Shown: piece after piece, positions 1-64,000 of the stretch
How the letters are laid out: the number at the start of each line of letters is the position of its first letter
Position numbering within the stretch: the first letter of the stretch is position 1
Sequence record: MZ956761.1
DNA: 64,000 bases
Direction: 5' to 3' (one strand)
DNA from: a phage
The notes under the pieces: model-generated
What the model was told of the DNA's origin: nothing
The model's input: the letters and a program-made list of their open reading frames with translations, nothing else
The model's database searches: none
Position numbers and translations under genes: made by a program

Positions 1-1
1 C

Positions 2-415
2 GTTCTTTTCGTTACAGGTTGTTTGCATAAATGCGAAGGGTGTTATAATAAATCAACATGGAATGCTAGAAACGGTGTTCCATTCACTGGTGAAACGCTG
101 GAACAATTAATTGAATGTTTGAATAATGATTATATAGAAGGATTAACTATAACTGGAGGAGACCCTCTCTATCCTGATAACCGAGATGTTGTTCATTGCA
201 TTGTTCAAACAGTAAAAAATCTTTATCCCAATAAAAGCATTTGGTTGTGGACAGGATATAAGTTTGAAGATATTAAACAACTAGAAATGCTTAAATATGT
301 TGATGTTATTATTGATGGGAAGTATGAGAAAAATCTTCCGACTAAAAAGCTGTGGCGAGGATCAGATAATCAGCGACTTTGGTCAAATACCGATGGGGTG
401 TGGAAACATGATTAA
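2..415 (+). CDS. nrdG: anaerobic ribonucleotide reductase activating protein NrdG (5' end truncated by window edge)
   Basis: Open frame runs from window start; Cx3Cx2C radical-SAM motif (CLHKCEGC); T4 synteny upstream of nrdH and 55. Confidence 0.85.
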   Translation, partial: VLFVTGCLHKCEGCYNKSTWNARNGVPFTGETLEQLIECLNNDYIEGLTITGGDPLYPDNRDVVHCIVQTVKNLYPNKSIWLWTGYKFEDIKQLEMLKYVDVIIDGKYEKNLPTKKLWRGSDNQRLWSNTDGVWKHD

Positions 416-530
416 ATTGAATTATATTATGGACACTATAAATGATATGATTTTTCATTTTGGTCCAGAATTTTATTCGCAATATAGTTTAGTGCTTATC
501 AATGCTTGGTTAATCAATTAAGGGTAAAAT

Positions 531-743
531 ATGTATAAATTTCGCAAAGGTTTAGCTGATTTTCTTACAACTGTAACATTCTTTCTGTTTATGGCAGTTG
601 GAGCTATTTTCCTTATTCCTTTTATTGCTATATTTTTCGTGATTAGTTTGATTTCTCCAGAAAAAGGACTGTCTTCTAGCGAGTTCAATGAGCGTCTGGA
701 TAAAATTACTAATAAGCTGAATGCTGCTCTTAGTAAGGAATAG
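531..743 (+). CDS. hypothetical small membrane protein
   Basis: 70 aa ORF with ATG and upstream AGGG; hydrophobic core. Confidence 0.5.
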   Translation: MYKFRKGLADFLTTVTFFLFMAVGAIFLIPFIAIFFVISLISPEKGLSSSEFNERLDKITNKLNAALSKE

Positions 744-745
744 TT

Positions 746-1054
746 GTGAAACAAAACAAGATTGAAGTCTATGGAATTCCAGATGAAGTAGGTCGTTGTC
801 CTGGATGTCAATCAGTTACAAAACTTCTAAAGGAGCTCAATGCTCCTTTTACTTTCTATAAAGTTCTTACAAATAATGGTAAGATTGAGTATGATCGTCC
901 ACTGATTGTATCTCTTGCTAAACGCGCTGGATTCACATCTCTTAACATTCGTTATCCAGTCATTTTCATTAATGATTCTAGACAAAAGAACATTAAACAC
1001 TTCAAAGAAACTCTCATTTCACTCGGATATGATAGAGATATCATAGAAGACTAA
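746..1054 (+). CDS. nrdH: glutaredoxin-like protein NrdH
   Basis: 102 aa, GTG start after AAGGAA; CPGC redox motif; adjacent to nrdG. Confidence 0.8.
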   Translation: MKQNKIEVYGIPDEVGRCPGCQSVTKLLKELNAPFTFYKVLTNNGKIEYDRPLIVSLAKRAGFTSLNIRYPVIFINDSRQKNIKHFKETLISLGYDRDIIED

Positions 1055-1056
1055 GA

Positions 1057-1080
1057 CGGGCCCTCTGGGCCTTTCTTTCT
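1057..1080 (+). terminator. rho-independent terminator candidate
   Basis: GGCCC-TCT-GGGCC hairpin followed by TTTCTTTCT. Confidence 0.5.
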
Positions 1081-1149
1081 CACATTCTGTATATTACCAT
1101 TCTAAGCTATCGTTCCCTTCTTATCGTTCCCTAAAATAATTTTCACAAA

Positions 1150-1183
1150 GTTGTTTACAAGAAGTTCAAACTGTGGTATTATT
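1150..1183 (+). promoter_or_regulatory. T4 early promoter
   Basis: GTTTACA -35 (1153-1159), 17-nt spacer, extended -10 TGgTATTAT (1174-1182). Confidence 0.7.
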
Positions 1184-1212
1184 AACATATGAATTGCCTT
1201 TGAGGATTTGAT

Positions 1213-1389
1213 ATGGTTGATAAAGAGATTAAAAGGGATCAGTATTATCGTGTTAACGGACATATTGTTATTGTTACAGCAGTAGATGATCTAGATGTTC
1301 ATTATACTGTACTTAAATGGAATAAACAGATGATTTGCGATCGTGCTGTATTTAGTTCAGCTGCTAAGGAAATTAAACTCCATGGGTAA
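1213..1389 (+). CDS. hypothetical protein (58 aa)
   Basis: ATG ORF downstream of early promoter; below ORF-track size cutoff. Confidence 0.35.
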   Translation: MVDKEIKRDQYYRVNGHIVIVTAVDDLDVHYTVLKWNKQMICDRAVFSSAAKEIKLHG

Positions 1390-1675
1390 AACGTATCGTC
1401 GTAAAGACTTGAAAGTTCGTGATTATGACTATTTCGGAAAGCGTAAAGCTCCTGATGGTGTAAGTCATAAAGATATGGTTGAAAACATTTTTCGCTCAGA
1501 TAAATGGCGTAGAATGAAAGGCATTGATTCAGAAGTTAAAGATGAGCTAAATCGCCAATTACGTGGTGAAGTAAGAAAGTTGAAAAAATCAGTTTACATT
1601 GACGATGATTTTGATTACAATACTTCTCAACGAGTTGCTAAGCGTAAATCAAACGAGTGCTATCGTTACAGCTGA
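1382..1675 (+). CDS. hypothetical basic protein
   Basis: 97 aa from ATG 1382 (ATGGGTAA overlap with upstream ORF); Lys/Arg-rich. Confidence 0.45.
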   Translation: MGKTYRRKDLKVRDYDYFGKRKAPDGVSHKDMVENIFRSDKWRRMKGIDSEVKDELNRQLRGEVRKLKKSVYIDDDFDYNTSQRVAKRKSNECYRYS

Positions 1676-1682
1676 GGAAAAT

Positions 1683-1814
1683 ATGAATATCAAACGCATG
1701 CTTTTTAAACAAGGATTATACACTTTAAATGTTGCTCCAAAAGGCGATACGACTAAGTGGTCAGTAAATGACTGGATTAAATTTATTGATGAAAATGGTA
1801 ACTGGAAAATTTAA
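1683..1814 (+). CDS. hypothetical small protein (43 aa)
   Basis: ATG preceded by GAGGAAAAT. Confidence 0.3.
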   Translation: MNIKRMLFKQGLYTLNVAPKGDTTKWSVNDWIKFIDENGNWKI

Positions 1815-2015
1815 ATGAATCCTGAATCTAAATTATCGCAACGAATTGCTGAAGCTCGTCGTCAGTTCTTTGAAAATATGATAGCCCAAGGTATTGATGA
1901 CGAAGTTTTTCTAAACTGGTTTTGGAATCACAAATATTCAAGTTGCTCAGGAGCAATATTAATATCAGCTGCAATGATGTACGAAGGCTGGAAGGGTGCC
2001 AAACAGTTTAGCTAA
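1815..2015 (+). CDS. hypothetical protein
   Basis: 66 aa ORF, ATG start, followed by terminator hairpin. Confidence 0.45.
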   Translation: MNPESKLSQRIAEARRQFFENMIAQGIDDEVFLNWFWNHKYSSCSGAILISAAMMYEGWKGAKQFS

Positions 2016-2033
2016 GGGCTTCGGCCCTTTTTG
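2015..2033 (+). terminator. rho-independent terminator
   Basis: AGGGC-TTCG-GCCCT hairpin + TTTTT. Confidence 0.75.
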
Positions 2034-2067
2034 GATAATAAAATTTTAACGCAATTGAGGATAATGT

Positions 2068-2394
2068 ATGACTATTCAAATTAAAAACGCCATCAATTCT
2101 TATGCATATGATAAAGTAGTCTCTTTGCTAGAAAAAGGCAATATTGTAACTCCTCAAATTTTGGATAAATGGGAAAAAGAGCTTCATCAGACGATGAAAC
2201 AGAATGATCAGAAAATTGGGCGCAATACTGTCCGCGAATTGTTAGTTCAATATATCTTGTCAGAATTTGATGTTAAAGCTTTTGGTGTAGAATCTAAAGC
2301 TTATCAAAAGCATGAAATTTCCGATAAAACTATTCGTCGCATGAAAAATCAACGCAAGAAAAAATTTGCTGACCTGAAAATTGCTAAGGTATGA
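2068..2394 (+). CDS. hypothetical protein
   Basis: 108 aa ORF, ATG after GAGGATAA. Confidence 0.5.
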   Translation: MTIQIKNAINSYAYDKVVSLLEKGNIVTPQILDKWEKELHQTMKQNDQKIGRNTVRELLVQYILSEFDVKAFGVESKAYQKHEISDKTIRRMKNQRKKKFADLKIAKV

Positions 2395-2612
2395 ATATGA
2401 ACGAAGCTCTTATTAACGATTTACGTCTTGCCGGATATGAAGTAAATACAAATAGCATTGGTTTAACTCAAATTGAAGGAAATGGATTCATCCTTGAGTA
2501 TGAATTTAGCCAATGGTGGTTATACGCTAATTATGGCGAATTGATTGAATACGTTGACCAGTTTGATTCACTAGATGCAGCTCTTGAAGCGGCTAAGTTG
2601 ATGAATGCATGA
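2391..2612 (+). CDS. hypothetical protein
   Basis: 73 aa, ATGA start/stop overlap with upstream ORF. Confidence 0.5.
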   Translation: MNMNEALINDLRLAGYEVNTNSIGLTQIEGNGFILEYEFSQWWLYANYGELIEYVDQFDSLDAALEAAKLMNA

Positions 2613-2878
2613 AATTTATTAATATTTCTATTACTATTGAAAATTATGGCATTTTCTATGTTGATCAATACATGAAAATTTCATTTTTCCCAAATAAGAC
2701 TGGTGTTGGATATTGGGAAAGCCATGTTTCTGAATTAAATGAAAGTGAATATGCTAGCACACATGAAAAGTTTTTAGACTTTTTATATCATGCTGATTTA
2801 ACTAGTCATTATATAGATATTCATGAATTTAAAAAGATGATGGAGAAAGTGTTCCAAGCATACTGCTTACTTAGATAA
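2609..2878 (+). CDS. hypothetical protein
   Basis: 89 aa, ATGA overlap coupling. Confidence 0.5.
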   Translation: MKFINISITIENYGIFYVDQYMKISFFPNKTGVGYWESHVSELNESEYASTHEKFLDFLYHADLTSHYIDIHEFKKMMEKVFQAYCLLR

Positions 2879-2956
2879 CTAATATCCTCTATGCTTTAAG
2901 ATAGATCTTCAAATATTATGATATAATAGATCTATGAATTGAGCTAAGAGGTGAAA

Positions 2957-3514
2957 ATGTCAGAAACTAAGCCTAAATATAATTACGTAAACAATAAAGA
3001 GCTTTTACAAGCTATTATTGATTGGAAAACAGAATTAGCAAATAATAAAGACCCAAATAAAGTAGTTCGTCAGAATGATACTATCGGATTAGCCATTATG
3101 CTTATTGCAGAAGGCTTATCTAAACGTTTCAACTTTTCAGGATACACCCAATCCTGGAAACAAGAAATGATTGCAGATGGTATAGAAGCTTCTATTAAGG
3201 GGCTTCATAATTTTGATGAAACGAAATATAAAAACCCACATGCATATATAACTCAAGCTTGTTTTAATGCATTCGTCCAACGTATTAAAAAAGAACGTAA
3301 GGAAGTTGCAAAGAAATACAGTTACTTCGTTCACAATGTCTATGACAGTCGTGACGACGATATGGTTGCGTTAGTAGATGAAACTTTTATTCAAGACATC
3401 TACGATAAAATGACGCATTACGAAGAATCAACCTATAGAACACCGGGGGCTGAAAAGAAAAGTGTTGTAGACGATTCTCCTAGTTTGGATTTTTTATATG
3501 AGGCTAACGATTAA
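2957..3514 (+). CDS. 55: late-transcription sigma factor gp55
   Basis: 185 aa from ATG 2957; matches recalled T4 gp55 ([23 protein letters not shown]...). Confidence 0.95.
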
Positions 3515-3716
3515 CCTCTCCGGATTCTTGGAAGAAATACCTGAAGTTGAAGCTATTCCCTATTTACTTAAAATGTATCTCAGGGAAGTTTTAGCTCTTG
3601 ACATTGATATTGATCCAGAAAATCCGTATGATACCGCTTTTAAATCTAATGGTGTAGAATTAAACTATCGGTATCATTTAACAGATGATGATTTTTATTT
3701 TATATTAGAGAAATAA
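3498..3716 (+). CDS. hypothetical protein
   Basis: 72 aa ORF overlapping gene 55 3' end. Confidence 0.45.
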
Positions 3717-3717
3717 T

Positions 3718-4035
3718 ATGACTGATAAACCCGAAATTAATGATGAAGTGGAAAAGCTTATTTCTTCTATTGAAGAAAAGAACCGTCTTGAAGCAGAAAG
3801 AAAAGCAAATAAGTTATTGTCTAAAAACAAACGCGAACTGAACCGTCTTTATAAGCACGCTCAGATTGCAGCTGAAAACAATAATTTTGCTCAATACGAA
3901 TATGCTATCAAGAAAAGTCGGGATATTCTAAAACAGCCATATAACGATGAACTCATTAGTATTCTTTGGAAGACTACTAGATCGCAGATTGAGGATATGA
4001 TTGATGCTTACACATGTAAAATTCAAGCGTCTTAA
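3718..4035 (+). CDS. hypothetical protein
   Basis: 105 aa, ATG after GAGAAATAAT. Confidence 0.5.
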   Translation: MTDKPEINDEVEKLISSIEEKNRLEAERKANKLLSKNKRELNRLYKHAQIAAENNNFAQYEYAIKKSRDILKQPYNDELISILWKTTRSQIEDMIDAYTCKIQAS

Positions 4036-4207
4036 AATTAATGCAGGATTTACTGAATCTTTGAATGGTCATCTTTGTGTGAAAATTTCTGAAAAAGAAT
4101 ACCATGATAGTTCAATTAAAGAAGTTAATCCTCCTATTGTAAGAGCAGACCCTAATATGAAAGTGTGGGTTGATTCTTATCAAGTCAAAAAATGGTGGCA
4201 ACTGTGA
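4004..4207 (+). CDS. hypothetical protein
   Basis: about 67 aa ORF, first ATG in frame. Confidence 0.4.
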   Translation: MLTHVKFKRLKINAGFTESLNGHLCVKISEKEYHDSSIKEVNPPIVRADPNMKVWVDSYQVKKWWQL

Positions 4208-4210
4208 AAG

Positions 4211-4384
4211 ATGAACGCCCAGACTTGTGAAATAGATTATAATAAAATTCGTTCCTCTAAAGTAGAAATGATGAGGCGCTTTAAAGAGTCTCATGATAAA
4301 GCTAAAGCAGAAGGAACTATAACATATAAGCGCATAAAATTTAGAAGCTCTAATGAGCCTCTGTATGGTGTATTATGCGGATAG
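4211..4384 (+). CDS. hypothetical protein (57 aa)
   Basis: ATG ORF ending at GGAGC-TTCG-GCTCC hairpin. Confidence 0.3.
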   Translation: MNAQTCEIDYNKIRSSKVEMMRRFKESHDKAKAEGTITYKRIKFRSSNEPLYGVLCG

Positions 4385-4450
4385 GAGCTTCGGCTCCTAT
4401 ATTGCTTTATAAATTTTTGGTAAAATAAACCAAAACAATGAGGATATTAA

Positions 4451-5653
4451 ATGAAAGTATGCATTTTTATGGCTCGAGGTCTTGAAGGTTGTGGTGTAAC
4501 TAAATTTTCTCTTGAGCAACGTGATTGGTTTATTAAAAATGGTCATGAAGTAACTTTGGTTTATGCTAAAGATAAATCATTTACTCGTAACTGCGCGCAC
4601 GATTATAAATCATTTTCAATTCCGGTTTTATTGGCAAAAGAATACGATAAAACACTTAAGCTGGTAAATGATTGTGATATTCTAATTATCAATTCAGTTC
4701 CTGCTACTTCAGTTGAAGAAGACACTATTAATAACTATAAAAAAATTATTGATAACATTAAACCTTCGGTTCGTGTTGTAGTTTATCAACATGACCATTC
4801 TTCTCTTTCTTTGCGACGAAATTTGGGATTAGAAGAAACTGTTCGTCGAGCTGATGTTATTTTTAGCCATTCTGATAATGGTGATTTTAATAAAGTTCTG
4901 ATGAAAGAATGGTATCCAGAAACTGTTTCTCTGTTTGATGATATTGAAGAAGCGCCGACAGTATATAACTTTCAGCCTCCTATGGATATTGCGAAGGTTC
5001 GGTCAACCTACTGGAAAGATGTTTCTGAAATTAACATGAATGTCAACCGTTGGATTGGTCGTACGACTACATGGAAGGGTTTTTATCAGATGTTTGATTT
5101 TCACGAAAAACATCTTAAACCTGCAGGACTAAGTACTATTATGGAAGGTCTGGAACGTTCTCCAGCATTCATTCCTATTAAAGAAAAAGGAATTCCATAC
5201 GAGTATTATCGTCTTCATCAAGTAGACCAAATTAAAATTGCTCCTAATTTGCCAACGCAAATTCTTGACCGTTATGTAAATAGCGAAATGCTTGAGCGTA
5301 TGAGTAAATCCGGATTTGGTTATCAGTTGAGTAAGTTGGATAAAAAATATCTACAACGTTCTTTAGAATATACTCATCTCGAGCTTGGTGCATGTGGAAC
5401 AATTCCGGTATTTTGGAAATCTACTGGCGAAAATTTAAAATTCCGTGTTGATAATACTCCTTTGACCTCACATGATAGCGGTATCATTTGGTTTGATGAA
5501 AATGATATGGAATCAACATTCGAGCGTATTAAAGAACTGTCATCTGACCGAGCTCTTTATGACCGTGAGCGAGAAAAAGCGTATGAATTTTTGTATCAGC
5601 ATCAAGATTCAAGCTTCTGCTTTAAAGAACAGTTTGACATTATTACAAAATAA
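4451..5653 (+). CDS. agt: DNA alpha-glucosyltransferase
   Basis: 400 aa; N-terminus matches recalled T4 alpha-gt; strong SD GAGGA. Confidence 0.92.
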   Translation: MKVCIFMARGLEGCGVTKFSLEQRDWFIKNGHEVTLVYAKDKSFTRNCAHDYKSFSIPVLLAKEYDKTLKLVNDCDILIINSVPATSVEEDTINNYKKIIDNIKPSVRVVVYQHDHSSLSLRRNLGLEETVRRADVIFSHSDNGDFNKVLMKEWYPETVSLFDDIEEAPTVYNFQPPMDIAKVRSTYWKDVSEINMNVNRWIGRTTTWKGFYQMFDFHEKHLKPAGLSTIMEGLERSPAFIPIKEKGIPYEYYRLHQVDQIKIAPNLPTQILDRYVNSEMLERMSKSGFGYQLSKLDKKYLQRSLEYTHLELGACGTIPVFWKSTGENLKFRVDNTPLTSHDSGIIWFDENDMESTFERIKELSSDRALYDREREKAYEFLYQHQDSSFCFKEQFDIITK

Positions 5654-5676
5654 AGGGCTTCGGCCCTTTAGCTTTA
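5653..5676 (+). terminator. rho-independent terminator candidate
   Basis: AAGGGC-TTCG-GCCCTT hairpin then T-rich. Confidence 0.6.
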
Positions 5677-5692
5677 TACGGAGTTTGATATA

Positions 5693-5833
5693 ATGATATT
5701 TCTTGGATATGTGATACTTTTTCTAGCGTTTTATCTATTCGCCAGAGCATGTTGGATTGGGTTCTTTAGCACTCCAGATGGATTTATTTCAATAATTTTA
5801 TTTTGCATTTCAATGACGGTTCTTGATATATGA
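5693..5833 (+). CDS. hypothetical small hydrophobic protein (46 aa)
   Basis: ATG after GGAG; stop overlaps gene 47 ATG. Confidence 0.35.
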   Translation: MIFLGYVILFLAFYLFARACWIGFFSTPDGFISIILFCISMTVLDI

Positions 5834-6849
5834 AAATTTTAAATTTAGGTGATTGGCATTTAGGTGTTAAAGCCGATGATGAGTGGGTTCAATCTATTCA
5901 GCTGGATGGAATTAAACAAGCAATAGAATATTCTAAGAAAAACGGAATTACTACATGGATTCAATACGGCGATATTTTTGATGTGCGAAAAGCAATCACG
6001 CATAAAACTATGGAGTTCGCTCGTGAAATAGTTCAAATGCTTGATGATGCTGGTATTACCCTACATACTGTTGTAGGAAACCATGATATGCACTTTAAAA
6101 ATACTTTAACTCCAAATGCTTCTACTGAGCTTTTGGCTAAATATCCTAATGTTAAAGTATATGATAAGCCTACTACAGTAGATTTTGACGGATGTTTAAT
6201 TGATTTAATTCCTTGGATGTGTGAAGAAAATACTGGTGAAATTCTTGAACACATCAAAACTTCATCTGCTTCTTTTTGCGTTGGTCACTGGGAACTGAAT
6301 GGATTTTATTTTTATAAAGGAATGAAATCTCACGGTCTTGAACCTGATTTCCTTAAGACTTATAAGGAAGTGTGGTCTGGTCACTTCCATACTATCTCTG
6401 AGGCTGCTAACGTCAGATATATTGGGACACCATGGACACTAACTGCAGGTGACGAGAATGACCCTCGTGGGTTCTGGATGTTTGATACAGAAACAGAACG
6501 AATGGAATTTATTCCAAACAACACCACCTGGCATCGTCGAATTCAATATCCATTTAAGGGAAAAATTGACTATAAAGATTTTACAAATCTATCAGTACGT
6601 GTTATAGTAACTGAGGTAGACAAAAATCTAACGAAGTTCGAATCTGAACTAGAAAAAGTTGTGCATTCATTACGAGTTGTGTCAAAGATTGATAACTCTG
6701 TCGAGTCAGATGATAGTGAAGAAGTTGAAGTTCAATCTCTTCAGACATTGATGGAAGAATACATTAATGCAATTCCAGACATCACTGATTCTGATCGCGA
6801 AGCACTTATTCAATATGCAAATCAGTTATATGTAGAGGCAACACAATGA
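5830..6849 (+). CDS. 47: recombination endonuclease subunit gp47 (Mre11-like)
   Basis: 339 aa; phosphoesterase motifs (GDWHLG, GNHD); T4 synteny. Confidence 0.93.
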   Translation: MKILNLGDWHLGVKADDEWVQSIQLDGIKQAIEYSKKNGITTWIQYGDIFDVRKAITHKTMEFAREIVQMLDDAGITLHTVVGNHDMHFKNTLTPNASTELLAKYPNVKVYDKPTTVDFDGCLIDLIPWMCEENTGEILEHIKTSSASFCVGHWELNGFYFYKGMKSHGLEPDFLKTYKEVWSGHFHTISEAANVRYIGTPWTLTAGDENDPRGFWMFDTETERMEFIPNNTTWHRRIQYPFKGKIDYKDFTNLSVRVIVTEVDKNLTKFESELEKVVHSLRVVSKIDNSVESDDSEEVEVQSLQTLMEEYINAIPDITDSDREALIQYANQLYVEATQ

Positions 6850-7109
6850 CTTTTGATGAATTTAAAAATGTTATGATGAGTCAGCATTTTGAATGCGAAG
6901 TAAAAGATGATATTGGGCATAAAGAAATTATTGAATATTGGTTTGAACCGCTAGAGGTTGAAGATAATTGTATTAAAAAGGTTACGGTCTGCACTGACTG
7001 GGCTGTATCTTTTAACTTCAACATTTTAGATAATGATACACCTAAATCATTACAAGATATGGCTGTATCTTGTATTAAGGATGCATACTGTGAAGTTTTC
7101 GACATTTGA
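6846..7109 (+). CDS. hypothetical protein
   Basis: 87 aa, ATGA overlap with gene 47 stop. Confidence 0.5.
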   Translation: MTFDEFKNVMMSQHFECEVKDDIGHKEIIEYWFEPLEVEDNCIKKVTVCTDWAVSFNFNILDNDTPKSLQDMAVSCIKDAYCEVFDI

Positions 7110-7296
7110 CATTAATGATGAATTCATAGCAAATATTGATTACACCGAAGAAGATTCTAGATATGTTGGAATAATTTATATCACATCAAAAGCAGCACAA
7201 GGCGTTGTTTGCATGGCTGAATTTGATGAATACTTTTTAGATTATGATGATATGATAGAATGGTCTAAAAGATACATTAAAAGGAATCTTTTGTGA
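7081..7296 (+). CDS. hypothetical protein (start uncertain)
   Basis: ORF ends in overlap with gene 46 start; start codon ambiguous. Confidence 0.3.
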   Translation: MHTVKFSTFDINDEFIANIDYTEEDSRYVGIIYITSKAAQGVVCMAEFDEYFLDYDDMIEWSKRYIKRNLL

Positions 7297-8981
7297 AGAA
7301 TTTTAAACTAAACCGAGTTAGGTATCAAAATATAATGTCAGTAGGTGGAAATCCTATTGACATTCAACTAGATAAGGTTCAAAAAACTCTTATTACTGGA
7401 CGAAATGGCGGTGGTAAGTCTACTATGTTAGAAGCCATCACATTTGGGCTTTTTGGCAAGCCATTTCGTGATGTAAAGAAAGGTCAATTAATAAACAGCA
7501 CAAATAAGAAAGAACTTTTAGTTGAACTGTGGATGGAATATGATGAGAAAAAGTACTATATCAAAAGAGGACAAAAACCAAACGTTTTCGAAATCACCGT
7601 TAACGGTACACGTCTTAATGAATCTGCCAGCAGTAAAGATTTCCAAGCAGAATTTGAACAGCTTATCGGAATGTCATATGCCAGTTTCAAGCAGATTGTT
7701 GTCCTTGGTACAGCAGGGTATACCCCTTTCATGGGTTTGTCGACCCCTGCACGAAGAAAGCTTGTGGAAGACCTGCTCGAGGTAGGAACATTAGCTGAAA
7801 TGGATAAGCTTAATAAAGCACTAATACGTGAATTAAATTCACAAAACCAAGTGCTTGATGTTAAAAAAGATAGTATTATCCAACAAATTAAAATATATAA
7901 TGATAACGTTGAACGCCAGAAAAAATTAACTGGTGATAACCTTACTCGTCTACAGAATATGTATGATGATTTGGCAAAAGAAGCTAGAACGTTAAAATCG
8001 GAAATAGAAGAAGCTAATGAAAGATTAGTTAATATTGTTTTGGATGAAGACCCGACTGATGCATTTAATAAAATCGGTCAAGAAGCATTTTTAATTAAAT
8101 CAAAAATTGACTCGTATAATAAAGTCATTAATATGTATCACGAAGGTGGATTATGTCCAACCTGTTTGTCACAATTAAGTTCCGGTGATAAAGTTGTTTC
8201 TAAAATTAAAGATAAAGTTTCTGAATGCACGCATTCGTTTGAACAGCTTTCAACNCNNCNNGNNNNNNNNNNAGTATNTCGTTNNTNANTNNNGNGATNN
8301 TNNNAANNNCNANNNGTNNGTTGCTTGCNNNTNNTNTGTNNCNNTNNAAANCANTNNNTNNNCACGACTGTAGATAAAGCTAAAANAGTTAAAGCAGCTA
8401 TAGAANAAGCATCATCTGAGTTTATTGNCCATGCTGATNAAATNGCNCTGCTTNAAGANGAACTTGATAAAATTGTTAAGNCAAANACTAATTTNNTAAT
8501 GGAAAAATNCCACNGAGGAATTTTGACTGATATGCTCAAAGATTCTGGTATTAANGGTGCTATTATTAAAAAGTACATTCCATTATTTAATAAGCAGATT
8601 AACCATTATCTTAAAATAATGGAAGCGGATTATGTGTTTACATTAGATGAAGAATTTAATGAGACAATTAAATCCCGTGGTCGTGAAGATTTTAGTTATG
8701 CTTCATTCAGTCAAGGCGAAAAAGCACGAATTGATATTGCTCTTCTATTTACTTGGCGTGATATTGCTGAAAAAGTTTCAGGTGTTAAAATAAACACACT
8801 AATTCTCGATGAAGTTTTTGATTCAGCAACTGATGTTGAAGGTGTAAAAGCTATTTCAACTATTTTAGATAGTTTAAAAAATACTAATGTTTTTGTTATT
8901 TCACATAGAGACCACGACCCGCAAGCATATGGTCAGCATCTTCAAATGAAGAAAGTTGGTCGATTTACTGTAATGGTTTAA
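7293..8981 (+). CDS. 46: recombination endonuclease subunit gp46 (Rad50-like ATPase); internal tract of ambiguous bases
   Basis: 562 codons, GTG start; Walker A GRNGGGKST; N-containing tract 8255-8540 gives X residues but frame stays open. Confidence 0.9.
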   Translation: MKNFKLNRVRYQNIMSVGGNPIDIQLDKVQKTLITGRNGGGKSTMLEAITFGLFGKPFRDVKKGQLINSTNKKELLVELWMEYDEKKYYIKRGQKPNVFEITVNGTRLNESASSKDFQAEFEQLIGMSYASFKQIVVLGTAGYTPFMGLSTPARRKLVEDLLEVGTLAEMDKLNKALIRELNSQNQVLDVKKDSIIQQIKIYNDNVERQKKLTGDNLTRLQNMYDDLAKEARTLKSEIEEANERLVNIVLDEDPTDAFNKIGQEAFLIKSKIDSYNKVINMYHEGGLCPTCLSQLSSGDKVVSKIKDKVSECTHSFEQLSXXXXXXXVXRXXXXXXXXXXXXXCLXXXCXXXXXXXXTTVDKAKXVKAAIEXASSEFIXHADXXXLLXXELDKIVKXXTNXXMEKXHXGILTDMLKDSGIXGAIIKKYIPLFNKQINHYLKIMEADYVFTLDEEFNETIKSRGREDFSYASFSQGEKARIDIALLFTWRDIAEKVSGVKINTLILDEVFDSATDVEGVKAISTILDSLKNTNVFVISHRDHDPQAYGQHLQMKKVGRFTVMV

Positions 8982-9036
8982 TTTATAAGAGATTATGCTT
9001 TAATTTATTAGAGTATAATCTCTATGGAGGAAAAAC

Positions 9037-9225
9037 ATGGAATATTCAACTGGACAGCATCTATTAACTATTCCTGAAATAAAACGATATATTCTGAGAA
9101 ATAATTTTTCTAATGAAGAGCATATAGTTACTGAATCTATGCTTAAGAATGCATTTAAAGCAGAATATACAAAAATAATGTCCAATAGAAATGAAGCTTG
9201 GACTGTTACTGATTATTATGACTAA
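9037..9225 (+). CDS. hypothetical protein
   Basis: 62 aa, ATG after GGAGGAAAAAC. Confidence 0.55.
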   Translation: MEYSTGQHLLTIPEIKRYILRNNFSNEEHIVTESMLKNAFKAEYTKIMSNRNEAWTVTDYYD

Positions 9226-9234
9226 AGGTGTATT

Positions 9235-9624
9235 ATGACTAAAATTACTGTGAATTATACTGTTGATGTAAAAGATATTCAGCCAAAACACGTGCGTTCT
9301 GAATCAAATCCACAAAACCAAAATAAAATTCGTCGAGCATGGGTTTTGTCTCTTTCTGATAACGCGATGGAAGTTATTCAGAGCAAAATTAAATCTGCAC
9401 CTGCTCGTCATGCGTATTATGAAGCTATCGATCGTGAAGTAAGTAATAAATGGATTGAACTAATGCGCAAACATACGACAGAATCTTTAAATGCTGGTGC
9501 TAAATTTATTATGACTTCATGCGGTGAACGCCTTGAAGACGATTATTGTGGTAATGCAGATGAACGCCTAATTGTTGCTGCTCAAATTGTTGCGGAAACA
9601 ATTGCTGCCGATTTTAATCGTTAA
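9235..9624 (+). CDS. rpbA: RNA polymerase-binding protein RpbA
   Basis: 129 aa, position between 46 and 45 as in T4. Confidence 0.8.
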
Positions 9625-9625
9625 T

Positions 9626-9648
9626 TGCTTTATTAAATTAGTTATAAA
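9626..9648 (+). promoter_or_regulatory. candidate MotA-dependent middle promoter for gene 45
   Basis: MotA-box-like TTGCTTTA (9625-9632), 12-nt spacer, TATAAA (9643-9648). Confidence 0.4.
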
Positions 9649-9679
9649 ATTAAATCTCATTTGAATTGAAGGAAATTAC

Positions 9680-10366
9680 ATGAAACTGTCTAAAGATACT
9701 ACTGCTCTGCTCAAAAATTTCGCTACTATTAACTCTGGCATTATGCTTAAATCCGGTCAATTTATTATGACTCGTGCAGTTAATGGTACAACTTACGCGG
9801 AAGCAAATATTTCTGACGTTATTGATTTTGATGTAGCAATTTACGATTTGAACGGTTTTCTCGGTATTCTGTCCCTAGTTAATGACGATGCAGAAATTTC
9901 CCAGTCAGAAGATGGAAATATTAAAATTGCTGATGCTCGTTCAACAATTTTTTGGCCAGCAGCCGATCCGAGTACAGTAGTTGCTCCTAATAAACCAATT
10001 CCATTCCCGGTAGCATCTGTTGTTACTGAAATTAAAGCTGAAGACCTTCAACAGCTGTTGCGTGTATCTCGCGGTCTGCAGATTGATACAATTGCTATCA
10101 CAGTAAAAGAAGGTAAAATCATAATTAACGGTTTTAATAAAGTAGAAGATTCTGCTTTGACCCGCGTTAAATATTCTTTGACTCTTGGTGATTATGATGG
10201 TGAAAATACATTTAATTTCATTATCAATATGGCAAATATGAAAATGCAACCAGGAAATTATAAACTTCTGCTCTGGGCAAAAGGTAAACAAGGTGCTGCT
10301 AAATTTGAAGGTGAACACGCAAATTATGTAGTAGCTCTTGAAGCTGATTCTACCCACGATTTTTAA
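9680..10366 (+). CDS. 45: sliding clamp gp45
   Basis: 228 aa; matches recalled T4 gp45. Confidence 0.96.
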   Translation: MKLSKDTTALLKNFATINSGIMLKSGQFIMTRAVNGTTYAEANISDVIDFDVAIYDLNGFLGILSLVNDDAEISQSEDGNIKIADARSTIFWPAADPSTVVAPNKPIPFPVASVVTEIKAEDLQQLLRVSRGLQIDTIAITVKEGKIIINGFNKVEDSALTRVKYSLTLGDYDGENTFNFIINMANMKMQPGNYKLLLWAKGKQGAAKFEGEHANYVVALEADSTHDF

Positions 10367-10368
10367 TA

Positions 10369-10388
10369 GAGGGCTTCGGCCCTTTATA
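10369..10388 (+). terminator. terminator/attenuator hairpin
   Basis: AGGGC-TTCG-GCCCT hairpin then TTTAT. Confidence 0.55.
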
Positions 10389-10417
10389 ATTTACACTAAA
10401 ACTTGAATGAGGAAATT

Positions 10418-11377
10418 ATGATTACCGTAAATGAAAAAGAACACATTCTTGAACAGAAATATCGTCCATCTACTATCGATGAATGTATTCTTCCCGCCTT
10501 TGATAAAGAAACCTTTAAATCTATTACAAGTAAAGGTAAGATTCCACATATTATTCTTCATTCTCCTTCTCCAGGAACAGGTAAAACAACTGTAGCAAAA
10601 GCATTGTGTCATGATGTAAATGCTGATATGATGTTTGTGAATGGATCAGATTGTAAAATTGATTTTGTTCGTGGTCCTTTGACTAATTTTGCCAGCGCCG
10701 CTTCATTTGATGGTCGTCAAAAAGTAATCGTTATTGATGAATTTGACCGTTCAGGGCTAGCAGAGTCTCAGCGACATCTTCGTTCCTTTATGGAAGCTTA
10801 TAGTTCAAACTGTAGTATTATTATTACTGCTAACAATATTGATGGTATTATTAAACCGCTTCAGTCGCGCTGTCGAGTTATTACATTCGGTCAACCGACT
10901 GATGAAGATAAAATTGAAATGATGAAGCAGATGATTCGTCGATTGACTGAAATCTGCAAGCATGAAGGAATTGCTATAGCTGATATGAAAGTTGTAGCAG
11001 CTTTGGTTAAAAAGAATTTTCCTGATTTTCGTAAAACTATTGGTGAGCTCGATAGTTATTCATCTAAAGGTGTTTTGGATGCTGGTATTTTATCACTGGT
11101 TACTAACGATCGTGGTGCTATTGATGATGTTCTTGAGTCTCTCAAAAATAAAGATGTTAAACAGCTCAGAGCTTTAGCGCCAAAATATGCAGCTGATTAT
11201 TCGTGGTTCGTAGGTAAACTTGCCGAAGAAATTTATACACGCGTAACTCCGCAAAGTATTATTCGTATGTATGAAATTGTTGGTGAAAATAACCAGTATC
11301 ATGGAATTGCGGCTAATACGGAATTACATTTAGCATATCTTTTCATTCAATTAGCATGCGAAATGCAGTGGAAGTGA
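10418..11377 (+). CDS. 44: clamp loader large subunit gp44
   Basis: 319 aa from ATG 10418 (SD GAGGAAA); Walker A GTGKTT; ORF-track start at 10403 is a TTG extension. Confidence 0.95.
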
Positions 11378-11378
11378 T

Positions 11379-11942
11379 ATGAGCTTATTTGAAGATGATA
11401 TTCAATTAAACGAGCATCAAGTTGCTTGGTATTCAAAAGATTGGACAGCTGTCCAATCTGCTGCTGATTCTTTTAAGGAAAAAGCTGAAAATGAATTTTT
11501 TGAAATAATTGGAGCTATTAATAATAAAACTAAATGCTCTATTGCTCAAAAAGATTATTCAAAATACATGGTTGAGAATGCATTATCACAATTTCCTGAA
11601 TGCATGCCAGCTGTATATGCTATGAATTTAATTGGATCAGGTTTAAGCGATGAAGCACATTTTAATTATCTGATGGCTGCTGTTCCTCGGGGTAAAAGAT
11701 ATGGTAAATGGGCAAAACTGGTCGAAGATTCTACCGAAGTATTGATTATTAAGTTACTTGCTAAGCGGTATCAAGTTAATACAAATGATGCAATTAACTA
11801 TAAATCAATTCTTACTAAAAATGGAAAACTTCCTTTAGTATTAAAAGAACTAAAAGGTTTAGTCACGGATGATTTTTTAAAAGAAGTGACTAAGAACGTA
11901 AAAGAACAGAAACAACTCAAAAAACTAGCATTGGAATGGTAA
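11379..11942 (+). CDS. 62: clamp loader small subunit gp62
   Basis: 187 aa; T4 synteny and size. Confidence 0.93.
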
Positions 11943-11943
11943 A

Positions 11944-12312
11944 ATGATTGAAATTACTCTTAAAAAACCTGAAGATTTTCTGAAAGTAAAAGAAACTTTG
12001 ACTCGTATGGGAATTGCTAATAATAAAGATAAAGTTCTGTATCAGTCCTGCCACATTCTTCAGAAAAAAGGACTATACTATATCGTTCATTTTAAAGAAA
12101 TGCTTCGTATGGATGGCCGTCAGGTTGAAATGACAGAAGAAGATGAAGTTCGTCGTGATTCGATTGCGTGGCTGTTAGAAGATTGGGGACTGATTGAAAT
12201 CGTTCCTGGTCAAAGAACTTTTATGAAAGATTTAACCAATAACTTCCGAGTTATTTCTTTTAAACAAAAACATGAGTGGAAACTCGTTCCTAAATATACG
12301 ATTGGTAATTAA
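11944..12312 (+). CDS. regA: translational repressor RegA
   Basis: 122 aa; matches recalled T4 RegA. Confidence 0.93.
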   Translation: MIEITLKKPEDFLKVKETLTRMGIANNKDKVLYQSCHILQKKGLYYIVHFKEMLRMDGRQVEMTEEDEVRRDSIAWLLEDWGLIEIVPGQRTFMKDLTNNFRVISFKQKHEWKLVPKYTIGN

Positions 12313-12313
12313 T

Positions 12314-12535
12314 ATGACTGCTATAACTCCACAAGAATACATGGCGTCTCTTAAAGAAAAATATAATCTTTCTGCAACAGAAACACTTTTTGATTTACCA
12401 GAAAACCTCCAACTAAAATTTCAGGTAGAATTTCAAAAATTAGTTCACCCAGAACAAAAACACTTTACCGCAGTGGTTAAGTCAATTAATGCAGATGGAT
12501 TAACAATTTTTCACCGACAACTGGTATTAATTTAA
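12314..12535 (+). CDS. hypothetical protein
   Basis: 73 aa from ATG 12314 right after regA stop. Confidence 0.5.
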   Translation: MTAITPQEYMASLKEKYNLSATETLFDLPENLQLKFQVEFQKLVHPEQKHFTAVVKSINADGLTIFHRQLVLI

Positions 12536-12537
12536 GC

Positions 12538-12560
12538 AAGGGGCTTCGGCCCCTTATTTG
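12538..12560 (+). terminator. rho-independent terminator candidate
   Basis: GGGGC-TTCG-GCCCC hairpin + TTATTTG. Confidence 0.6.
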
Positions 12561-12576
12561 GAGTATAATATATCAA

Positions 12577-12613
12577 GAGCCTAATAACTCGGGCTATAAA
12601 CTAAGGAATATCT
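12577..12613 (+). promoter_or_regulatory. gene 43 translational operator (gp43 autoregulatory hairpin + RBS)
   Basis: GAGCC-UAAUAACUC-GGGCU hairpin just 5' of SD AAGGAA and ATG; matches recalled T4 gene 43 operator. Confidence 0.55.
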
Positions 12614-15310
12614 ATGAAAGAATTTTATATCTCTATCGAAACAGTCGGAAATAACATTGTTGAGCGTTATATTGATGAAAATGGAAAGGAACGTACTCGT
12701 GAAGTAGAATATCTTCCGACTATGTTTAGGCATTGTAAGGAAGAGTCAAAATACAAAGACATTTATGGTAAAAACTGTGCTCCTCAAAAATTTCCATCAA
12801 TGAAAGATGCACGAGACTGGATGAAGCGAATGGAAGACATCGGTCTCGAAGCTCTCGGTATGAACGATTTTAAACTCGCTTATATCAGTGATACATATGG
12901 TTCAGAAATTGTTTATGACCGAAAATTTGTTCGTGTAGCTAACTGTGACATTGAGGTTACTGGTGATAAATTTCCTGACCCAATGAAAGCAGAATATGAA
13001 ATTGATGCTATCACTCATTATGATTCAATTGACGACCGTTTTTACGTCTTTGATTTGTTGAATTCAATGTACGGTTCAGTATCAAAATGGGACGCAAAGT
13101 TAGCTGCTAAGCTTGACTGTGAAGGTGGTGATGAAGTTCCTCAAGAAATTCTTGACCGAGTAATTTATATGCCATTTGATAATGAGCGTGATATGCTCAT
13201 GGAATATATTAATCTCTGGGAACAGAAACGACCTGCTATTTTTACTGGTTGGAATATTGAGGGATTTGACGTTCCGTATATCATGAATCGCGTTAAAATG
13301 GTTCTCGGCGAACGTAGTATGAAACGCTTCTCTCCAATCGGTCGAGTAAAATCTAAACTAATTCAAAATATGTACGGTAGCAAAGAAATTTATTCTATTG
13401 ATGGCGTATCTATTCTTGATTATTTAGATTTATACAAGAAGTTTGCATTTACTAATTTGCCATCGTTCTCTTTGGAATCAGTTGCTCAACATGAAACCAA
13501 AAAAGGTAAATTGCCGTACGATGGTCCTATTAATAAACTTCGTGAGACTAATCATCAACGATACATTAGTTATAACATCATTGACGTAGAATCAGTTCAA
13601 GCAATTGATAAAATTCGTGGGTTTATCGATCTAGTTTTAAGTATGTCTTATTACGCTAAAATGCCTTTTTCTGGTGTAATGAGTCCTATTAAAACTTGGG
13701 ATGCTATTATTTTTAACTCACTGAAAGGTGAACATAAGGTTATTCCTCAACAAGGTTCGCACGTTAAACAGAGTTTTCCAGGTGCATTTGTGTTTGAACC
13801 TAAACCGATTGCTCGTCGATACATTATGAGTTTTGACTTGACGTCTCTGTATCCTAGCATTATTCGTCAGGTTAACATTAGTCCTGAGACTATTCGCGGG
13901 CAGTTTAAAGTTCATCCAATTCATGAATATATCGCAGGAACAGCTCCTAAGCCAAGTGATGAATATTCTTGCTCTCCGAATGGATGGATGTATGATAAGC
14001 ACCAAGAAGGTATCATTCCAAAGGAAATCGCTAAAGTATTTTTCCAGCGTAAAGATTGGAAAAAGAAAATGTTCGCGGAAGAAATGAATGCCGAAGCTAT
14101 TAAAAAGATTATTATGAAAGGTGCAGGGTCTTGCTCAACTAAACCAGAAGTTGAACGATATGTTAAGTTCAGTGATGATTTCTTAAACGAATTATCGAAT
14201 TACACCGAATCTGTTCTTAACAGTCTGATTGAAGAATGTGAAAAAGCGGCTACACTTGCTAACACAAATCAGCTGAACCGTAAAATTCTTATTAACAGTC
14301 TTTATGGTGCTCTTGGTAATATTCATTTCCGCTACTATGATTTGCGAAATGCTACTGCTATCACAATTTTCGGTCAAGTTGGTATTCAGTGGATTGCTCG
14401 TAAAATTAATGAATATCTGAATAAAGTATGTGGAACTAATGGTGAAGATTTCATCGCAGCAGGTGATACTGATTCGGTATATGTTTGTGTAGATAAAGTA
14501 ATTGAAAAAGTAGGTCTTGACCGCTTTAAAGAACAAAATGATTTAGTTGAATTCATGAATCAGTTTGGTAAGAAAAAGATGGAACCTATGATTGATGTTG
14601 CATATCGTGAGTTATGTGATTATATGAATAACCGCGAGCATCTGATGCATATGGACCGTGAAGCTATTTCTTGCCCTCCGCTTGGTTCAAAGGGTGTTGG
14701 TGGATTTTGGAAAGCGAAAAAACGTTATGCTCTGAACGTTTATGATATGGAAGATAAGCGATTTGCTGAACCGCATCTAAAAATCATGGGTATGGAAACT
14801 CAGCAGAGTTCAACACCAAAAGCAGTACAAGAAGCTCTCGAAGAAAGTATTCGTCGTATTCTTCAGGAAGGTGAAGAGTCTGTCCAAGAATACTACAAGA
14901 ACTTTGAGAAAGAATATCGTCAACTTGATTATAAAGTTATTGCTGAAGTAAAAACTGCGAACGATATAGCGAAATATGATGATAAAGGTTGGCCAGGATT
15001 TAAATGTCCGTTCCATATTCGTGGGGTGCTAACTTATCGTCGAGCTGTTAGTGGTTTAGGTGTAGCTCCAATTTTGGATGGAAATAAAGTAATGGTTCTT
15101 CCATTACGTGAAGGAAATCCATTTGGTGACAAGTGCATTGCTTGGCCGTCGGGCACAGAACTTCCAAAAGAAATTCGTTCTGACGTACTGTCTTGGATTG
15201 ACTACTCAACTTTGTTCCAAAAATCGTTTGTTAAACCGCTTGCGGGCATGTGTGAATCGGCTGGTATGGACTATGAAGAAAAAGCTTCGTTAGACTTCCT
15301 GTTTGGCTGA
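12614..15310 (+). CDS. 43: DNA polymerase gp43 (family B)
   Basis: 898 aa; exo and pol motifs; matches recalled T4 gp43. Confidence 0.97.
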   Translation: MKEFYISIETVGNNIVERYIDENGKERTREVEYLPTMFRHCKEESKYKDIYGKNCAPQKFPSMKDARDWMKRMEDIGLEALGMNDFKLAYISDTYGSEIVYDRKFVRVANCDIEVTGDKFPDPMKAEYEIDAITHYDSIDDRFYVFDLLNSMYGSVSKWDAKLAAKLDCEGGDEVPQEILDRVIYMPFDNERDMLMEYINLWEQKRPAIFTGWNIEGFDVPYIMNRVKMVLGERSMKRFSPIGRVKSKLIQNMYGSKEIYSIDGVSILDYLDLYKKFAFTNLPSFSLESVAQHETKKGKLPYDGPINKLRETNHQRYISYNIIDVESVQAIDKIRGFIDLVLSMSYYAKMPFSGVMSPIKTWDAIIFNSLKGEHKVIPQQGSHVKQSFPGAFVFEPKPIARRYIMSFDLTSLYPSIIRQVNISPETIRGQFKVHPIHEYIAGTAPKPSDEYSCSPNGWMYDKHQEGIIPKEIAKVFFQRKDWKKKMFAEEMNAEAIKKIIMKGAGSCSTKPEVERYVKFSDDFLNELSNYTESVLNSLIEECEKAATLANTNQLNRKILINSLYGALGNIHFRYYDLRNATAITIFGQVGIQWIARKINEYLNKVCGTNGEDFIAAGDTDSVYVCVDKVIEKVGLDRFKEQNDLVEFMNQFGKKKMEPMIDVAYRELCDYMNNREHLMHMDREAISCPPLGSKGVGGFWKAKKRYALNVYDMEDKRFAEPHLKIMGMETQQSSTPKAVQEALEESIRRILQEGEESVQEYYKNFEKEYRQLDYKVIAEVKTANDIAKYDDKGWPGFKCPFHIRGVLTYRRAVSGLGVAPILDGNKVMVLPLREGNPFGDKCIAWPSGTELPKEIRSDVLSWIDYSTLFQKSFVKPLAGMCESAGMDYEEKASLDFLFG

Positions 15311-15322
15311 TAGAATAAATCT

Positions 15323-15346
15323 AGGGACCTCCGGGTCCCTTTTTCA
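15323..15346 (+). terminator. rho-independent terminator
   Basis: AGGGACC-TCCG-GGTCCCT hairpin + TTTTT. Confidence 0.8.
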
Positions 15347-15423
15347 TACAAGTAATATAAATCTATACTTATGAAAAACAGATGATTCTGGACCTTTAGA
15401 ATTCCCCAAAAAATTTTCACAAA

Positions 15424-15457
15424 ACTGTTTACAAGACTGTTCTTCCATGGTACTATA
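15424..15457 (+). promoter_or_regulatory. T4 early promoter
   Basis: GTTTACA -35, 17-nt spacer, TGgTACTAT -10. Confidence 0.7.
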
Positions 15458-15493
15458 CAACTATCAACTAATACGGATTTGGAGAATAAAATG
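15448..15493 (+). repeat. 46-nt promoter/leader repeat, identical to 42647-42692
   Basis: TGGTACTATACAACTATCAACTAATACGGATTTGGAGAATAAAATG, exact second copy elsewhere. Confidence 0.9.
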
Positions 15494-15727
15494 AAAATTG
15501 TTATGGGATGCTTAGCAGTTTGTTTAGTTGCATTAGCAGCTGTTCCATTTATTGATATTGAAAATGATACTCAGAATGTGATTGAATCTAATACTGTTAT
15601 TCACATGAATGGTAAAGTATCAACAAAAATTGATGATAATCTTCATATGAATACTAATGGAACGCTGGGTGTTCAATTAGGTAATACCTGTGTAAGCACT
15701 ACTGGAGTAATTACTACTTGTATTTGA
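15491..15727 (+). CDS. hypothetical secreted/membrane protein
   Basis: 78 aa from ATG after GGAG; N-terminal hydrophobic signal-like segment. Confidence 0.5.
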   Translation: MKIVMGCLAVCLVALAAVPFIDIENDTQNVIESNTVIHMNGKVSTKIDDNLHMNTNGTLGVQLGNTCVSTTGVITTCI

Positions 15728-15737
15728 GGAAATTATT

Positions 15738-16118
15738 ATGAAAATCGCTATTTTGGTTATTGCATTAGGTCTTACTGGTTGTGTAGCTCAAGGACCGGTA
15801 GTAAATCAGTCTGATGTAGGAAAAATTGTAAACTGTTCAAGCAAATTTTATAATCCTAATGTCAAGTGTTATAAAGAAGCTCCAAAACAGACAGTAGAAC
15901 AAATGCAGGCGAATTTTGACGAAGCTATTCGTCCAGATGAATCTGCTCAAGCATATCGTAATTCGGATGTAATTACACGCGAAGAAAAAATTGAAAACTA
16001 CTGCGCTGAACTTTGGGCTAATTGGGCTAATAATTACCAATGGCGTACTGGTAAAAATGCTCCGATGGAGTATGTAGTGAATTCTTATAATTCATGTGTA
16101 AAAAATTTGACTAAGTGA
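15738..16118 (+). CDS. hypothetical lipoprotein
   Basis: 126 aa; signal peptide with lipobox LTGC. Confidence 0.55.
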   Translation: MKIAILVIALGLTGCVAQGPVVNQSDVGKIVNCSSKFYNPNVKCYKEAPKQTVEQMQANFDEAIRPDESAQAYRNSDVITREEKIENYCAELWANWANNYQWRTGKNAPMEYVVNSYNSCVKNLTK

Positions 16119-16125
16119 GGAAAAC

Positions 16126-16377
16126 ATGGAAACTTTAGTAGCAGGTTCAATTTTTATGGTTTTAGTTTCAGGTGTGTTGGCTATTATTATATACATGCTT
16201 CCATGGTTTATCGCCTTGATGCGTGGGTCAAAATCGACAGTAGGAATCTTTTTCACATCTTTACTGTTTAACTGGTCAATTATTGGTTGGTTTATTACAT
16301 TTATTTGGTCAATTGCGGGTGAAACTAAAAAGTCTGCACAACCAAATCAGGTAATTATCATCAGAGAGAAGGAATGA
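16126..16377 (+). CDS. imm: superinfection immunity membrane protein Imm
   Basis: 83 aa, two hydrophobic helices, located between 43 and 42 as T4 imm. Confidence 0.7.
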   Translation: METLVAGSIFMVLVSGVLAIIIYMLPWFIALMRGSKSTVGIFFTSLLFNWSIIGWFITFIWSIAGETKKSAQPNQVIIIREKE

Positions 16378-16523
16378 AAAGCAAAATTATAGCAGTGTTG
16401 CTTTTAATCTTGATGATTATAATAAGTATATACTATAGTGTAACGGTTCCTCTTATGATTCCAACTATTATTTTAGGTTGGGGTTTATTACTGTTACAAG
16501 TTAAATATGAATGTATCAATTGA
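16374..16523 (+). CDS. hypothetical small membrane protein (49 aa)
   Basis: ATGA overlap with imm stop; strongly hydrophobic. Confidence 0.4.
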   Translation: MKSKIIAVLLLILMIIISIYYSVTVPLMIPTIILGWGLLLLQVKYECIN

Positions 16524-16530
16524 GGTTTAA

Positions 16531-17271
16531 ATGATTAGTGACTCTATGACAGTTGAAGAAATCCGTCTTCATTTGGGGCTTGCATTAAAAGAAAAAGATT
16601 TCGTAGTTGATAAAACCGGTGTTAAAACTATTGAAATTATTGGTGCATCATTTGTAGCAGATGAACCGTTTATTTTTGGCGCTCTTAATGATGAATACAT
16701 TCAACGTGAACTTGAATGGTATAAATCTAAAAGTTTGTTTGTTAAAGATATTCCGGGTGAAACACCGAAGATTTGGCAGCAGGTAGCATCTTCTAAAGGC
16801 GAAATTAACTCGAATTATGGTTGGGCCATCTGGTCAGAAGATAACTATGCCCAGTATGATATGTGTTTAGCTGAACTTGGTCAAAATCCTGATTCTCGGC
16901 GTGGTATCATGATTTATACTCGTCCATCCATGCAATTTGACTATAATAAAGATGGTATGTCAGATTTCATGTGCACGAATACAGTACAGTACCTGATTCG
17001 TGATAAGAAAGTTAATGCAGTAGTAAGCATGCGTTCAAATGACGTGGTCTTCGGATTCCGTAATGATTATGCATGGCAAAAATACGTACTAGATAAATTA
17101 GTATCTGATTTGAATGCAGGTGATTCAACTCGTCAGTATAAAGCAGGTTCTATTATATGGAATGTTGGAAGTCTTCATGTATATTCTCGTCATTTTTACT
17201 TGGTTGATCATTGGTGGAATACTGGCGAAACTCATATTGTGAAAAAAGATTATAAAGGTGAGTGGAAATGA
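16531..17271 (+). CDS. 42: dCMP hydroxymethylase gp42
   Basis: 246 aa; matches recalled T4 gp42. Confidence 0.95.
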   Translation: MISDSMTVEEIRLHLGLALKEKDFVVDKTGVKTIEIIGASFVADEPFIFGALNDEYIQRELEWYKSKSLFVKDIPGETPKIWQQVASSKGEINSNYGWAIWSEDNYAQYDMCLAELGQNPDSRRGIMIYTRPSMQFDYNKDGMSDFMCTNTVQYLIRDKKVNAVVSMRSNDVVFGFRNDYAWQKYVLDKLVSDLNAGDSTRQYKAGSIIWNVGSLHVYSRHFYLVDHWWNTGETHIVKKDYKGEWK

Positions 17272-18110
17272 TTCAATTCGTAATTCCAAGCTATCAACGC
17301 GTAGGGGCAGTTTCTGCCCTTGATATGTTTCCGACTGATTATGAACCTCATATTGTAGTACGTGAACACGAAGAAAAAGCTTATTATGACGCTTACGGGT
17401 CTAGAGCTAAAATTATAACTATTCCTGATGATGTTAACGGAATTGCTGGTACTCGTAAAGCAATTACTGATATGTATGCAGGTCAACGAATTTGGATGAT
17501 TGATGATGATACTACTATTCGTATGAGTTCAATGCGAAAGAAAGATGATCGTCGCTGCGTAGATAAAATTAATCAATTAACTCGTGAACAGTTCTATGAA
17601 TTGATTCAATACGTTGAAGATGCCATGGATTGCGGGTATTATCATGGTCATGCTCGTTTACCAATTTTTAAAATTACTTCATCTTGGGGTAATTATCGTG
17701 AAAATTCATATGGATTCACGAATACTTGGTATGACCTCGGGAAACTTACAACAGAACAAATTGGGTATGGAAAAATTGATTTATGCGAAGATATGTATGC
17801 ATTTCTCAATTTAATTAATCAAGGTTATCCGCATTTGGCCTTGTTCAAATATCTGGTTGTATCTGGAAAAGCACAGGCTCCAGGCGGATGTAGTTCAATT
17901 CGTAGTAATTCAAAACATAATAGAGCTCTTGAGCAAATCAATAGAGAGTTTCCAGAGCAAGCTCGTTGGAAAACATCGAATATCGAAAAGAGAAAATCGT
18001 TGGGTGAAGAAGACGAGCCATTAAAAGTTCTTCGCATGTGTGTTTCGCGCAAAGAAAAATCAGAAGCATTTCATAAGTTTAATGCTATTCATCCAATAGC
18101 AGTTGATTAA
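17268..18110 (+). CDS. putative DNA glycosyltransferase (GT-A-like, DxD motif) at the beta-gt locus
   Basis: 280 aa from ATG 17268 (ATGA overlap with gene 42); IWMIDDDTT DxD-like motif; does not match recalled T4 beta-gt. Confidence 0.6.
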   Translation: MIQFVIPSYQRVGAVSALDMFPTDYEPHIVVREHEEKAYYDAYGSRAKIITIPDDVNGIAGTRKAITDMYAGQRIWMIDDDTTIRMSSMRKKDDRRCVDKINQLTREQFYELIQYVEDAMDCGYYHGHARLPIFKITSSWGNYRENSYGFTNTWYDLGKLTTEQIGYGKIDLCEDMYAFLNLINQGYPHLALFKYLVVSGKAQAPGGCSSIRSNSKHNRALEQINREFPEQARWKTSNIEKRKSLGEEDEPLKVLRMCVSRKEKSEAFHKFNAIHPIAVD

Positions 18111-18134
18111 TGCCTAAATTTATTGTGTTATAAT
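18111..18134 (+). promoter_or_regulatory. candidate middle promoter for uvsX
   Basis: imperfect MotA box TGCCTAAA, then extended -10 TGtTATAAT (18126-18134). Confidence 0.3.
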
Positions 18135-18187
18135 TACTCTATCTTTAACCAGTGAGGAAAATATAATGTTGCCTATGGAAAAAATGA

Positions 18188-19369
18188 ATGTCTATTGCAG
18201 ATTTAAAATCCCGTTTGATTAAAGCTTCCACTTCTAAAATGACTGCTGAACTGACTACATCTAAATTCTTTAATGAAAAGGATGTAATCCGTACAAAAAT
18301 CCCAATGCTTAATATCGCTATTTCTGGTGCGATTGATGGTGGTATGCAGTCTGGTTTAACCATTTTTGCAGGTCCTTCTAAACACTTTAAATCAAATATG
18401 TCTTTGACTATGGTTGCAGCGTATTTGAACAAATATCCTGACGCGGTATGTCTATTCTATGATAGCGAATTTGGTATTACTCCTGCTTATTTGCGATCCA
18501 TGGGAGTTGACCCGGAACGAGTAATTCATACGCCAATTCAGTCAGTTGAACAGCTGAAAATTGATATGGTGAATCAGCTTGAAGCTATTGAGCGTGGTGA
18601 AAAAGTTATTGTATTCATCGACTCAATTGGTAATATGGCTTCTAAGAAAGAAACGGAAGATGCCTTGAATGAAAAATCTGTGGCAGATATGACTCGTGCT
18701 AAATCACTGAAGTCATTATTCCGTATTGTTACTCCTTATTTTAGTATTAAAAACATTCCGTGCGTTGCGGTTAACCATACAATTGAAACAATTGAAATGT
18801 TTAGTAAAACCGTGATGACAGGTGGTACAGGCGTAATGTATTCGGCTGATACTGTATTCATTATCGGTAAGCGCCAGATTAAAGATGGTTCTGATCTTCA
18901 GGGGTATCAATTTGTTCTAAATGTAGAAAAATCTCGTACCGTTAAAGAAAAAAGTAAATTCTTTATTGATGTTAAATTTGACGGTGGCATCGATCCTTAT
19001 TCTGGATTGTTAGATATGGCTCTAGAATTAGGATTTGTGGTAAAACCTAAAAATGGCTGGTATGCTCGTGAATTTCTTGATGAAGAAACCGGCGAGATGA
19101 TTCGCGAAGAAAAATCTTGGCGTGCAAAAGATACCAACTGTACTACATTCTGGGGTCCTTTATTTAAGCATCAACCATTCCGAGATGCTATTAAACGTGC
19201 TTATCAGTTAGGTGCTATTGATAGTAATGAAATTGTTGAAGCTGAGGTTGATGAATTGATTAACTCAAAGGTTGAAAAATTTAAATCTCCAGAAAGTAAA
19301 AGTAAATCAGCAGCTGATTTAGAAACTGACCTAGATCAGTTAAGTGATATGGAAGAATTTAATGAATAA
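18188..19369 (+). CDS. uvsX: recombinase UvsX (RecA-like)
   Basis: 393 aa; Walker A GPSKHFKS; matches recalled T4 UvsX. Confidence 0.95.
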   Translation: MSIADLKSRLIKASTSKMTAELTTSKFFNEKDVIRTKIPMLNIAISGAIDGGMQSGLTIFAGPSKHFKSNMSLTMVAAYLNKYPDAVCLFYDSEFGITPAYLRSMGVDPERVIHTPIQSVEQLKIDMVNQLEAIERGEKVIVFIDSIGNMASKKETEDALNEKSVADMTRAKSLKSLFRIVTPYFSIKNIPCVAVNHTIETIEMFSKTVMTGGTGVMYSADTVFIIGKRQIKDGSDLQGYQFVLNVEKSRTVKEKSKFFIDVKFDGGIDPYSGLLDMALELGFVVKPKNGWYAREFLDEETGEMIREEKSWRAKDTNCTTFWGPLFKHQPFRDAIKRAYQLGAIDSNEIVEAEVDELINSKVEKFKSPESKSKSAADLETDLDQLSDMEEFNE

Positions 19370-19706
19370 AGATGATTTAGATTTAGATCTAGAAATTATC
19401 GATGAATCCCCCTCTTCGGAGGGGGAAGAAGAAAGAAAAGAACGTCTTTTTAATGAATCTCTTAAGATAATTAAATCTGCTATGGAAAATGTTATCCAGG
19501 AGATTGTCATTAAACTAGAAGACGGTTCTACACACATTGTGTATGTGACAAAATTAGATTGGGTTGATGGAAAAGTCGTAATGGACTTTGCTGTTCTTGA
19601 CCAAGAAAGAAAAGCTGAGTTAGCTCCTCATGTAGAAAAATGTATTACAATGCAACTGCAAGATGCATTTAATAAAAGGTCAAAGAAAAAATTTAAATTC
19701 TTTTAA
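19362..19706 (+). CDS. 40: head vertex assembly chaperone gp40
   Basis: 114 aa from ATG 19362 overlapping uvsX stop; T4 synteny. Confidence 0.75.
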   Translation: MNKDDLDLDLEIIDESPSSEGEEERKERLFNESLKIIKSAMENVIQEIVIKLEDGSTHIVYVTKLDWVDGKVVMDFAVLDQERKAELAPHVEKCITMQLQDAFNKRSKKKFKFF

Positions 19707-19715
19707 GGAGTAAGT

Positions 19716-21143
19716 GTGGTAGAAATTATTCTTTCTCATCTCATATTTGATCAAGCTTATTTTTCAAAAGTTTGGCCATATATGGATTCAGAATATTTTG
19801 AAAGTGGTCCAGCTAAAAATACATTCAAATTAATTAAATCTCATGTTAATGAGTACCATAGCGTTCCATCTATTAATGCGTTAAATGTTGCATTAGAAAA
19901 TAGTTCATTTACTGAAACAGAATATTCTGGTGTAAAAACACTTATTTCAAAACTAGCTGATTCTCCGGAAGACCACAGTTGGTTAATAAAAGAAACAGAA
20001 AAATATGTTCAGCAAAGGGCGATGTTTAATGCTACGTCTAAAATAATCGAAATTCAAACTAATGCTGAGCTTCCTCCGGAAAAACGAAATAAGAAAATGC
20101 CGGACGTTGGTGCTATTCCTGACATCATGCGTCAAGCATTATCTATTTCATTTGATAGCTACGTTGGTCATGATTGGATGGATGACTACGAAGCACGCTG
20201 GCTATCTTATATGAATAAAGCTCGTAAAGTTCCATTTAAACTTCGTATTTTGAATAAAATTACAAAAGGCGGAGCTGAAACAGGAACACTGAACGTTTTA
20301 ATGGCTGGTGTTAACGTTGGTAAGTCATTAGGATTGTGTTCATTAGCAGCAGATTATTTGCAGCTCGGACATAATGTTCTTTACATTTCCATGGAAATGG
20401 CAGAAGAAGTTTGTGCTAAGCGTATTGACGCTAATATGCTTGATGTTTCTCTTGATGACATTGATGATGGGCATATTTCTTACGCTGAGTATAAAGGAAA
20501 AATGGAAAAATGGCGTGAGAAATCTACTCTCGGTCGTTTAATCGTTAAGCAATATCCCACTGGTGGAGCAGACGCTAATACATTTCGATCGCTTTTAAAC
20601 GAATTGAAGCTCAAGAAGAATTTTGTTCCAACAATCATTATTGTTGACTATCTAGGTATTTGTAAATCTTGCCGCATCAGAGTTTATTCAGAAAATAGTT
20701 ACACAACTGTTAAAGCTATCGCAGAGGAATTGCGTGCTCTGGCTGTTGAAACCGAAACTGTTCTTTGGACTGCAGCGCAGGTTGGTAAGCAAGCTTGGGA
20801 TTCTTCTGATGTTAACATGAGCGATATTGCAGAATCTGCCGGTCTTCCAGCAACAGCCGATTTTATGCTTGCGGTCATTGAAACCGAGGAGCTAGCAGCT
20901 GCTGAACAACAACTCATTAAGCAAATCAAATCACGATATGGTGATAAGAATAAATGGAATAAGTTTTTGATGGGTGTTCAAAAAGGAAATCAGAAATGGG
21001 TAGAAATTGAACAAGATTCTACTCCAACTGAAGTAAGTGAAGTAGCAGGTTCACAGCAGATTCAGGCTGAACAGAATCGCTATCAAAGAAACGAATCTGC
21101 TCGAGCCCAGTTAGATGCTTTAGCGAATGAATTAAAATTTTAG
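19716..21143 (+). CDS. 41: replicative DNA helicase gp41
   Basis: 475 aa, GTG start; Walker A GVNVGKS; matches recalled T4 gp41. Confidence 0.95.
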   Translation: MVEIILSHLIFDQAYFSKVWPYMDSEYFESGPAKNTFKLIKSHVNEYHSVPSINALNVALENSSFTETEYSGVKTLISKLADSPEDHSWLIKETEKYVQQRAMFNATSKIIEIQTNAELPPEKRNKKMPDVGAIPDIMRQALSISFDSYVGHDWMDDYEARWLSYMNKARKVPFKLRILNKITKGGAETGTLNVLMAGVNVGKSLGLCSLAADYLQLGHNVLYISMEMAEEVCAKRIDANMLDVSLDDIDDGHISYAEYKGKMEKWREKSTLGRLIVKQYPTGGADANTFRSLLNELKLKKNFVPTIIIVDYLGICKSCRIRVYSENSYTTVKAIAEELRALAVETETVLWTAAQVGKQAWDSSDVNMSDIAESAGLPATADFMLAVIETEELAAAEQQLIKQIKSRYGDKNKWNKFLMGVQKGNQKWVEIEQDSTPTEVSEVAGSQQIQAEQNRYQRNESARAQLDALANELKF

Positions 21144-21173
21144 TTTACAAGCCGACAAGACTATGGTATAGTA
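21140..21173 (+). promoter_or_regulatory. T4 early promoter with flanking inverted repeat
   Basis: GTTTACA -35, TGgTATAGT -10; CAAGACT/AGTCTTG inverted repeat around -10. Confidence 0.7.
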
Positions 21174-21201
21174 GTCTTGTTGGTTAAATGAGGAGATTGT
21201 T

Positions 21202-21384
21202 ATGGAATTGGTAAAGGTAGTTTTTATGGGGTGGTTTAAGAACGAAAGCATGTTTACTAAAGAAATCACAATGATGAAAGATGACGTTCAATGGGCTACT
21301 AATCAATATGCTGAAGTTAATAAAGCACTAGTTAAAGCTTTCATTGATGACAAGAAAGTATGCGAAGTGGATTGCCGAGGATAA
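21202..21384 (+). CDS. dmd: Dmd, antitoxin against RnlA/LsoA
   Basis: 60 aa; near-identical to recalled T4 Dmd (MELVKVVFMGWFKNESMF...). Confidence 0.9.
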   Translation: MELVKVVFMGWFKNESMFTKEITMMKDDVQWATNQYAEVNKALVKAFIDDKKVCEVDCRG

Positions 21385-21385
21385 T

Positions 21386-21643
21386 ATGCATATCGTTTTA
21401 TTTAAACCTACTCCGTATAACGTCAGGAAAAATACTCAATTCAAAGCACTTATCGCAGATACGTGGGAATTGGTATTAGATATTCCAGCAGAAGAAAGCC
21501 CTCCATTTGGTCGAGTGGAATTTATTAAGTTTGCTGTGCGCCCTACAAAGCGGCAGATTCGCCAATGCAAAAGATACTTTCGTAAAATCGTCAAGTTAGA
21601 GAAACAGTTTGTAACATGTGATTATACAGAAGTTTTAAAATAG
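21386..21643 (+). CDS. tifA: 61.4-position protein, likely TifA (ToxN inhibitor)
   Basis: 85 aa ORF immediately downstream of dmd; assignment by synteny and size from memory. Confidence 0.5.
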   Translation: MHIVLFKPTPYNVRKNTQFKALIADTWELVLDIPAEESPPFGRVEFIKFAVRPTKRQIRQCKRYFRKIVKLEKQFVTCDYTEVLK

Positions 21644-21676
21644 CTGTTTACAAGCTGATAGAGTTGTGTTATAGTA
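21643..21676 (+). promoter_or_regulatory. T4 early promoter with inverted repeat
   Basis: GTTTACA -35, TGtTATAGT -10; GCTGATAGA/TCTATCAGC inverted repeat spans -10. Confidence 0.7.
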
Positions 21677-21706
21677 ATTCTATCAGCTAATCGCGGAGAA
21701 AAGAAA

Positions 21707-21961
21707 ATGATGCTAGTTAATAGAGAATATCAGTTTAAATCAGAAGAAGATTTGGAAAAATTCGCGAGTGGTTGTGAACTGAATAGACGCACAGCTAAAG
21801 TCATAGGATTAAAACCCTTTACAGTTCTAGATTGTGAAGTTTCTAAATTCCGCAGAGGGTGTTCTATTAGCGGTCATGCTCTGGTTGATGGGAACACATT
21901 TTTCTTTGTTTTTAGCGTCAGAGAACTTTTATTGATTAACGAACTTGAGGAAATAAAATAG
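21707..21961 (+). CDS. hypothetical protein
   Basis: 84 aa, ATG after GAGAAAAGAAA. Confidence 0.5.
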   Translation: MMLVNREYQFKSEEDLEKFASGCELNRRTAKVIGLKPFTVLDCEVSKFRRGCSISGHALVDGNTFFFVFSVRELLLINELEEIK

Positions 21962-22025
21962 TTTACTTTTGTTTTAAACATGTTATTATAGACTTATCAA
22001 AACAAACGAGTAAATGGAGAACAAA

Positions 22026-22208
22026 ATGTCTAAAGTATCAGGTTATCAATTATTAACACAAGAACAACGTTCAGAGATGGATTCTTTACAAGAACGGTGT
22101 CAGCATAGAAATAACGCACTTGATTCATTTTTATTAGTTGAATATGAAAACTTGTGCTCTAGACTTGAAAAAGAATATGTTCATCAACATGAAGGAGGAG
22201 AAGAATGA
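22026..22208 (+). CDS. hypothetical protein
   Basis: 60 aa from ATG 22026 after GGAGA (an in-frame ATG at 22014 is also possible). Confidence 0.45.
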   Translation: MSKVSGYQLLTQEQRSEMDSLQERCQHRNNALDSFLLVEYENLCSRLEKEYVHQHEGGEE

Positions 22209-22282
22209 AACTGAAATCACCAATTATTGCAATTTGTCTGTTTGCTTCTACTAGTGTTTACTTTTGTTGAAAATTGAGATAC

Positions 22283-22290
22283 TATAAATA
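22283..22290 (+). promoter_or_regulatory. candidate late promoter (TATAAATA) upstream of sp
   Basis: exact TATAAATA about 20 nt upstream of the sp start. Confidence 0.4.
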
Positions 22291-22311
22291 TAAACTACTG
22301 AGGAGATTATC

Positions 22312-22605
22312 ATGAAAAAATTTGTTTTTGCTGCAATTTTTGCTTTGGCTTCTTGTACTGCTCAGCCTGCTATGGCGGGTTATGATAAAGATTTGTGTGA
22401 ATGGTCTATGACTGCAGATCAGACTGAGGTTGAAACTCAAATTGAAGCAGATATTATGAATATCGTTGAGCGTGATCGTCCTGAAATGAAAGCTGAAGTG
22501 CAAAAACAGCTTAAGTCTGGTGGTGTAATGCAGTATAATTATGTTCTGTATTGCGATAAAAACTTTAATAATAAAAATATCATCGCTGAAGTGGTAGGTG
22601 AGTAA
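22312..22605 (+). CDS. sp: Spackle periplasmic protein Sp
   Basis: 97 aa; signal peptide ...AQPAMA; matches recalled T4 Sp. Confidence 0.9.
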   Translation: MKKFVFAAIFALASCTAQPAMAGYDKDLCEWSMTADQTEVETQIEADIMNIVERDRPEMKAEVQKQLKSGGVMQYNYVLYCDKNFNNKNIIAEVVGE

Positions 22606-22617
22606 TTAGAGGTTAGT

Positions 22618-22974
22618 ATGTATAGTTCTGAATTTTCATATTTAAAAATGGAAAAAATTTCATACGATTTTATAGATGAAAAGGTTTATTACAGCTTCCA
22701 TGAACCACGTTTTAATAGTGAGGTTGGGTTTATTGTAGTAAAAGACAATTTCATTTTAAAAATATATTCGGCATTAAAGGATTTTCACTACGAAAATATT
22801 AACCTAAAATTTGATAAAGAAAACGTTCGTAATTGTGCAGTAACAATTACAGGAAATAAAGGTACATGCGTTATGCTATCTGATGAAATTAATGATTTGC
22901 TAAATGATGCCGAAAAGGTTGTTGTTCCATCGATTGATGACCAAATTTTTAATGCTTTTATGAATAGAGGTTAA
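22618..22974 (+). CDS. hypothetical protein
   Basis: 118 aa, ATG after GAGGTTAGT. Confidence 0.5.
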   Translation: MYSSEFSYLKMEKISYDFIDEKVYYSFHEPRFNSEVGFIVVKDNFILKIYSALKDFHYENINLKFDKENVRNCAVTITGNKGTCVMLSDEINDLLNDAEKVVVPSIDDQIFNAFMNRG

Positions 22975-22975
22975 T

Positions 22976-23140
22976 ATGAAAACATATAAAGAATTTATTA
23001 AAGAAGATATGGTCGCTGGAGATTCAGGTGGTAATCCTGAAAATATCTCCACTGGAACAACGTCAGGCGCTGTAGTAAATAAAGGTCCTGAACAGATTCC
23101 TAAAAAGAAAAAAGAGGAATCTAAAGAAAAAGAAGAGTAA
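22976..23140 (+). CDS. hypothetical small acidic/lysine-rich protein (54 aa)
   Basis: ATG right after upstream stop; below ORF-track cutoff. Confidence 0.35.
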   Translation: MKTYKEFIKEDMVAGDSGGNPENISTGTTSGAVVNKGPEQIPKKKKEESKEKEE

Positions 23141-23142
23141 AA

Positions 23143-24171
23143 ATGTCATCAATACCTTGGATTGATAATGAGTTTGCATACCGTGCATTAGCTCATTTAC
23201 CTAAATTCGCACAAGTAAATAATAGTTCAACTTTTAAATTACGGTTTAGATGTCCTGTTTGTGGAGATTCAAAAACCGATCAAAATAAAGCCCGTGGATG
23301 GTATTATGGTGATAATAATGAAGGAAATATTCATTGTTATAACTGTAACTATCATGCACCAATCGGAATATATTTAAAGGAGTTTGAACCTGATTTATAT
23401 CGTGAGTATATCTTTGAAATAAGAAAAGAAAAAGGTAAAAGTCGTCCAGTAGAAAAACCTAAAGAACTTCCTAAACAACCTGAGAAGAAAATAATTAAAT
23501 CTCTTCCGTCATGCATTAGATTAGATAAACTGGCGGAAGACCATCCAATTATAAAATATGTAAAAGCTCGTTGTATTCCAAAGGATAAATGGAAATATCT
23601 TTGGTTTACAACTGAATGGCCTAAATTAGTTAATAGCATAGCACCCGGAACATATAAAAAGGAAATACCTGAGCCTCGTCTTGTTATTCCAATTTATAAT
23701 GCTAATGGAAAAGCTGAGTCTTTTCAAGGACGTGCATTAAAGAAAGATGCTCCTCAAAAATATATCACCATCAAAGCTTATCCCGAGGCAACAAAAATCT
23801 ATGGAGTCGAACGAGTCAAAGATGGTGATGTATATGTTCTAGAAGGACCTATAGATTCACTTTTTATTGAAAATGGTATAGCTATTACGGGTGGTCAATT
23901 AGACCTAGAAGTTGTTCCATTTAAAGATAGACGTGTGTGGGTCTTAGATAATGAACCTCGTCACCCTGACACTATTAAACGAATGACTAAATTAGTTGAT
24001 GCAGGAGAAAGGGTTATGTTTTGGGATAAATCTCCCTGGAAATCAAAAGATGTTAATGATATGATTAGAAAGGAAGGTGCAACCCCTGAACAAATTATGG
24101 AATATATGAAAAATAATATTGCCCAAGGGTTGATGGCTAAAATGCGGCTATCTAAATATGCTAAGATTTAA
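23143..24171 (+). CDS. 61: DNA primase gp61
   Basis: 342 aa; zinc-ribbon CPVCGD...CYNC; matches recalled T4 gp61. Confidence 0.95.
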   Translation: MSSIPWIDNEFAYRALAHLPKFAQVNNSSTFKLRFRCPVCGDSKTDQNKARGWYYGDNNEGNIHCYNCNYHAPIGIYLKEFEPDLYREYIFEIRKEKGKSRPVEKPKELPKQPEKKIIKSLPSCIRLDKLAEDHPIIKYVKARCIPKDKWKYLWFTTEWPKLVNSIAPGTYKKEIPEPRLVIPIYNANGKAESFQGRALKKDAPQKYITIKAYPEATKIYGVERVKDGDVYVLEGPIDSLFIENGIAITGGQLDLEVVPFKDRRVWVLDNEPRHPDTIKRMTKLVDAGERVMFWDKSPWKSKDVNDMIRKEGATPEQIMEYMKNNIAQGLMAKMRLSKYAKI

Positions 24172-24368
24172 ATTAACCCAACCAAAGCAAATGCTAAATC
24201 TACGAATGTATCAAGAGTAATTACTGGAATATTAACACCATGAGCAATAGCAATTGGTGATAAAACAAAATTCCAGAGTAAAATTCCTACCGTAGCAGAA
24301 ATAGTAAAAGCTATACGCTTTTTATTACCTTTGATGGCATTAACAAGTGCCATTAATTTTTGTACCAT
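24168..24368 (-). CDS. hypothetical small membrane protein, convergent with gene 61
   Basis: 66 aa minus-strand ORF; strong SD TAAGGAGG 4 nt before ATG; two hydrophobic segments. Confidence 0.5.
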   Translation of the reverse strand: MVQKLMALVNAIKGNKKRIAFTISATVGILLWNFVLSPIAIAHGVNIPVITLDTFVDLAFALVGLI

Positions 24369-24439
24369 ATGTCCTCCTTATTGCTTTATATATTTATTGT
24401 ATAATTAATCTACTAACCCATGAATTGAAAGGAAAAATA

Positions 24440-24958
24440 ATGGCTCACTTTAATGAATGTGCTCATTTGATCGAAGGTGTTGATAAAGCAAATCGTGCAT
24501 ATGCTGAGTATATTATGCACAGTATTGACCCATTGCAGGTTATGCTTGACATGCAGCGGCATTTACAGATTCGTTTGGCTAATGATAAACCAGAAACAAA
24601 TCGTCATCCTGATTCACTTGAAACTGCAGGAGAAGTTCTTGCTTGGTTGCGAAACCAAGACGATTATATCGCAGACGAAACTCGCGAGCTATATACTTCT
24701 CTTGGTGGTATGAGTAATGGTGAAAAAGAAGCTTCTGCTGTATGGAAACCTTGGAAGAAACGTTATTCTGAAATGCAATCCAAGAAAATTCAAGATTTAT
24801 CTCCTGAAGATCAACTTGAAATTAAATTTGAACTAATTGACCAATTTCACTTTTTCATGAATAAATTTATTGCTCTTGGAATGTCAGCTGAAGAAATCTT
24901 TAAACTTTATTATCTGAAAAATGCTGAAAACTTCGCTCGTCAAGACCGAGGCTATTAA
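24440..24958 (+). CDS. 56: dCTP pyrophosphatase gp56
   Basis: 172 aa from ATG 24440; matches recalled T4 gp56 (MAHFNECAHLIEGVDKA...). Confidence 0.9.
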   Translation: MAHFNECAHLIEGVDKANRAYAEYIMHSIDPLQVMLDMQRHLQIRLANDKPETNRHPDSLETAGEVLAWLRNQDDYIADETRELYTSLGGMSNGEKEASAVWKPWKKRYSEMQSKKIQDLSPEDQLEIKFELIDQFHFFMNKFIALGMSAEEIFKLYYLKNAENFARQDRGY

Positions 24959-25161
24959 TGGCTCGTTTAAATAAACGTCAGCTTAAGAAAGCCCACAAGA
25001 AACGTATTGACCAGCTATTTAAAAATTATGACAAGGAGCTCACATACGAGCTCTTATCTAATCAGCTCCACAAAGCTTACACAATTAAAACTGGACATAT
25101 ACCATTAGGTAAGTGGGTACATGAAGAAGCCTTAAAATTAATTGTAGAGCATTCAAAATGA
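24958..25161 (+). CDS. hypothetical basic protein
   Basis: 67 aa, TAATG overlap with gene 56. Confidence 0.45.
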   Translation: MARLNKRQLKKAHKKRIDQLFKNYDKELTYELLSNQLHKAYTIKTGHIPLGKWVHEEALKLIVEHSK

Positions 25162-25367
25162 AATTTGATTTTTATGCATGGCAAAAAGCCGGGCGACCGG
25201 CTAGTCGAGCATTTGGTTCTGATGGATATAATATTAGAGCCCATTGGAAGTTTAATGCTCCAGCCGATTATTCTCCGGTAATTATTAACGGTGATGTTGT
25301 TATATTAACTAAAATTGGGTATTTTAACGTTCCGCAAGAATTTATTATAAATAGTCATGTAATTTAA
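25158..25367 (+). CDS. hypothetical protein
   Basis: 69 aa, ATGA overlap. Confidence 0.45.
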   Translation: MKFDFYAWQKAGRPASRAFGSDGYNIRAHWKFNAPADYSPVIINGDVVILTKIGYFNVPQEFIINSHVI

Positions 25368-25383
25368 ATAAAAGGAGAATTAC

Positions 25384-25629
25384 ATGGCTAGTACTCGCGG
25401 TTATGTTAATATTAAAACATTTGAGCAAAAATTAGATGGAAATAAGAAAATTGAAGGAAAGGAAATTTCTGTAGCTTTCCCTCTTTATTCTGACGTTCAC
25501 AAAATTTCTGGTGCTCATTACCAGACATTCCCTTCAGAAAAAGCAGCATATTCTACAGTATATGAAGAAAATCAACGTGATGCATGGATTACTGCAAACG
25601 AAGATTTGTGGAAAGTAACTGGTGAATAA
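25384..25629 (+). CDS. soc: small outer capsid protein Soc
   Basis: 81 aa; matches recalled T4 Soc (MASTRGYVNIKTFEQKLDG...). Confidence 0.93.
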   Translation: MASTRGYVNIKTFEQKLDGNKKIEGKEISVAFPLYSDVHKISGAHYQTFPSEKAAYSTVYEENQRDAWITANEDLWKVTGE

Positions 25630-25633
25630 ATTC

Positions 25634-25660
25634 AAGGACTCCTTTGGGAGTCCTTTTTTC
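25634..25660 (+). terminator. rho-independent terminator
   Basis: AAGGACTCC-TTTG-GGAGTCCTT hairpin + TTTTT. Confidence 0.85.
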
Positions 25661-25666
25661 ATTTTA

Positions 25667-25700
25667 CCGGTTTACTTTCCACAATGAGTATGGTATAATA
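25667..25700 (+). promoter_or_regulatory. T4 early promoter
   Basis: GTTTACT -35, 17-nt spacer, TGgTATAAT. Confidence 0.7.
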
Positions 25701-25725
25701 GAATTATCTTATAGAGGAGATCACT

Positions 25726-25932
25726 ATGTTAAATCGCTGGATTAAACCAAATGAAGATTTAGATATTATCATTTCACGGCATGTAATGAAAAAATATGAA
25801 CTACAGCCATGGTCTACAGAAGTTGTTGTGCATTCATTTATGATGTATGCAGATGGTTCTGTCGAATTTAATGCAGAGATTCGATATGATTATGGCGAAA
25901 AGCAAGTTGAATTCAAAAGAGGCTTTTTGTAA
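25726..25932 (+). CDS. hypothetical protein
   Basis: 68 aa, ATG after AGAGGAGA. Confidence 0.5.
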   Translation: MLNRWIKPNEDLDIIISRHVMKKYELQPWSTEVVVHSFMMYADGSVEFNAEIRYDYGEKQVEFKRGFL

Positions 25933-26270
25933 TGTTTATCTTTAATTGGTTTAAAAGTTTCTTTACGGATTTTTTCTCTACAACTCCTGGGGAAGGTGTA
26001 GTTCCTATTTCAAACGATTACCTTCCTTTAACTGTAGTTGAATATGTTTATATGGGAGATGGAACAGTAGAAGCAGTTACTATGACTTATGAAGAAGCCC
26101 AAGAATATTATAAAAATCCTTGGCGCTGGTCAACACCTACATCATCTAATACGCAGAATACACAGTCTAGTTCTGATTCATATGATACCAATGTTCCTGT
26201 TCATGTATGGACAGGCGATTCATGTGGAAGTTCTTGTGATTCTAGTTGTTCATCTACATCTTGTGATTGA
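25932..26270 (+). CDS. hypothetical protein with Cys/Ser-rich C-terminal tail
   Basis: 112 aa; C-terminus [18 protein letters not shown]. Confidence 0.5.
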
Positions 26271-26278
26271 GGAAAATT

Positions 26279-26764
26279 ATGGAAGCGATTTTGTTTGAAA
26301 TGTATATTAGCAGTAATAGTTTGTCGTTTGCTAAAGACGTTCCAATTACCGTAGCGGTAATGATTGATAAGGGTTATTGTGACCCAATGTATCTCGTAGA
26401 AAATTTCGTTTCAATGCCAGTTCCAGAAGATGCTGAAATAAAACTTAAAAAGATTGGTATTATTGAAACTGTACCAAATATTCCATTTAGAGCAATTGAA
26501 GCATTTACTAAATCAGAATACATTAATGTTAACACAGAAAAATATAATGATGAACCTTTATCTTTTTATTCGTACGATTCAGTATATAGTTGGAAAATAG
26601 ATAAAGGAAATAAATTTATAATTGTGGACGAAGATGCTTTATCATACTTTATTTCTTCTGTATGGAATAGTTTACATCCAAATTTGCTAAAAATTCATGA
26701 ATTTGATGATGCTCCTACTGTTGTTTTAGGTAAAACAAATGAAAGTTCTGAAGAAAATGCTTGA
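26279..26764 (+). CDS. hypothetical protein
   Basis: 161 aa from ATG 26279 after GAGGAAA. Confidence 0.5.
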
Positions 26765-26942
26765 ATGGTTCAGTAGACCAAACTCAATGTACATTGATGA
26801 TGGTTGGGTTGAACAGGCAAATAAAGAAATGCAGAACGAATCAGAAGAATGGATGAAATCAATGATTAGCGTTGAGAAAGAAAAGAAATTAGAACGCTCA
26901 GCGCTTAAATTGATGAGAGACATCTATGGTGATAAATCGTGA
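26739..26942 (+). CDS. hypothetical protein (start uncertain)
   Basis: 67 aa ORF overlapping upstream gene 3' end. Confidence 0.35.
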
Positions 26943-26950
26943 ACAGAGAT

Positions 26951-27103
26951 ATGACGTTAGAAGAGGCTAAAGCTAAAGCAAATGAAGCAATGGATTTGCT
27001 TCTTAAAATTGGCAGTAAAATGATGGAAGAAAATGAGAAATATATCCAGGAAAACAAAATTCCTGACGGTCCATTAGTAGGCAAAAGGAAATCATATGAT
27101 TGA
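26951..27103 (+). CDS. hypothetical small protein (50 aa)
   Basis: ATG ORF, overlaps next gene start. Confidence 0.3.
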
Positions 27104-27566
27104 AGTAGCAAAACATTATTCAATAGAATTTATGTCTAAAGAAGGTAAATCAGTAAATACACTTGATAAAAAGTGCTCATTAATTATTCCTTTAGCAGAA
27201 AATCCGGATATTTTAATTAAAGATATAAAAGAAAGAAAATATCCAGAAAATGTTATTCTAATTATAAAGCATACTGAAGATATTTTGCAGAATACTGATT
27301 CACCGTTTTCTTCTTCTGAAGCTTTAACTATTAAAGGCTATAAAAGAGCTCATGAATATGGTCTTTTTGACCTGTTTGAAGACGATAAAGTTAAATTAGC
27401 TAGTCAACCTTCTAAAAGTAAAACATTCATTATTGAAGATATTAAAGATATAAATGCATTTGTTAAGATGGTCTGGGCTCATTTTGATGTTGGACTACGC
27501 TGGAGAATGTCCGAAGAAGAAAGAAAGATTATTGAAACTAATCGTCGGTTTGGTTTTTATCGCTAG
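27096..27566 (+). CDS. hypothetical protein (positional equivalent of T4 mrh region)
   Basis: 156 aa, ATG after AAGGAAATC. Confidence 0.5.
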
Positions 27567-27574
27567 GAATTAAT

Positions 27575-27757
27575 ATGGATTTATTTGAGATGTTAGAAGA
27601 TAATCATTCTACGAATATCCAGAATGATTCTAGTGATTATAAGAAAGAGTACCGTATAGTATTACAGAATTATGGAATTGAAGCCCCAGATGCTCTTCTA
27701 GAAGAACTAGCTTCATACCATCTTGACCCTCCGCCCTGGGCTCCCTGGGCAAAATAA
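27575..27757 (+). CDS. hypothetical protein
   Basis: 60 aa ORF. Confidence 0.4.
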   Translation: MDLFEMLEDNHSTNIQNDSSDYKKEYRIVLQNYGIEAPDALLEELASYHLDPPPWAPWAK

Positions 27758-27765
27758 TTCAAAAA

Positions 27766-27799
27766 GTTGTTTACTTTCCTTCCTAACAATGATATGATA
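27766..27799 (+). promoter_or_regulatory. T4 early promoter
   Basis: GTTTACT -35, 17-nt spacer, TATGAT -10. Confidence 0.6.
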
Positions 27800-27824
27800 G
27801 CTTCTGAAGTATACGGAGGCTATC

Positions 27825-28448
27825 ATGATTATTAATCTTGCAGATGTTGAACAGTTATCTATAAAAGCTGAAAGCGTCGATTTTCAATATGATATGTATA
27901 AAAAGGTCTGTGAAAAATTTACTGACTTTGAACAGTCAGTTCTTTGGCAATGTATGGAAGCCAAAAAGAATGAAGCTCTTCATCAGCAGTTGAATAAAAT
28001 CGTTAAAAAGCATTTAACTAAATCACCTTATCAGCTATATCGTGGTATATCAAAATCGACAAAAGAACTCATTAAAGATTTACAAGTCGGAGAAGTGTTT
28101 TCAACGAACAGAGTAGATTCATTTACTACTAGTTTGCATACAGCGTGTTCTTTTTCTTATGCCGAATATTTCACTGACACAATACTTCGCTTAAAAACTG
28201 ATAAAGCTTTTAATTACTCTGACCATATCAGCGATATTATACTTTCTTCTCCTAATACTGAGTTTAAGTATACATATGAAGATACTGATGGATTAGATTC
28301 AGAACGTACTGATAACTTAATGATGATTGTACGTGAACAAGAATGGATGATTCCAATTGGAAAGTATAAAATAACTTTTATTTCAAAAGAAAAATTACAC
28401 GATTCGTTTGGAACATTTAAAGTGTATGATATTGAGGTAGTTGAATGA
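27825..28448 (+). CDS. modB: ADP-ribosyltransferase ModB
   Basis: 207 aa; size and position as T4 ModB. Confidence 0.7.
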   Translation: MIINLADVEQLSIKAESVDFQYDMYKKVCEKFTDFEQSVLWQCMEAKKNEALHQQLNKIVKKHLTKSPYQLYRGISKSTKELIKDLQVGEVFSTNRVDSFTTSLHTACSFSYAEYFTDTILRLKTDKAFNYSDHISDIILSSPNTEFKYTYEDTDGLDSERTDNLMMIVREQEWMIPIGKYKITFISKEKLHDSFGTFKVYDIEVVE

Positions 28449-29047
28449 AATATTCAGCAATGCAATTAAAAGATTTTAAAATCAAATCAATGGATGCATC
28501 TGTGCGTGCTTCTATTCGTGAAGAATTACTTTCTGAAGGATTTAATTTATCCGAAATTGAACTTTTAATTCATTGTATTACTAATAAGCCAGACGATCAT
28601 TCTTGGTTAAATGAAATAATCAAATCTCGTTTGGAACCAAACGATAAACCTCTTTGGAGAGGTGTTCCAGTTGAGACTAAACAGGTGTTAAATCAAGGAA
28701 TTGATATTATTACATTTGATAAAGTAGTATCAGCTTCATATGATAAAAATATAGCTCTACATTTTGCTTCTGGATTAGAATACAACACACAAGTTATTTT
28801 TGAATTCAAAGCTCCTATGGTATTTAATTTCCAGGAGTATGCTATAAAAGCTCTACGTTGTAAAGAATACAGCCCGAGTTTTAAATTTCCGGATAGCCAT
28901 CGCTATCGTAATATGGAATTAGTTTCAGATGAACAAGAAGTAATGATACCAGCTGGAAGTGTATTTAGAATTGCAGATAGATATGAGTATAAAAAGTATT
29001 CAACATACACTATCTATACTCTTGAATTTGAAGGATTTAATCTATAA
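28445..29047 (+). CDS. modA: ADP-ribosyltransferase ModA
   Basis: 200 aa; paralog of upstream ORF (shared PxWRGV/EVMIP motifs); T4 synteny. Confidence 0.7.
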   Translation: MKYSAMQLKDFKIKSMDASVRASIREELLSEGFNLSEIELLIHCITNKPDDHSWLNEIIKSRLEPNDKPLWRGVPVETKQVLNQGIDIITFDKVVSASYDKNIALHFASGLEYNTQVIFEFKAPMVFNFQEYAIKALRCKEYSPSFKFPDSHRYRNMELVSDEQEVMIPAGSVFRIADRYEYKKYSTYTIYTLEFEGFNL

Positions 29048-29100
29048 TGGAAGGACTTAGATTCATTATACCATGAAAGTTTTAAAGCATTTTTCATAAA

Positions 29101-29134
29101 GTTGTTTACAAGCTGAAGTAAAAATGTTATAGTA
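29101..29134 (+). promoter_or_regulatory. T4 early promoter
   Basis: GTTTACA -35, 17-nt spacer, TGtTATAGT. Confidence 0.7.
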
Positions 29135-29163
29135 TAAGTAGTTAACCCGTCCGTGAGAAAAAT

Positions 29164-29910
29164 ATGAAACTGACTAATAATCAAATTCGTAAAATTAAAC
29201 GTCGTCTAGAGCATACTCAGGCATCTGCTAAAAGACGTTCTAAAGATTTTAACTTAGACTTCAATTACATTAAGAACATTTTAGATCAGAAAGTTTGCGC
29301 TTACTCAGGAGAACCTTTTGATAATCGTATTGAAGGAGAGAAATTATCATTAGAACGTTTTGATAATAACGTTGGATACATTAAAGGGAATGTTATTGCA
29401 GTAAAGAAAAAGTATAATACATTTCGTTCTGATTATACTTTAGAAGAGTTGATTGAAAAGCGTGATTTATTTGCTTTGCGAATTGGTCGTTCATCTGCGA
29501 AAAAAGTTCATAAACTAAATTTAGATGAAAAGAAATGGGCTAAAATCAAAAAGATTTATAATCAAATTAAAGCTATACAGAAAAAACGTGAAAACCGAAT
29601 TGAACACATTTCTCAGCTTTCTAAATCAAAACAAACCTCTGATATTAAGCTAACGATTGTAGCACTCAAAGCTCGTATTGATGGTTCTCGCATAGCTGAA
29701 GGCGCTGAAGTTGTTAAATTGAACGTTCTTCTTAAAGGCTCGGATTGGAAAACTGTGAAAAAGTTGTCAGAAGCAGAAATGCAATATGATATGTGTGATA
29801 AAATTATTCAAGGTGTAGAGCGGTATCAAAACTTGTCTTTTATTGATAAACTTAAACTGAAAAGAGGATATCCGCTAAATTGTTCAATTTTTAAACTTAT
29901 CCGAGGATAA
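29164..29910 (+). CDS. hypothetical protein, positional equivalent of T4 Srd
   Basis: 248 aa, Lys-rich; lies between modA and dda as T4 srd. Confidence 0.5.
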   Translation: MKLTNNQIRKIKRRLEHTQASAKRRSKDFNLDFNYIKNILDQKVCAYSGEPFDNRIEGEKLSLERFDNNVGYIKGNVIAVKKKYNTFRSDYTLEELIEKRDLFALRIGRSSAKKVHKLNLDEKKWAKIKKIYNQIKAIQKKRENRIEHISQLSKSKQTSDIKLTIVALKARIDGSRIAEGAEVVKLNVLLKGSDWKTVKKLSEAEMQYDMCDKIIQGVERYQNLSFIDKLKLKRGYPLNCSIFKLIRG

Positions 29911-29911
29911 T

Positions 29912-30223
29912 ATGGTTTATGTATATGCGATAGTTTACCGAGACAAAGACGGATTTACGGCGCCAGTTCCGCTTGATGAACATCGTCCTGCTGTATTTTT
30001 TGAATGGAAGATTGCTGATAAAGTATTTACCACTCTTAAAGAGCAGTATCAACTAGCTTTAGGTAAGGGAATTCCAAGATTAGTTGAGACTCCACGCAAG
30101 TTTTGGTTTAATAAAATAGAAGTTAAACATGTTAAGCCTGACGTAGACACGCAAAGATTATATCAGCGAATTTTAGATACTGGGCGTATTGTTAGTATAC
30201 CAATTGCAGGGAATTTACGATGA
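29912..30223 (+). CDS. hypothetical protein (dda.1 position)
   Basis: 103 aa ORF, ATGA overlap with dda. Confidence 0.5.
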   Translation: MVYVYAIVYRDKDGFTAPVPLDEHRPAVFFEWKIADKVFTTLKEQYQLALGKGIPRLVETPRKFWFNKIEVKHVKPDVDTQRLYQRILDTGRIVSIPIAGNLR

Positions 30224-31539
30224 CATTTGATGATTTGACCGAAGGCCAGAAAAATGCCTTTAACATTGTTATGAAGGCTATTAAAGAAAAGAAACACCAT
30301 GTAACTATTAATGGACCTGCCGGTACCGGTAAGACTACTCTTACTAAGTTCATCATTGAAGCCTTAATATCTACGGGCGAAACTGGCATTATTTTAGCAG
30401 CTCCTACTCATGCAGCTAAAAAGATTCTTTCAAAACTGTCAGGGAAAGAAGCGAGTACTATTCACAGTATTCTCAAAATTAACCCGGTAACATATGAAGA
30501 AAACGTTCTTTTTGAACAAAAAGAAGTACCGGATTTAGCTAAATGCAGAGTATTAATCTGCGACGAAGTGTCAATGTATGATAGAAAGCTATTCAAAATT
30601 CTGCTTTCAACTATCCCGCCGTGGTGTACTATAATTGGAATAGGCGATAATAAGCAAATTAGACCTGTTGACCCAGGAGAAAACACCGCTTATATCAGTC
30701 CGTTCTTTACACATAAAGATTTTTATCAGTGTGAACTCACTGAAGTTAAACGCAGTAATGCTCCTATTATTGATGTAGCTACTGATGTTCGCAACGGTAA
30801 GTGGATTTATGATAAAGTTGTTGACGGGCATGGAGTACGTGGATTTACTGGTGATACCGCTTTACGCGATTTTATGGTAAATTATTTTTCAATTGTAAAA
30901 TCACTAGATGATTTGTTTGAAAATCGCGTAATGGCATTTACGAATAAATCTGTCGACAAGTTAAATAGCATTATTCGCAAAAAGATTTTTGAAACTGATA
31001 AAGATTTTATCGTTGGCGAAATTATTGTAATGCAGGAACCATTAATTAAAACATATAAAATTGACGGAAAGCCTGTGTCAGAAATTATTTTTAATAACGG
31101 ACAATTAGTTCGTATTATAGAAGCAGAGTATACATCAACATTTGTTAAAGCTCGCGGTGTTTCTGGAGAATATCTAATTCGTCATTGGGATTTAACAGTA
31201 GAAACTTACGGCGATGATGAATATTATCGTGAAAAGATTAAAATAATTTCATCTGATGAAGAGCTGTATAAGTTTAACTTATTTTTAGGTAAAACAGCAG
31301 AAACTTATAAAAATTGGAATAAAGGTGGAAAAGCTCCGTGGAGTGATTTTTGGGATGCTAAATCACAGTTTAGTAAAGTGAAAGCACTTCCTGCATCAAC
31401 ATTCCACAAAGCTCAGGGCATGTCTGTAGACCGTGCTTTCATCTATACGCCTTGTATTCATTATGCAGACGCTGAATTGGCTCAGCAGCTTCTTTATGTT
31501 GGTGTCACTCGTGGTCGTTATGATGTGTTTTATGTGTGA
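30220..31539 (+). CDS. dda: Dda DNA helicase (SF1)
   Basis: 439 aa; Walker A GPAGTGKTT; T4 synteny. Confidence 0.92.
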   Translation: MTFDDLTEGQKNAFNIVMKAIKEKKHHVTINGPAGTGKTTLTKFIIEALISTGETGIILAAPTHAAKKILSKLSGKEASTIHSILKINPVTYEENVLFEQKEVPDLAKCRVLICDEVSMYDRKLFKILLSTIPPWCTIIGIGDNKQIRPVDPGENTAYISPFFTHKDFYQCELTEVKRSNAPIIDVATDVRNGKWIYDKVVDGHGVRGFTGDTALRDFMVNYFSIVKSLDDLFENRVMAFTNKSVDKLNSIIRKKIFETDKDFIVGEIIVMQEPLIKTYKIDGKPVSEIIFNNGQLVRIIEAEYTSTFVKARGVSGEYLIRHWDLTVETYGDDEYYREKIKIISSDEELYKFNLFLGKTAETYKNWNKGGKAPWSDFWDAKSQFSKVKALPASTFHKAQGMSVDRAFIYTPCIHYADAELAQQLLYVGVTRGRYDVFYV

Positions 31540-31545
31540 GGATAT

Positions 31546-31806
31546 ATGATTAACATCAATTCAAAATATTTAAATCGTCTAATAGATGGTATAAAGAAGC
31601 ATACTAATAAGCAAGATAACCTCAGTGTTATGGTAACAGGAGCTGAGCTCCTTTATAAGCTTAATCTTATAAGTGATACTATACTAGCAATTAAACGAAT
31701 TGAAAAACAATCATATCACAGTAATACAGATACGGTAATTACATTAGATGAAAGTGTCTGTAAGCTGCTGATTAAATTTGAGGAAGCTATTCGTGGAAAT
31801 AACTAA
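31546..31806 (+). CDS. hypothetical protein
   Basis: 86 aa ORF. Confidence 0.45.
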   Translation: MININSKYLNRLIDGIKKHTNKQDNLSVMVTGAELLYKLNLISDTILAIKRIEKQSYHSNTDTVITLDESVCKLLIKFEEAIRGNN

Positions 31807-32038
31807 AGACCAGTTTTATCTGCTTCAAGATAAAGTGAGCGAAATTTATGAAATAGCTTATAGTAAAAATCGCAAAAACGTGAAAATTGAATCAGGCAAG
31901 TTAATGCTTCAATTGGAAGAAATTGAACGAGATTTGATTGCATTAGAATTCTTTTGCGGCGAAGTGAAAACTGTTACAATCAGTGATTATGTTTTAGGTG
32001 AAATTAGCCATCTTTATAAGGCGGTTATTAATGATTGA
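31793..32038 (+). CDS. hypothetical protein, member of a tandem paralog pair
   Basis: about 81 aa from GTG 31793; C-terminus VTISDYVLGEISHLYKAV resembles next ORF. Confidence 0.45.
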   Translation: MEITKDQFYLLQDKVSEIYEIAYSKNRKNVKIESGKLMLQLEEIERDLIALEFFCGEVKTVTISDYVLGEISHLYKAVIND

Positions 32039-32273
32039 ATTAAGTTTGCATCAGTTTAAATCTCTTATGACAAATGTTAAAGCTGTCATTCAAGAAAATC
32101 CAGGACCTGATAATGTTACTATTCGTGAAAAAGCTTTAAAGATAGTATACAGTCTTGAAGAGATGCAAAAAGATATTGAATCTATGGCAAAATTTATTGA
32201 TGAGCCCATTAATAAAGTTTATATCCAAGATTATACTGTAGGTCAAATTCGCGATTTAGCGAGGAAAGTTTAA
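32031..32273 (+). CDS. hypothetical protein, member of a tandem paralog pair
   Basis: 80 aa from ATG 32031; C-terminus VYIQDYTVGQIRDLARKV. Confidence 0.45.
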   Translation: MIELSLHQFKSLMTNVKAVIQENPGPDNVTIREKALKIVYSLEEMQKDIESMAKFIDEPINKVYIQDYTVGQIRDLARKV

Positions 32274-32956
32274 TGTTTGATTTTATTATAGATTTTGAAA
32301 CAATGGGAAGCGGTGAAAAGGCAGCTGTTATTGATTTGGCTGTTATTGCCTTTGACCCTAATCCAGAAGTAGTTGAAACATTTGATGAATTAGTTTCACG
32401 TGGCATTAAAATCAAGTTTGATTTAAAAAGCCAAAAAGGACATCGTCTTTTTACTAAAAGCACTATCGAATGGTGGAAAAATCAATCTCCTGAAGCTCGA
32501 AAAAATATTGCACCATCAGATGAAGATGTAAGCACTATCGATGGTATTGCAAAATTTAATGATTACATCAATGCGCATAATATCGATCCTTGGAAATCTC
32601 AAGGCTGGTGCCGTGGAATGTCGTTTGATTTTCCAATTTTAGTCGATCTCATTCGCGATATTCAACGTCTTAACGGCGTTTCCGAGAATGAGCTTGATAC
32701 ATTTAAGTTAGAACCTTGTAAATTTTGGAATCAGCGCGATATTCGTACCAGAATTGAAGCACTTCTGCTTGTTCGTGATATGACCACATGCCCTCTTCCA
32801 AAAGGAACCTTAGATGGATTTGTTGCGCATGATTCTATTCATGACTGTGCGAAAGACATCCTGATGATGAAGTATGCTTTGCGATATGCTATGGGTCTTG
32901 AAGATGCTCCGTCAGAGGAAGAATGCGATCCTCTATCTCTTCCAACAAAACGATAA
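32273..32956 (+). CDS. dexA: exonuclease A DexA
   Basis: 227 aa; DEDD-type 3'-5' exonuclease motifs; T4 synteny. Confidence 0.85.
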   Translation: MFDFIIDFETMGSGEKAAVIDLAVIAFDPNPEVVETFDELVSRGIKIKFDLKSQKGHRLFTKSTIEWWKNQSPEARKNIAPSDEDVSTIDGIAKFNDYINAHNIDPWKSQGWCRGMSFDFPILVDLIRDIQRLNGVSENELDTFKLEPCKFWNQRDIRTRIEALLLVRDMTTCPLPKGTLDGFVAHDSIHDCAKDILMMKYALRYAMGLEDAPSEEECDPLSLPTKR

Positions 32957-32959
32957 AAA

Positions 32960-32993
32960 GTTGTTTACTTCCTCGGTTAGTTGTGGTATTATA
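32960..32993 (+). promoter_or_regulatory. T4 early promoter
   Basis: GTTTACT -35, 17-nt spacer, TGgTATTAT. Confidence 0.7.
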
Positions 32994-33019
32994 ACACCAT
33001 AGCTACTGAGGATAATAAA

Positions 33020-33523
33020 ATGAAAATTTATCGTGTTGAATCATCGTTTAGTATTCTTAATTGTGAAGATGCTATAACAATACGTCGAAATCTTTGTGTT
33101 CAAATAACGCCATACAGGAGTATAATAGATTCATGGAGCGAAGAGTGGTTATTACACGTAGGTTATGATAGACCTAATTTTATGCATCATAGTAATGATA
33201 ACAAAAGAATTCCTCTTCCGCGCGAAGACAAATTATTAGTTAAAAATGCTAATATAGCAATTAATACTAACTTTGAGAAAGAAGAATATGTAGGCGTAGA
33301 TCATTATATTCCCGGATGGTTTATAGCTATTTATCATTTTGCTTTCGCTAGTGAATATGATATGATGAGATGGTTCACACGAGAAGAGCGTGAAGAATTA
33401 TCTTCTAAAGGATTTTATCTTGCTGTATACGAAGTGCCAGATGACCAAGTTATCATTGGCGGACACCAAGTAATGTTCCGCAAATCGCATGCTGAACTCG
33501 TAGATTTTATTGAAATGAGATAA
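33020..33523 (+). CDS. hypothetical protein
   Basis: 167 aa from ATG 33020 after GAGGATAA. Confidence 0.5.
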   Translation: MKIYRVESSFSILNCEDAITIRRNLCVQITPYRSIIDSWSEEWLLHVGYDRPNFMHHSNDNKRIPLPREDKLLVKNANIAINTNFEKEEYVGVDHYIPGWFIAIYHFAFASEYDMMRWFTREEREELSSKGFYLAVYEVPDDQVIIGGHQVMFRKSHAELVDFIEMR

Positions 33524-33525
33524 TT

Positions 33526-34065
33526 ATGAAATTTAATTATAATCCTGAGTACATACCAAATCCGGTAGCTAAACTGATTGATTTTGATGTTGTAAGCACT
33601 TATGTATGCCCTGTTAAACCACTGGAAATTAAGGAAACTACTATGACTACCGCTATTGAAATCGGCAAAACCTACAAACTGGTTGAAACTGAAATTAAAA
33701 CTACTGAACTAGATTTGGGTTATAAAGCATTGACCAGTGTTTTTGGTGAAGGCGAGTTTGTGGTTAAAAGTTTTTCAAAAAGTAATTGGTATGATAAGAA
33801 TAAAGCTTACGTGATTCGAGCACATCGCTTAGATAATGATGAAGTAATTAAAACTATGGCCTTTGAAGCAGAGCTTATCCTCTTCAAAGAAGTTGATCCT
33901 ACTGACCTTTTGACTCATGCAGTAGCTATTAAGACCCCATTTATTTCGGTCTGTGGTTGGGTAACAGACCAATGGATTGAAGATGGTGTTGAACTTCTGA
34001 ACGTTGTTCATGCAGGTGATTTTAGCGTAGTACCTCGTAGTGCAGTGGTAGCTATTTTGAATTAA
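33526..34065 (+). CDS. hypothetical protein, paralog of 34142-34639
   Basis: 179 aa; shares C-terminal domain (TDQWIEDGVELLN...) with downstream ORF. Confidence 0.55.
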   Translation: MKFNYNPEYIPNPVAKLIDFDVVSTYVCPVKPLEIKETTMTTAIEIGKTYKLVETEIKTTELDLGYKALTSVFGEGEFVVKSFSKSNWYDKNKAYVIRAHRLDNDEVIKTMAFEAELILFKEVDPTDLLTHAVAIKTPFISVCGWVTDQWIEDGVELLNVVHAGDFSVVPRSAVVAILN

Positions 34066-34098
34066 TAGTTTACAAACTCTTGGGACCAGAGTATAATG
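34065..34098 (+). promoter_or_regulatory. T4 early promoter with -10 inside a hairpin
   Basis: GTTTACA -35, TATAAT at 34092-34097 flanked by GGGACCA/TGGTCCC inverted repeat. Confidence 0.7.
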
Positions 34099-34141
34099 GT
34101 CCCGTGGAGTATAAAATCTTTTTAACAAGTGAGAGATAACT

Positions 34142-34639
34142 ATGATTATTAATATTGGTGAATTAGCTCGTGTATCTGATAAATCCCGCTCTAAAGCAGC
34201 AGGAAAATTGGTCGAAATTGTAAGCATTCAGCTTAAACACGGCGTTAAAGATGAAGATTCTGAAGTAAAAGTGCGTATCATTCCTAAAGATGGAAAGTCT
34301 AAACCTCAGTTTGGTTATGTTCGCGCGAAATTTCTTGAATCTGCATTTTTGAAAGCTGTTCCCGCTAAAGGAATTGAAACGATTGATACTTCGCATGTAG
34401 GTGTAGACTTTAAGTGGAAACTCGGTCAAGCTATCAAGTTCGTTGCTCCTTATGAATTCGAATTTACTGAAGATGAGGAAGGGGTTGTTCAAAAACACCG
34501 TACTCGCGCTATGTGTGCATACATTACTGATCAATGGGTAGAAGATGGCGTTAAGTTATACAACGCGGTATTTTTAGGAACATACAAAGTCATTCCTGAA
34601 AGTTGGATTAAACACTACAGCAAAGCTCGCTATGCATAA
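34142..34639 (+). CDS. hypothetical protein, paralog of 33526-34065 (possible MotB-family)
   Basis: 165 aa; position between dexA and cef/39. Confidence 0.5.
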   Translation: MIINIGELARVSDKSRSKAAGKLVEIVSIQLKHGVKDEDSEVKVRIIPKDGKSKPQFGYVRAKFLESAFLKAVPAKGIETIDTSHVGVDFKWKLGQAIKFVAPYEFEFTEDEEGVVQKHRTRAMCAYITDQWVEDGVKLYNAVFLGTYKVIPESWIKHYSKARYA

Positions 34640-34663
34640 AGTTTAAAATTTTTCATAAAACTA

Positions 34664-34708
34664 TATACATCAGTAGTTGATTATGGTACTATATCAATAT
34701 CAACTACT
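34664..34708 (+). promoter_or_regulatory. early-promoter-like element with stem-loop (diverged copy of the repeat family)
   Basis: TGGTACTAT -10 enclosed by 10-bp inverted repeat AGTAGTTGAT/ATCAACTACT; weak -35. Confidence 0.45.
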
Positions 34709-34735
34709 GATACAGAAAATAACTTGGAGAATAAA

Positions 34736-35005
34736 ATGGAAAACTTAATTATCATCGAGCAATCTTTCAATGATTATGGTATGGCTTATGGTTATCGTGC
34801 GATAATGGAAGATTCTCGTGGATGTGTTATCGATATTGCTGAATGTAAAGATTTACTGCAGCTTTTGAAGATTGTTCGTAAAAATTGGGATTGTGAAAAC
34901 ATTAAAGCTCGTGTTGTAACGGAAGAAGAAACTGTTTTTCATGATGTAAAATTCGCTAAAGGTGCTGCTACTCTTCTGAAACGTATCGCTCCACTGTTTA
35001 ATTAA
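34736..35005 (+). CDS. hypothetical protein
   Basis: 89 aa from ATG 34736 after GGAGAATAAA. Confidence 0.5.
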   Translation: MENLIIIEQSFNDYGMAYGYRAIMEDSRGCVIDIAECKDLLQLLKIVRKNWDCENIKARVVTEEETVFHDVKFAKGAATLLKRIAPLFN

Positions 35006-35018
35006 TGAGGAAATTGTA

Positions 35019-35234
35019 ATGAAACGTAAAATTGTTCAGAATTGCACTAATGACGAATTTGAAGATGTATTATTTGATCCAGATTTGGTAGTGGTTCAAA
35101 AGGAACATACCGTTAAGTTTACTCACTTGACTTCGGTTTATGTGTATGAAAAGATTGGTGATAAACAACCGATTTATGGTGTATTCCGTGAAATCACTGA
35201 AGACGGTACAACTTACTGGAAGGAAATTTATTAA
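35019..35234 (+). CDS. hypothetical protein (possible Cef by synteny and size)
   Basis: 71 aa, ATG after GAGGAAATTG. Confidence 0.45.
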
Positions 35235-35659
35235 TGGCTATTAAATTTGAAGTTAATAAATGGTATCAATTTAAAAATAAACAAGCTCAAGAAAATTTTA
35301 TTAAAGACCATACTGATAACGGAATCTATGCACGTCGTTTAGGTATGCATCCTTTTAAAATTTTAGATGTTGACCATCTTGGTCGTCCTACTAAAATTGT
35401 GACATCTGCTGGCACAGTTGGATATGCAACACATGGTGATATCCTTGACGAAAACTTTATCTGGCTTTCTACTAACGAAGCTGGGTTCTTTGATGAAGTG
35501 GAAAATCCATATCAGGCAGCTGAAGAGCAAGAGCAGGAAGAGAAAGAGCAAGAACAAATAGAAGATTTCACAGAATTCCCGGTCATGAAAGTTACTATTG
35601 AAAATAATGAACAGGCATGGTCCTTGTATCAGATGTTGAAAGCTCACTTTAAGGAATAA
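35234..35659 (+). CDS. hypothetical protein (possible GoF/ComC-alpha by synteny and size)
   Basis: 141 aa; acidic Glu/Gln-rich segment. Confidence 0.45.
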
Positions 35660-35661
35660 TT

Positions 35662-35838
35662 ATGCCAATGTATGATTATAAATGCCAATCCGAAGATTGC
35701 GGGCATGAATATGAAAAAATTAAAAAGATTTCTGAACGAGAAAATGATGTTTGCCCTAAATGTCATCGTCTGTCTACTCGTCGGCCTTCTGCTCCTAAGC
35801 ATGTGAATGGTGGATTTTACGACTTACTTAAAGGGTAA
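35662..35838 (+). CDS. small zinc-ribbon protein (CxxC...CxxC)
   Basis: 58 aa; CQSEDC...CPKC; ATG after AAGGAATAAT. Confidence 0.45.
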   Translation: MPMYDYKCQSEDCGHEYEKIKKISERENDVCPKCHRLSTRRPSAPKHVNGGFYDLLKG

Positions 35839-35840
35839 TT

Positions 35841-36212
35841 ATGTTTAAAATCGGTAAAAAATATCGCATTCGTGAAGGTGAAGAACAGAAATATCTACTT
35901 TCTGCTAGTAATAGGAATAGTTCTATTAATGCTGTAATATTGACTAGTGAATTTATCGTTGAAGATATGAAAGGTCATAATGTTACAATGATTAGTACAG
36001 CATCTGGAAATGATGGAAAAATTCTTCATAGTTGTCAGAGTAATGTTCTAATTTATGATGAAGAATTTGACTTCTTCAAAGAAGTTTCCGAAGATTTTGA
36101 TTTTGAATGTACTATTACTATGAAATCTGGTGACCCTCTTTCTTTTACAGTTAAAGATGAAAGAAGTCGCTTGAGAATTATTAGTCTTCTTCAAGCCATT
36201 AAATTTAAGTGA
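35841..36212 (+). CDS. hypothetical protein
   Basis: 123 aa ORF directly following. Confidence 0.5.
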   Translation: MFKIGKKYRIREGEEQKYLLSASNRNSSINAVILTSEFIVEDMKGHNVTMISTASGNDGKILHSCQSNVLIYDEEFDFFKEVSEDFDFECTITMKSGDPLSFTVKDERSRLRIISLLQAIKFK

Positions 36213-36478
36213 AAATTATGAAATATATTAATCGTTCTATCGCAGCATTAGTATTAGCAGTGTCTTTAGCAGGATGTACTGATGCTGATAATGCAACCAA
36301 AGTTTTGTCTTCAAGTGGTTTTACTAATATTGAAATCACTGGATACAATTGGTTTGGTTGCTCTGAAAATGATTTCCAACACACTGGATTTCGTGCTATT
36401 GGACCTACCGGGCAGAAAGTAGAAGGAACAGTATGTTCTGGTCTATTCTTCAAGGATTCGACTATCCGTTTTAAATAA
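36209..36478 (+). CDS. hypothetical lipoprotein
   Basis: 89 aa; signal peptide with lipobox LAGC. Confidence 0.55.
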   Translation: MKIMKYINRSIAALVLAVSLAGCTDADNATKVLSSSGFTNIEITGYNWFGCSENDFQHTGFRAIGPTGQKVEGTVCSGLFFKDSTIRFK

Positions 36479-36501
36479 AAGGCCTTCGGGCCTTTAGCTT
36501 T
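36479..36501 (+). terminator. rho-independent terminator candidate
   Basis: AAGGCC-TTCG-GGCCTT hairpin then T-rich. Confidence 0.6.
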
Positions 36502-36547
36502 ATGATTATTGGAGTATAATATTCCCGAAACCAAACGAGGATAAGTG

Positions 36548-38365
36548 ATGATTAAGAATGAAATTAAAATTCTGAGCGATATTGAACATATCAAAAAGCG
36601 TAGTGGCATGTACATTGGCTCTTCAGCTAATGAAATGCATGAGCGCTTTCTGTTTGGTAAATGGGAAAGTGTTCAGTATGTACCTGGTCTTGTTAAGCTT
36701 ATTGATGAAATTATCGATAACTCAGTAGATGAAGGTATTCGTACTAAGTTTAAATTCGCAAATAAAATTAATGTTACTATTAAAAACAATCAAGTAACAG
36801 TTGAAGATAACGGTCGCGGTATTCCACAAGCGATGGTTAAAACACCTACCGGTGAAGAAATTCCTGGTCCAGTTGCTGCTTGGACTATTCCAAAAGCGGG
36901 TGGTAACTTTGGTGATGATAAAGAACGTGTCACCGGTGGTATGAATGGTGTTGGTTCTAGTTTAACTAACATTTTTTCTGTGATGTTTGTCGGTGAAACT
37001 GGCGATGGTCAAAATAATATTGTAGTTCGTTGTTCAAATGGCATGGAAAATAAATCCTGGGAAACTATTCCTGGAAAATGGAAAGGAACTCGTGTTACTT
37101 TCATTCCAGATTTTATGTCATTTGAAACTAATGAGCTGTCCCAAGTTTATCTTGACATTACACTAGATCGTCTCCAGACACTTGCTGTTGTTTATCCCGA
37201 TATTCAATTTACCTTTAATGGTAAAAAGGTTCAAGGCAATTTTAAGAAATATGCACGCCAATATGATGAGCATGCTATTGTTCAAGAACAAGAAAACTGT
37301 TCTATTGCAGTTGGTCGTTCACCGGATGGTTTTCGTCAATTAACTTATGTGAATAACATTCACACTAAGAATGGTGGCCATCACATTGACTGTGTTATGG
37401 ATGATATTTGTGAAGACTTTATTCCACAAATCAAACGTAAGTTCAAAATTGATGTAACTAAAGCACGTGTTAAAGAATGTTTGACTATCGTTATGTTTGT
37501 TCGTGATATGAAAAACATGCGATTTGATTCTCAAACTAAAGAGCGTTTGACTTCTCCATTTGGTGAAATCCGTAGTCATATTCAGCTTGATGCTAAAAAG
37601 ATTTCACGCGCTATTCTAAATAATGAAGCAATTCTAATGCCGATTATCGAAGCTGCTTTGGCTCGTAAATTGGCGGCAGAAAAAGCAGCAGAAACTAAAG
37701 CAGCTAAAAAGGCTTCTAAAGCTAAGGTTCATAAACATATCAAAGCGAATCTTTGTGGTAAAGATGCTGACACTACTCTTTTCTTGACTGAGGGTGATTC
37801 TGCTATCGGATATCTTATTGATGTTCGTGATAAAGAACTTCATGGTGGTTATCCATTACGTGGTAAAGTTCTCAACAGTTGGGGTATGTCTTATGCAGAT
37901 ATGCTTAAAAACAAAGAACTATTTGATATTTGCGCAATCACTGGTCTAGTTCTCGGTGAAAAAGCTGAAAACTTGAATTATCATAATATTGCTATTATGA
38001 CCGATGCTGACCACGATGGTCTAGGAAGCATTTATCCTTCTCTGCTCGGATTTTTTAGTAATTGGCCAGAACTGTTTGAACAAGGAAGAATTCGCTTTGT
38101 CAAAACTCCTGTAATCATCGCTCAGGTCGGTAAAAAACAAGAATGGTTTTATACAGTCGCTGAATATGAGAGTGCCAAAGATGCTCTACCTAAACATAGC
38201 ATCCGTTATATTAAGGGACTTGGCTCTTTGGAAAAATCTGAATATCGTGAGATGATTCAAAACCCAGTATATGATGTTGTTAAACTTCCTGAGAACTGGA
38301 AAGAGCTTTTTGAAATGCTCATGGGAGATAACGCTGACCTTCGTAAAGAATGGATGAGCCAGTAG
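36548..38365 (+). CDS. 39: DNA topoisomerase II large subunit gp39, uninterrupted (39+60 fused form)
   Basis: 605 aa from ATG 36548; GyrB-like ATPase and Toprim motifs; no gene 60 split. Confidence 0.93.
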   Translation: MIKNEIKILSDIEHIKKRSGMYIGSSANEMHERFLFGKWESVQYVPGLVKLIDEIIDNSVDEGIRTKFKFANKINVTIKNNQVTVEDNGRGIPQAMVKTPTGEEIPGPVAAWTIPKAGGNFGDDKERVTGGMNGVGSSLTNIFSVMFVGETGDGQNNIVVRCSNGMENKSWETIPGKWKGTRVTFIPDFMSFETNELSQVYLDITLDRLQTLAVVYPDIQFTFNGKKVQGNFKKYARQYDEHAIVQEQENCSIAVGRSPDGFRQLTYVNNIHTKNGGHHIDCVMDDICEDFIPQIKRKFKIDVTKARVKECLTIVMFVRDMKNMRFDSQTKERLTSPFGEIRSHIQLDAKKISRAILNNEAILMPIIEAALARKLAAEKAAETKAAKKASKAKVHKHIKANLCGKDADTTLFLTEGDSAIGYLIDVRDKELHGGYPLRGKVLNSWGMSYADMLKNKELFDICAITGLVLGEKAENLNYHNIAIMTDADHDGLGSIYPSLLGFFSNWPELFEQGRIRFVKTPVIIAQVGKKQEWFYTVAEYESAKDALPKHSIRYIKGLGSLEKSEYREMIQNPVYDVVKLPENWKELFEMLMGDNADLRKEWMSQ

Positions 38366-38395
38366 TTTACTTTACCACAAGGATGTGGTATAATT
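38362..38395 (+). promoter_or_regulatory. T4 early promoter
   Basis: GTTTACT -35, 17-nt spacer, TGgTATAAT; CCACA/TGTGG inverted repeat. Confidence 0.7.
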
Positions 38396-38419
38396 AATTG
38401 GGCAAATGAGGATATTGAA

Positions 38420-38623
38420 ATGAAATCATATAAAGTAAATTTAGAGCTTTTTGATAAAGCAGTTCATCGAGAATATAGAATCATTCAGCGCTTTTTCGAT
38501 ATGGGAGAAGCCGAAGAATTTAAAAACCGCTTTAAAGATATTAGAGATAAAATTCAATCCGACACCGCAACTAAAGATGAACTACTAGAAGTTGCTGAAG
38601 TTATTAAGCGTAATATGAATTAA
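38420..38623 (+). CDS. hypothetical protein
   Basis: 67 aa, ATG after GAGGATATTG. Confidence 0.5.
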
Positions 38624-38633
38624 TGAGGAAATT

Positions 38634-40811
38634 ATGATTATCACCACTGAAAAAGAAACAATTCTTGGTAATGGTTCTAAATCAAAAGCATTTAGCATCG
38701 CAGCAAATCCTAAAGTATTTAAAATTCTATCATCTGATTTGTATACAAACAAGATTCGCGCAGTAGTCCGTGAATTGATTACTAACATGATTGATGCCCA
38801 TGCACTTAATGGAAATCCTGAAAAATTTATCATACAAGTTCCTGGACGTTTAGACCCACGATTTGTTTGTCGAGATTTTGGTCCGGGTATGAGTGATTTT
38901 GATATTCAGGGTGATGATAATTCTCCTGGACTGTATAATTCATACTTCAGTTCATCTAAGGCTGAATCTAACGATTTCATTGGCGGATTTGGTTTAGGTT
39001 CTAAATCTCCATTTAGTTATACTGATACGTTTAGTATTACTTCGTATCATAAAGGTGAAATTCGTGGTTATGTAGCTTACATGGATGGTGATGGCCCACA
39101 GATTAAACCTACATTCGTAAAAGAAATGGGTCCAGATGATAAAACTGGTATTGAAATCGTAGTTCCAGTTGAAGAAAAAGACTTTAGAAACTTTGCTTAT
39201 GAAGTTTCTTATATCATGCGACCGTTCAAAGATTTGGCTATCATTAATGGTCTTGACCGCGAAATTGATTATTTTCCGGATTTTGATGATTATTATGGCG
39301 TAAATCCAGAAAGATACTGGCCAGATCGTGGTGGATTATATGCTATCTATGGCGGTATTGTTTATCCTATCGATGGTGTTATTAGAGACCGTAACTGGTT
39401 AAGCATTCGCAATGAAGTGAATTACATTAAGTTTCCAATGGGTTCACTTGATATTGCTCCATCTCGCGAGGCTCTTTCACTGGATGATCGTACTCGTAAA
39501 AATATTATTGAGCGTGTTAAAGAGCTTAGTGAGAAGGCATTCAATGAAGATGTAAAACGATTTAAAGAATCCACATCTCCCCGTCATACATATCGTGAAT
39601 TGATGAAGATGGGATATTCTGCTCGAGATTATATGATTAGTAATTCAGTCAAATTTACGACTAAAAATCTGTCATATAAGAAGATGCAAAGCATGTTTGA
39701 ACCTGATAGTAAGTTATGTAATGCAGGAGTTGTGTATGAAGTAAATCTTGACCCTCGACTGAAGCGCATTAAGCAAAGTCATGAAACTTCAGCCGTTGCA
39801 TCAAGTTATCGTCTGTTTGGTATTAATGCAACAAAGATTAATATCGTTATTGATAATATTAAAAATCGTGTTAATATTGTCCGTGGATTAGCACATGCGT
39901 TAGATGATAGTGAATTTAATAACACTTTGAATATTCATCACAACGAACGCCTTCTGTTTATTAATCCAGAAGTAGAATCGCAGATTGATTTGCTTCCTGA
40001 TATTATGGCGATGTTTGAAAGTGATGAAGTTAACATTCATTATTTGTCAGAAATTGAAGCTTTAGTTAAAAGCTATATTCCAAAGGTAGTTAAAAGTAAA
40101 GCTCCTCGTCCTAAAGCTGCTACAGCATTTAAGTTTGAAATTAAAGACGGGCGCTGGGAAAAAGAGGAATTATTTACGCTCACATCAGAAGCAGATGAAA
40201 TTACTGGGTATGTAGCGTATATGCATCGTTCTGATATTTTCTCTATGGATGGTACTACATCTCTTTGTCATCCATCTATGAATATTTTGATTCGTATGGC
40301 TAATCTTATTGGCATTAATGAATTTTATGTTATTCGTCCGCTTTTGCAGAAAAAGGTAAAAGAACTCGGTCAGTGCCAATGTATTTTTGAAACTCTGCGT
40401 GATTTATATGTAGATGCTTTTGATGATGTAGATTATGATAAGTATGTAGGTTATTCAAGTTCAGCTCAACGATATATTGATAAAATTATCAAGTATCCTG
40501 AACTAGATTTTATGATGAAGTACTTCAGTACAGATGAAGTTTCTGAAGAATATACACGACTCGCTAATATAGTTAGTTCATTGCGCGGCGTATATTTTAA
40601 TGGTGGAAAAGATACCATCGGTCATGACATCTGGACAGTAACTAATCTTTTTGATGTATTATCAAATAATGCTTCAAAAAACAGTGATAAAATGGTTGCT
40701 GAGTTTACCAAGAAATTCCGTATTGTTTCCGACTTCATCGGATATCGCAACTCTTTAAGCGATGATGAAGTTTCCCAAATCGCTAAAACTATGAAGGCCC
40801 TTGCGGCCTAA
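38634..40811 (+). CDS. rIIA: rIIA membrane-associated protein
   Basis: 725 aa; size and synteny with rIIB; GHKL-like N-terminal motifs. Confidence 0.9.
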
Positions 40812-40822
40812 TAAGGAAAATT

Positions 40823-41761
40823 ATGTACAATATTAAATGCCTGACCAAAAACGAACAAGCTGAAATTGTTAAACTGTATTCAAGTGGTAATTACACCCAA
40901 CAGGAATTGGCTTATTGGAAGGATGTATCGGTTGATACAATCCGTCGTGTTTTGAAAAATGCTGAAGAAGCTAAACGCCCTAAAGTTACTATTAGCGGTG
41001 ATATTACAGTTAAAGTTAATAGCGATGCAGTTATTGCTCCAGTTGCTAAATCTGACATTATTTGGAATGCATCTAAAAAATTCATTTCAATTACTGTTGA
41101 CGGTGTAACTTATAACGCAACTCCTAATACTCATTCAAACTTCCAGGAAATTCTTAATCTGCTTGTAGCAGATAAGTTGGAAGAAGCGGCACAAAAAATT
41201 AATGTTCGTCGCGCTGTTGAAAAATATATTTCCGGCGATGTTCGAATTGAAGGCGGAAGCTTGTTCTATCAAAATATCGAATTACGGTCTGGTTTAGTTG
41301 ATCGTATTCTCGATTCGATGGAAAAAGGTGAAAACTTTGAATTTTATTTTCCGTTCTTGGAAAATCTGCTGGAAAACCCAAGCCAGAAAGCGGTATCTCG
41401 ACTCTTTGATTTCTTGGTAGCAAACGATATTGAAATTACAGAAGATGGTTACTTCTATGCTTGGAAAGTAGTTCGTGACAACTACTTTGACTGTCACTCA
41501 AACACCTTTGATAACAGTCCTGGTAAAGTAGTTAAAATGCCGCGTACTCGTGTGAATGACGATGATACACAAACTTGTTCTCGTGGTCTGCATGTGTGTT
41601 CTAAATCTTATATTCGTCACTTTGGCAGTTCAACCAGCCGAGTTGTAAAAGTTAAAGTACATCCACGTGATGTAGTATCAATTCCGATTGATTACAACGA
41701 TGCTAAAATGCGTACCTGCCAATACGAAGTAGTTGAAGACGTTACTGAACAATTTAAATAA
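40823..41761 (+). CDS. rIIB: rIIB protein
   Basis: 312 aa immediately downstream of rIIA. Confidence 0.9.
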   Translation: MYNIKCLTKNEQAEIVKLYSSGNYTQQELAYWKDVSVDTIRRVLKNAEEAKRPKVTISGDITVKVNSDAVIAPVAKSDIIWNASKKFISITVDGVTYNATPNTHSNFQEILNLLVADKLEEAAQKINVRRAVEKYISGDVRIEGGSLFYQNIELRSGLVDRILDSMEKGENFEFYFPFLENLLENPSQKAVSRLFDFLVANDIEITEDGYFYAWKVVRDNYFDCHSNTFDNSPGKVVKMPRTRVNDDDTQTCSRGLHVCSKSYIRHFGSSTSRVVKVKVHPRDVVSIPIDYNDAKMRTCQYEVVEDVTEQFK

Positions 41762-41780
41762 GGGCTTCGGCCCTTATCAT
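41761..41780 (+). terminator. terminator/attenuator hairpin
   Basis: AGGGC-TTCG-GCCCT hairpin; weak T tract. Confidence 0.45.
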
Positions 41781-41793
41781 ATTAAGGAAAATT

Positions 41794-41988
41794 ATGTTAG
41801 GTTATCAAGCACGAGTAAAAGAAGAATACGATCAATTAATGCTCAAAATTAATGCACTGAGCAAATTTTTAGAAAGCACAAAGTTTCTAACGGTTAGTGC
41901 AGTTGAGCAAGAACTGCTGCTTTCACAGTTCATCTCAATGAAATCTTATGCTGAGTGTCTAGAGAAAAGAATCGCACAATTCAAATAA
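41794..41988 (+). CDS. hypothetical protein
   Basis: 64 aa, ATG after AAGGAAAAT. Confidence 0.5.
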   Translation: MLGYQARVKEEYDQLMLKINALSKFLESTKFLTVSAVEQELLLSQFISMKSYAECLEKRIAQFK

Positions 41989-41991
41989 AAT

Positions 41992-42015
41992 AAGGGCTTC
42001 GGCCCTTTTGTTTTA
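41992..42015 (+). terminator. rho-independent terminator
   Basis: AAGGGC-TTCG-GCCCTT hairpin + TTGTTTT. Confidence 0.75.
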
Positions 42016-42051
42016 AGAGAAATTATGATTCCGACATAAAGGAAAGTTTAA

Positions 42052-42609
42052 ATGCAGAAAACGAATCCGGGTTTGCAGAGACTATTTCAGATTCCGTCAT
42101 TTACCCTATCGAACAGTGACTTGACTAGTGAAATGAAGGCCAAAATTGCTGATACTGCAAGATATTCTTTAAAGCAAAATCCAAATCAGGATAAGGCAGA
42201 AGTTATCGAAAGATGCCGTATCGCTGTGTACGCAGAGTTTTTTGTGGCAGATTGGCTGAGCGGATATGTCAATAAAGGCCAAGAAGATGTCGATGATCCG
42301 TACACATATGCATGGGATGTTTTAGCACATCCAAAATACTGCGGGCTTCGTGTAGAAGTTAAGACACATCAAACTGACTCACGTTGGATTTCGGTGACAA
42401 CAGGATGCAGCGGAGAGTATCCATATGGTTCTGGAATAAATCTAGGGCCCATTCTAAATCATCAAGTCGCTGACTGTATAATTATATTCAACACTAAAGA
42501 AATTCATCCAGGTGTCATCCAGTACACTCCGAAGTTCATCGGTGACAGAGAAGACCTTCGTAAAGTTGTAAGAAAAAGCAACTACAACGGATGGTATCTT
42601 TCCATTTAA
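42052..42609 (+). CDS. denB: endonuclease IV DenB
   Basis: 185 aa; size and position downstream of rIIB as in T4. Confidence 0.75.
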   Translation: MQKTNPGLQRLFQIPSFTLSNSDLTSEMKAKIADTARYSLKQNPNQDKAEVIERCRIAVYAEFFVADWLSGYVNKGQEDVDDPYTYAWDVLAHPKYCGLRVEVKTHQTDSRWISVTTGCSGEYPYGSGINLGPILNHQVADCIIIFNTKEIHPGVIQYTPKFIGDREDLRKVVRKSNYNGWYLSI

Positions 42610-42622
42610 AAAATTTCACAAA

Positions 42623-42656
42623 ATGGTTTACATACCACAAGGACCGTGGTACTATA
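42623..42656 (+). promoter_or_regulatory. T4 early promoter
   Basis: GTTTACA -35, 17-nt spacer, TGgTACTAT. Confidence 0.7.
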
Positions 42657-42692
42657 CAACTATCAACTAATACGGATTTGGAGAATAAAATG
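42647..42692 (+). repeat. 46-nt promoter/leader repeat, identical to 15448-15493
   Basis: exact 46-nt identity including -10, leader, SD and ATG. Confidence 0.9.
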
Positions 42693-42896
42693 TTTACTAC
42701 AGCTGAATTAAAACGAGCAAAAGCTAAGAAAGGGCAAGGGAAATATAAAGCTGAACTAGTTAAAGAACTTCAATTTGCTGAGGCTGAGTTGAATTCGATG
42801 ATTATTCAAAATGCTCCAGAAACTGAAATTGCTCTTAAACGTATTGCGAATAAGTGTCTTCGTGATGCAATCGTTGATCTTTTAGCGGATTATTGA
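42690..42896 (+). CDS. hypothetical protein
   Basis: 68 aa from ATG after GGAGAATAAA. Confidence 0.5.
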   Translation: MFTTAELKRAKAKKGQGKYKAELVKELQFAEAELNSMIIQNAPETEIALKRIANKCLRDAIVDLLADY

Positions 42897-42901
42897 GTAA
42901 A

Positions 42902-43165
42902 ATGAAATTTAAATTTTATTATGCTAAGCATAAAATAACTGATGAGTTTGTGTCAGTTGAATATTCTAGCGATGATGAAGGTATGATTTATACTCGCTTA
43001 GGATTATCGCATTGGGAGTCTGATCAGCCTTATTTTTCAACTCCTGAAGAAATTACACGCTTAGTTAATGGTCATATGAATGATCACTGGAATGTAATTC
43101 TTTCAGATAGTCTTAAAGCGGCTATTAATAGTAATGAAATGAAAATCGCTGAGATTGAACTATGA
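42902..43165 (+). CDS. hypothetical protein
   Basis: 87 aa from ATG 42902. Confidence 0.45.
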   Translation: MKFKFYYAKHKITDEFVSVEYSSDDEGMIYTRLGLSHWESDQPYFSTPEEITRLVNGHMNDHWNVILSDSLKAAINSNEMKIAEIEL

Positions 43166-43347
43166 GTTCATTATGGTGGTGTTTTGTTTGGTTAATTAGT
43201 ATTCCATTAATTTGTTTAACATTTACTTTTGTAATGAGGTTATTATGAAAATTTTGAATTCTGTGCTTATTGCTTGTGCGTGGTGGGTTGCGCAAGTTTC
43301 AGCGGTAGTAGTTGGTATTCACATTTATTACGAATATTTTTAAAAAA

Positions 43348-43381
43348 GTTGTTTACAAGACTGTTCCTCTGTGGTATTATT
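43348..43381 (+). promoter_or_regulatory. T4 early promoter (member of the repeat family)
   Basis: GTTTACAAGACTGTTC as at 15427; TGgTATTAT -10; 9-bp inverted repeat CTGTTCCTC/GAGGAACAG bridges the promoter and the SD. Confidence 0.7.
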
Positions 43382-43408
43382 ACCCTATCAACTACGGAGG
43401 AACAGAAA

Positions 43409-43522
43409 ATGAAAAAGATTGTTAAAGCTATATGGAATGTAGTTATAATACTAGTAGTTTTGAGTATATTCCCAATCGTTTTAATGATTGATGTATTAAA
43501 CGCTTACTTTGGATTTATGTGA
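43409..43522 (+). CDS. hypothetical small membrane peptide (37 aa)
   Basis: ATG after GGAGGAACAG; hydrophobic. Confidence 0.35.
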   Translation: MKKIVKAIWNVVIILVVLSIFPIVLMIDVLNAYFGFM

Positions 43523-43529
43523 GGAAAAT

Positions 43530-43727
43530 ATGAAGCGTAAACGCGGTGCTTTTACATTTATTGAATGGTTTTTCGATAATATTTTTCCAGCTTTATTCAT
43601 TTTCATGCTGATTTTCGCCTTAGGTTCAGTTGTAGTTGGAATCTATTTGATGGCAGTTGTCGGAATGGACATTCATCAAAATGGCTTAAAATCTGTAGTT
43701 GAAACAATTTGGAATGGTGTAAAATGA
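43530..43727 (+). CDS. hypothetical small membrane protein
   Basis: 65 aa from ATG after GAGGAAAAT; two hydrophobic segments. Confidence 0.45.
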   Translation: MKRKRGAFTFIEWFFDNIFPALFIFMLIFALGSVVVGIYLMAVVGMDIHQNGLKSVVETIWNGVK

Positions 43728-43842
43728 TGAATTTGCTGAGTGGTTGGTTTTATATTCTCATGTTTTACATTGGTGCAAATTTCCCATATTGGATGGGATG
43801 GTCAACAACTGCATTCGGATTTTATACTCCTTGAGGTGAATT

Positions 43843-44058
43843 ATGAAAATCTTTAAAGATGTAAAAGTTGGTGAAATTTTCTGTTTAGATAACGGTGATC
43901 AGTTAATTCGTATTTCACCTCTTAAGAGCACTAGCGAGAAACCGACAGTTAATGCTACTTTAGCAAATAACAGTAATGAACGTTTCTGTATTGAAAATGA
44001 TACTGAAACTTATACCGTAGAAGAGTTTTGGAAATTGAGCGTCGACTGCGACGATTAA
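43843..44058 (+). CDS. hypothetical protein
   Basis: 71 aa, ATG after GAGGTGAATT. Confidence 0.5.
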   Translation: MKIFKDVKVGEIFCLDNGDQLIRISPLKSTSEKPTVNATLANNSNERFCIENDTETYTVEEFWKLSVDCDD

Positions 44059-44118
44059 TTTATCGGCCGTGTGTATTCATGCGGCCTTGGAGTAGAAAAT
44101 AATTTAGAGGAAATTAAT

Positions 44119-44577
44119 ATGAAATATATGACTGTTACTGATCTGAATGATGCAGGTGCTACTGTTATTGGTACAATCAAGGGTGGTGAGTGGTTTTTGG
44201 GAACTCCGCACAAAGACATTTTGTCTAAACCTGGATTTTACTTTTTAGTAAGTAAATTAGATGGTCGTCCATTTAGTAATCCATGTGTGTCTGCACGATT
44301 TTATGTAGGTAATCAGCGTTCTAAGCAAGGATTCAGTGCAGTTCTAAGTCATATTCGTCAACGTCGGTCTCAGCTTGCACGTACTATTGCAAATAACAAT
44401 ATGGTATACACGGTGTTTTATCTGCCTGCTTCTAAGATGAAACCTCTGACGACGGGATTTGGAAAAGGTCAGTTAGCTTTGGCGTTTACTCGTAATCATC
44501 ATTCTGAGTATCAAACACTTGAAGAAATGAACCGTATGTTGGCTGATAACTTTAAATTTGTTTTGCAGGCATATTAA
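44119..44577 (+). CDS. ndd: nucleoid disruption protein Ndd
   Basis: 152 aa from ATG 44119; matches recalled T4 Ndd ([10 protein letters not shown]...). Confidence 0.88.
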
Positions 44578-44657
44578 TGAGTAATTTCCATAACGAACAT
44601 GTGATGCAGTTCTATCGTAACAATCTTAAAACCAAAGGCGTCTTCGGACGCCAGTGA
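44577..44657 (+). CDS. stp: Stp peptide (activator of host PrrC anticodon nuclease)
   Basis: 26 aa [26 protein letters not shown], matches recalled T4 Stp; TAATG overlap with ndd. Confidence 0.85.
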
Positions 44658-44664
44658 GGAAAAT

Positions 44665-44820
44665 ATGAAATTTGTTCACGGTATAGCCTTTTTCTGTTGG
44701 TTCTTTTTATGCATCGGAACAGTAATAACTGGAGAAACTTCAGTATTTTTGCAAGCATCAGCTCAGGGCGTATTAGCGATTTTATCATTATTCGCGTACA
44801 TTGGTTCTAAAAATAGTTGA
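44665..44820 (+). CDS. ac: small membrane protein Ac (acriflavine sensitivity)
   Basis: 51 aa hydrophobic ORF after GAGGAAAAT; size and position as T4 ac. Confidence 0.6.
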   Translation: MKFVHGIAFFCWFFLCIGTVITGETSVFLQASAQGVLAILSLFAYIGSKNS

Positions 44821-44830
44821 GGAGAATATT

Positions 44831-44989
44831 ATGAATATCGCAAAATTATTAGGAGTTATTTCATTTATTTGTTGGATAGTAGCATGTGTTTTAACTATCT
44901 GTATCGATGCTAGCAGTGTGTTTTCACAAGCTTTAGCNCAGGGTATGTGTNNATATTTNANNTTTGTGTTGTTATCTNCTAATGNTTAA
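44831..44989 (+). CDS. hypothetical small membrane protein (3' end in ambiguous-base tract)
   Basis: ATG after GGAGAATATT; hydrophobic; stop uncertain because of Ns. Confidence 0.35.
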   Translation: MNIAKLLGVISFICWIVACVLTICIDASSVFSQALXQGMCXYXXFVLLSXNX

Positions 44990-45126
44990 GAAAATCTTNG
45001 GCTANTCANTANCCCNTGCTACTTTANTGGTAGCACTANANTANGGAGTAANGNTCNGANTAANTCAAGTCGTGCNTTTCATTTCNGANGTTATTATGGC
45101 ACTACATTCACTAGTATGGTAAATTT

Positions 45127-46455
45127 ATGCAACTGAATAATCGCGATTTAAAAAGTATCATTGATAATGAAGCATTGGCTTATGCTATGTACACGGTTGA
45201 AAATCGTGCTATTCCAAATATGATTGATGGATTTAAGCCAGTTCAACGATTTGTTATTGCTCGAGCTCTTGATTTGGCACGAGGAAATAAAGATAAGTTT
45301 CACAAACTCGCTTCTATCGCAGGTGGTGTAGCGGACCTTGGATATCACCATGGCGAAAACTCTGCACAAGACGCAGGTGCTTTGATGGCTAACACTTGGA
45401 ATAATAACTTTCCTCTGTTAGATGGTCAAGGAAACTTTGGTTCTCGTACCGTTCAAAAAGCAGCAGCAAGTCGTTATATTTTTGCTCGTGTAAGTAAAAA
45501 TTTCTATAACGTATATAAAGATACTGAATATGCTCCGGTACATCAAGATAAAGAACACATTCCGCCTGCTTTTTATTTGCCTATTATTCCTACTGTTCTT
45601 CTTAATGGTGTTTCCGGTATTGCAACTGGTTATGCAACTTACATTCTTCCTCATAGTGTTTCTTCTGTCAAGAAAGCTGTACTGCAAGCTCTTCAAGGAA
45701 AGAAAGTAACTAAACCGAAGGTAGAATTCCCAGAATTTCGTGGTGAAGTCGTTGAAATTGATGGGCAGTATGAAATTCGTGGAACATATAAGTTTACTTC
45801 ACGAACTCAAATGCATATCACTGAGATTCCATATAAGTATGATCGTGAAACTTATGTGAGTAAAATCTTAGACCCACTTGAAGATAAAGGCTTCATTACA
45901 TGGGATGATGCTTGCGGTGAGCACGGTTTTGGATTCAAAGTTAAATTCCGTAAAGAATATTCTTTGAGCGATAATGAAGAAGAACGCCATGCAAAAATTA
46001 TGAAAGACTTCGGGTTGATTGAGCGTCGTTCTCAGAATATTACCGTCATTAATGAGAAAGGAAAGCTGCAAGTTTACGATAACGTAGTTGATTTAATTAA
46101 AGACTTCGTTGAAGTTCGTAAAACTTATGTCCAAAAACGAATTGATAACAAAATTAAAGAAACTGAGTCAGCCTTTCGTTTAGCCTTTGCCAAGGCACAT
46201 TTCATTAAGAAAGTAATTTCAGGTGAAATTGTTGTACAGGGTAAAACTCGTAAAGAACTGACCGAAGAACTTTCGAAAATCGATATGTATTCTTCTTATG
46301 TTGATAAACTAGTTGGAATGAATATTTTTCATATGACTTCCGACGAAGCAAAGAAACTTGCTGAAGAAGCTAAAGCTAAAAAAGAAGAAAACGAATATTG
46401 GAAAACTACTGATGTAGTTACCGAATACACCAAAGATTTAGAGGAAATCAAATGA
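45127..46455 (+). CDS. 52: DNA topoisomerase II medium subunit gp52
   Basis: 442 aa; GyrA-like N-terminus; matches recalled T4 gp52. Confidence 0.93.
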   Translation: MQLNNRDLKSIIDNEALAYAMYTVENRAIPNMIDGFKPVQRFVIARALDLARGNKDKFHKLASIAGGVADLGYHHGENSAQDAGALMANTWNNNFPLLDGQGNFGSRTVQKAAASRYIFARVSKNFYNVYKDTEYAPVHQDKEHIPPAFYLPIIPTVLLNGVSGIATGYATYILPHSVSSVKKAVLQALQGKKVTKPKVEFPEFRGEVVEIDGQYEIRGTYKFTSRTQMHITEIPYKYDRETYVSKILDPLEDKGFITWDDACGEHGFGFKVKFRKEYSLSDNEEERHAKIMKDFGLIERRSQNITVINEKGKLQVYDNVVDLIKDFVEVRKTYVQKRIDNKIKETESAFRLAFAKAHFIKKVISGEIVVQGKTRKELTEELSKIDMYSSYVDKLVGMNIFHMTSDEAKKLAEEAKAKKEENEYWKTTDVVTEYTKDLEEIK

Positions 46456-46601
46456 GTCCATTCATTGGTATTACAAGCGCCGCATTAGTATCCGGTGGCA
46501 TTTTACTGGCGGGTTTAGGTGTTGTTCCTGCCGTAGCAGGAGGTCTTCTTGCATTCGGAATTCAACGTGTTATCATGACAGTTATCACAGTCATGCAGTA
46601 A
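46452..46601 (+). CDS. hypothetical small membrane protein (49 aa)
   Basis: ATGA overlap with gene 52; Gly/Ala-rich hydrophobic. Confidence 0.4.
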   Translation: MSPFIGITSAALVSGGILLAGLGVVPAVAGGLLAFGIQRVIMTVITVMQ

Positions 46602-46605
46602 TTTT

Positions 46606-46633
46606 AGGGAGAGCCTCGGCTCTCCCTTTTTTA
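46606..46633 (+). terminator. rho-independent terminator
   Basis: AGGGAGAGC-CTCG-GCTCTCCCT hairpin + TTTTTT. Confidence 0.85.
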
Positions 46634-46653
46634 TTTCAAAAATTTTTTCACAA

Positions 46654-46687
46654 AACGGTTTACAACCAAAGCATACTGTGGTACTAT
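46654..46687 (+). promoter_or_regulatory. T4 early promoter (motA)
   Basis: GTTTACA -35, 17-nt spacer, TGgTACTAT; followed by diverged copy of the leader repeat. Confidence 0.7.
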
Positions 46688-46728
46688 ACAACTATCAACT
46701 ACTGATACAGAATTACGGAGATTAGAAA

Positions 46729-47364
46729 ATGTCTAAAGTAACTTACATCATCAAAGCTTCTAACGATGTTCTGAATGAAAAAACTGCTGCGATTTTAATT
46801 ACCATTGCTAAGAAAGATTTCATTACAGCTGCAGAAGTTCGTGAGGTGCATCCAGATTTAGGTAACGCAGTAGTTAATAGTAATATTGGGGTATTGATTA
46901 AAAAAGGCCTGGTGGAGAAATCTGGTGATGGATTAATCATTACAGGCGAAGCTCAGGATATTATTTCAAATGCAGCAACTTTATATGCGCAGGAAAATGC
47001 TCCTGAACTACTGAAAAAACGAGCAACTCGTAAAGCTCGTGAGATTACTTCCGATATGGAAGAAGATAAAGACTTCATGTTAAAACTTTTAGATGAAAAT
47101 GGATTTGTTCTTAAAAAGGTTGAAACTTACCGCAGTAACTATCTTGCTATTTTAGAAAAACGCACTCACGGAATTCGTAATTTTGAAATTAACAACAATG
47201 GAAATATGCGAATTTTTGGATACAAAATGATGGAACATCATATTCAGAAATTTACTGACATCGGAATGTCATGTAAAATCGCTAAAAACGGTAATGTGTA
47301 TCTTGACATTAAACGCTCGGCAGAAAACATTGAAGCAGTAATCACCGTAGCATCTGAACTGTGA
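46729..47364 (+). CDS. motA: middle-transcription activator MotA
   Basis: 211 aa; size and position as T4 MotA. Confidence 0.88.
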   Translation: MSKVTYIIKASNDVLNEKTAAILITIAKKDFITAAEVREVHPDLGNAVVNSNIGVLIKKGLVEKSGDGLIITGEAQDIISNAATLYAQENAPELLKKRATRKAREITSDMEEDKDFMLKLLDENGFVLKKVETYRSNYLAILEKRTHGIRNFEINNNGNMRIFGYKMMEHHIQKFTDIGMSCKIAKNGNVYLDIKRSAENIEAVITVASEL

Positions 47365-47374
47365 GGAATAAATA

Positions 47375-47704
47375 ATGAACAAGTTAGAAATTGTTAATGA
47401 ACTTCGTCGTTGCGCAGAACCTACTCAAGAGGGTTGGGATATTTGGTACCATGGAGCTTATCTTGGAACTATTGTAAAGATTAAGACTGGTAAATACATG
47501 ATTATTCGTGAAAGTAAAGATGCTCCAGTAGGTATTCGTAATAATTTTATGGCAGCGATAAGTTCATTTACTGATGCAGCTTACGAAATTTACCTTGCCG
47601 ATTATAAAGAATTCCAGGAATCTCAACCAGTTATTCGTTCAATTGGTGTTAACAAAGCTCAACAGAAAACTTTGTGGCAACGTATTAAAGGATGGTTTAA
47701 ATGA
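47375..47704 (+). CDS. hypothetical protein
   Basis: 109 aa, ATG after GAGGAATAAAT. Confidence 0.5.
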
Positions 47705-48162
47705 ACCCATTTATCAATCGTTTAAAAATGTTGAATGTTCCTTTATCTCGTGAAACTCCAGAAAGTCTTGTTGAAAAATTTAAAGCACATGGTTATAAAT
47801 GCACAGAAGAAGATATTCTGAAAGAAGTTCCTGAAATCTGTTGGCAGACTGCGTATTGGGATGAAAACCAAAAGTATCAACGACGAATTGTCTGTGCGGC
47901 CAACCGTTTTAAATTAAAAGATGGACGAACTCTTATTATTCCAGGTGCTCGTCATTATTCTAAAGATATGGCAGAAGTTTTAGATGTAGTTAAACCTCAA
48001 TTAGTTACTCAACAAGTTTGTGATGATGACCAAGGGTTTATTGACCAATATAGTAATTATTGGACACGTGAAGAAGCAATGATTATTGCAACTTACGCTG
48101 GGCAAGTACGTATTGAACGTGGTGGTAATGAAAAAGAACTTTACTCTGAGGACCTTTACTAA
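47701..48162 (+). CDS. hypothetical protein
   Basis: 153 aa, ATGA overlap. Confidence 0.5.
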
Positions 48163-48458
48163 TGAATATTAAAAAGTTTCAAATTGATGGAATTATGAAT
48201 CAAATCCAGGCACTGGAATATGCTAATAAAATGATGTCAACTAATTGGGGAATTTATACCAATGAGCCGGGATTTAAGTTCTGTGATATGGAATTCGCCA
48301 AAAAGCTTGTAGGAAAAGATTATGTATGTCCATTTAGTTCTCCGGTAAATGGAATGCTAAAACCTGCTTTACGTGATCTTTATATTGCGATGAACGAAGA
48401 GATGATAAAAGAGCTAAAACGTCAACTGAAGGTGATTCAATTTGGCCAGGGAAATTAA
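48162..48458 (+). CDS. hypothetical protein
   Basis: 98 aa, TAATG overlap. Confidence 0.5.
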   Translation: MNIKKFQIDGIMNQIQALEYANKMMSTNWGIYTNEPGFKFCDMEFAKKLVGKDYVCPFSSPVNGMLKPALRDLYIAMNEEMIKELKRQLKVIQFGQGN

Positions 48459-48660
48459 TTCAAAATCTGATTATTTTAATTCTCTTAATGATAAAGATAA
48501 AAATCTAATACGGCATTTTATCGTTGAGATGGGATATACTGATACACGTGATTTAAGAGAACACATATTTGAATGTGGTGTAGCTAAAAAGTTTTCATTC
48601 ACATGCAAATGCTTGAGAGAGGTAATTCAGCACTATGAACAATTTAGTCGCAAAGCATAA
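48442..48660 (+). CDS. hypothetical protein (start uncertain)
   Basis: ORF-track frame, non-ATG start; first in-frame ATG gives only 43 aa. Confidence 0.3.
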   Translation: MAREINSKSDYFNSLNDKDKNLIRHFIVEMGYTDTRDLREHIFECGVAKKFSFTCKCLREVIQHYEQFSRKA

Positions 48661-48743
48661 TTTTAATAAAGCTTCTGTTCATAAGGATAAGAAGAAAGCG
48701 TTTAAAGAATCTAATCGCAAACAGAAACATAAGGGGAAGGTCT

Positions 48744-49022
48744 ATGATTATTGATTCTCAGTCTGTGGTTCAATACACAATCAAAATTGATATTCTAGAA
48801 AAGCTATATAAGTTTCTACCAAATTTATACCACTCAATTGTTAATGAATTAGTTGAAGAACTACATCTCGAGAATAATGATTTCTTGGTTGGAACTTATA
48901 AAGACCTCTCAAAAGCAGGATATTTTTACGTAATTCCAGCTCCAGGAAAAAGTATTGATGATGTATTAAAAACTATAATGATTTATGTCCATGATTATGA
49001 AATTGAAGATTATTTCGAATGA
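48744..49022 (+). CDS. arn: anti-restriction nuclease Arn
   Basis: 92 aa; matches recalled T4 Arn; ATG after AAGGGGAAGG. Confidence 0.75.
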   Translation: MIIDSQSVVQYTIKIDILEKLYKFLPNLYHSIVNELVEELHLENNDFLVGTYKDLSKAGYFYVIPAPGKSIDDVLKTIMIYVHDYEIEDYFE

Positions 49023-49171
49023 GTCATAATCTTGAAAAGGTAATCGAGCATAATGTAGCTCAGGAACGTAAGTCGTTCAAGGAATTCGTAGAAAAAATTT
49101 TTGAAGAAAATAACACAGACCAGTTTACAAATCACGCGTCTGATGATATTATAACAAAGTCAACTAATTGA
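49019..49171 (+). CDS. hypothetical small protein (50 aa)
   Basis: ATGA overlap with arn; contains asiA promoter-like sequence. Confidence 0.3.
   Translation: MSHNLEKVIEHNVAQERKSFKEFVEKIFEENNTDQFTNHASDDIITKSTN
49120..49153 (+). promoter_or_regulatory. T4 early promoter candidate for asiA
   Basis: GTTTACA -35, 17-nt spacer, TGaTATTAT. Confidence 0.6.
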
Positions 49172-49183
49172 GTGGTATAGTTA

Positions 49184-49456
49184 ATGAATAAAAACATTGA
49201 TACAGTTCGTGAAATTATTACTATTGCATCTATTTTGATTAAATTTTCCAGAGAAGATATTGTTGAAAATCGTGCTAATTTTATTGCATTTCTGAATGAG
49301 ATTGGAGTAACGCATGAAGGTAGAAAATTAAATCAGAATTCATTCCGTAAAATTGTTTCTGAATTAACTCAAGAAGATAAGAAAACCCTCATCGACGAAT
49401 TCAACGAGGGTTTTGAGGGTGTATATCGATATCTAGAGATGTATACGAACAAATAA
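49184..49456 (+). CDS. asiA: anti-sigma70 factor AsiA
   Basis: 90 aa; matches recalled T4 AsiA (MNKNIDTVREIIT...). Confidence 0.95.
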   Translation: MNKNIDTVREIITIASILIKFSREDIVENRANFIAFLNEIGVTHEGRKLNQNSFRKIVSELTQEDKKTLIDEFNEGFEGVYRYLEMYTNK

Positions 49457-50113
49457 TTATTTAGCCCTTCCTAATATTCTGGCCGCCTGAGCACATATTG
49501 ATTCAAGGCGGTCATTACTTATATGATCATTTCTATACCAGTACATGGTTATCGTTCCAGCATAGATATTATCCAAATTAAAATATGGACAACTGTACAT
49601 GTAGTTTATTTCGGGAGTAGGCTTTTTAGTTGGTAAAAAAGCAAATTTTGAGTCAGAATAATAATGACGTCCATTTAAATGAACTGTATATTCATCCATA
49701 GTTTTATCAACAGGATATCCTCCAAGTGATTTTTCAGTTATTGTTGAAGGTAATCTTCCTTCGTATGCTATAATATCAACAAAATAGTTTAAGTTTTTAG
49801 GGCGGAAAGAATACACCGCACTAAAGTCTGCCTCAGATGATATATGAACTATCTGGAGTTGTTCCAGGGCGACAGATTCAAAGCGTGCATTTCTTTCCTT
49901 TTCAATAATTTCACTGTATGTTTCATACTTTGATTGCTTATAGTACTCAAAGAAACTATCTCCCCTATACCAAACAATCGCCATCATAAATAAAAGAATT
50001 ACGACAGCTACCCGGGAAGCAAGAACATTCCCGGTAGCGTTATCTTTGAACAAGCGATCTAGAACACCAAACAGAATATCAGAGGGCGAAAATGATATTC
50101 TAGGTGCTGCCAT
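49457..50113 (-). CDS. t: holin T
   Basis: 218 aa; matches recalled T4 holin (MAAPRISFSPSDILFGVLDRLF...); SD AAGGAGG. Confidence 0.95.
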   Translation of the reverse strand: MAAPRISFSPSDILFGVLDRLFKDNATGNVLASRVAVVILLFMMAIVWYRGDSFFEYYKQSKYETYSEIIEKERNARFESVALEQLQIVHISSEADFSAVYSFRPKNLNYFVDIIAYEGRLPSTITEKSLGGYPVDKTMDEYTVHLNGRHYYSDSKFAFLPTKKPTPEINYMYSCPYFNLDNIYAGTITMYWYRNDHISNDRLESICAQAARILGRAK

Positions 50114-50143
50114 AGACCCTCCTTTTAAGGATATTTATTCAAA

Positions 50144-50935
50144 TTATACTCTTGCACCATATATTGTACCAACTTTAGTCCAAGTTGGAGCATTACCAGT
50201 AACAGCTTTACCTGCTGCGCCACCCGAGTGAACAGTTCCTCCAGTACCACCTTGAATATATGAAGATTTGCCCGCAGCCCCCAAATCTCCACCATCTCCT
50301 CCATGGTGAACCCCAGAAACAGTACCTTTACCAGGAGCAGAAATTGTAGCGGCAGATGCTGCCGCTGCGCCGCCGCCTGCTGCACCCGCTGCACCAAATG
50401 GACGACCTCCGCCGCCACCAAATATCATATCCATCTGGGGGAAAGGATGATATCTAGCACCAGCGCCACCACCACCTCCACCACCGATAATACCATTATT
50501 GTTTATTCTTAAACGAGTTCCAATTCCGTTATTTATTGCAGTTCCTCCTGCTCCACCAGCAGAGTTACTTCCGCCATTTCCTCCTCGACCCAATACATGA
50601 ACACCACTATTAATATTTAAGGTAACATATGCATTAGTTAATGAGCTAGGAAAATCTAAGCATGGTTGACCTGTCGATGAAGAAACGATATTGCCTGTAA
50701 TAGTAATAACAACAGGAGTACTTCCTTGGGCTTTTATCCAATTTATTAGTGTGTCTTTATTATAAGAATTGCTAGCACCAATGCTGTAATATACTTCTTT
50801 AGATTGTCCGGCCATTGAGCTCATCCAACCAGGAACTGAAACACGAACTGCTCTCATCGCAGCATCCATCCAGCGTTGTCCAGTTTCATTCACGGCAGAT
50901 TCACCAATCCAGCCAGGAACACCTACAATTGCCAT
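50144..50935 (-). CDS. 38: long tail fibre adhesin gp38 (T2/T6-type, glycine-rich)
   Basis: 263 aa; poly-Gly motifs between variable segments; directly downstream of gene 37. Confidence 0.85.
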   Translation of the reverse strand: MAIVGVPGWIGESAVNETGQRWMDAAMRAVRVSVPGWMSSMAGQSKEVYYSIGASNSYNKDTLINWIKAQGSTPVVITITGNIVSSSTGQPCLDFPSSLTNAYVTLNINSGVHVLGRGGNGGSNSAGGAGGTAINNGIGTRLRINNNGIIGGGGGGGAGARYHPFPQMDMIFGGGGGRPFGAAGAAGGGAAAASAATISAPGKGTVSGVHHGGDGGDLGAAGKSSYIQGGTGGTVHSGGAAGKAVTGNAPTWTKVGTIYGARV

Positions 50936-50964
50936 TAAAAATCCTTAGAGGGCCGAAGCCCTCT
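50936..50964 (-). terminator. minus-strand terminator/attenuator between genes 37 and 38
   Basis: AGAGGGC-TTCG-GCCCTCT hairpin followed by U-tract on the minus strand. Confidence 0.55.
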
Positions 50965-50965
50965 T

Positions 50966-53900
50966 TTACATAAGTTTAGATTCGAGTTCTTTTACACGAG
51001 AAGAAAGTGTTTTCACAGCTTCAACCAGAAGAGCAATCTGGGCTTGAGAAGAAACAGTGAGTATTTTATTACCCTTGCTATCTTCTGTTTCATGGACGGC
51101 TTCTGGTAAAACGTCTTGCAACGTTTGAGCTATAATACCCGCTTCGGTTTGAACAGGTTCACCGCCTATATATTCAGCTTTGTCATAGATTAAACCATCA
51201 AGTTGCTCAACCCTTTCGAGCGCATTTTTAATAGGTTTAAAATTAGATTTCAAGCGAACATCAGAACGAATATAAACGTTAGGAGCATTGACGTTTTTCT
51301 CGGAATAAACTTCACTTGAGGTGAATCTAACAACTTTAACGTTGTTCGCCCACGCTTCTAAAAGCCCATCGCCTACTTGTCTAAAACCAGTATCACTATC
51401 ACCAATTGCAATGGAGTTACCACCCCAACCGTTGGAGGTATTTACACCAAATGCTCTCGCAGATCCGCATGATAGTATAGGAGCATAAAATGTTCCGTCC
51501 ATATCAAAAGTCCAACGAGCCTGTTGCCCCGATGGGTTGTCGCCACGCATGCGAATAATACCTTGACGCCAAGTACCAGAAACACCTAACCATCCAAATT
51601 CAAATGATTGACGATAGCCCGCGTCAGTTAAAAAACTGTATCCAGAAAATAGCGGGTAATAAGCTTGACTTGTCTTGGAAATGCCACCCGTATTCGCTAA
51701 GAATGCAGAATTGTCGCGAGTCACATCTGAAATAGCAGAAAAGCTAACACTCCATTGTCCGGCAGCTTTAACTCGTGAATTAATGTTTCCATTAATAGTA
51801 ATATCTTTATCAAAAGAAGTATTTTCGCCAAGACGAACAGTACCAGCAGTCATATCGATTGAAAACGGTCGTTTTCCATTCCAATCGCCTTCAGTTGCTT
51901 TATTATCGCCGTCTGAAGAGTTTTTGTCAGTCAGTAAAATATAGAAGTTTCCACCGTCATTTCGAAATAAAACGGAATTAGAACCTGATCTATCAGAATT
52001 ACTCGTAATACGAATACCGGTTTGGTTATTAATAGCAATTTCCGACTCTGCTACATAACGCTTAGAACCATTAGGCGTTTTTTGCAAGTTGTTAAGAACA
52101 CTAGCAACCTGTCCTTGAATAGCCGTCTCAGGAAGTTCAACCGCAGTTTCTGTTGCACCCGGTTGGTCCGTTGCAAATACCTGGTTAATGGTAGCATTAG
52201 GAGTAGCATAATAAGAAACTGCTAGCGCTTGAGCATAAGTACCAACGTTTACATAGATGTCATAAACATCGCCTGATGTATTAACCGTTGCAACATTCTT
52301 AATACCCTGATCGGTATCCATCGACCAAACAACAGCGTTAATACCTTTCGGGTTATTGTTCGAAGTTCTTAAAACAATTTTCGAAGTAACGCATTGGTGT
52401 GGGGTGTTGACATTATAGCCATTACCACCAGCAATTTCGAATGTGACGGTTGAAGTGGATTGTGGCATTGTCACCGTTGCTAATTTGTACCAACCGCCAG
52501 TACCTGAATAAGAAACCATTCGGGTATTGACTTTACGATCTAATGTCGAGTTCAAGTTAGCAAAGTTAGGTAATGAACCACCCGTGATATTACCATCAGT
52601 ACCAATACGAACATTACCAGCACCTAATTTACCAGGAGAGTAAAAATCACCATTTTTATTAAATTCCCAACCTAAATCCTTTATAATTGCGCCAGTAGAA
52701 CCGCCATCGCCACCTTCGTGATAATGAACTCTAAAGTTACCACCATTAATTAAAGTACCAATAGAATAGCAACTATTATTTTGAACGTATCTTTGTTTCA
52801 CAATAGGAACATAAGTGCTTGTATCGGTTCTATCTATATTCATGTAGAACGGAGCACGAACGTTTTCATTATTTTGTGAAGCAAATGAACCTGCACCGGC
52901 TGGGCGAACAGCATCAGTACATTCTGCATCAATGTATGCCGACTGACCTATCTGCATACGGTAATTAGGAGAAATACGACTATGACTAGTAACAACAACA
53001 AGTTTGTTATCATTGTCTACAGTAATCATATTGCCGCCTCTGCCATCATCGCCTAATGTGACAGAATGACGCATGGTGACTTTACCATCACTTAATGCAA
53101 TATAGAACGGGCGTAAATTAGAAATACCACCTGATTCACCAACATTCTGTGGAGTTGGAATAATATAAAGCTTATCTTCAGAACGTCGGAAAATAGCACC
53201 GTATTCAGCATTCCAAATTCTTAATGCATCAGCCGTTCCACCAAATTTAGCTTGTCCGTTTACAGATAATCCATTATTAACATTTAAAGAAGATTCAGTT
53301 GTAATAGAACCAGAAGCAACAATACTACCTGAAGTTAATAAACCACCATTAACTCGAAATTGAATAGGTCCGACAGTAGAACCTGATCCGGGAGCAACTC
53401 GCTGAGAATAAAAATGGTAACCTTGCCCATCTGATACTTCAAAAACTGTTTCACGGGAACGATCTCCAGATGTGTTAAATGAATTACCCCACGCTTTAAC
53501 AGTTACATAGCTTTTATTCTGCCCAGCACGCTTACCACCTTCCCACAAAATTTGCTTAGTGCCGTCAATTGTAGTAGTTGGAGCGAATGTTAGCCCAGCA
53601 GTAGAATTATTAGCTGCTAAATATATGCCGTTATATATTGAAAGCTGCTTAACAGATGTAATACCGCCATCAGCATAAAACATTACATTATTAGAGCCAG
53701 TTACTAGTTTAAGAATACCAGGGTTAACTTCCATGCCTTCTTGGGTATTAATATTAGTTTTGCCTTTACCACGGAAATAGTGGTTCATTTTTCCGCCTGA
53801 GTTATAGCCAATATGTGTCTGACCGTCTCCAGCAGTGTTTTCATCAGCTTGTGTTTGAACTGATAAAAATGCAGCGTTCGTTCCAGGCATAATCCATGTT

Positions 53901-54949
53901 GTACCTTGGTCTTCTGAGCGTCCAAATATTGCTTTGCGAGTACTACGGAAACTATCAGGTGTAATAGATGCCAAAGATAAACCAGAACCAACAAAATCAA
54001 ATACGCCGGTTTTTCTATAAACTAGACCAGTTCCATTATCACCTAAAGCAAGAAATATATTTCCTAGTGCCCCAACATTTCCATAATCGCTTGACGGAAA
54101 CCCTTGCGTCACAGTACCAATGGCCAAGCTATTGCGAATAATCATTCTACCGTCGTTACGAATACCATATAGTTTAAATAACGGTATATTACCAGTCCAC
54201 CAAGAAACTTCATCAGCCAGGCCTGTTTGGGCAGTAACAATTTCATGATAAATTGTACCACCGGACTTAGCGCGAACTTTACGAAGATAGTTTACGCCAT
54301 TTGTTTCACCGGTTCCAGGATAAACATAGTTAACCAAAGATTGTGAATCGTATTGTCCAAATGATTTAGAATCATGATTAATTAAATTAACACTAATAGT
54401 TGGTGTACTAATAGAAGTTAAAGCAGTTAATTTGCGTGCCTGGAAGATACCACCATCGGTAGAAATGAAATGAAATTCTGAATTTTGAGCTCCCGCAGCG
54501 GTTCCTTGACGAACACGCATTGTAATTACGCCTTCATTTTCAGACTGCGGTTTTGAATATAAAACGCCACGTTCTGAGCCATTTGTATTTTCAAACCAAA
54601 GATGGGCATTTGCAGTATCGTTTGTTGCTCTTGCATAAAATGAACCCTGTGTAGATCTGAAAACTTTTGCAGTTACGCCATCAGTAGAACCAATAGGTCC
54701 ATTTATAGTCATTCCACCTGTTTGTACATAATCGCCGTTTAACCTCAAAAGACCATTGATAGTTACATTTCCATCAATTTGACCGCCTTTAGCAATACCT
54801 AGATCAATGATATTTCCTGAATCATCTTTAGTAAAAATTGTTCTATCTTTTAAGTTTATAGCCAATTCACCTTCGGCTAATACTGAAGCAGCAGGACGTG
54901 CACCTGCGGTTTTGCTTCTTTTAAATTGTATTTGTTTTAAAGTAGCCAT
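50966..54949 (-). CDS. 37: long tail fibre distal subunit gp37
   Basis: 1327 aa; conserved N-terminus [16 protein letters not shown]; SD AGAGGA. Confidence 0.93.
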
Positions 54950-54957
54950 AAGTCCTC

Positions 54958-55623
54958 TTAATAATAGCCGAAATCTTGAACAGAATCCTTAATTACGATT
55001 TGATCAAATCGTGGAACGTGTGAGGGTTGAGATGCGGGATTCTGTGAGAAAAAGTTTGGCGCTGTTAAATTACCTATCATAGTGTCGCCAGAACGCAACA
55101 CTCTAGAGTTCGCATTTGCCGTAACAGTATTTATTGCTCCATCAACATAGTCCTTTCTAGTAAGGTCATTCGCTGCTATAGGAGCAGCCGCATCACTTCT
55201 TACTTGACCAGCTGCCGATACAACACCTTTTGTGTTAATATCACCATTACGTGCATTAATTACAACAGTTCGAGCTGCTGAACCTTGCGATGATTTAAAA
55301 CCAATACCATTCCACGAAACAATATCGATATTTGCTACAGCAAAAGTAGCATTATCACCGTTACCTGGATAAATACCGCATGGGTTTGTGTTGTTTACAG
55401 CATATGGGACTTGGACGCCGCCGTTAAATGTTACCTTTGATGCATAAGTACCACCATTAGCTTTAGAAACGAAATCGTTATCAGCAGCTTGTGGTTTATT
55501 ATATTCTGAATATATTTTAAATGATTTATAGAGTACATCGTCACCGGCTGGATTCAATGGAAAATTTCCTTGATGCCAAATGACAGAGCCTCCAGTTGTT
55601 GAACCTACTTTTAAATCAGCCAT
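54958..55623 (-). CDS. 36: long tail fibre hinge subunit gp36
   Basis: 221 aa; T4 size and synteny. Confidence 0.9.
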
Positions 55624-55646
55624 TGTATGCCCCTTTATTTTAATAG

Positions 55647-55654
55647 TATTTATA
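55647..55654 (-). promoter_or_regulatory. late promoter (TATAAATA) for gene 36
   Basis: exact TATAAATACTATT on minus strand about 24 nt upstream of gene 36 ATG. Confidence 0.75.
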
Positions 55655-55660
55655 AAGAAA

Positions 55661-55685
55661 AAGGGAGCCCGAAGGCTCCCTCAAT
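55661..55685 (-). terminator. minus-strand rho-independent terminator after gene 35
   Basis: GGGAGCC-TTCG-GGCTCCC hairpin followed by U-tract on the minus strand. Confidence 0.7.
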
Positions 55686-56801
55686 TTATACTTCTCTAAA
55701 TTCTTGCCCAAACACTTTACCAGTTTTAGACGATGCTTGTGTAGGAAGTACCATTATATCCGGAGGTGAAGCAGATTCACAGATATAATTAACTCGAATA
55801 CCGTTGACGCCAAATTCAGCGGGTTTTGAAATGCCGCCATTTCTTGATACTTCAGAAAAGCTTAAATTTCTCATGCCACCTTGGCCAGCTTGTGCAGTTC
55901 TCTGTGCGTATATCGTAAATCCTACTGCGTTTTCTGGAACAACTACATAATCTTCCTTTAATTCCCATGACCCAGCTTGCCCAGTAAATTCAGCTTGTGT
56001 CGAGGAAATATATCCATTTGATGCATTATAAAATCGAATGGATATATTCGTAGTTCCAAGAGCAAGTAAATCGGCATCAGCATATAACTGAGCTTTAAGA
56101 TAAAGAACATCACCAGGAATTAAATTATAATCAGATAATTTACTTATAGCAGCTGAAGTTGGTAGACGCGCAATTTCGTTATTAGTTCCACCAACAGCTG
56201 ACATAAATTGCTCAACGCTTTCATACGTTCTTCTTGGAAACCCGGTAGCTCCGACATCTTCTAAACTGTCAAATACTACATCTAAAATAGTTTGATAATC
56301 ATCTGTGCTTTTTCTATTACTCAGTTTAACATGCTCTAATGCAATAGCTCTTTTAGAAGAAGTATAAAAAGCAGCATATGATACGTCGAATCTTGACAAT
56401 ATAGAGTCAGATGGAAAAGCAGACGTTCCGGCGGTTCTTAACCAAGATACTACTTCAGGAGGAAAATTAACCTTTCCGTTAGTTAATATAGCAACAATTC
56501 GATTATTCGTCAAAGAATTCATGAAACTAACAAAAGCAGCTGATGTAGTATCATTTGAAGTAGAAAAAGCATATGACTTACTATCAACTAATGCTCCTGT
56601 GGAAGGGTCAAAAACTCTTAAATGAAGACCTGTGCTAAATGTTTGACTTCCTACAGGATTATCTTGAAATTTAACGTATGGCCCTGCAGTAGAAAGCGGG
56701 CAAGAACCCGCTATGCTTATTTTATATCTTACTGAATTGCTTTCCGATAAAAACGGCGTTTGGACATATCCTTGTCCAAACTCTGCCATAAATTTTTCCA
56801 T
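55686..56801 (-). CDS. 35: long tail fibre hinge connector gp35
   Basis: 371 aa; T4 size and synteny. Confidence 0.9.
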   Translation of the reverse strand: MEKFMAEFGQGYVQTPFLSESNSVRYKISIAGSCPLSTAGPYVKFQDNPVGSQTFSTGLHLRVFDPSTGALVDSKSYAFSTSNDTTSAAFVSFMNSLTNNRIVAILTNGKVNFPPEVVSWLRTAGTSAFPSDSILSRFDVSYAAFYTSSKRAIALEHVKLSNRKSTDDYQTILDVVFDSLEDVGATGFPRRTYESVEQFMSAVGGTNNEIARLPTSAAISKLSDYNLIPGDVLYLKAQLYADADLLALGTTNISIRFYNASNGYISSTQAEFTGQAGSWELKEDYVVVPENAVGFTIYAQRTAQAGQGGMRNLSFSEVSRNGGISKPAEFGVNGIRVNYICESASPPDIMVLPTQASSKTGKVFGQEFREV

Positions 56802-56809
56802 AATACCTC

Positions 56810-59800
56810 TTATTCAACCCATTCAAATTTAACCGTTTTATTCACTGGGTCAGGAACAATGCGAACATTACCAATTCGCAAGAAATCACGAATAGTAAGA
56901 TTCCCCATTGTAGCATTATCAGATGGTAAAGCACCGATATCAGATGGTTGAGGAGGGTTACCTCCGTCAAATACCTGAACAAAACTTGACCAAGAGTTTT
57001 TGGTTTTCTGCCATGTACGTGTCCAGCGAGTGGTACGCGCTTCTGGCGTCGTTGGATAAGTAATCCAATCTTGGTAAAGCGAATCAAGTGTGTTACCAAA
57101 CTGAGTCAGTGTACCAGGAGATTTAACTTCTTCACCACGCTCTAAGTATGGAAGTCCAGTCACTTCATTAGTTTTTTCAACCATTTTAAAATAACCCGGG
57201 AACTGGTTATAAGTGGCTGAATCGTTAATATCGATTGACCAGAATCCTACTGTATCAGATGTTGGCGCACGGGTATATAAGTCAGATGTTTTAGTGCCCT
57301 GAGAACGAATTCTCGAGTTAACAGTCAAACCACCTGAATTTATAGTAGCACCTTTGGCAATTATTAAGCTTTCACCAATCGTTACTTGGCCAGATGCATT
57401 ATTAATAGCCAAAGGACGTAATCCATTAAATCCGCCAGTCTGATCACCGGATGCAGTGAGCATAAAATAGGTATTAGCAGCATCATTGCGAATAAAGAAT
57501 CCATAATCACCACTAATTGCTCTAAATGCATTTGCAGACTTACTAATGAATTCACCATTGGCTGTAACTGAACGACCGAATGTTGCAACGCCATTCACAT
57601 TCATCAAACCGGAAGCATTAATGTTTATTGGCATTACAGTACCATTAATGCTAAACGCTATATTCCCATCTTTATTACGTTGAGAATAAAAATGATTAGA
57701 CGTTTCATCACCAACTTCAAATACAGTAGAACGTGTTGTATCTGAACCGCCACCAAACTGATTTCCCCAAACTCTGATAGTCATCGTCTGTACTGGGTTA
57801 GTTCCAGTTTGAGGTCCTTTCTCAAAAATCAGACGAGTTGCCGTTCCAGTATTAGAAATAGTTAATGTGCTGTTTGCCGAAACTGAACCACCAAACGTAG
57901 CAGTACTAGATGATACAAGAGGGGCACTCAGATTCGTTTGCTGGGTTAAGGTTAGTGAACCATTAACCGTCTGTGCAATATCCCTACGAATGAACTGAGA
58001 TGAATCTAGACCATCAAATAAATTTGTATCAGCAGCTTTTGCTTTTAACGGCAAATAATTTGCTAATACACGGTTTAATTCATATGGTGATACTGCATAG
58101 CTATTTTTCTCGTATAGCTCTAAGTCCTGCGTAGAACCAGCTGTATCATTACCAACGAATGTAATTGAACCAGATGAAGTTTTAACAAAACCTCTTATCG
58201 CAGTAGTAGCTGCCCAAGTAGGTTCACTCTGCACAATCCATTTTAAATTTTTTGGAGATACAGCAGTATTTGCCGACATTCCAGCCACAGTTTCAGACTG
58301 AGTTGCAACTTTAATAACACCTTCTTGCGATTCGGTAGATTTAGTACCTAAAAGCTTTTTAGGAGTTATTAAAACATTATCTAATGTTCCTGCAGCAGCT
58401 TCAACTTGTGTAGCTACACGAAGTGTACCACGCTGTGTCTCATTTGCTTCAAGAATATTAAGGGTATAATGGTCCCAGAGAGTTCCTGATTCAACTAATC
58501 CAGATAGAGCAACAACAGAAGTACGATCAGTACTATTAAATCTAGTTTTAATTTTTAATGGTGTAGAAATACGAGTATCGTCGACGCCTGCGTCGAATTC
58601 AACTTGTGTAGCAATTTCAGCTATACCACTTAAACTTTCAGTTGCTCTACGGTCATTTAAAGTTTTAGGAGTGACTGCACGAGTATAATCAGTTCCTGTA
58701 TTAACTTCACTTTGCGTAGCAATTTCAATTAAACCAATTCTTCCATCAGTTGATGTCTTTTTATGCAACGTTTCTGGAGTTACAACCGCATTTGCCCATC
58801 CTTCTTGACTCTGTCCAGCAATTACTTCACTTTCAACTGCTAAAATTACTGCACCTTGCTGCGTTGGAGTAGCTTTATACTGATCCAAAGCTTTAGGTGA
58901 AACAACTAAATTATTAGTGTTTTTATTATAAACATTCGTACCATTTAATTCACGGCTAGAAGCTGGAGTAGCACCTGCAGTAGATACAAAAGTTACAATA
59001 CCAGATAATGATTCAGAACCTTGACGAGCTTGAAGCTTTTTAGGAGTGATGATTGTAGTGTCATCGGTTCCTGCATTAGTTTCTTGCTGCGTAGCAATTT
59101 CAGCAACACCTCTACGAGTTTCAGTAGCCGTTCTTTCATTCAGCTTTTTAGGAGTGATGATAATATCATCAGCAAAAGAGAATGTGGTGTTCTGATTCAC
59201 TTGAGCAGTAGTTGCTATTCTTGCGATACCTCTACGAGTTTCTGTAGCAGTACGGTTAGCTAATGTTTCTGGAGTAATTGCTAATTCTTTTTGCGGAGAA
59301 TTTTCTAAATCGACATTAGCTTGCGCTTGTGTAGCTAAAGCAATTACGCCTAATCTTGCTCTAGTAGAATCATTTAAAGAATCTACTCTTTCTACAGTTG
59401 GAACATTTTGTTGCACAACCCAGTATTTTCCATCAGAATCTTCTATATAAGCAAGCTCTAAAACTGGAACATAGTTAGTTTCACCGTTAAAAACTAATTC
59501 TTGGACTGTAACCCACTCAGCTTCAGGCGGATATTCTGAGCGTTTTGGGAATTGCAGCAATTGAACTGAAGAAGCAATTTTATCTTCACCGGCAGCTTTG
59601 ATTTTAACCGTTTGTCCTTTTCTCATGTAATTCATGGAAATTTTAACAGTATCACCAACAGAAATATCAGTCGGAAGCTGAAGCTCAATTGTCTGAGTTG
59701 TTCCGTTATTCGCACCAAATACCATAACTTCTTCATTTGGACGAATGTTTGAATTAGTCGTTATGATACGTAAACGCGCTTTACTATCCCCGTCAAACAA

Positions 59801-60679
59801 TCTCCACAATTTCTCATTATCATCAAACATCAAGAAACCGTCAATCGATGTACGGCCTTCAATGGAATGAGTTCCAACTTCTTGTACTGAAGTCGTTTCA
59901 TCGTATGTAGTAACAATTGTATGATAAAGTGGATTTAGTTTATCTAAATCGACGAAATTAATAATATCGCCATGATTAGCAAATCTTGGAAGTTTGACAT
60001 TAATTGGTGCAGCAGAAGTAAATCTACGCACGATAAAATCATTAGATTGCGCTTGATAAGTATTCGCTGGTGTTACAACTACAGCTTCTCTACTATAATC
60101 AGCAACATACATTTGCCACAGACGATTACTAAAAATTAAAACTAGCTGTGACTTTGGATGAGTCATTAGTACTGAACGTACTTGTTCACCTCTAAAGTTT
60201 ACAATACTTTGCACTGGAGCTACAATTAAAACTTGGTTAACTCCAGGTTTTCCTCCAATATCTTGGAGAACGATAGTATCACCGTCAATTGGGGTAGATG
60301 GTAAAGTAAATGTAATATCATTACCAGCTGCGGTGTTAACCGAAATAGCTTCACCAGATTTTAATTGATATGAACCAGATGAGACTGTAATCCAGTTAGC
60401 ATCGGTACGTAATGCTCTCCAGCGTCCGCTATTAAAAGCTCCTGCCGGTTTTGGAATATCATTTATAGCAGCCCAAAAGCGGTTATCATAAATGATTACA
60501 AAATCTTTTAAATATCCACGAGTTGGATCGTATTGTTGAACTGTGTTTTCTTGAATTAGGTAATCAACGTTAACACCGTCAGTTCCTACGGCACGATCAG
60601 CTAAAGCTACGTTGATTATTTTATCGCCACCTGCGTCCAGACCATCTTCTGCTCTGAACTTTCTTTTAATCTCGGCCAT
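56810..60679 (-). CDS. 34: long tail fibre proximal subunit gp34
   Basis: 1289 aa, same length as T4 gp34; internal repeated motifs; SD AGGAG. Confidence 0.93.
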   Translation of the reverse strand: MAEIKRKFRAEDGLDAGGDKIINVALADRAVGTDGVNVDYLIQENTVQQYDPTRGYLKDFVIIYDNRFWAAINDIPKPAGAFNSGRWRALRTDANWITVSSGSYQLKSGEAISVNTAAGNDITFTLPSTPIDGDTIVLQDIGGKPGVNQVLIVAPVQSIVNFRGEQVRSVLMTHPKSQLVLIFSNRLWQMYVADYSREAVVVTPANTYQAQSNDFIVRRFTSAAPINVKLPRFANHGDIINFVDLDKLNPLYHTIVTTYDETTSVQEVGTHSIEGRTSIDGFLMFDDNEKLWRLFDGDSKARLRIITTNSNIRPNEEVMVFGANNGTTQTIELQLPTDISVGDTVKISMNYMRKGQTVKIKAAGEDKIASSVQLLQFPKRSEYPPEAEWVTVQELVFNGETNYVPVLELAYIEDSDGKYWVVQQNVPTVERVDSLNDSTRARLGVIALATQAQANVDLENSPQKELAITPETLANRTATETRRGIARIATTAQVNQNTTFSFADDIIITPKKLNERTATETRRGVAEIATQQETNAGTDDTTIITPKKLQARQGSESLSGIVTFVSTAGATPASSRELNGTNVYNKNTNNLVVSPKALDQYKATPTQQGAVILAVESEVIAGQSQEGWANAVVTPETLHKKTSTDGRIGLIEIATQSEVNTGTDYTRAVTPKTLNDRRATESLSGIAEIATQVEFDAGVDDTRISTPLKIKTRFNSTDRTSVVALSGLVESGTLWDHYTLNILEANETQRGTLRVATQVEAAAGTLDNVLITPKKLLGTKSTESQEGVIKVATQSETVAGMSANTAVSPKNLKWIVQSEPTWAATTAIRGFVKTSSGSITFVGNDTAGSTQDLELYEKNSYAVSPYELNRVLANYLPLKAKAADTNLFDGLDSSQFIRRDIAQTVNGSLTLTQQTNLSAPLVSSSTATFGGSVSANSTLTISNTGTATRLIFEKGPQTGTNPVQTMTIRVWGNQFGGGSDTTRSTVFEVGDETSNHFYSQRNKDGNIAFSINGTVMPININASGLMNVNGVATFGRSVTANGEFISKSANAFRAISGDYGFFIRNDAANTYFMLTASGDQTGGFNGLRPLAINNASGQVTIGESLIIAKGATINSGGLTVNSRIRSQGTKTSDLYTRAPTSDTVGFWSIDINDSATYNQFPGYFKMVEKTNEVTGLPYLERGEEVKSPGTLTQFGNTLDSLYQDWITYPTTPEARTTRWTRTWQKTKNSWSSFVQVFDGGNPPQPSDIGALPSDNATMGNLTIRDFLRIGNVRIVPDPVNKTVKFEWVE

Positions 60680-60713
60680 TCTCCCGGGCTCCTATTGTGT
60701 TTTCAATAATAAG

Positions 60714-60721
60714 TATTTATA
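60714..60721 (-). promoter_or_regulatory. late promoter (TATAAATA) for gene 34
   Basis: exact TATAAATACTTATT on minus strand about 35 nt upstream of gene 34 ATG. Confidence 0.75.
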
Positions 60722-60755
60722 CTTGTTTACTTTAAGATTCGGATGGTATATAATA
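60722..60755 (+). promoter_or_regulatory. T4 early promoter for rnh, back to back with the gene 34 late promoter
   Basis: GTTTACT -35, 17-nt spacer, TATAAT at 60749-60754. Confidence 0.65.
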
Positions 60756-60783
60756 GAAATCTCACTAATTGAACGAGGTTCAT

Positions 60784-61701
60784 ATGGATTTAGAAATGAT
60801 GCTGGATGAAGATTACAAAGAAGGAATCTGCTTAATTGACTTTAGTCAAATTGCGCTTTCAACTGCTTTAGTAAACTTCCCAGATAAAGAAAAAATTAAT
60901 TTATCAATGGTTCGTCATTTGATATTGAACTCAATTAAGTTTAATGTCAAAAAAGCAAAAGCTCTTGGATACACTAAAATTGTATTGTGTATTGATAACG
61001 CGAAATCTGGATACTGGCGCCGTGATTTTGCTTATTATTATAAGAAAAACCGTGGAAAAGCACGAGAAGAATCTACTTGGGACTGGGAAGGTTATTTTGA
61101 ATCCAGTCATAAAGTTATAGATGAATTGAAAGCTTATATGCCATACATTGTTATGGATATTGATAAGTATGAAGCAGATGACCACATTGCTGTTCTTGTT
61201 AAAAAGTTCTCTTTAGAAGGACATAAGATTTTAATCATTTCGTCGGATGGTGACTTTACTCAACTTCACAAATACCCAAATGTTAAGCAATGGTCACCGA
61301 TGCATAAGAAATGGGTTAAAATTAAAAGCGGTTCTGCTGAAATTGACTGTATGACTAAAATCCTTAAAGGCGACAAAAAGGATAACGTTGCTTCAGTTAA
61401 AGTACGATCTGACTTTTGGTTTACCAGAGTTGAAGGTGAACGAACTCCTTCAATGAAAACATCTATTGTTGAAGCTATTGCTAATGACCGCGAGCAAGCT
61501 AAGGTGCTTCTCACTGAGTCTGAATATAATCGATATAAAGAAAATTTAGTTCTAATTGATTTTGATTATATTCCTGCTAATATTGCTTCAAACATTGTGA
61601 ATTACTATAATTCATATAAATTACCACCGCGTGGCAAAATTTATTCATATTTTGTAAAAGCGGGTCTTTCTAAATTAACTAATAGCATTAATGAATTTTG
61701 A
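60784..61701 (+). CDS. rnh: RNase H (5'-3' exonuclease, FEN-like)
   Basis: 305 aa from ATG 60784; matches recalled T4 RNase H (MDLEMMLDEDYKEGICLIDF...). Confidence 0.93.
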   Translation: MDLEMMLDEDYKEGICLIDFSQIALSTALVNFPDKEKINLSMVRHLILNSIKFNVKKAKALGYTKIVLCIDNAKSGYWRRDFAYYYKKNRGKAREESTWDWEGYFESSHKVIDELKAYMPYIVMDIDKYEADDHIAVLVKKFSLEGHKILIISSDGDFTQLHKYPNVKQWSPMHKKWVKIKSGSAEIDCMTKILKGDKKDNVASVKVRSDFWFTRVEGERTPSMKTSIVEAIANDREQAKVLLTESEYNRYKENLVLIDFDYIPANIASNIVNYYNSYKLPPRGKIYSYFVKAGLSKLTNSINEF

Positions 61702-61709
61702 GGTGAATA

Positions 61710-61979
61710 ATGGCTAAAAAAGAAATGGTTGAATTTGATGAAGCTATCCATGGCGAAGACTTGGCTAAATTTATTAAAGAAGCATCTGATCATAAACTGA
61801 AAATTTCCGGTTATAATGAACTGATTAAAGATATTCGAATTCGTGCTAAAGATGAACTTGGCGTTGATGGTAAGATGTTTAATCGTCTATTAGCTTTGTA
61901 TCATAAAGATAACCGTGATGTGTTTGAAGCTGAAACTGAAGAGGTAGTTGAACTTTATGACACAGTTTTCTCTAAATGA
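61710..61979 (+). CDS. dsbA: dsDNA-binding protein DsbA
   Basis: 89 aa; size and position between rnh and 33. Confidence 0.75.
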   Translation: MAKKEMVEFDEAIHGEDLAKFIKEASDHKLKISGYNELIKDIRIRAKDELGVDGKMFNRLLALYHKDNRDVFEAETEEVVELYDTVFSK

Positions 61980-62295
61980 TATTCGTCCGGTCGATGAGAC
62001 CGGTCTTTCAGAAAAAGAACTTTCAATTAAGAAAGAAAAGGATGAAATAGCAAAGCTTCTTGACCGTCAAGAAAATGGATTTATTATTGAAAAAATGGTA
62101 GAAGAGTTTGGAATGAGTTATCTTGAAGCTACAACAGCATTCTTAGAAGAAAATTCTATTCCTGAAACTCAATTTGCTAAATTTATTCCTTCGGGTATAA
62201 TTGAAAAAATTCAGTCAGAAGCTATCGACGAAAATCTTTTACGTCCTTCTGTTGTTCGTTGTGAAAAAACTAATACATTAGATTTTCTACTATGA
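61957..62295 (+). CDS. 33: late transcription co-activator gp33
   Basis: 112 aa from ATG 61957; matches recalled T4 gp33 (MTQFSLNDIRPVDETGLSEKE...). Confidence 0.9.
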   Translation: MTQFSLNDIRPVDETGLSEKELSIKKEKDEIAKLLDRQENGFIIEKMVEEFGMSYLEATTAFLEENSIPETQFAKFIPSGIIEKIQSEAIDENLLRPSVVRCEKTNTLDFLL

Positions 62296-62945
62296 TTAAA
62301 CTCCGCATGCCTGCTGGTGGTGAAAGATATATTGATGGTAAATCAGTTTATAAATTATACTTAATGATAAAACAACATATGAATGGAAAGTATGATGTAA
62401 TTAAGTATAATTGGTGCATGCGGGTGTCTGATGCCGCTTATCAAAAGCGAAGGGATAAGTATTTTTTCCAGAAGTTATCAGAAAAATATAAATTAAAGGA
62501 ACTTGCTTTAATCTTTATAAGCAATCTGGTTGCTAACCAAGATGCTTGGATTGGTGACATCTCTGACGCTGATGCACTTGTGTTTTATCGTGAATATATC
62601 GGACGCTTAAAGCAAATTAAATTTAAGTTTGAAGAAGATATTCGCAACATTTATTATTTTAGTAAAAAAGTTGAAGTTTCTGCTTTTAAAGAAATCTTTG
62701 AGTATAATCCAAAAGTTCAATCAAGTTATATTTTTAAACTACTTCAATCGAATATAATTTCGTTTGAGACGTTTATCTTGCTTGATTCGTTTTTAAATAT
62801 AATCGATAAACATGATGAACAGACTGATAATTTAGTCTGGAATAATTATTCTATAAAGTTAAAGGCTTATAGAAAAATTTTAAATATTGATTCACAGAAA
62901 GCTAAAAGTGTTTTCATTGAAACTGTGAAATCTTGCAAGTATTAA
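62292..62945 (+). CDS. 59: helicase loader gp59
   Basis: 217 aa; T4 size and synteny. Confidence 0.9.
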   Translation: MIKLRMPAGGERYIDGKSVYKLYLMIKQHMNGKYDVIKYNWCMRVSDAAYQKRRDKYFFQKLSEKYKLKELALIFISNLVANQDAWIGDISDADALVFYREYIGRLKQIKFKFEEDIRNIYYFSKKVEVSAFKEIFEYNPKVQSSYIFKLLQSNIISFETFILLDSFLNIIDKHDEQTDNLVWNNYSIKLKAYRKILNIDSQKAKSVFIETVKSCKY

Positions 62946-62953
62946 TTGCTTAT

Positions 62954-62961
62954 TATAAATA
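62954..62961 (+). promoter_or_regulatory. late promoter (TATAAATA) for gene 32
   Basis: exact TATAAATAGATT upstream of the gene 32 leader. Confidence 0.7.
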
Positions 62962-62974
62962 GATTATAATTATC

Positions 62975-63044
62975 TCACTGACCAGCTATGAGGTCATACA
63001 TCGTCATAGCACCAACTGTTAATTAAATTAAAAAGGAAATAAAA
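62975..63044 (+). promoter_or_regulatory. gene 32 translational operator (pseudoknot + A/U-rich unstructured site)
   Basis: CUGACCAGCUAUGAGGUCAUACAUCGUCAUAGC element followed by UUAAAUUAAAAAGGAAAUAAAA before the ATG; matches recalled T4 gene 32 autoregulatory leader. Confidence 0.6.
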
Positions 63045-63953
63045 ATGTTTAAACGTAAATCTACTGCTGAACTCGCTGCACAAATGGCTAAACTGGCTGG
63101 AAATAAAGGTGGTTTTTCTTCTGAAGATAAAGGCGAGTGGAAACTGAAACTCGATAATGCGGGTAACGGTCAAGCAGTAATTCGTTTTCTTCCGTCTAAA
63201 AATGATGAACAAGCACCATTCGCAATTCTTGTAAATCACGGTTTCAAGAAAAATGGTAAATGGTATATTGAAAACTGTTCATCTACCCACGGTGATTACG
63301 ATTCTTGTCCAGTATGTCAGTACATCAGTAAAAATGATTTGTATAACACTGACAATAAAGAGTACGGTCTTGTTAAACGTAAAACTTCTTACTGGGCTAA
63401 CATTCTTGTAGTAAAAGACCCAGCTGCTCCAGAAAATGAAGGTAAAGTATTTAAATACCGCTTCGGTAAGAAAATCTGGGATAAAATCAATGCAATGATT
63501 GCAGTTGATGTTGAAATGGGTGAAACTCCGGTTGATGTAACTTGTCCGTGGGAAGGTGCTAACTTTGTACTGAAAGTTAAACAAGTTTCTGGTTTTAGTA
63601 ACTACGACGAATCTAAATTCCTGAATCAATCTGCGATTCCAAACATTGATGATGAATCTTTCCAGAAAGAACTGTTCGAACAAATGGTTGACCTTTCTGA
63701 AATGACTTCTAAAGATAAATTCAAATCGTTTGAAGAACTGAGCACTAAGTTCAGTCAAGTTATGGGAACTGCTGCTATGGGTGGTGCAGCAGCGACTGCC
63801 GCTAAGAAAGCTGATAAAGTTGCTGATGATTTGGATGCATTCAATGTTGATGACTTCAATACAAAAACTGAAGATGATTTTATGAGCTCAAGCTCTGGCA
63901 GTTCATCTAGTGCTGATGACACGGACCTGGATGACCTTTTGAATGACCTTTAA
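63045..63953 (+). CDS. 32: ssDNA-binding protein gp32
   Basis: 302 aa; matches recalled T4 gp32; acidic Ser/Asp-rich C-terminus. Confidence 0.96.
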
Positions 63954-63975
63954 TAGATTATATTACTAATTAATT

Positions 63976-64000
63976 GGGGACCTCTAGGGTCCCCTTTTTT
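63976..64000 (+). terminator. rho-independent terminator
   Basis: GGGGACC-TCTAG-GGTCCCC hairpin + TTTTTT. Confidence 0.85.

Follow-up and report, generated by a model that had tools for sequence, protein, structure and literature searches.

A 46-nucleotide repeat in Escherichia phage ADUt lies within two putative immediate-early promoter/leader cassettes at the borders of variable small ORFs

The window analyzed in this work, i.e. the whole stretch of 64,000 nucleotides under study, belongs to Escherichia phage ADUt (Tequatrovirus), and its position 1 corresponds to position 20936 of the ADUt record. A 2-kb probe around the repeat described here was 100% identical to OQ466432.1 and showed 90-98% identity with around 500 T4-like genomes. 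According to the annotation and to synteny with T4, the first of the two loci of interest (locus A) is located directly 3' of gene 43, the DNA polymerase gene (12614-15310), and its terminator, and the second (locus B) directly 3' of denB (42052-42609). They share a 46-mer, TGGTACTATACAACTATCAACTAATACGGATTTGGAGAATAAAATG, that occurs exactly twice in the window, both times in the + strand, at the coordinates 15448-15493 and 42647-42692 that had been correctly given in the first-pass annotation of this DNA. Zero matches were obtained in 100 shuffles, even with three mismatches permitted, so the repeat is not due to chance. As had also been proposed, the identity covers the -10, the leader, the Shine-Dalgarno sequence (SD) and the start codon: it begins at the extended -10 and finishes at the ATG, beyond which the two loci read ATGAAAATTGTT and ATGTTTACTACA, respectively. 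The three bases 5' of the repeat are CCA in one case and CCG in the other, and farther upstream the spacers differ, with similarity returning in the GTTTAC hexamer (-35) and in the tract rich in A/T. The ORFs located downstream, of 78 and 68 amino acids, show no BLASTP similarity to each other and are members of different PHROG families, which agrees with the previous description of the two copies as driving unrelated ORFs. The features of both loci, along with related elements elsewhere in the window, are listed in Table 1.

Table 1. Coordinates of the repeat copies, of the elements surrounding them and of related cassettes in the window.
Feature	Position	Strand	Basis or remarks
Hairpin of the intrinsic terminator 3' of gene 43, AGGGACCTCCGGGTCCCT plus a run of T	15323..15340	+	Terminator scan
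Cassette A, UP-like A/T-rich element AAAAATTTTCACAAAACT	15409..15426	+	Aligned with other early promoters, repeat family D1
Cassette A, promoter core: -35 GTTTAC (15427-15432), 18-nt spacer, extended -10 TGGTACTAT (15448-15456)	15427..15456	+	T4-specific pattern
Copy A of the exact 46-nt repeat	15448..15493	+	Exact-repeat search
Cassette A, leader (34 nt; putative start site near 15463)	15457..15490	+	SD/RegB motif GGAGAATAAAA at 15481-15491
ORF79 (78 aa, phrog_4189), variable cargo between cassette A and imm.1	15491..15727	+	Comparison with relatives
Two tandem promoter-plus-ORF modules inserted at the -35 of the sp promoter	21646..22261	+	GTTTAC at 21646, 21961 and 22256
Cassette P34663	34663..34738	+	13-nt perfect inverted repeat around the -10; GGAGAATAAAATG same as in A and B
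Cassette B, promoter	42610..42655	+	Pattern and alignment; begins immediately 3' of the stop codon of denB
Copy B of the exact 46-nt repeat	42647..42692	+	Exact-repeat search
Cassette B, leader (34 nt)	42656..42689	+	SD/RegB motif GGAGAATAAAA at 42680-42690
ORF68 (phrog_4535; PST ORF269), variable cargo	42690..42896	+	Comparison with relatives
ORF87 (phrog_2390; PST ORF268), variable cargo	42902..43165	+	Comparison with relatives
Cassette C (before ndd.4)	43351..43411	+	Shares -35/spacer with A; leader different
motA cassette	46658..46731	+	-10 and first 14 nt of the leader same as in A and B

The organization of the two cassettes is that of T4 early promoters, which are textbook material and have reportedly been compiled by Wilkens and Rueger and by Miller and coworkers in 2003. 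In cassette B, the UP-like element (AAAATTTCACAAAATG), which also aligns with other promoters of repeat family D1, is followed by the -35 hexamer GTTTAC (42626-42631), the spacer ATACCACAAGGACCG and the extended -10 TGGTACTAT (42647-42655); in both A and B the spacer has 18 nt and the -10 is TACTAT, preceded by TGG. The cassette A promoter is the orthologue of the T4 promoter found after gene 43 and before imm.1 (ending in CAACTACTGATACGGATTTGGAGAATGAAATG), and that of cassette B is the orthologue of the T4 promoter found after denB and before the ndd.6 region (ending in CAACTACTGATACGGATTTGGAGAATAAAATG), one position being different between the two T4 sequences. The site orthologous to cassette A is annotated as a 'predicted early promoter' in phage fPS-90, and that of cassette B as a T4 early promoter in phage SA20RB. 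A literature search on start-site mapping in T4 turned up nothing relevant. T4 early promoters have been described as consisting of an UP element, -35, TGn and -10, to which further conserved positions outside the sigma-70 elements are added (Hinton, 2010; PMC2988021). The ADUt cassettes resemble them in the UP-like A/T tract, the GTTTAC at -35, the TGn extended -10 of the TAnnAT form and the additional conserved positions, as well as in their genomic location after gene 43 and after denB and in the early-transcribed strand. Nothing material differs, the ADUt leader being 3 nt shorter at both loci and the first ORFs being other ones. Orthology and motif matches thus point to A and B being T4-type, sigma-70-dependent immediate-early promoters with their leaders.

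These two promoters are part of a larger family. With a T4-specific pattern, 16 early promoters were identified in the window, all of them + strand, and visual inspection contributed one more, the sp promoter at 22256, for a total of 17. A generic sigma-70 scan of the window failed to separate them from the background (97 vs. 82 expected, and 72 vs. 71), so that only the T4-specific pattern picks them out. When the segment from TGn-10 to ATG was compared among the 17 promoters, A and B were the sole pair with 100% identity, the median of the family being 60%, and together with the motA cassette and P34663 they constituted a subfamily at 80% identity or above. The diverged copies reported in the first-pass annotation are real at 43351 (ndd.4), 46658 (motA) and 34663. 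The cassettes are mosaic, as illustrated by cassette A, which shares its -35 and spacer with the ndd.4 cassette and its -10-to-ATG segment with B. More members of the family were located at other loci of phage G8 and in uncultivated viral contigs from IMG/VR; scans of this collection with the exact leader and with its 22-nt core gave 2 and 14 loci, respectively, the T4-like contigs being too few for population counts.

Within the leaders of A and B, the sequence GGAGAATAAAA is a perfect match to GG*AGRAYARAA, the consensus that a review of T4 post-transcriptional control (PMC3014915) gives for strong RegB/S1 sites (Durand et al., 2006). The window contains four matches to GGAGRAYARAA (15481, 22016, 34726 and 42680), each of them ending at the ATG of a cassette-driven ORF, compared to 0.33 expected, and none of 100 shuffles reached that number. 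GGAG was present in the SD of 11 out of 16 promoter-proximal genes vs. 3 out of 60 other genes (p=2e-7). RegB requires an unstructured target RNA, and the leader RNAs of A and B are predicted to be unstructured (z=0.15 and -0.05, respectively), with the GGA triplet predicted to be unpaired. An Rfam scan of the whole window gave zero matches, which means that the leader does not belong to the known structured RNAs. Both cassettes are therefore alike to strong RegB/S1 sites in the perfect consensus, in its overlap with the SD of an early gene and in the predicted lack of structure of the leader. From the motif match, RegB cleavage is predicted at A and B, and the RegB site would travel with the promoter as one cassette. 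Another block of the repeat, ATACGGATTT, fits no named motif, yet it is identical in A and B.

The terminator of gene 43, separated by 87 nt from the -35 of cassette A downstream, is kept in all the relatives compared and is annotated as a terminator in phage fPS-90. Terminator hairpins were also located just upstream of the motA cassette (46606-46627) and upstream of the cassette at 25670. In the case of cassette B, the terminator scan detected neither a terminator nor a hairpin between the denB stop codon and the -35. Several copies had been said to have inverted repeats around the -10, and this was borne out by the family as a whole: perfect inverted repeats of at least 8 nt bracket the -10 in 5 of the 17 promoters, vs. 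1.6% of random positions. A and B are not among them, since no stem-loop was found around their -10, where there are 4-nt stems only, i.e. the background level. The -10-bracketing stems are nearly invariant among orthologues, leaving no covariation to score. In cassette C, the -10 is bracketed by a 9-nt perfect inverted repeat (upstream arm, CTGTTCCTC; a 15-bp stem in the RNA fold) that includes the SD; the read-through RNA is predicted to fold with -23.2 kcal/mol and to have GGAGG buried, the RNA from its own promoter being predicted as open. In the T4 genes e, soc and I-TevI, a hairpin masks the ribosome-binding site on read-through RNA, and the site becomes free on the RNA made from an internal promoter. 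Cassette C, not A or B, is similar to these cases in having a read-through hairpin predicted to hide the SD. In e, soc and I-TevI, however, late promoters are found inside early transcripts, whereas at cassette C, where the likeness is an RNA-fold prediction, both promoters would be early.

The conservation of the cassettes and of the ORFs next to them was then compared at both loci in 12 genomes (ADUt, T4, PST, T2, PYps10T, SHFML-11, PaulHMueller, ECO78, GiZh, MLF4, HY03 and AUBRB02), to which were added three single loci, two of them locus A (from G8 and from one uncultivated contig) and the third locus B (from RB55). The cassette was kept while the flanked ORFs varied between relatives. The first gene at locus A is imm.1 in T4, PST and SHFML-11, and a third ORF in T2 and ECO78; ORF79 followed by imm.1 is the arrangement in ADUt, PYps10T, PaulHMueller, GiZh, MLF4, HY03, AUBRB02 and G8. 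ORF79 is thus absent in T4, PST and SHFML-11, and also in T6, another ORF being in its place in T2 and ECO78; a coverage of 80% or more of the region 15200-15800 was seen in 320 of 515 records. Locus B contains ORF68, ORF87 and ndd.6 in ADUt, ORF68 and ORF87 in PST (as annotated), ORF68, ORF87, ndd.6 and ndd.5 in PaulHMueller, ORF68 alone in T2 and ECO78, ORF87 alone in PYps10T, GiZh, SHFML-11, MLF4, HY03 and AUBRB02, and an ndd.6 remnant in T4 and RB55. In 115 of about 500 records, ORF68 immediately follows cassette B; this ORF is absent in T4, PYps10T, GiZh, SHFML-11, MLF4, HY03 and AUBRB02.

The leaders themselves could be grouped in four types: long (L, CAACTACTGATACGG), short-G (sG, CAACTGATACGG), short-A (sA, CAACTAATACGG) and C-type (CAACTACGGAGGAAC). 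The difference between long and short leaders is the loss of one ACT from ACTACT, a change that could recur by slippage. ORFs are not always tied to the same cassette, the same ORF being found behind different leader types: ORF87 is preceded by L, sG, C, C' and C'', ORF79 by sA, L, L' and sG, and imm.1 by L, sA and sG. Conversely, the same leader type also precedes different ORFs, and four loci (A, B, C and one more) have the C-type leader. Such reassortment of leaders and ORFs could not be produced by point mutation.

The position of the joints was established from BLAST chains between ADUt and its relatives and by direct inspection. At locus B the joints are at 42669, in the leader, or at 42692, in the ATG. 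The T4 version of this locus corresponds to a deletion between GAATAAAATG in the cassette and TAATGAAATG near the 3' end of ORF87, as a result of which the last eight codons of ORF87 survive as a mini-ORF (MKIAEIEL) fused to cassette B and coupled to ndd.6. At locus A, the ORF79 indel is bounded by ATGAAAAT, common to the starts of ORF79 and imm.1 (15497-15504). The ORF behind cassette P34663 (34736-35005) is partly deleted in T4, SHFML-11, ECO78 and HY03, and the deletion starts 6-10 nt after the ATG.

The clearest joint case is at 21646-22261, outside the coordinates considered in the first-pass annotation. This region has one promoter (sp) in T4, two in ECO78 and three in ADUt, and the modules are joined at the -35 hexamers (21651, 21973 and 22256). 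At least 80% of the stretch queried around it is covered by 17 of 452 records, and most of the sampled rows among these 452 match only from query positions 653-658, equivalent to 22252-22257 in the window, where the -35 at 22256 is located.

Elements of this kind have been described before. The definition of promoter-early stem-loops (PeSLs) comes from work on RB49/phi1 (Arbiol et al., 2010; PMC2839356), where PeSL mini-circles were detected experimentally, their crossovers lying in the interval from the -10 to the SD or ATG; the recombination system needs less than 50 bp of homology, and the existence of a dedicated recombinase was a question left open by the original authors (PMC2839356). 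The concept was later extended to PST and T4 (Comeau et al., 2014; PMC4122927), the PST elements being formed by an AT-rich region, -35, -10, SD and ATG, with the pattern TTTACW-N17-TAYWAT, and the exchange of the T4 ndd genes for PST ORF268/269 was given as an example (Figure 6A in PMC4122927). That published example is locus B of the window, PST ORF269 and ORF268 being ORF68 and ORF87, respectively. The early-promoter family and the PeSL model had therefore already been published for these same loci, and the first-pass annotation is an accurate rediscovery. Cassettes A and B are similar to PeSLs in their composite structure (AT-rich region, -35, -10, SD and ATG), which recurs throughout the genome, in their location at the borders of small variable ORFs and in the insertions, deletions or replacements that distinguish relatives, with joints between -10 and ATG; the joint positions in ADUt agree with the crossover zones of the RB49/phi1 mini-circles. 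They differ in that A and B lack a stem-loop of their own, with a terminator 87 nt upstream of A and none for B, and in that published PeSL stems are upstream of the promoter, whereas the stems in the window, where present, bracket the -10.

A further difference is that the association between indels and cassettes was not statistically stronger than at other gene junctions. Among 75 gene junctions in the 12-49.5 kb segment, compared with 11 sequences representing 10 relatives, an indel boundary was present at 7 of 16 early-promoter junctions vs. 18 of 59 others (odds ratio 1.8, Fisher one-sided p=0.24), a trend in the right direction in a small sample. ORF indels without an early promoter at their borders were numerous, being found at 12312-12532, 17267, 22606, 24379, 31539-31769, 35843-36216, 42030 and 44669-44818. 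The cassettes do take part in ORF turnover, and a driving role is not supported in this sample; the positions of the joints suggest that they may mediate exchanges. The proposal that these are PeSL-type shuffling cassettes hence holds for the composite structure, the turnover of the ORFs and the joints inside the element, fits loosely for an upstream stem-loop at A, and does not hold for one at B, for a stem-loop around the -10 of A and B or for indel enrichment. With these qualifications, interpreting the cassettes in terms of PeSL shuffling is supported by the sequence comparisons.

Taking all this into account, the reading we favor, with a probability of roughly 0.8, is that the repeat is the downstream half of two immediate-early promoter/leader cassettes, exchangeable as in the published PeSL model. 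Immediately after infection, host RNA polymerase would bind the UP element, the -35 GTTTAC and TGnTACTAT, with transcription beginning around 7 nt downstream of the -10. In the resulting leader of 29 nt, predicted to be unstructured, GGAGAATAAAA would be exposed, acting both as ribosome-binding site and as a strong site for the RegB/S1 endoribonuclease. Given that the ribosome-binding site would also be a RegB site, and by analogy with the T4 system, any ORF behind the cassette would obtain a strong but brief burst of early expression. In T4, the orthologue of cassette A drives imm.1, and that of cassette B the ndd.6-to-ndd cluster. The cassettes would be mosaics of exchangeable sub-blocks, with leader types and cargo reassorted between relatives, and since this reassortment takes place with joints inside the cassette, they may provide the recombination system of T4 with short stretches of homology that are portable.

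How special the perfect identity between A and B is in ADUt constitutes a separate matter. The near-identity of the two cassettes is ancestral in the genus, in which they are near-identical throughout (one A/B mismatch in T4, one in PST), and so it marks no recent event. Regarding the earlier view of the flanked ORFs as recently exchanged cargo, their variation between relatives is confirmed. The same leader type was found at A and B in ADUt (short-A), T4 and PYps10T (long) and PST (short-G), the other eight genomes being discordant. Concordance in 4 of 12 genomes, vs. approximately 2.9 expected by chance, is not significant, so that concerted evolution is not demonstrated. A private 3-nt deletion (CTG) in both ADUt copies with respect to T4 was also considered as a case of concerted evolution, and this was rejected, because no difference in length exists with respect to the common B allele of the ORF68 type, from which the ADUt one departs in one base.

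The locus-B allele of ADUt (CAACTAATACGG) was the sole 100% match among 424 records, the next best having one mismatch (the G/A), and the same string is common at locus A, with 100% identity in at least 30 records. The 46/46 identity is one G>A step away from the common locus-B allele (CAACTGATACGG, 45/46) and equals a common locus-A allele, this sole change removing the only difference between A and B within the 46 nt. All this would be expected if locus B had recently been converted by locus A, 27 kb away, over a short tract in the ADUt lineage, a gene conversion to which we would give somewhat less than even odds. Against it, only one transition is involved, co-conversion of flanking markers was not seen, and there is an ascertainment bias, the repeat having been chosen for being perfect. 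Besides, ADUt is 3-4% diverged from its nearest relative in this region (only 96.7% identity over 41800-43400), so that a single G>A is within the background divergence. The 46/46 identity could result either from a short A-to-B conversion tract or from a point mutation, the two being inseparable.

Regarding the cassettes in general, functional constraint alone, exerted by RNA polymerase, promoter escape, the ribosome and RegB/S1, could have kept A and B alike, with ORF turnover resulting from ordinary illegitimate or microhomology recombination. We consider this explanation unlikely, albeit with some arguments in its favor: most of the conserved blocks map to a known element, neither the enrichment at junctions nor the A/B concordance is significant, slippage in ACTACT could explain the long and short alleles, and several joints make use of 7-14 nt of homology around the ATG, something possible for any two T4 initiation regions. 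Yet leaders that are far less alike serve other early promoters in the window (median identity 60%, vs. 100% for A and B), the positions of ATACGGATTT are identical without corresponding to a named motif, and the C-type leader cannot be reached from the long one by point mutation, both of them preceding ORF87 at the same locus. The modules at 21.6-22.3 kb, joined exactly at the -35 hexamers, where most of the sampled rows of the 452 records start, also speak against constraint alone. The variety of joints in different events (at the -35, in the leader, at the ATG and inside an ORF) fits general homologous or microhomology recombination better than the fixed crossover site of autonomous mobile elements with a dedicated site-specific recombinase. 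This strong form of the PeSL mini-circle model could rely on the mini-circles detected in RB49/phi1 (PMC2839356) and on the tandem modules joined at GTTTAC, the topology expected from the integration of a circle; with no recombinase linked to the cassettes, it is improbable here.

An assembly or polishing artefact, in which reads from copy A would have been mis-mapped onto copy B, could be thought of for the unique base at locus B (42667), as the allele is unique to one record and the site is inside a repeat. It is highly improbable, the 46-nt repeat being shorter than a normal read, so that unique flanks would anchor the reads, and it would involve one base only, leaving the identity of the element unaffected. 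Even less credible, and at odds with the ADUt sequence itself, is a simple segmental duplication of a promoter and gene start, as could be thought from the A/B identity in T4, which extends 12 nt beyond the ATG (ATGAAAATCGCT), given that these extra 12 nt are the ORF87 tail left by the deletion, and that in ADUt the identity stops at the ATG without running into the genes, the upstream spacers differ and the ORFs are unrelated.

On its own, the identification of two exchangeable early promoter/leader cassettes matters little, since it finds again the T4 early-promoter family and the PeSL hypothesis at published loci. It can be used as a check, showing that a regulatory family that is real, together with the right model in the literature, can be recovered by reading nothing but the sequence. 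The fact that cassette junctions are not clearly more prone to indels in our sample tempers the claim of mediated shuffling. For T4 specialists, this work adds modest detail, i.e. the combination of the promoter with a consensus RegB site, the mosaics of sub-elements and some joints lying exactly on the -35 hexamer; the ndd.4 read-through hairpin and the enrichment in -10-bracketing repeats seem to be outside the published description of PeSLs. A more speculative extension, which at present we regard as doubtful, would be that the cassette constitutes a portable 'early burst' unit, made up of the promoter, a RegB-cleavable ribosome-binding site and, often, an inverted repeat around the -10 formed on read-through RNA only, with ectopic conversion keeping alike copies located tens of kilobases from one another. 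If this were true, a captured ORF would be expressed strongly, its expression would cease in a matter of minutes, and its translation would depend chiefly on its own promoter.

The early-promoter cassettes are, as judged from their sequences, mosaics at the level of sub-elements. Cassette A, the promoter and leader unit that follows gene 43, has its -35 and spacer (15427-15456) in common with the ndd.4 cassette (43351-43380), with one mismatch in 30 nt in T4. The segment from the -10 to the ATG of cassette A is common to cassette B, the equivalent unit after denB, and not to the ndd.4 cassette, and the cassette B spacer, ACCACAAGGACCGTGGT, is similar to that of the rIIA.1 promoter (42632-42650 versus 38371-38389). 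At the -35 (GTTTAC) of the sp promoter, ADUt carries a tandem insertion of two promoter-plus-ORF modules, of which ECO78 has one and T4 neither. The stretch containing both was covered to at least 80% in only 17 of 452 records. Intrinsic-terminator hairpins with the pattern (A)GGGCTTCGGCCC(T) make up a second repeat family in the window; they are located at the borders of gene clusters and adjoined by several indels (e.g. 42025-42038). Coordinates are listed in the table.

Features identified in the window
Feature	Position	Details
Module cargo 1	21646-22261	goF-like ORF, 84 aa, within this interval; phrog_2980
Module cargo 2	21646-22261	ORF, 60 aa, within this interval; phrog_37915
Terminator-hairpin repeats	5647-5677, 10363-10393, 12526-12555, 36473-36503, 41750-41790, 41986-42016	
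ndd.6-like ORF	43162-43248	28 aa (MSSLWWCFVWLISIPLICLTFTFVMRLL); 27/28 residues identical to T4 ndd.6
ORF87 tail	43132-43165	T4 counterpart: locus L006 (rc), about 1880-1910
Perfect inverted repeats bracketing the -10	21155-21180, 21653-21688, 21968-22006, 34669-34711, 43361-43405	
Predicted strong RegB/S1 sites	15481-15491, 22016-22026, 34726-34736, 42680-42690	match to GGAGRAYARAA

The stop codon of ORF87, the variable ORF downstream of cassette B, overlaps the ATG of the ndd.6-like ORF, which has no annotation in the ADUt record. The 8-codon ORF MKIAEIEL found 3' of cassette B in T4 represents what remains of the ORF87 C-terminus after a deletion between two AATRAAATG strings. An 18-nt string in the ORF87 tail, AATGAAATGAAAATCGCT, matches the T4 cassette-A/imm.1 junction exactly; it looks like the fossil of an older cassette-mediated event.

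The -10 hexamer is flanked by a perfect inverted repeat of 8-13 nt in five of the 17 early promoters, compared with 1.6% of random positions. The stem sequences are different at each of the five, and they are kept in relatives, with variation too slight for a covariation test. At the motB promoter (34068-34103), a palindromic element, GGGACCAGAGTATAATGGTCCC, includes the -10; in the orthologous promoter of phage MLF4 (L029) this element is flipped and reads GGGATCATTATACTCTGGTCCC, with a -10-like TATACT still on offer. The MLF4 change is probably an inversion via the inverted repeat.

In RNA reading through from upstream, the ndd.4 cassette (43355-43430) is predicted to form a hairpin with a 15-bp stem (-23.2 kcal/mol, z=-4.3) in which the SD of ndd.4, GGAGG, is buried, while RNA from its own promoter is predicted to be open (-1.6 kcal/mol). 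Because of this difference, translation of ndd.4 may depend on the promoter from which the transcript originates. With the T4 spacer variant CTGTTCTTC, pairing would survive via a G-U pair.

The consensus for strong RegB/S1 sites is matched perfectly four times in the window (0.33 expected), and in all four the 3' end of the predicted site coincides with the initiation codon of an ORF under the control of an early-promoter cassette. A GGAG-type SD is present in 11 of 16 promoter-proximal genes versus 3 of 60 other genes (p=2e-7). The early promoter and a predicted RegB-sensitive ribosome-binding site seem to constitute a single travelling unit.

Follow-up and report, generated by a model that had tools for sequence, protein, structure and literature searches.

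The T2 and T6 sequences of the transferase gene responsible for the second glucose of gentiobiosylated phage DNA have been known for decades. Work published between 1960 and 1962 reported gentiobiose in T6 DNA as well as the glucosylating enzymes (Lehman and Pratt; Kornberg et al.; Kuno and Lehman), as cited in a 2026 survey (PMC13216743). T2 DNA carries about 70% alpha-glucosyl-5-hydroxymethylcytosine (alpha-glucosyl-hmC) and about 5% gentiobiosyl-hmC, and T6 DNA about 3% and about 72%, respectively (PMC13390438; bioRxiv 10.64898/2026.02.25.707755). T6 without the second transferase (ba-gt, also ggt or g-gt) contains alpha-glucosyl-hmC only and shows raised sensitivity to the glycosylase Brig1, which leaves wild-type T6 DNA undegraded (PMC11078745). 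BapA frees glucose from T6 delta-g-gt DNA but not from wild-type T6 DNA (bioRxiv 10.64898/2026.02.25.707755).

Nucleoside compositions have also been reported for Durham Tequatrovirus phages that encode alpha-gt together with a TET-associated glycosyltransferase (TAGT), and these contain alpha-glucosyl- and gentiobiosyl-hmC, never beta-glucosyl-hmC (PMC13390438). Solly and six others have about 1/3 hmC and about 2/3 gentiobiosyl-hmC, and Geo, EL and BGP have hmC, alpha-glucosyl-hmC and gentiobiosyl-hmC at 1:2:2 (PMC13390438). The 1:2:2 group is marked by dam and nuclease-like genes, which the other Durham phages, including Solly, lack (PMC13390438).

Most phages that encode glycosyltransferases combine either alpha-gt or beta-gt with TAGT, and the T4 arrangement of alpha-gt with beta-gt was found in 6 of 753 genomes, T4 included (PMC13216743). 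A gene other than beta-gt is thus the usual Tequatrovirus state of the locus and T4 is the exception. Here we analyzed 64,000 nucleotides of phage DNA (MZ956761.1; the window), in which the already known transferase gene lies in its usual place, with nothing new in the gene itself.

Gene order and the replaced T4 cassette

A single long ORF on the plus strand (17262-18110) occupies the interval between gene 42 and uvsX, and translation from its ATG at 17268 yields a protein of 280 aa (Table 1). The same start is annotated in the closest record, Escherichia phage ADUt, where the CDS is labelled glucosyl transferase. This ATG and the gene 42 TGA overlap (...GGAAATGATTC), a typical coupled arrangement. 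The 5′ neighbour, gene 42, encodes a protein 97% identical to T4 gp42, and the 3′ neighbour, uvsX (18188-19369), a protein 90% identical to T4 UvsX. Two antisense ORFs in the transferase gene (17250-17486 and 17825-18052; 75-78 aa, TTG starts) lie wholly inside the conserved sense gene.

Table 1. Coordinates of the transferase gene, its conserved motifs and its pathway partners in the window
Feature	Position	Strand	Description and basis
Second-glucose transferase CDS (ba-gt / ggt / TAGT)	17268..18110	+	280 aa plus stop; ORF, PHROG 842, Pfam TAGT, T2/T6 identity
R11 codon, N-terminal IPSYxR motif	17298..17300	+	Family-invariant; His in T2
D79-D80-D81 codons, DxD-type motif	17502..17510	+	Putative metal / UDP-sugar diphosphate binding; family alignment, AvpGT 9jma alignment
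Segment without DNA homology to T4	17254..18199	.	946 bp, versus 1,941 bp (beta-gt + segA) in T4
Alpha-glucosyltransferase (a-gt)	4451..5653	+	400 aa; makes the alpha-glucosyl-hmC acceptor; Pfam AGT, E 3.9e-237
Gene 42, dCMP hydroxymethylase	16531..17271	+	Supplies hm-dCMP; 97% to T4 gp42; Pfam Thymidylat_synt
Gene 56, dCTPase/dUTPase	24440..24958	+	Excludes unmodified C; 100% to Geo dCTP pyrophosphatase; ADUt annotation

Comparison with T4 beta-gt (351 aa) by BLASTP returned chance fragments only (best E = 3.4). The window protein matches TAGT alone in Pfam, whereas T4 beta-gt matches PF09198 (E 9.4e-98), and tblastn searches of the whole 64 kb with T4 beta-gt, segA and mobB gave no match at E <= 1. 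On the BLASTP value, the different Pfam family and the absence of a tblastn match, we rejected homology to T4 beta-gt. An earlier note on this DNA, made from the nucleotide letters and their translations, had described a 280-aa gene unlike that of T4 between 42 and uvsX, with a product that does not match T4 beta-gt. The ORF table and the identities of the flanking genes bear out the first point, and the second holds as well, with no detectable similarity and separate families (PF20691 versus PF09198).

At the DNA level (blastn, window 15300-20000), homology to T4 ends at window position 17253 (T4 25497), 18 nt short of the gene 42 end, and restarts at window position 18200 (T4 23555), 12 nt into uvsX. 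From the positions of these breaks, a 946-bp cassette stands in for the 1,941-bp beta-gt and segA cassette of T4, and the homing endonuclease segA is part of the T4 cassette but not of that in the window. Neither of the homing endonuclease genes located beside the glucosyltransferases of T4, segA by beta-gt and mobB by alpha-gt, occurs in the window, where the corresponding intervals are 17254-18199 and 5654-5830.

The 2.8 kb from gene 42 through uvsX (16531-19369) is 100% identical to ADUt (OQ466432, Tequatrovirus) and 97.6-98.8% identical to the next 29 records among the matches listed; records covering at least 80% of this query number 476. A protein at least 95% identical to the window transferase is encoded by 472 records in the phage collection searched, and approximately 200 further records, from Klebsiella, Enterobacter, Citrobacter and Salmonella phages, encode one at 60-80% identity.

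A promoter and terminator scan of 16300-18300 gave no interpretable excess over shuffled sequences, and Rfam (gathering scores) and tRNA scans of the whole window gave no matches. The 77 nt that separate the transferase gene from uvsX include an extended −10-like element (TGTTATAAT, 18126-18134), which a simple −35/−10 scan did not call; the start of uvsX follows approximately 55 nt downstream. The terminator-like scan flagged a 9-bp GC-rich hairpin (TAGGGGCAG-TTT-CTGCCCTTG, 17302-17322) located 35 nt into the transferase ORF, which may be a mere consequence of the coding sequence.

Family membership and predicted fold

To identify the protein, we retrieved the interval from gene 42 to uvsX in each of T4, T6 and T2 and compared the encoded proteins directly. 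The window protein is identical end to end to the T2 protein at 276 of 280 residues (99%) and to the T6 protein at 274 of 280 (98%). It differs from the T2 enzyme only by H11R, R92K, V101I and S251P (T2 to window), and from the T6 enzyme (AP018814) by N40Y, G55D, one extra Asp, R92K, V101I and H106R. The T2/T6 enzymes (PF20691, PHROG 842) also share with it the locus order, length, DDD motif and partner alpha-gt. Profile searches returned a full-length match to PHROG 842, beta-glucosyl-HMC-alpha-glucosyltransferase (E 5.6e-89), and a match to Pfam TAGT, PF20691, at 38.8 bits (gathering cut-off, 27.5 bits) over profile positions 2-205 of 205; homologues P0001-P0011 likewise carry PF20691. NCBIfam holds no model for the window transferase and none for alpha-gt. 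Chance is ruled out because there are hundreds of near-identical homologues and conserved ones down to 29% identity. We therefore assign the gene, with high confidence, as a T2/T6-type beta-glucosyl-HMC-alpha-glucosyltransferase (ba-gt / ggt) of the Pfam TAGT family, and nothing we found contradicts this identity.

The sequence IWMIDDDTTI is encoded at 17490-17519. Its three aspartates (D79, D80 and D81) are invariant across 10 homologues, down to 32% identity, and the family alignment contains further invariant positions at R11, D121, D175 and in a G206-G207-x-S209 cluster, with P251 and E174 nearly invariant. By conservation, D175 (invariant) and E174 (nearly invariant) are candidates for the catalytic base.

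A solved structure of a family member could not be detected by sequence, and phmmer gave chance matches only. A profile search with the ten homologues produced a single weak match in the N-terminal part, to AvpGT, a GT-A enzyme (E 0.23). It pairs the family IPSYxR with PtYnR and the DDD with the DDD of AvpGT; R11 aligned to the Arg that is conserved in the N-terminal nucleotide-binding motif of GT2 enzymes. An AlphaFold2 model built from the ten-homologue alignment (mean pLDDT 70.7, pTM 0.75; weak in loops 87-100, 130-149 and 194-210) has strands alternating with helices, with the DDD ending the predicted strand 74-79. When the model was searched against the PDB with Foldseek, the top 29 matches were all GT-A glycosyltransferases, mostly of GT2 type (E 1e-5 to 3e-4, TM approximately 0.45-0.5), including AvpGT, WrtF, RmlT, the chondroitin polymerase K4CP, TarS and SpsA, which scored E 1e-5 to 1e-4. 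The nucleotidyltransferases KdsB and RmlA are among the lower-ranked matches.

With moderate confidence, the model points to a GT2-like GT-A fold, a single Rossmann-like alpha/beta/alpha domain with the DxD after a central strand. The window protein would share with the GT2-family GT-A enzymes (AvpGT 9jma/9jn3, WrtF, RmlT, TarS, K4CP, SpsA) the predicted Rossmann-like fold, a PxYxR-type motif near the N terminus and, following strand 4, a DDD/DxD. Identity to these enzymes is just 10-15% at a TM of approximately 0.45-0.5, the predicted acceptor differs, being a sugar on duplex DNA, and the C-terminal 70 or so residues are family-specific. T4 beta-gt (PF09198, GT-B, CAZy GT63) shares with the T2/T6-type enzyme the genomic slot, the UDP-glucose donor, the inverting outcome (beta linkage) and phage DNA as target. 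In contrast, there is no sequence similarity, the fold class is GT-B rather than the GT-A predicted here (PMC13216743), and beta-gt acts on bare hmC whereas the T2/T6-type acceptor is alpha-glucosyl-hmC.

Three further claims of the earlier note can be considered together. Its GT-A-type DxD-like motif is upheld by the invariant DDD, the AvpGT alignment and the GT2-type Foldseek matches; its suggestion of gentiobiosyl-type glycosylation as in T2/T6 agrees with the 99% (T2) and 98% (T6) identity at the same locus; and the alpha-gt that it called intact has 400 aa, aligns gap-free to T4 alpha-gt and matches Pfam AGT (Table 1).

Predicted glycosylation of the phage DNA

Alpha-gt, gene 42 and gene 56 are all present, and the pathway from hmC through alpha-glucosyl-hmC to gentiobiosyl-hmC is therefore complete within the window. 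The alpha-gt protein is 91% identical to that of T4, 99% to T2, 92% to T6 and 100% to Solly. In the proposed pathway, gp42 and gp56 would lead to phage DNA containing hmC, and alpha-gt would place an alpha-linked glucose on most hmC residues. The second transferase would then use UDP-glucose to add a beta-1,6 glucose onto the first glucose, giving gentiobiosyl-hmC. The UDP-glucose is presumably held via a divalent metal on the DDD, and the mechanism is predicted to be inverting; we infer the metal dependence from GT2 enzymes, and the roles of individual residues are likewise putative. The T6 deletion phenotype and the Solly nucleosides indirectly support beta-1,6 glucosylation of alpha-glucosyl-hmC as the probable activity (PMC11078745, PMC13390438). 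As there is no beta-gt in the window, no beta-glucosyl-hmC is expected.

The closest phage with measured nucleosides is Solly (Escherichia phage vB_Eco_Solly, OY720021), which has the same neighbouring genes, an identical alpha-gt protein and a TAGT identical at 278 of 280 residues (K92R and I101V only, window to Solly); the measurements are those of Solly DNA. From the identical alpha-gt, a ba-gt two residues away and the measured Solly DNA, we predict a T6-like profile. By this analogy the window phage probably has a T6/Solly-like ratio, with about 1/3 bare hmC, about 2/3 gentiobiosyl-hmC and little mono-alpha-glucosyl-hmC. Geo is more distant, with 7 differences in ba-gt, an alpha-gt 92% identical and dam and nuclease-like genes. 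Between the primase gene 61 and gene 56 (24169-24440) the window, like the Solly group, has no dam methyltransferase or nuclease-like gene, whereas T4, Geo, EL and BGP have them.

The prediction of the ratio is weakened because the T2 enzyme and alpha-gt are each 99% identical to those of the window, yet T2 DNA has just ~5% gentiobiosyl-hmC. The same gene could accordingly have a T2-like outcome, in which a few percent of sites are gentiobiosylated, most carry mono-alpha-glucosyl-hmC and the DNA is fully sensitive to Brig1-type glycosylases. The window protein is marginally nearer to T2 (276/280) than to T6 (274/280), and its alpha-gt is 99% identical to that of T2 and only 92% to that of T6. 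However, it lacks both substitutions of the T2 enzyme, R11H and P251S, which a search of 50,697 phage records found only in those of T2 and in SV76, and Solly, with an identical alpha-gt and a ba-gt two residues off, was measured as T6-like (PMC13390438). We consider a T2-like outcome unlikely.

In the model, residues 87-100 form a loop of low confidence, and K92 and I101 are located within it or next to it. The chance that this K92/I101 allele gives a glycosylation pattern or acceptor range unlike both T2 and T6 appears small; examples might be an intermediate mono- to di-glucosyl ratio, as in the 1:2:2 Durham group, or other glycosylated bases.

The enzyme might instead stand in for T4 beta-gt and glucosylate bare hmC directly in the beta configuration, without extending an alpha-glucose. 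It occupies the beta-gt locus and is predicted to be inverting, giving a beta linkage, and TAGT homologues elsewhere occur with beta-gt or alone (PMC13216743). But phages with TAGT and alpha-gt show no beta-glucosyl-hmC and retain approximately 25-33% bare hmC (PMC13390438; bioRxiv 10.64898/2026.02.25.707755), alpha-glucosyl-hmC alone remains in T6 without ba-gt (PMC11078745), and the folds are unrelated (predicted GT-A versus GT-B for beta-gt; PMC13216743), all of which makes this role very improbable. Even less credible is a non-DNA acceptor, such as a host envelope glycan, or another sugar donor: the nearest solved structures are GT2 enzymes acting on polysaccharides, teichoic acids and small molecules, but T6 genetics ties enzymes 98-99% identical to this protein to a DNA phenotype (PMC11078745), the gene sits within a block of DNA-modification and replication genes, and gentiobiose, which is glucose-glucose, was chemically identified in T6 DNA (Kuno and Lehman 1962, as cited in PMC13216743).

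The T6-like profile is relevant mainly to annotation and host-range prediction, as the hmC sugar pattern determines which defences a Tequatrovirus evades. Gentiobiosyl-hmC is neither excised by Brig1 nor deglucosylated by BapA, both alpha-glucosyl-hmC-specific defences, and it is still seen by GmrSD/BrxU-type type IV enzymes. The bare hmC fraction is a potential target of hmC glycosylases and of enzymes of the McrBC type. The prediction for an isolate with this gene content, be it therapeutic or environmental, is a T6-like rather than a T4-like profile.

The T2 allele and the reference records

Two substitutions set the T2 enzyme (L004:4286-5125, minus strand, AP018813) apart from all other proteins compared: R11H, which replaces an Arg invariant in the family, and P251S, which replaces a nearly invariant Pro. 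The window keeps R11 and P251 (18018-18020). Searches with 31-mers centred on each T2 codon matched 8 of 50,697 phage records (seven T2 and SV76), and the 31-mer for R11 of the window matched 108 records. From these positions, R11H/P251S might be a hypomorphic T2 allele that accounts for the difference in gentiobiosyl-hmC between T2 and T6 (~5% versus ~72%), an idea of which we found no statement in the literature examined. If true, the window allele would be a naturally occurring equivalent of the T2 enzyme with full activity.

The T6 records conflict with each other. The protein in AP018814/NC_054907 (L003:4138-4974) misses one Asp of the invariant DDD and has 279 aa, and MH550421 (L009:301-1143) keeps the DDD, but its codon 10 is a stop and its annotated start is Met20. 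The cause is either mutation in particular stocks or sequencing error, in a phage that serves as the reference for this enzyme.

Public annotations near the transferase locus are unreliable. The second transferases of T6 and T2 carry the label 'hypothetical protein', the T2 alpha-gt in AP018813 (L008:4391-5593) is mislabelled 'N-acetylmuramoyl-L-alanine amidase', and ADUt has implausible gene names, e.g., 'molybdenum ABC transporter' and 'hemolysin XhlA'. Over the whole window, identity to ADUt is approximately 99.9%; the differences are 40 mismatches and, within gene 46 (7293-8981), one patch with a 6-nt indel. The patch, approximately 108 nt at 8254-8363 and approximately 102 nt in ADUt, is the sole break in the alignment, and gene 46 is annotated approximately 16 codons shorter in ADUt than the longest window ORF (546 versus 562 aa).

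What the first reader, a model, noticed from the sequence alone, without database searches (positions are those of the whole stretch)
21202..23140. Counter-defence neighbourhood: dmd and tifA followed by unassigned small ORFs
dmd (antitoxin against RnlA/LsoA) and the adjacent 85-aa ORF at the tifA (ToxN-inhibitor) position lie with sp between genes 41 and 61. Four other small ORFs here (21707-21961, 22026-22208, 22618-22974, 22976-23140) have no function I can assign. Anti-defence genes cluster in such regions, so these are plausible additional inhibitors of host immunity. Two early promoters in this block carry inverted repeats around their -10.
Basis: partly seen in the sequence, partly recalled or inferred. 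Interest (0 to 1): 0.5.

Follow-up and report, generated by a model that had tools for sequence, protein, structure and literature searches.

The report
T4-type anti-toxin island with swappable cassettes
This stretch of a T4-like phage is the already described counter-defence region between the helicase and primase genes, here with two extra plug-in gene cassettes, and one tiny conserved gene in it carries the signal that T4 uses to load proteins into its head, which appears not to have been noted before.

Summary
The window is Escherichia phage ADUt (100% identity), a Tequatrovirus. Between gene 41 and gene 61 lie dmd, tifA, an 84-aa ORF, a 60-aa ORF, sp, a 118-aa ORF and 61.1. Two early promoters carry strong inverted repeats across their -10 boxes.

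Srikant et al. 2022 called this region a possible anti-TA island. The promoter hairpins fit the PeSL motifs of Arbiol 2010 and Comeau 2014.

The four unassigned ORFs:
- **118-aa ORF:** a one-domain paralogue of AdfA (anti-DarT factor A, T4 61.2), not its orthologue. It has Asn where T4 has the DarT1-neutralising His.
- **84-aa ORF:** its N-terminal half is homologous to GoF, a predicted LSm-like, RNA-linked family.
- **60-aa ORF:** an acidic ORFan found in only 21 phage records.
- **61.1:** starts with MKTYKEFIKE, close to the IPII/IPIII capsid targeting sequence, with a conserved I/L-x-E protease site. It continues as a copy of the first 28 residues of mature gp23. I predict it is packaged, cleaved and injected.

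The 84-aa and 60-aa ORFs are promoter-bounded cassettes, present or absent among close relatives at short direct repeats. No anti-defence function is shown for them.

The parts
21143..21185 (+). Early promoter P1 (-35 GTTTAC 21143-21148, -10 TATAGT 21167-21172). A 15-bp hairpin (about 21150-21185) encloses the -10, immediately after the gene 41 stop codon. This is a PeSL-type composite element.
   Evidence: Stem variants in 13 related loci are only Watson-Crick or G.U pairs.
21202..21384 (+). dmd, antitoxin against RnlA/LsoA, 60 aa.
   Evidence: Pfam PF17587, E 1.3e-45, full length. 98.3% identical to T4 Dmd.
21386..21643 (+). tifA (T4 61.4), RNA-binding inhibitor of ToxN, 85 aa.
   Evidence: 97.6% identical to T4 gp61.4. 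Pfam DUF7279, E 2e-20. Carries P53 T54 K55 R56 R59, required for function in PMC10853763.
21646..21688 (+). Early promoter P2 (-35 21646-21651, -10 21670-21675) with a 13-14 bp hairpin across the -10. It is the left boundary of the ORF84 cassette.
   Evidence: Cassette junction shown.
21707..21961 (+). 84-aa ORF. Its N-terminal half is homologous to the GoF N-terminal domain. It is a second GoF-like gene; the true goF lies at 35234-35656. It is an optional cassette, absent from T4.
   Evidence: PHROG 2980, E 3e-20. BLASTP 36.6% to GoF residues 7-47. hhalign probability 96.7%, E 3.9e-10, residues 3-45 against GoF 6-48. Found in 84 phage records.
21961..21989 (+). Early promoter P3 for the 60-aa ORF. 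It has only a weak A/T inverted repeat (21968-21975/21999-22006).
   Evidence: Fold z -1.4, not significant.
22026..22208 (+). 60-aa acidic ORFan (pI 4.9, net charge -6), preceded by GGAG 6 nt upstream. It is an optional cassette.
   Evidence: phrog_37915 only. 21 phage records, all at least 95% identical. No PDB, Pfam, NCBIfam or PADLOC match. Charge.
22256..22285 (+). Early promoter P4 for sp, the adfA-like gene, 61.1 and probably gene 61. In this phage TATAAATA (22283-22290) overlaps the -10.
   Evidence: The same promoter follows tifA directly in T4.
22312..22605 (+). sp (spackle), a periplasmic protein, 97 aa.
   Evidence: Pfam PF25676, E 9e-45. 95.9% identical to T4 Sp.
22618..22974 (+). 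118-aa single-domain paralogue of AdfA, labelled '61.2' in some records. It is homologous to the C-terminal domain of T4 AdfA and shares its last 14 residues.
   Evidence: Pfam AdfA PF23813, E 1.6e-8, residues 22-118 against profile positions 113-211. 36% identical to T4 AdfA 109-208. Sits in tandem after a long AdfA in GEP001, Ozark and L015. Alignment.
22976..23140 (+). 61.1, 54 aa. It has three parts: a CTS-like leader MKTYKEFIKE; a segment resembling the N-terminus of mature gp23 (DMVAGD...NKGP); and a Lys/Glu tail.

Best explanation
**What the region is.** This is the variable region between genes 41 and 61 of a Tequatrovirus. It is built from early-gene cassettes, each with its own sigma-70 early promoter:
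- P1 drives dmd and tifA.
- P2 drives the 84-aa ORF.
- P3 drives the 60-aa ORF.
- P4 drives sp, the adfA-like gene, 61.1 and probably gene 61.

**How the cassettes move (inferred from comparison).** The 84-aa and 60-aa cassettes are gained or lost by recombination within the repeated stop-codon and -35 sequence. That sequence is AAAATAG..GTTTAC, or GTTTACTTTTGTT.

**What the hairpins do (inferred).** The hairpins across the -10 of P1 and P2 form only in read-through RNA from upstream. A transcript started at the promoter itself would begin inside the 3' arm. They most likely end, attenuate or 3'-protect those upstream transcripts, so that each cassette is expressed independently.

**What the genes do.**
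- **Dmd** neutralises the RnlA/LsoA RNases. Shown for T4; 98% identical here.
- **TifA** neutralises ToxN through a basic RNA-binding helix. Shown for T4; 98% identical here, with the key residues present.
- **Sp** is the periplasmic spackle protein. By established knowledge it blocks the tail lysozyme of superinfecting phage. That is exclusion, not counter-defence.
- **The 118-aa protein** is a one-domain AdfA paralogue. It most likely binds a DarT-type ADP-ribosyltransferase other than the DarT1 tested so far. This is inferred from family membership and from Asn at the specificity position.
- **The 84-aa protein** most likely acts on RNA, since its GoF-like half belongs to a predicted LSm-like family. 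This is a weak inference.
- **The 60-aa protein** most likely works by binding a host protein or mimicking nucleic acid, as small acidic phage proteins often do. This is a guess from composition alone.
- **gp61.1** is predicted to be taken into the prohead core by its IP-type targeting leader. It would then be cut by the gp21 protease after Glu10, kept in the head and injected with the DNA. Nothing on 61.1 has been tested.
For: **Identity and layout**
- The window is 100% identical to phage ADUt, and the gene order matches its annotation.
- T4 has dmd, 61.4, sp, 61.2 and 61.1 only.

**Mosaic structure**
- Twelve related loci were compared. The 84-aa cassette is present or absent; the 60-aa cassette was seen only together with it.
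- AdfA occurs as long alone, long plus short in tandem, or short alone.
- Junctions fall exactly at AAAATAG(n)GTTTAC and GTTTACTTTTGTT.

**Promoters and hairpins**
- Early promoter pattern: 20 matches in the window against 4.6 expected.
- Hairpins. They are less stable on the - strand (-13.1 and -12.6 kcal/mol) because the + strand uses G.U pairs.
- P1 stem variants in 13 loci are G-C, G.U or A-U, never A.C.
- The PeSL concept, with hairpins overlapping the -10 and acting as terminators in RB49, comes from PMC2839356. PeSLs in the T4/PST pair come from PMC4122927.

**AdfA paralogue**
- Evidence: - T4 61.2 is adfA, and residue 164 (His against Arg) decides DarT1 binding (PMC11257639).

**GoF-like ORF**
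- Evidence: - The LSm-like fold family is described in PMC12152347.

**61.1**
- IPII and IPIII start MKTYQEFIAE; IPI starts MKTFKEF.
- CTS residues 4 and 7 (targeting) and 8 and 10 (processing) are defined in PMC9026906. All four are identical in 61.1.
- The motif MK[TS][YF]x[ED][FV] hits only 61.1 in six frames of the window. In 77.5 kb of T4 it hits only 61.1, IPI, IPII and IPIII.
- Glu10 is invariant, and position 8 is I, L, V or M in 16 homologues.
- RB69 61.1 has a different 46-residue leader but keeps LFE|DMVAGD.
- Similarity to gp23 residues 57-93: local alignment score 80 against 29 +/- 4.3 in shuffles, with 0 of 2000 reaching it. PDB hit 6uzc, E 0.0085.
- gp21 cuts after Glu in I/LxE motifs (PMC12991175).
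- ipI, ipII and ipIII are also classed as early RNA in T4 omics data.
Against: - No experiment bears on the 84-aa, 60-aa, 118-aa or 61.1 proteins.
- gp61.1 protein was not classified (NA) in the T4 time-course proteome (PMC9697503). I found no virion mass-spectrometry report of it.
- The mature 61.1 peptide is slightly acidic (pI 5.0), unlike the basic internal proteins.
- The 118-aa protein lacks the His that makes AdfA neutralise DarT1. [quoted passage not shown]
- Homology of the 84-aa ORF to GoF is supported only for residues 3-45. Wild-type GoF itself has no demonstrated function.
- Both AlphaFold models were of low confidence (pLDDT 62.5 and 65.6). Fold searches gave nothing.
- The hairpins are not followed by a U run, and the scan found no intrinsic terminator. 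Termination is therefore not shown for these elements.
- The PeSL figure for the T4/PST pair places stem-loops just upstream of the promoter. Here they span the -10, which was the common position in RB49/phi1.
Confidence: 0.7

Rival explanations
1. All four unassigned ORFs are further inhibitors of host immunity, clustered here because anti-defence genes cluster.
For: - dmd, tifA and adfA are adjacent, experimentally supported anti-toxin genes in T4.
- The 118-aa ORF is in the AdfA family.
- The two cassettes are variable accessory early genes, as anti-defence genes often are.
- 61.1 has the leader of the internal proteins, one of which (IPI*) blocks the GmrSD restriction enzyme (PMC3012670).
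Against: - There is no homology to any known anti-defence protein for the 84-aa, 60-aa or 61.1 products.
- sp is an exclusion gene. RB69 carries imm.1 and imm in the same slot. Cargo at this site is therefore not limited to counter-defence.
- 61.1 is conserved in every locus examined, which is unlike a host-specific accessory gene.
Confidence: 0.2
2. The 84-aa and 60-aa cassettes are neutral or selfish passengers. They spread because they carry their own promoter and recombinogenic ends, and give the phage no benefit.
For: - Patchy distribution: 84 and 21 of 50,697 phage records.
- Clean presence or absence among near-identical genomes.
- PeSL mini-circles form spontaneously in RB49/phi1.
Against: - The 84-aa ORF is kept intact at about 57% identity in a second group of phages such as SP18. 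This implies selection on the protein.
- Both ORFs have good Shine-Dalgarno sites and strong early promoters.
Confidence: 0.2
3. gp61.1 is not packaged. It acts in the cytoplasm as a mimic of the gp23 cleavage region. It could be a competing substrate that tunes or occupies the gp21 protease. It could equally be a decoy for a host sensor that recognises the capsid protein or the protease.
For: - It copies the gp23 site and the following 28 residues.
- gp21 activity is itself sensed by CBASS enzymes through cleavage of I/LxE-type loops (PMC12991175).
- Its RNA is early, before proheads exist.
Against: - The first ten residues match the IP targeting leader rather than gp23. That leader is sufficient for packaging of foreign proteins.
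- ipI, ipII and ipIII RNAs are also classed early.
Confidence: 0.15
4. The inverted repeats act on DNA, not RNA. They would be operators for a dimeric regulator, or cruciforms that switch the promoters off.
For: - They are centred on the -10 hexamers. Binding or extrusion there would block RNA polymerase.
- The stems are not followed by U runs.
Against: - The five hairpin-bearing promoters in the window have unrelated stem sequences. This argues against one sequence-specific binding protein.
- Stem variation keeps G.U pairs, which pair only in the + strand RNA and would be A.C mismatches on the other strand.
Confidence: 0.15

Closest known systems
T4 'anti-TA island' dmd-tifA-(sp)-adfA (Srikant et al. 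2022, eLife, PMC9391042; LeRoux lab, PMC11257639)
   Same: Same position between genes 41 and 61. dmd, tifA, sp and 61.1 are 96-98% identical to T4.
   Different: This phage has two extra promoter-bounded cassettes between tifA and sp. It lacks the 208-aa AdfA and carries only the 118-aa paralogue.
AdfA, anti-DarT factor A (T4 gp61.2, RB69 gp61.2; Pfam PF23813)
   Same: Significant match to the C-terminal half of the family profile. The last 14 residues are identical, and the motif VGxIxVKDNxI is shared.
   Different: It is half the length, with one domain. It is only 36% identical. It coexists with long AdfA in some phages, so it is a paralogue. It has Asn at the position of His164 (T4) or Arg164 (RB69).
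PeSL, promoter-early stem-loop cassettes of T4-type phages (Arbiol 2010, PMC2839356; Comeau 2014, PMC4122927)
   Same: An early promoter plus a stable stem-loop in an intergenic space after a stop codon. It flanks small accessory ORFs that differ between close relatives, and indel junctions lie inside the element.
   Different: Only P1 and P2 have significant stems; P3 and P4 do not. The stems are not G/C runs as in RB49. Terminator activity and mini-circle formation were not tested for these elements.
GoF / MotB.1 / Frd.2 family of predicted LSm-like fold proteins (Kim et al. 2025, PMC12152347)
   Same: Residues 3-45 of the 84-aa ORF align with GoF residues 6-48 (hhalign probability 96.7%). 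It is an early gene with its own early promoter.
   Different: It lacks the acidic C-terminal domain of GoF. The second half shows no demonstrable homology. My model (pLDDT 62) did not reproduce a five-stranded barrel.
T4 internal proteins IPI, IPII, IPIII and their capsid targeting sequence (Mullaney and Black 1996, as reviewed in PMC9026906)
   Same: The 61.1 leader MKTYKEFIKE matches MKTYQEFIAE at 8 of 10 positions. These include residues 4, 7, 8 and 10, which were shown to matter. It ends in an I-x-E protease site.
   Different: The protein is much smaller, 44 residues after cleavage, and not basic overall. Its body resembles the gp23 N-terminus rather than a folded inhibitor. It lies outside the IP loci. 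Packaging is untested.

Membership tests
Dmd (PF17587) | Full-length match to the 60-residue family profile above the curated cut-off. | tested here: met
   153.9 bits against a cut-off of 27, residues 1-60 of 60. 98.3% identical to T4 Dmd.
Dmd (PF17587) | Binds and inhibits the RnlA/LsoA toxins. | not testable with these tools
   Inferred from 98% identity to the characterised T4 protein.
TifA (T4 gp61.4) | Homologous to T4 gp61.4 and located directly after dmd. | tested here: met
   97.6% identical over 85 residues. The start codon lies 1 nt after the dmd stop codon.
TifA (T4 gp61.4) | Pro-Thr cap followed by basic residues (P53 T54 K55 R56 R59), needed for RNA binding and ToxN inhibition (PMC10853763). 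| tested here: met
   The sequence reads ...VRPTKRQIRQ..., with P53, T54, K55, R56 and R59.
AdfA (PF23813) | Match to the family profile above the gathering score. | tested here: met
   34.6 bits against a cut-off of 27, E 1.6e-8. Only profile positions 113-211 of 211 are covered. Precomputed PF23813 on all five homologue clusters.
AdfA (PF23813) | Full two-domain architecture of about 208-212 residues. | tested here: not met
   118 residues. There is no significant similarity to the N-terminal half of T4 AdfA (score 32 against 28 +/- 5).
AdfA (PF23813) | Orthologous position as the single gene between sp and 61.1. | tested here: inconclusive
   It is alone there in this phage. In GEP001, Ozark and L015 it follows a long AdfA, so the two are paralogues.
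AdfA (PF23813) | His at position 164, which confers DarT1 binding. | tested here: not met
   Asn in the aligned column. T4 has His and RB69 has Arg.
AdfA (PF23813) | Binds and neutralises a DarT toxin. | not testable with these tools
GoF / LSm-like fold family | Sequence homology to the GoF N-terminal domain (residues 1-91). | tested here: inconclusive
   Homology is significant for residues 3-45 against GoF 6-48 only. PHROG 2980 covers residues 7-82, E 3e-20.
GoF / LSm-like fold family | Bent five-stranded antiparallel beta-sheet (LSm/SH3-like). | tested here: inconclusive
   The AF2 model has two helices and four strands at pLDDT 62.5. The Foldseek search found only its own homologue.
PeSL (promoter-early stem-loop) | Sigma-70-type early promoter in an intergenic space after a stop codon, with an A/T-rich upstream region. 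| tested here: met
   Present at P1 to P4.
PeSL (promoter-early stem-loop) | Stable stem-loop within or next to the promoter. | tested here: met
   Met for P1 (z -5.9) and P2 (z -4.0). Not met for P3 (z -1.4) or P4 (z +0.8).
PeSL (promoter-early stem-loop) | Association with insertions and deletions between close relatives, with junctions in the element. | tested here: met
   Junctions lie at AAAATAG(n)GTTTAC and GTTTACTTTTGTT.
PeSL (promoter-early stem-loop) | Terminator activity and mini-circle formation. | not testable with these tools
   The consensus scan found no intrinsic terminator. These properties need experiments.
T4 internal proteins (CTS-bearing, packaged) | N-terminal 10-residue capsid targeting sequence, with key residues 4 and 7. 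| tested here: met
   MKTYKEFIKE against MKTYQEFIAE; Tyr4 and Phe7 are identical. The motif is specific to 61.1 and the three IPs in 141 kb scanned.
T4 internal proteins (CTS-bearing, packaged) | gp21 cleavage motif I/L-x-E at residues 8-10. | tested here: met
   The motif here is I8-K9-E10. Glu10 is invariant in 16 homologues. RB69 has L-F-E.
T4 internal proteins (CTS-bearing, packaged) | Presence in the virion and injection with the DNA. | not testable with these tools
   The protein was not classified in the T4 infection proteome. No virion data were found.

The most novel reading that the evidence does not exclude
gp61.1 is an unrecognised fourth capsid-targeted internal peptide of T-even phages. 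It is conserved in every T4-like locus examined here. It would be loaded into the prohead by an IP-type leader, or in RB69 by a different propeptide. The gp21 protease would cut it at a conserved I/L-x-E|D site. It would then be injected with the DNA. Its body copies the first 28 residues of mature major capsid protein gp23. It might therefore act as a pre-delivered decoy for a host factor or immune sensor that recognises the capsid N-terminus or the protease site. Separately, the 118-aa AdfA paralogue and the two cassettes may neutralise toxins not yet matched to any phage inhibitor.
Probability: 0.3. Interest if true: 0.65.

Novelty: new member of a known kind. Interest (0 to 1): 0.4.

Why it matters
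The region itself is known, so the gain is in the details.

- **Annotation.** The gene labelled '61.2' in about 295 phage records is not AdfA. It is a one-domain paralogue with a different residue at the position that sets DarT specificity. Presence or absence surveys of adfA should score the two genes separately. The short form is a ready candidate for the 'other DarT homologue' proposed by the LeRoux group.
- **Natural knock-in series.** Cassette gain and loss at exact promoter repeats gives phages that differ by one small gene. These are ideal for host-range comparisons.
- **61.1.** The leader is a cheap, sharp prediction. T4 has been mined for decades, and a further head-delivered peptide resembling the capsid protein's new N-terminus would interest both head-assembly and phage-defence researchers.

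Tried and rejected
- **Sequence searches.** Searches of the PDB were empty or spurious for the 84-aa, 60-aa and 118-aa proteins; zinc-finger hits for the 84-aa ORF had E about 1. NCBIfam and PADLOC gave nothing.
- **Exhaustive HMMER search with the 84-aa ORF.** It found three proteins. One was a spurious eukaryotic zinc-finger protein. One was a 395-aa protein with five repeats resembling the C-terminal half, which I did not follow up.
- **RB69 61.1 as a truncated copy of the gp23 propeptide.** Rejected: score 24 against 20.7 +/- 4.1, with 1021 of 5000 shuffles as good.
- **A late promoter for sp and 61.1.** TATAAATA at 22283 is present here but not in T4 or GEP001. I do not rely on it.
- **Internal duplication of long AdfA.** Only suggestive (22 of 3000 shuffles).
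- **IMG/VR scan with Dmd.** It returned only five loci, too few for covariation statistics.
- **Literature searches for 61.1 as a capsid-targeted protein.** Nothing was found in the open-access library. Older subscription papers could not be checked.


Full report
**Identity of the sequence.** Window 21100-23200 is 100% identical to Escherichia phage ADUt (OQ466432.1), a Tequatrovirus. It is 96-98% identical to many other T4-like phages. Gene 41 (helicase) ends at 21143 and gene 61 (primase) starts at 23143.

- dmd (21202-21384) matches Pfam Dmd over its full length, E 1.3e-45. It is 98.3% identical to T4 Dmd.
- The 85-aa ORF at 21386-21643 is 97.6% identical to T4 gp61.4. Srikant et al. renamed that gene tifA (PMC9391042).
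- This TifA carries P53, T54, K55, R56 and R59. Guegler et al. showed these are needed for RNA binding and ToxN neutralisation (PMC10853763).
- sp (22312-22605) is 95.9% identical to T4 spackle.
- The two inverted repeats are real. Their arms are 21152-21163/21172-21183 and 21653-21665/21676-21688, around the TATAGT hexamers found by the promoter scan.
- As + strand RNA the repeats fold at -21.8 and -18.0 kcal/mol, with z-scores of -5.9 and -4.0 against shuffles.

**The neighbourhood idea is already published.** Srikant et al. wrote that dmd, tifA and the nearby 61.2 (adfA) may form an anti-TA island. They added that other genes in the region are attractive antitoxin candidates.

**The region is a mosaic of promoter-bounded cassettes.**
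- T4 has only dmd, 61.4, sp, 61.2 and 61.1 here.
- Across twelve related loci, the 84-aa ORF is present or absent. The 60-aa ORF was seen only together with the 84-aa ORF.
- The AdfA slot has three states: long gene alone, long plus short in tandem, or short alone.
- There are four early-type promoters in the block, at 21143, 21646, 21961 and 22256.
- Aligning the intergenic spaces shows where each cassette joins. The 84-aa cassette lies between two copies of AAAATAG(n)GTTTAC, which is a stop codon plus a -35 box.
- The 60-aa cassette lies between two copies of GTTTACTTTTGTT.
- In T4 the sp promoter follows tifA directly, with the same sequence.

This fits the PeSL model of Arbiol et al. (PMC2839356) and Comeau et al. 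(PMC4122927). In that model, early promoters with stem-loops flank small accessory ORFs and mediate their exchange. In RB49/phi1 the stem-loops most often lay between the -35 and -10 boxes or overlapped the -10, as they do here.

**The hairpins are a recurrent feature of the window.** Five of 19 + strand early promoters have a strongly stable hairpin enclosing the -10: 21143, 21646, 32963, 34068 and 43351. Their stem sequences are unrelated to one another.

**The hairpins more likely act in RNA than in DNA.**
- The + strand hairpins are more stable than the - strand versions, because they use G.U pairs.
- In 13 loci the variable P1 stem positions show G-C, G.U or A-U and never A.C. This is limited evidence, but it points to the sense RNA.
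- A transcript started about 7 nt after the -10 would begin inside the 3' arm. The hairpin therefore exists only in read-through RNA from gene 41 or from tifA.
- I infer an insulating role: termination, attenuation or 3'-end protection.
- Against this, no U run follows the stems, and the terminator scan found none.

**The 118-aa ORF (22618-22974).**
- It passes the Pfam gathering score for AdfA, anti-DarT factor A. Only profile positions 113-211 are matched.
- It is 36% identical to T4 AdfA residues 109-208. The last 14 residues, SIDDQIFNAFMNRG, are identical.
- With that tail removed it is still significantly similar to the C-terminal half (2 of 3000 shuffles). It is not similar to the N-terminal half.
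- In GEP001, Ozark and an IMG/VR contig it follows a 210-aa AdfA. In slur02 it accompanies a T4-type long AdfA. It is therefore a paralogue, although PP01 labels it 61.2.
- It occurs at 80% identity or more in about 295 phage records.
- The LeRoux group showed that residue 164 decides DarT1 binding: His in T4, Arg in wild-type RB69 (PMC11257639). In my alignment this protein has Asn there, and one divergent short form has His.
- The same paper reports that deleting T4 adfA has no phenotype on DarTG1. It proposes that such alleles target other DarT homologues.
- I commit to the same mechanism for this protein, direct binding of a DarT-type toxin, with modest confidence.

**The 84-aa ORF (21707-21961).**
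- It matches PHROG 2980, 'goF mRNA metabolism modulator'. It also matches T4 GoF residues 6-48 (hhalign probability 96.7%).
- The phage also has a true goF at 35234-35656.
- Kim et al. 2025 predict an LSm-like beta-barrel for the GoF N-terminal domain. They show that the GoF(D25Y) mutant stabilises RNA carrying the gene 41 leader, but wild-type GoF does not (PMC12152347).
- The ORF occurs in 84 phage records. Thirteen of these are at about 57% identity in a second lineage, so it is a real protein under selection.
- An RNA-related role is the best guess. A link to immunity is not shown.

**The 60-aa ORF (22026-22208).**
- It has a GGAG 6 nt upstream of its start codon. It is acidic, with pI 4.9 and net charge -6.
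- It occurs in only 21 phage records, all at least 95% identical.
- Nothing else was learned about it.

**61.1 (22976-23140).** This was the most interesting result.
- A PDB sequence search hit the T4 major capsid protein gp23 at residues 59-94 (E 0.0085).
- The ungapped alignment runs from the gp21 cleavage site onwards: FLTE|AEIGGDHGYNATNIAAGQTSGAVTQIGP against FIKE|DMVAGDSGGNPENISTGTTSGAVVNKGP, 16 of 36 residues identical.
- The local alignment score is 80, against 29 +/- 4.3 for shuffles.
- The first ten residues, MKTYKEFIKE, match the capsid targeting sequence of IPII and IPIII, MKTYQEFIAE. They also match the start of IPI.
- According to the review by Kuhn and Thomas, residues 4 and 7 of this leader govern targeting and residues 8 and 10 govern processing (PMC9026906). 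All four are identical in 61.1.
- The pattern MK[TS][YF]x[ED][FV] occurs once in six frames of the 64-kb window, at 61.1. In 77.5 kb of T4 it occurs only at 61.1, IPI, IPII and IPIII.
- In 16 homologues Glu10 and the following DMVAGD are conserved, and position 8 is I, L, V or M.
- RB69 61.1 is 92 residues with an unrelated leader. It still reads LFE|DMVAGD.
- The gp21 protease cuts after Glu in I/LxE motifs (PMC12991175).

I therefore predict that gp61.1 is taken into the prohead, cleaved after Glu10 and delivered with the DNA. Its early RNA class is no obstacle, because ipI, ipII and ipIII are classed the same way. Three points count against the prediction:
- The protein was not classified in the T4 infection proteome.
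- The mature peptide is not basic.
- No experiment exists.

Some databases already call homologues 'major capsid domain-containing protein'. I found no paper noting the targeting leader.

**Guilt by association is limited here.** In RB69 the slot between tifA and sp holds imm.1 and imm, which are superinfection-exclusion genes. Two further small ORFs sit between adfA and 61.1. sp itself is an exclusion gene. The slot accepts early accessory genes of several kinds.

**Verdict.**
- The block is a known kind of region.
- It contains new members of known families: a short AdfA paralogue, a GoF-like protein, a rare ORFan cassette, and a likely fourth capsid-targeted peptide.

Noticed in passing
window 32963-33015, 34068-34120, 43351-43410: Three further early promoters outside the finding have very stable hairpins enclosing their -10 boxes (-23.7, -19.7 and -22.6 kcal/mol; z -5.1, -4.3 and -4.8). 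Their stem sequences are unrelated to those at 21143 and 21646.
   Followed up: partly
window 35234-35656: The true goF gene is here, 89% identical to T4 GoF. The phage therefore carries two GoF-like genes.
   Followed up: partly
window 24168-24368 (- strand): A 66-aa hydrophobic ORF on the opposite strand overlaps the end of gene 61. It is annotated as hypothetical in ADUt and ZCEC15. T4 has dam between genes 61 and 56 instead. RB69 has a 65-aa ORF of similar size and opposite orientation there.
   Followed up: no
L017 (RB69, NC_004928) 1818-5399: The RB69 version of the locus has two extra ORFs between gene 41 and dmd. It has imm.1 and imm between tifA and sp. It has two small ORFs between adfA and a 92-aa 61.1.
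   Followed up: partly
protein P0029 (395 aa, metagenomic): This protein has five tandem repeats of about 73 residues resembling the C-terminal half of the 84-aa ORF (motif GC...F.FVFRVRDL; E 7.8e-7). The half without GoF homology may be an independent repeat domain.
   Followed up: no
window 23100-23140; proteins P0002 and P0004: The Lys/Glu tail of 61.1 is encoded by an A-rich run. T6-type homologues (62 aa) have a different, still Lys-rich tail, consistent with a frameshift in that run.
   Followed up: no
window 22283-22290: The T4 late-promoter consensus TATAAATA overlaps the -10 of the sp promoter in this phage. It is not present at the same place in T4 or GEP001.
   Followed up: partly
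window 22930-22978, compared with L005 2296-2341: The conserved last 14 codons of both AdfA forms contain the Shine-Dalgarno sequence of the next gene (AATAGAGGTTAATATG). A near copy (TTAGAGGTTAGTATG) precedes the short gene where the long one is missing. This hints that deletion of the long gene went through this repeat.
   Followed up: partly

Follow-up and report, generated by a model that had tools for sequence, protein, structure and literature searches.

The locus between the helicase gene dda and the exonuclease gene dexA raises the question of whether the three small ORFs lodged there belong to a single gene family, and, if they do, how the array came to its present state and what its products could do. 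The window is a stretch of 64,000 nucleotides of phage DNA (sequence record MZ956761.1), and a 1-kb query taken from the region has a 100% match in Escherichia phage ADUt (OQ466432.1, genus Tequatrovirus). On the + strand the genes follow one another in the order srd, dda.1, dda, ORF1, ORF2, ORF3 and dexA. Phage RB51 has the three small ORFs under the names RB14ncORF017c, dexA.2 and dexA.1, and the dda-dexA gap of T4, T2 and PP01 holds dexA.2 and dexA.1 only, without ORF1. ORF2 and ORF3 are dexA.2 and dexA.1, two genes long annotated in T4: their products are 90-91% identical to the T4 proteins (90% for dexA.2), and their position and overlaps are those found in T4. The first-pass annotation of this DNA did not recognise them under these names. 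In this respect the finding is real and largely ordinary. The features of the locus are as follows.

30220..31539, + strand: dda, DNA helicase, an ORF of 439 aa named DNA helicase or Dda in ADUt, RB51 and T4; upstream border of the array
31521..31558, + strand: predicted RNA hairpin spanning the dda stop and the ORF1 start (folding calculation)
31540..31771, + strand: ORF1 indel segment of 232 bp (DNA alignment), present in ADUt-type phages and missing from T4, PP01 and Pu-Krd-SF6
31546..31806, + strand: ORF1, 86 aa, ATG start; corresponds to RB14ncORF017c / RB51ORF017 (PHROG 4967)
31793..32038, + strand: dexA.2 (ORF2), 81 aa, GTG start, annotated dexA.2 in RB51 and T4; Shine-Dalgarno GAGGA at 31780-31784
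32028..32033, + strand: TTAATG, copy 1 of a 6-bp direct repeat flanking dexA.1 (sequence); the deletion junction of Pu-Krd-SF6 lies here
32031..32273, + strand: dexA.1 (ORF3), 80 aa, ATG start within the stop region of dexA.2; stop codon overlapping the ATG of dexA (TAATG)
32270..32275, + strand: TTAATG, copy 2 of the same direct repeat, 242 bp downstream of copy 1
32273..32956, + strand: dexA, 3'-5' exonuclease A; downstream border of the array

The overlapping starts and stops that had been noticed in the first reading of the sequence are confirmed: ORF1 and ORF2 share 14 nt, ORF2 and ORF3 share 8 nt (ATGATTGA), and ORF3 and dexA share 1 nt (TAATG). The explanation favoured here, to which a probability of about 0.8 is given as a whole, is that of a paralogous family which loses copies by deletions at gene junctions, is kept under purifying selection and encodes non-enzymatic, putative binding proteins. 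In brief, the three ORFs are diverged paralogues of one family of T4-like phage proteins of about 80 aa, located in the dda-dexA gap; the small genes would be expressed from the dda.1-dda operon transcript, with a translation that is probably coupled from one to the next and to dexA; and the proteins, in which neither a catalytic motif or domain nor any domain fusion is found, would be non-enzymatic and most likely act by stoichiometric binding to a partner, a protein or a nucleic acid, which may be either a host factor or a phage protein (DexA, Dda). On laboratory hosts the small genes would be dispensable.

The kinship of dexA.2 and dexA.1 is the most firmly established part of this explanation. 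Indeed, (i) the two proteins align end to end over 79 aa by BLASTP with 25% identity, 53% positives and E=1e-7, (ii) their Smith-Waterman score of 80 compares with 26.6 +/- 5.0 for shuffled sequences (z=10.6; none of 5000 shuffles scored as high), (iii) alignments of their respective orthologs match each other by hhalign with E=3.4e-6, and (iv) they share the central motif LEE(I/M)xxD(I/L), which reads LEEIERDL in one ORF and LEEMQKDI in the other, as well as C-termini (VTISDYVLGEISHLYKAV versus VYIQDYTVGQIRDLARKV) that follow the pattern (I/V)xDYxxGxIxxL. The similarity of these sequences is far above chance and the two genes are paralogues, as the first-pass annotation had proposed with correct coordinates and motifs. 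Their relationship is already on record, since both fall within one Pfam family (PF26837, precomputed on homologues of both) and one PHROG (1700, matched by dexA.2 with E=6e-50 and by dexA.1 with E=4e-42); the profile of PHROG 1700, with 160 columns, consists of dexA.2 and dexA.1 concatenated.

ORF1 had been put forward tentatively as a third, diverged member. Compared directly with dexA.2 and dexA.1, it shows no significant similarity, whether by BLASTP (E 0.39 or no alignment), by Smith-Waterman shuffles (z of -0.3 and 0.6) or by hhalign with shallow profiles (E 0.1-0.3). These shallow profiles had an effective sequence number of about 1, because the word-indexed search for homologues returned only relatives at least 86% identical. 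Its membership consequently rests on intermediate sequences and on predicted structure. First, PHROG 5263, a profile of 77 positions which probably corresponds to the single-copy gap proteins of other T4-like genera and is known here from profile matches alone, has full-length matches to all three proteins (1.1e-6 for ORF1, 4.3e-8 for dexA.2 and 3e-3 for dexA.1). Secondly, 80 loci around DexA homologues were fetched, the small ORFs were taken from each dda-dexA gap, and a profile was iterated from dexA.2 and dexA.1 as seeds, to which ORF1 was never admitted; under this ORF1-free profile the hmmsearch E-value of ORF1 went from 0.04 to about 2e-8 to 4e-8 (25-26 bits). As controls, ORF1 scored 25.2 bits against a maximum of 13.3 bits among 2000 composition-preserving shuffles, and the best of the 82 other small + strand ORFs of the window reached 8.7 bits. 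By hhalign against the family alignment without ORF1, residues 1-81 of ORF1 were aligned over 75 columns with a probability of 95% and E=3.6e-8. Thirdly, in pairwise comparison ORF1 comes closest to the protein that Escherichia phage VR20 has as its only copy in the gap, with 28% identity over 78 aa. ORF1 nevertheless stands outside the curated boundaries of the family, since its homologues carry no precomputed Pfam domain (no PF26837) and it is assigned to PHROG 4967 and not to PHROG 1700.

The structure predictions are consistent with these profile results. The AlphaFold model of DexA.1 (pLDDT 94.4, pTM 0.81) has a strand at residues 2-5, helices at 6-22 and 26-56, a strand at 62-65 and a helix at 67-79, and that of ORF1, built from ORF1 orthologs only (pLDDT 86.3, pTM 0.76), has a strand at 2-5, helices at 6-22 and 26-52, a strand at 64-67 and a helix at 69-84. 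The fold of the family is thus predicted to be strand-helix-helix-strand-helix, a three-helix bundle of about 80 residues closed by a two-stranded ribbon, and the element order common to both models supports the membership of ORF1. Among the predicted viral protein structures of BFVD, the DexA.1 and ORF1 models each match the relatives of the other; by Foldseek, the top matches of the ORF1 model after itself are small proteins of T4-like phages, those named being from CC31, Henu6 and fHe-Yen9-01 together with DexA.2 of phage BECP11 (TM 0.74-0.77). Generic three-helix bundles of the PDB, namely designed bundles, the CheA P1 domain and the myosin VI lever-arm extension, are also among the closest known systems. 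Compared with T4 DexA.2 and DexA.1, ORF1 is of the same length class and predicted topology, with significant profile similarity; it differs in being absent from T4, in its separate PHROG, in a 6-residue insertion after helix 2, and in being basic (pI 8.8), most family members being acidic (pI 4.3-5.3). Four lines of evidence agree (PHROG 5263, the ORF1-free profile, the VR20 match and the AlphaFold topology), and on the strength of profile and predicted-structure methods, pairwise comparison being non-significant, ORF1 belongs, as a third and diverged member, to the DexA.1/DexA.2 family. Formal alignment of the three proteins therefore separates the ORF2-ORF3 pair, which is significant outright, from ORF1, which is significant by deep profile only.

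By sequence searches the family is found in T4-like phages only. The full family profile was run over 89 loci, and all matches fall between dda and dexA, on the strand that carries these two genes. The number of copies in this gap varies from 0 to 3 across T4-like genomes: none in RB69-type phages, in which dda and dexA are 9 nt apart; one in JS98 and most genera sampled; two in T4, T2, PP01, Pectobacterium phage PM2, Yersinia phages TG1 and phiR1-RT and two further loci (L036 and L060); and three in ADUt-type Tequatroviruses. In the phage collection, 497 Tequatrovirus records carry dexA.2, 480 carry dexA.1 and 309 carry ORF1, and the complete three-gene arrangement is present in 307 of the 500 records that match the region at the DNA level. 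The single-copy proteins of JS98 (named 'DexA.1') and VR20 (Gaprivervirus) share locus, size and family profile with the ADUt array, with one copy as against three. The JS98 copy has 45% identity with dexA.1 and 34% with dexA.2, which identifies the dexA-proximal copy as the conserved ortholog; the copy adjoining dexA (dexA.1 type) is conserved, while those nearer dda (dexA.2 and ORF1) are more diverged. PM2, TG1, phiR1-RT, L036 and L060 likewise have tandem overlapping copies between dda and dexA, the dexA-proximal one being more conserved, and these arrays probably arose by independent duplications. In PM2, the proximal copy is 40% identical to the single copy of locus L017 and the distal copy 33% identical to it, a pattern of sequence identities that suggests repeated local duplications. 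Small ORFs of other gaps were rejected as members: the two of RB49 show no similarity by BLASTP, PHROG or hhalign, and those of L044 and L047 show none by hhalign, with one borderline case (L044_1981, E=0.0014, probability 18%).

The arrangement of the array suggests how it could be expressed. For each of the three small genes, the Shine-Dalgarno sequence falls within the 3' end of the gene before it, and a scan of the array for promoters and terminators gave nothing above background. For T4, one transcription start located ahead of dda.1 could account for middle-phase expression of the genes from dda.1 to dexA.1 (bioRxiv 10.1101/2024.04.04.588121). The hairpin predicted at the dda stop and ORF1 start has a folding energy of -12.5 kcal/mol (z=-2.6, with 3 of 200 shuffles folding as well), and it places the Shine-Dalgarno GAGG in its loop and the ORF1 AUG in its stem, so that translation of ORF1 could depend on ribosomes finishing dda. 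Judging from these sequence features, translational coupling of the small genes is plausible: the stop/start overlaps, the internal Shine-Dalgarno sequences and the hairpin all fit it. DexA.2 has been detected as a protein in T4-infected cells (PMC10097602).

Across ten Tequatrovirus loci, dN/dS is 0.105 for dexA.2, 0.17 for dexA.1 and 0.24 for ORF1 (from six pairs only), compared with 0.02 for dda and 0.008 for dexA. Values of 0.10-0.24 indicate that the small genes are real and under a purifying selection that is looser than on dda and dexA. At the resolution used, dN/dS gave no sign of diversifying selection in these ten loci.

Concerning function, searches of Pfam, NCBIfam, PADLOC (defence proteins) and PDB sequences returned sub-threshold noise only, and the PDB sequence and fold searches gave no enzyme, known-fold match or characterised inhibitor. 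A dexA.1+dexA.2 profile searched against 1.84 billion representative proteins gave 10 hits, none with a fusion to an informative domain: they comprise the dexA.1 and dexA.2 genes themselves, fragments, one G-to-A-converted artefact and one repeat protein. DNA binding of the ribbon-helix-helix or helix-turn-helix type was considered and rejected: in the models the N-terminal strand is predicted to pair within the chain with the second strand, the helices measure 17 and 31 residues, and a CI-like repressor is represented by a single weak PHROG match (E=0.0015), obtained with the JS98 protein only.

One reading of these data, unlikely but a serious candidate, is that the proteins serve host takeover or anti-defence, each copy binding and neutralising a different host factor or immune sensor, so that copy number would reflect an arms race. 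Several observations favour it: the 0-3 copies with presence/absence polymorphism in very close relatives (PP01 and RB51 being 98% and 94% identical to ADUt), the small size and acidic pI of most members, a constraint 5 to 30 times looser than on dda and dexA, and dispensability on a laboratory host, where knock-downs of T4 dexA.1 and dexA.2 are scored 'Not Fit' in CRISPRi-ART, that is, with no fitness cost (PMC11879866 supplement). Furthermore, the Cap2 enzyme of CBASS, an anti-phage defence system, was found to couple cGAS covalently to two T4 proteins, one of which is DexA.2, modified at lysine 5 (PMC10097602). However, Cap2 also conjugated many host proteins to cGAS in that work (PMC10097602), and the conjugation of DexA.2, which may simply reflect its abundance, is a lead and not functional evidence; in addition, dN/dS is well under 1 with no sign of diversifying selection at the resolution used, and the proteins resemble no characterised protein. 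None of the tests run supports the selection from host defences to which the first-pass annotation had pointed.

The differences in copy number between close relatives can be followed to the nucleotide. The ORF1 indel, by which T4, PP01 and Pu-Krd-SF6 differ from ADUt, is bounded over its 232 bp by a TGA/TGA microhomology (31537-31539 and 31769-31771). In T4-type phages the dda stop is followed immediately by the final 35 nt of ORF1 (31772-31806), which form the leader and start of dexA.2. These 35 nt encode the end of the third helix of ORF1, which aligns with the C-terminus of the family; this suggests that the leader in T4-type phages is what remains of ORF1 and that the two-copy state arose from a three-copy one, from which T4 probably descends. 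In Pu-Krd-SF6 dexA.1 is missing as well: a deletion of exactly 242 bp runs from one TTAATG repeat to the other, at the two gene junctions, and leaves a DexA.2 that ends in ...IINV, as it does in P0009 and P0029. Copies are removed, in these cases, by short-homology deletions at gene junctions. When flanks are compared with those of ADUt, the two-copy PP01 is 98% identical and the three-copy RB51 94%; the presence of ORF1 is uncoupled from flank similarity, and its polymorphism has therefore been shuffled by recombination or is recurrent.

Such shuffling is relevant to another account of the array, according to which no duplication took place in situ and recombination between co-infecting T4-like lineages stacked diverged alleles side by side, making the genes xenologues and not paralogues. 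This account is improbable, though not so much so as to be set aside lightly. It agrees with the lack of correspondence between ORF1 presence and flank similarity, and with the nearest relatives of the genes: ORF1 is closest to the single copy of VR20 and not to its own neighbours, and dexA.2 is nearer to the single copy of JS98 (34%) than to dexA.1 (25%). Identities of 25-34% are nevertheless too low to tell an old duplication from a transfer, and in PM2 the distal copy has its best matches in the single-copy loci L017 and L043, which are also closest to the PM2 proximal copy, as a local duplication would predict. Duplication in place, allele stacking and loss are inseparable with sequences so short and so diverged.

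It is rather doubtful that the proteins are accessory partners of DexA or Dda (modulator, inhibitor or adaptor) whose stoichiometry is set by co-translation with dexA. The constancy of the location speaks for such a role: all family members in the 89 loci sit between dda and dexA on the same strand, in T4, ADUt and JS98 the proximal copy has a stop that overlaps or adjoins the start of dexA, and the synteny holds wherever sequence detects the family, in phages of Escherichia, Yersinia and Pectobacterium and in other loci with a DexA at least 52% identical. Similar small proteins, several of them with adjacent accessions, occur in T4-like phages of Acinetobacter and Aeromonas, where they are known through structure search alone. 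Against this role, RB69-type phages have dda and dexA directly adjacent with no member, Pu-Krd-SF6-type phages lack the dexA-proximal copy, RB49-type phages have sequence-unrelated small ORFs at the same place, and T4-like genomes are so broadly collinear that synteny alone says little.

A more specific proposal, quite improbable as it stands, is that the family consists of counter-defence decoys or inhibitors, for example with DexA.2 acting as a lysine sink for the Cap2 conjugation of cGAS in CBASS and its paralogues directed at different systems. If this were true, the 0-3 copy polymorphism would track the immune repertoires of the hosts. Lastly, the possibility that ORF1 lies outside the family, or is no gene at all, and resembles the others through a helical composition rich in K, E, I and L can be dismissed as very improbable: it would account for the non-significant pairwise and shallow-profile comparisons and for the homologues without a precomputed Pfam match, but shuffles (at most 13.3 bits against 25.2) and the 82 other small ORFs of the AT-rich window (at most 8.7 bits) do not reproduce the similarity, hhalign gives 95% probability, a confident AlphaFold model made from ORF1's own sequences has the element order of DexA.1, and 309 phage records contain the gene at an identity of at least 90%, its dN/dS being 0.24.

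With the paralogous family as the preferred reading, what is new is the membership of ORF1, obtained by sensitive methods, the dexA.2/dexA.1 family being already known, and the consequences are modest. An optional ORF upstream of dexA.2 (RB14ncORF017c type), carried by about 60% of sequenced Tequatroviruses, joins DexA.1 and DexA.2, and the family extends to several other T4-like genera by sequence and possibly, by predicted structure, to the T4-like phages of Acinetobacter and Aeromonas. The locus is also a clean, small example of an accessory phage gene array in which overlapping stop/start junctions are the points where units the size of a gene are deleted. Should the proteins bind a component of host defence or regulate DexA or Dda, the natural series of 0, 1, 2 and 3 copies would be a ready experimental panel.

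A last observation concerns annotation, as two enzyme names are attached to the small genes without support in any search. The name 'exonuclease', given in ADUt and many other records, finds no backing: no nuclease domain or motif is found in Pfam, NCBIfam or PDB sequences, and the model is a helical bundle. It has most likely spread from the neighbouring dexA. 'Dextranase', the RefSeq name of dexA.2, finds none either, with no glycoside hydrolase match and a length of 81 aa that is far too short, and is most likely derived from the gene symbol 'dex'.

The name 'dextranase' is widespread for dexA.2 (together with dexA.1 at window 31793-32273) in many database records, and the name 'exonuclease' is attached to both dexA.2 and dexA.1 in ADUt, RefSeq and UniRef. 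In neither gene was a domain, motif or fold found that supports these names, and both names were probably taken from the gene symbol and the adjoining dexA gene. In Escherichia phage ime09 (JN202312.1), a single protein of 159 aa is annotated across the two genes (L090:1148-1627, coordinates within the locus). In this record, a 1-base deletion (GGTTATTAATG to GGTTTTAATG) brings dexA.2 into the dexA.1 frame, resulting in an in-frame fusion of the two domains. This joining in one protein accounts for the length of PHROG 1700, the cluster matched by DexA.2 and DexA.1, which spans 160 columns. The ime09 protein could be either a genuine fusion or a sequencing error.

At the junction between dda and ORF1, the first small gene of the array, the following structure is predicted:

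31521-31558: stable hairpin across the dda stop codon (-12.5 kcal/mol)

An equally stable folding was obtained in only 3 of 200 shuffles. The ORF1 start codon lies in the predicted stem and the Shine-Dalgarno sequence GAGG in the loop. No unusual RNA structure is predicted at the remaining three gene junctions of the dda-dexA array.

The next genes downstream, beyond dexA, are:

33526-34065: motB.1-like gene (179 aa)
34142-34639: motB-like gene (165 aa)

Their products share a conserved C-terminal block (32 aa, 50% identity, E=4e-11 by BLASTP), with the core TDQW(I/V)EDGV. The two genes are a further pair of tandem paralogues in the accessory region that contains the dexA.2/dexA.1 array. Two neighbouring genes are annotated 'MotB-like' in RB69.

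A 1.1-kb query from Escherichia phage VR20 (NC_028894.1, a Gaprivervirus), running from the end of dda through the small gene into the start of dexA, matched 46 places in 34 records, with two places in several Gaprivervirus records. The second place may reflect duplication of a segment to another site of these genomes.

Two further observations concern proteins from the representative library. The first (P0107, 81 aa) is a DexA.2 copy with substitutions throughout (E to K, D to N, V to I, A to T, C to Y and G to N), a pattern expected if every G were replaced by A; it looks like an assembly from bisulfite-converted or otherwise deaminated reads rather than a natural variant. The second (P0110, 352 aa) is a repeat protein, in which a unit of about 48 aa, comprising ...ADYIAGELT..QICKKYNI... 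and resembling a helix-turn-helix, occurs at least six times. Positions 55-72 of the DexA family profile (DYxxGxI segment) are matched six times in this protein (total E=2e-4), which is probably the coincidence of a short motif.
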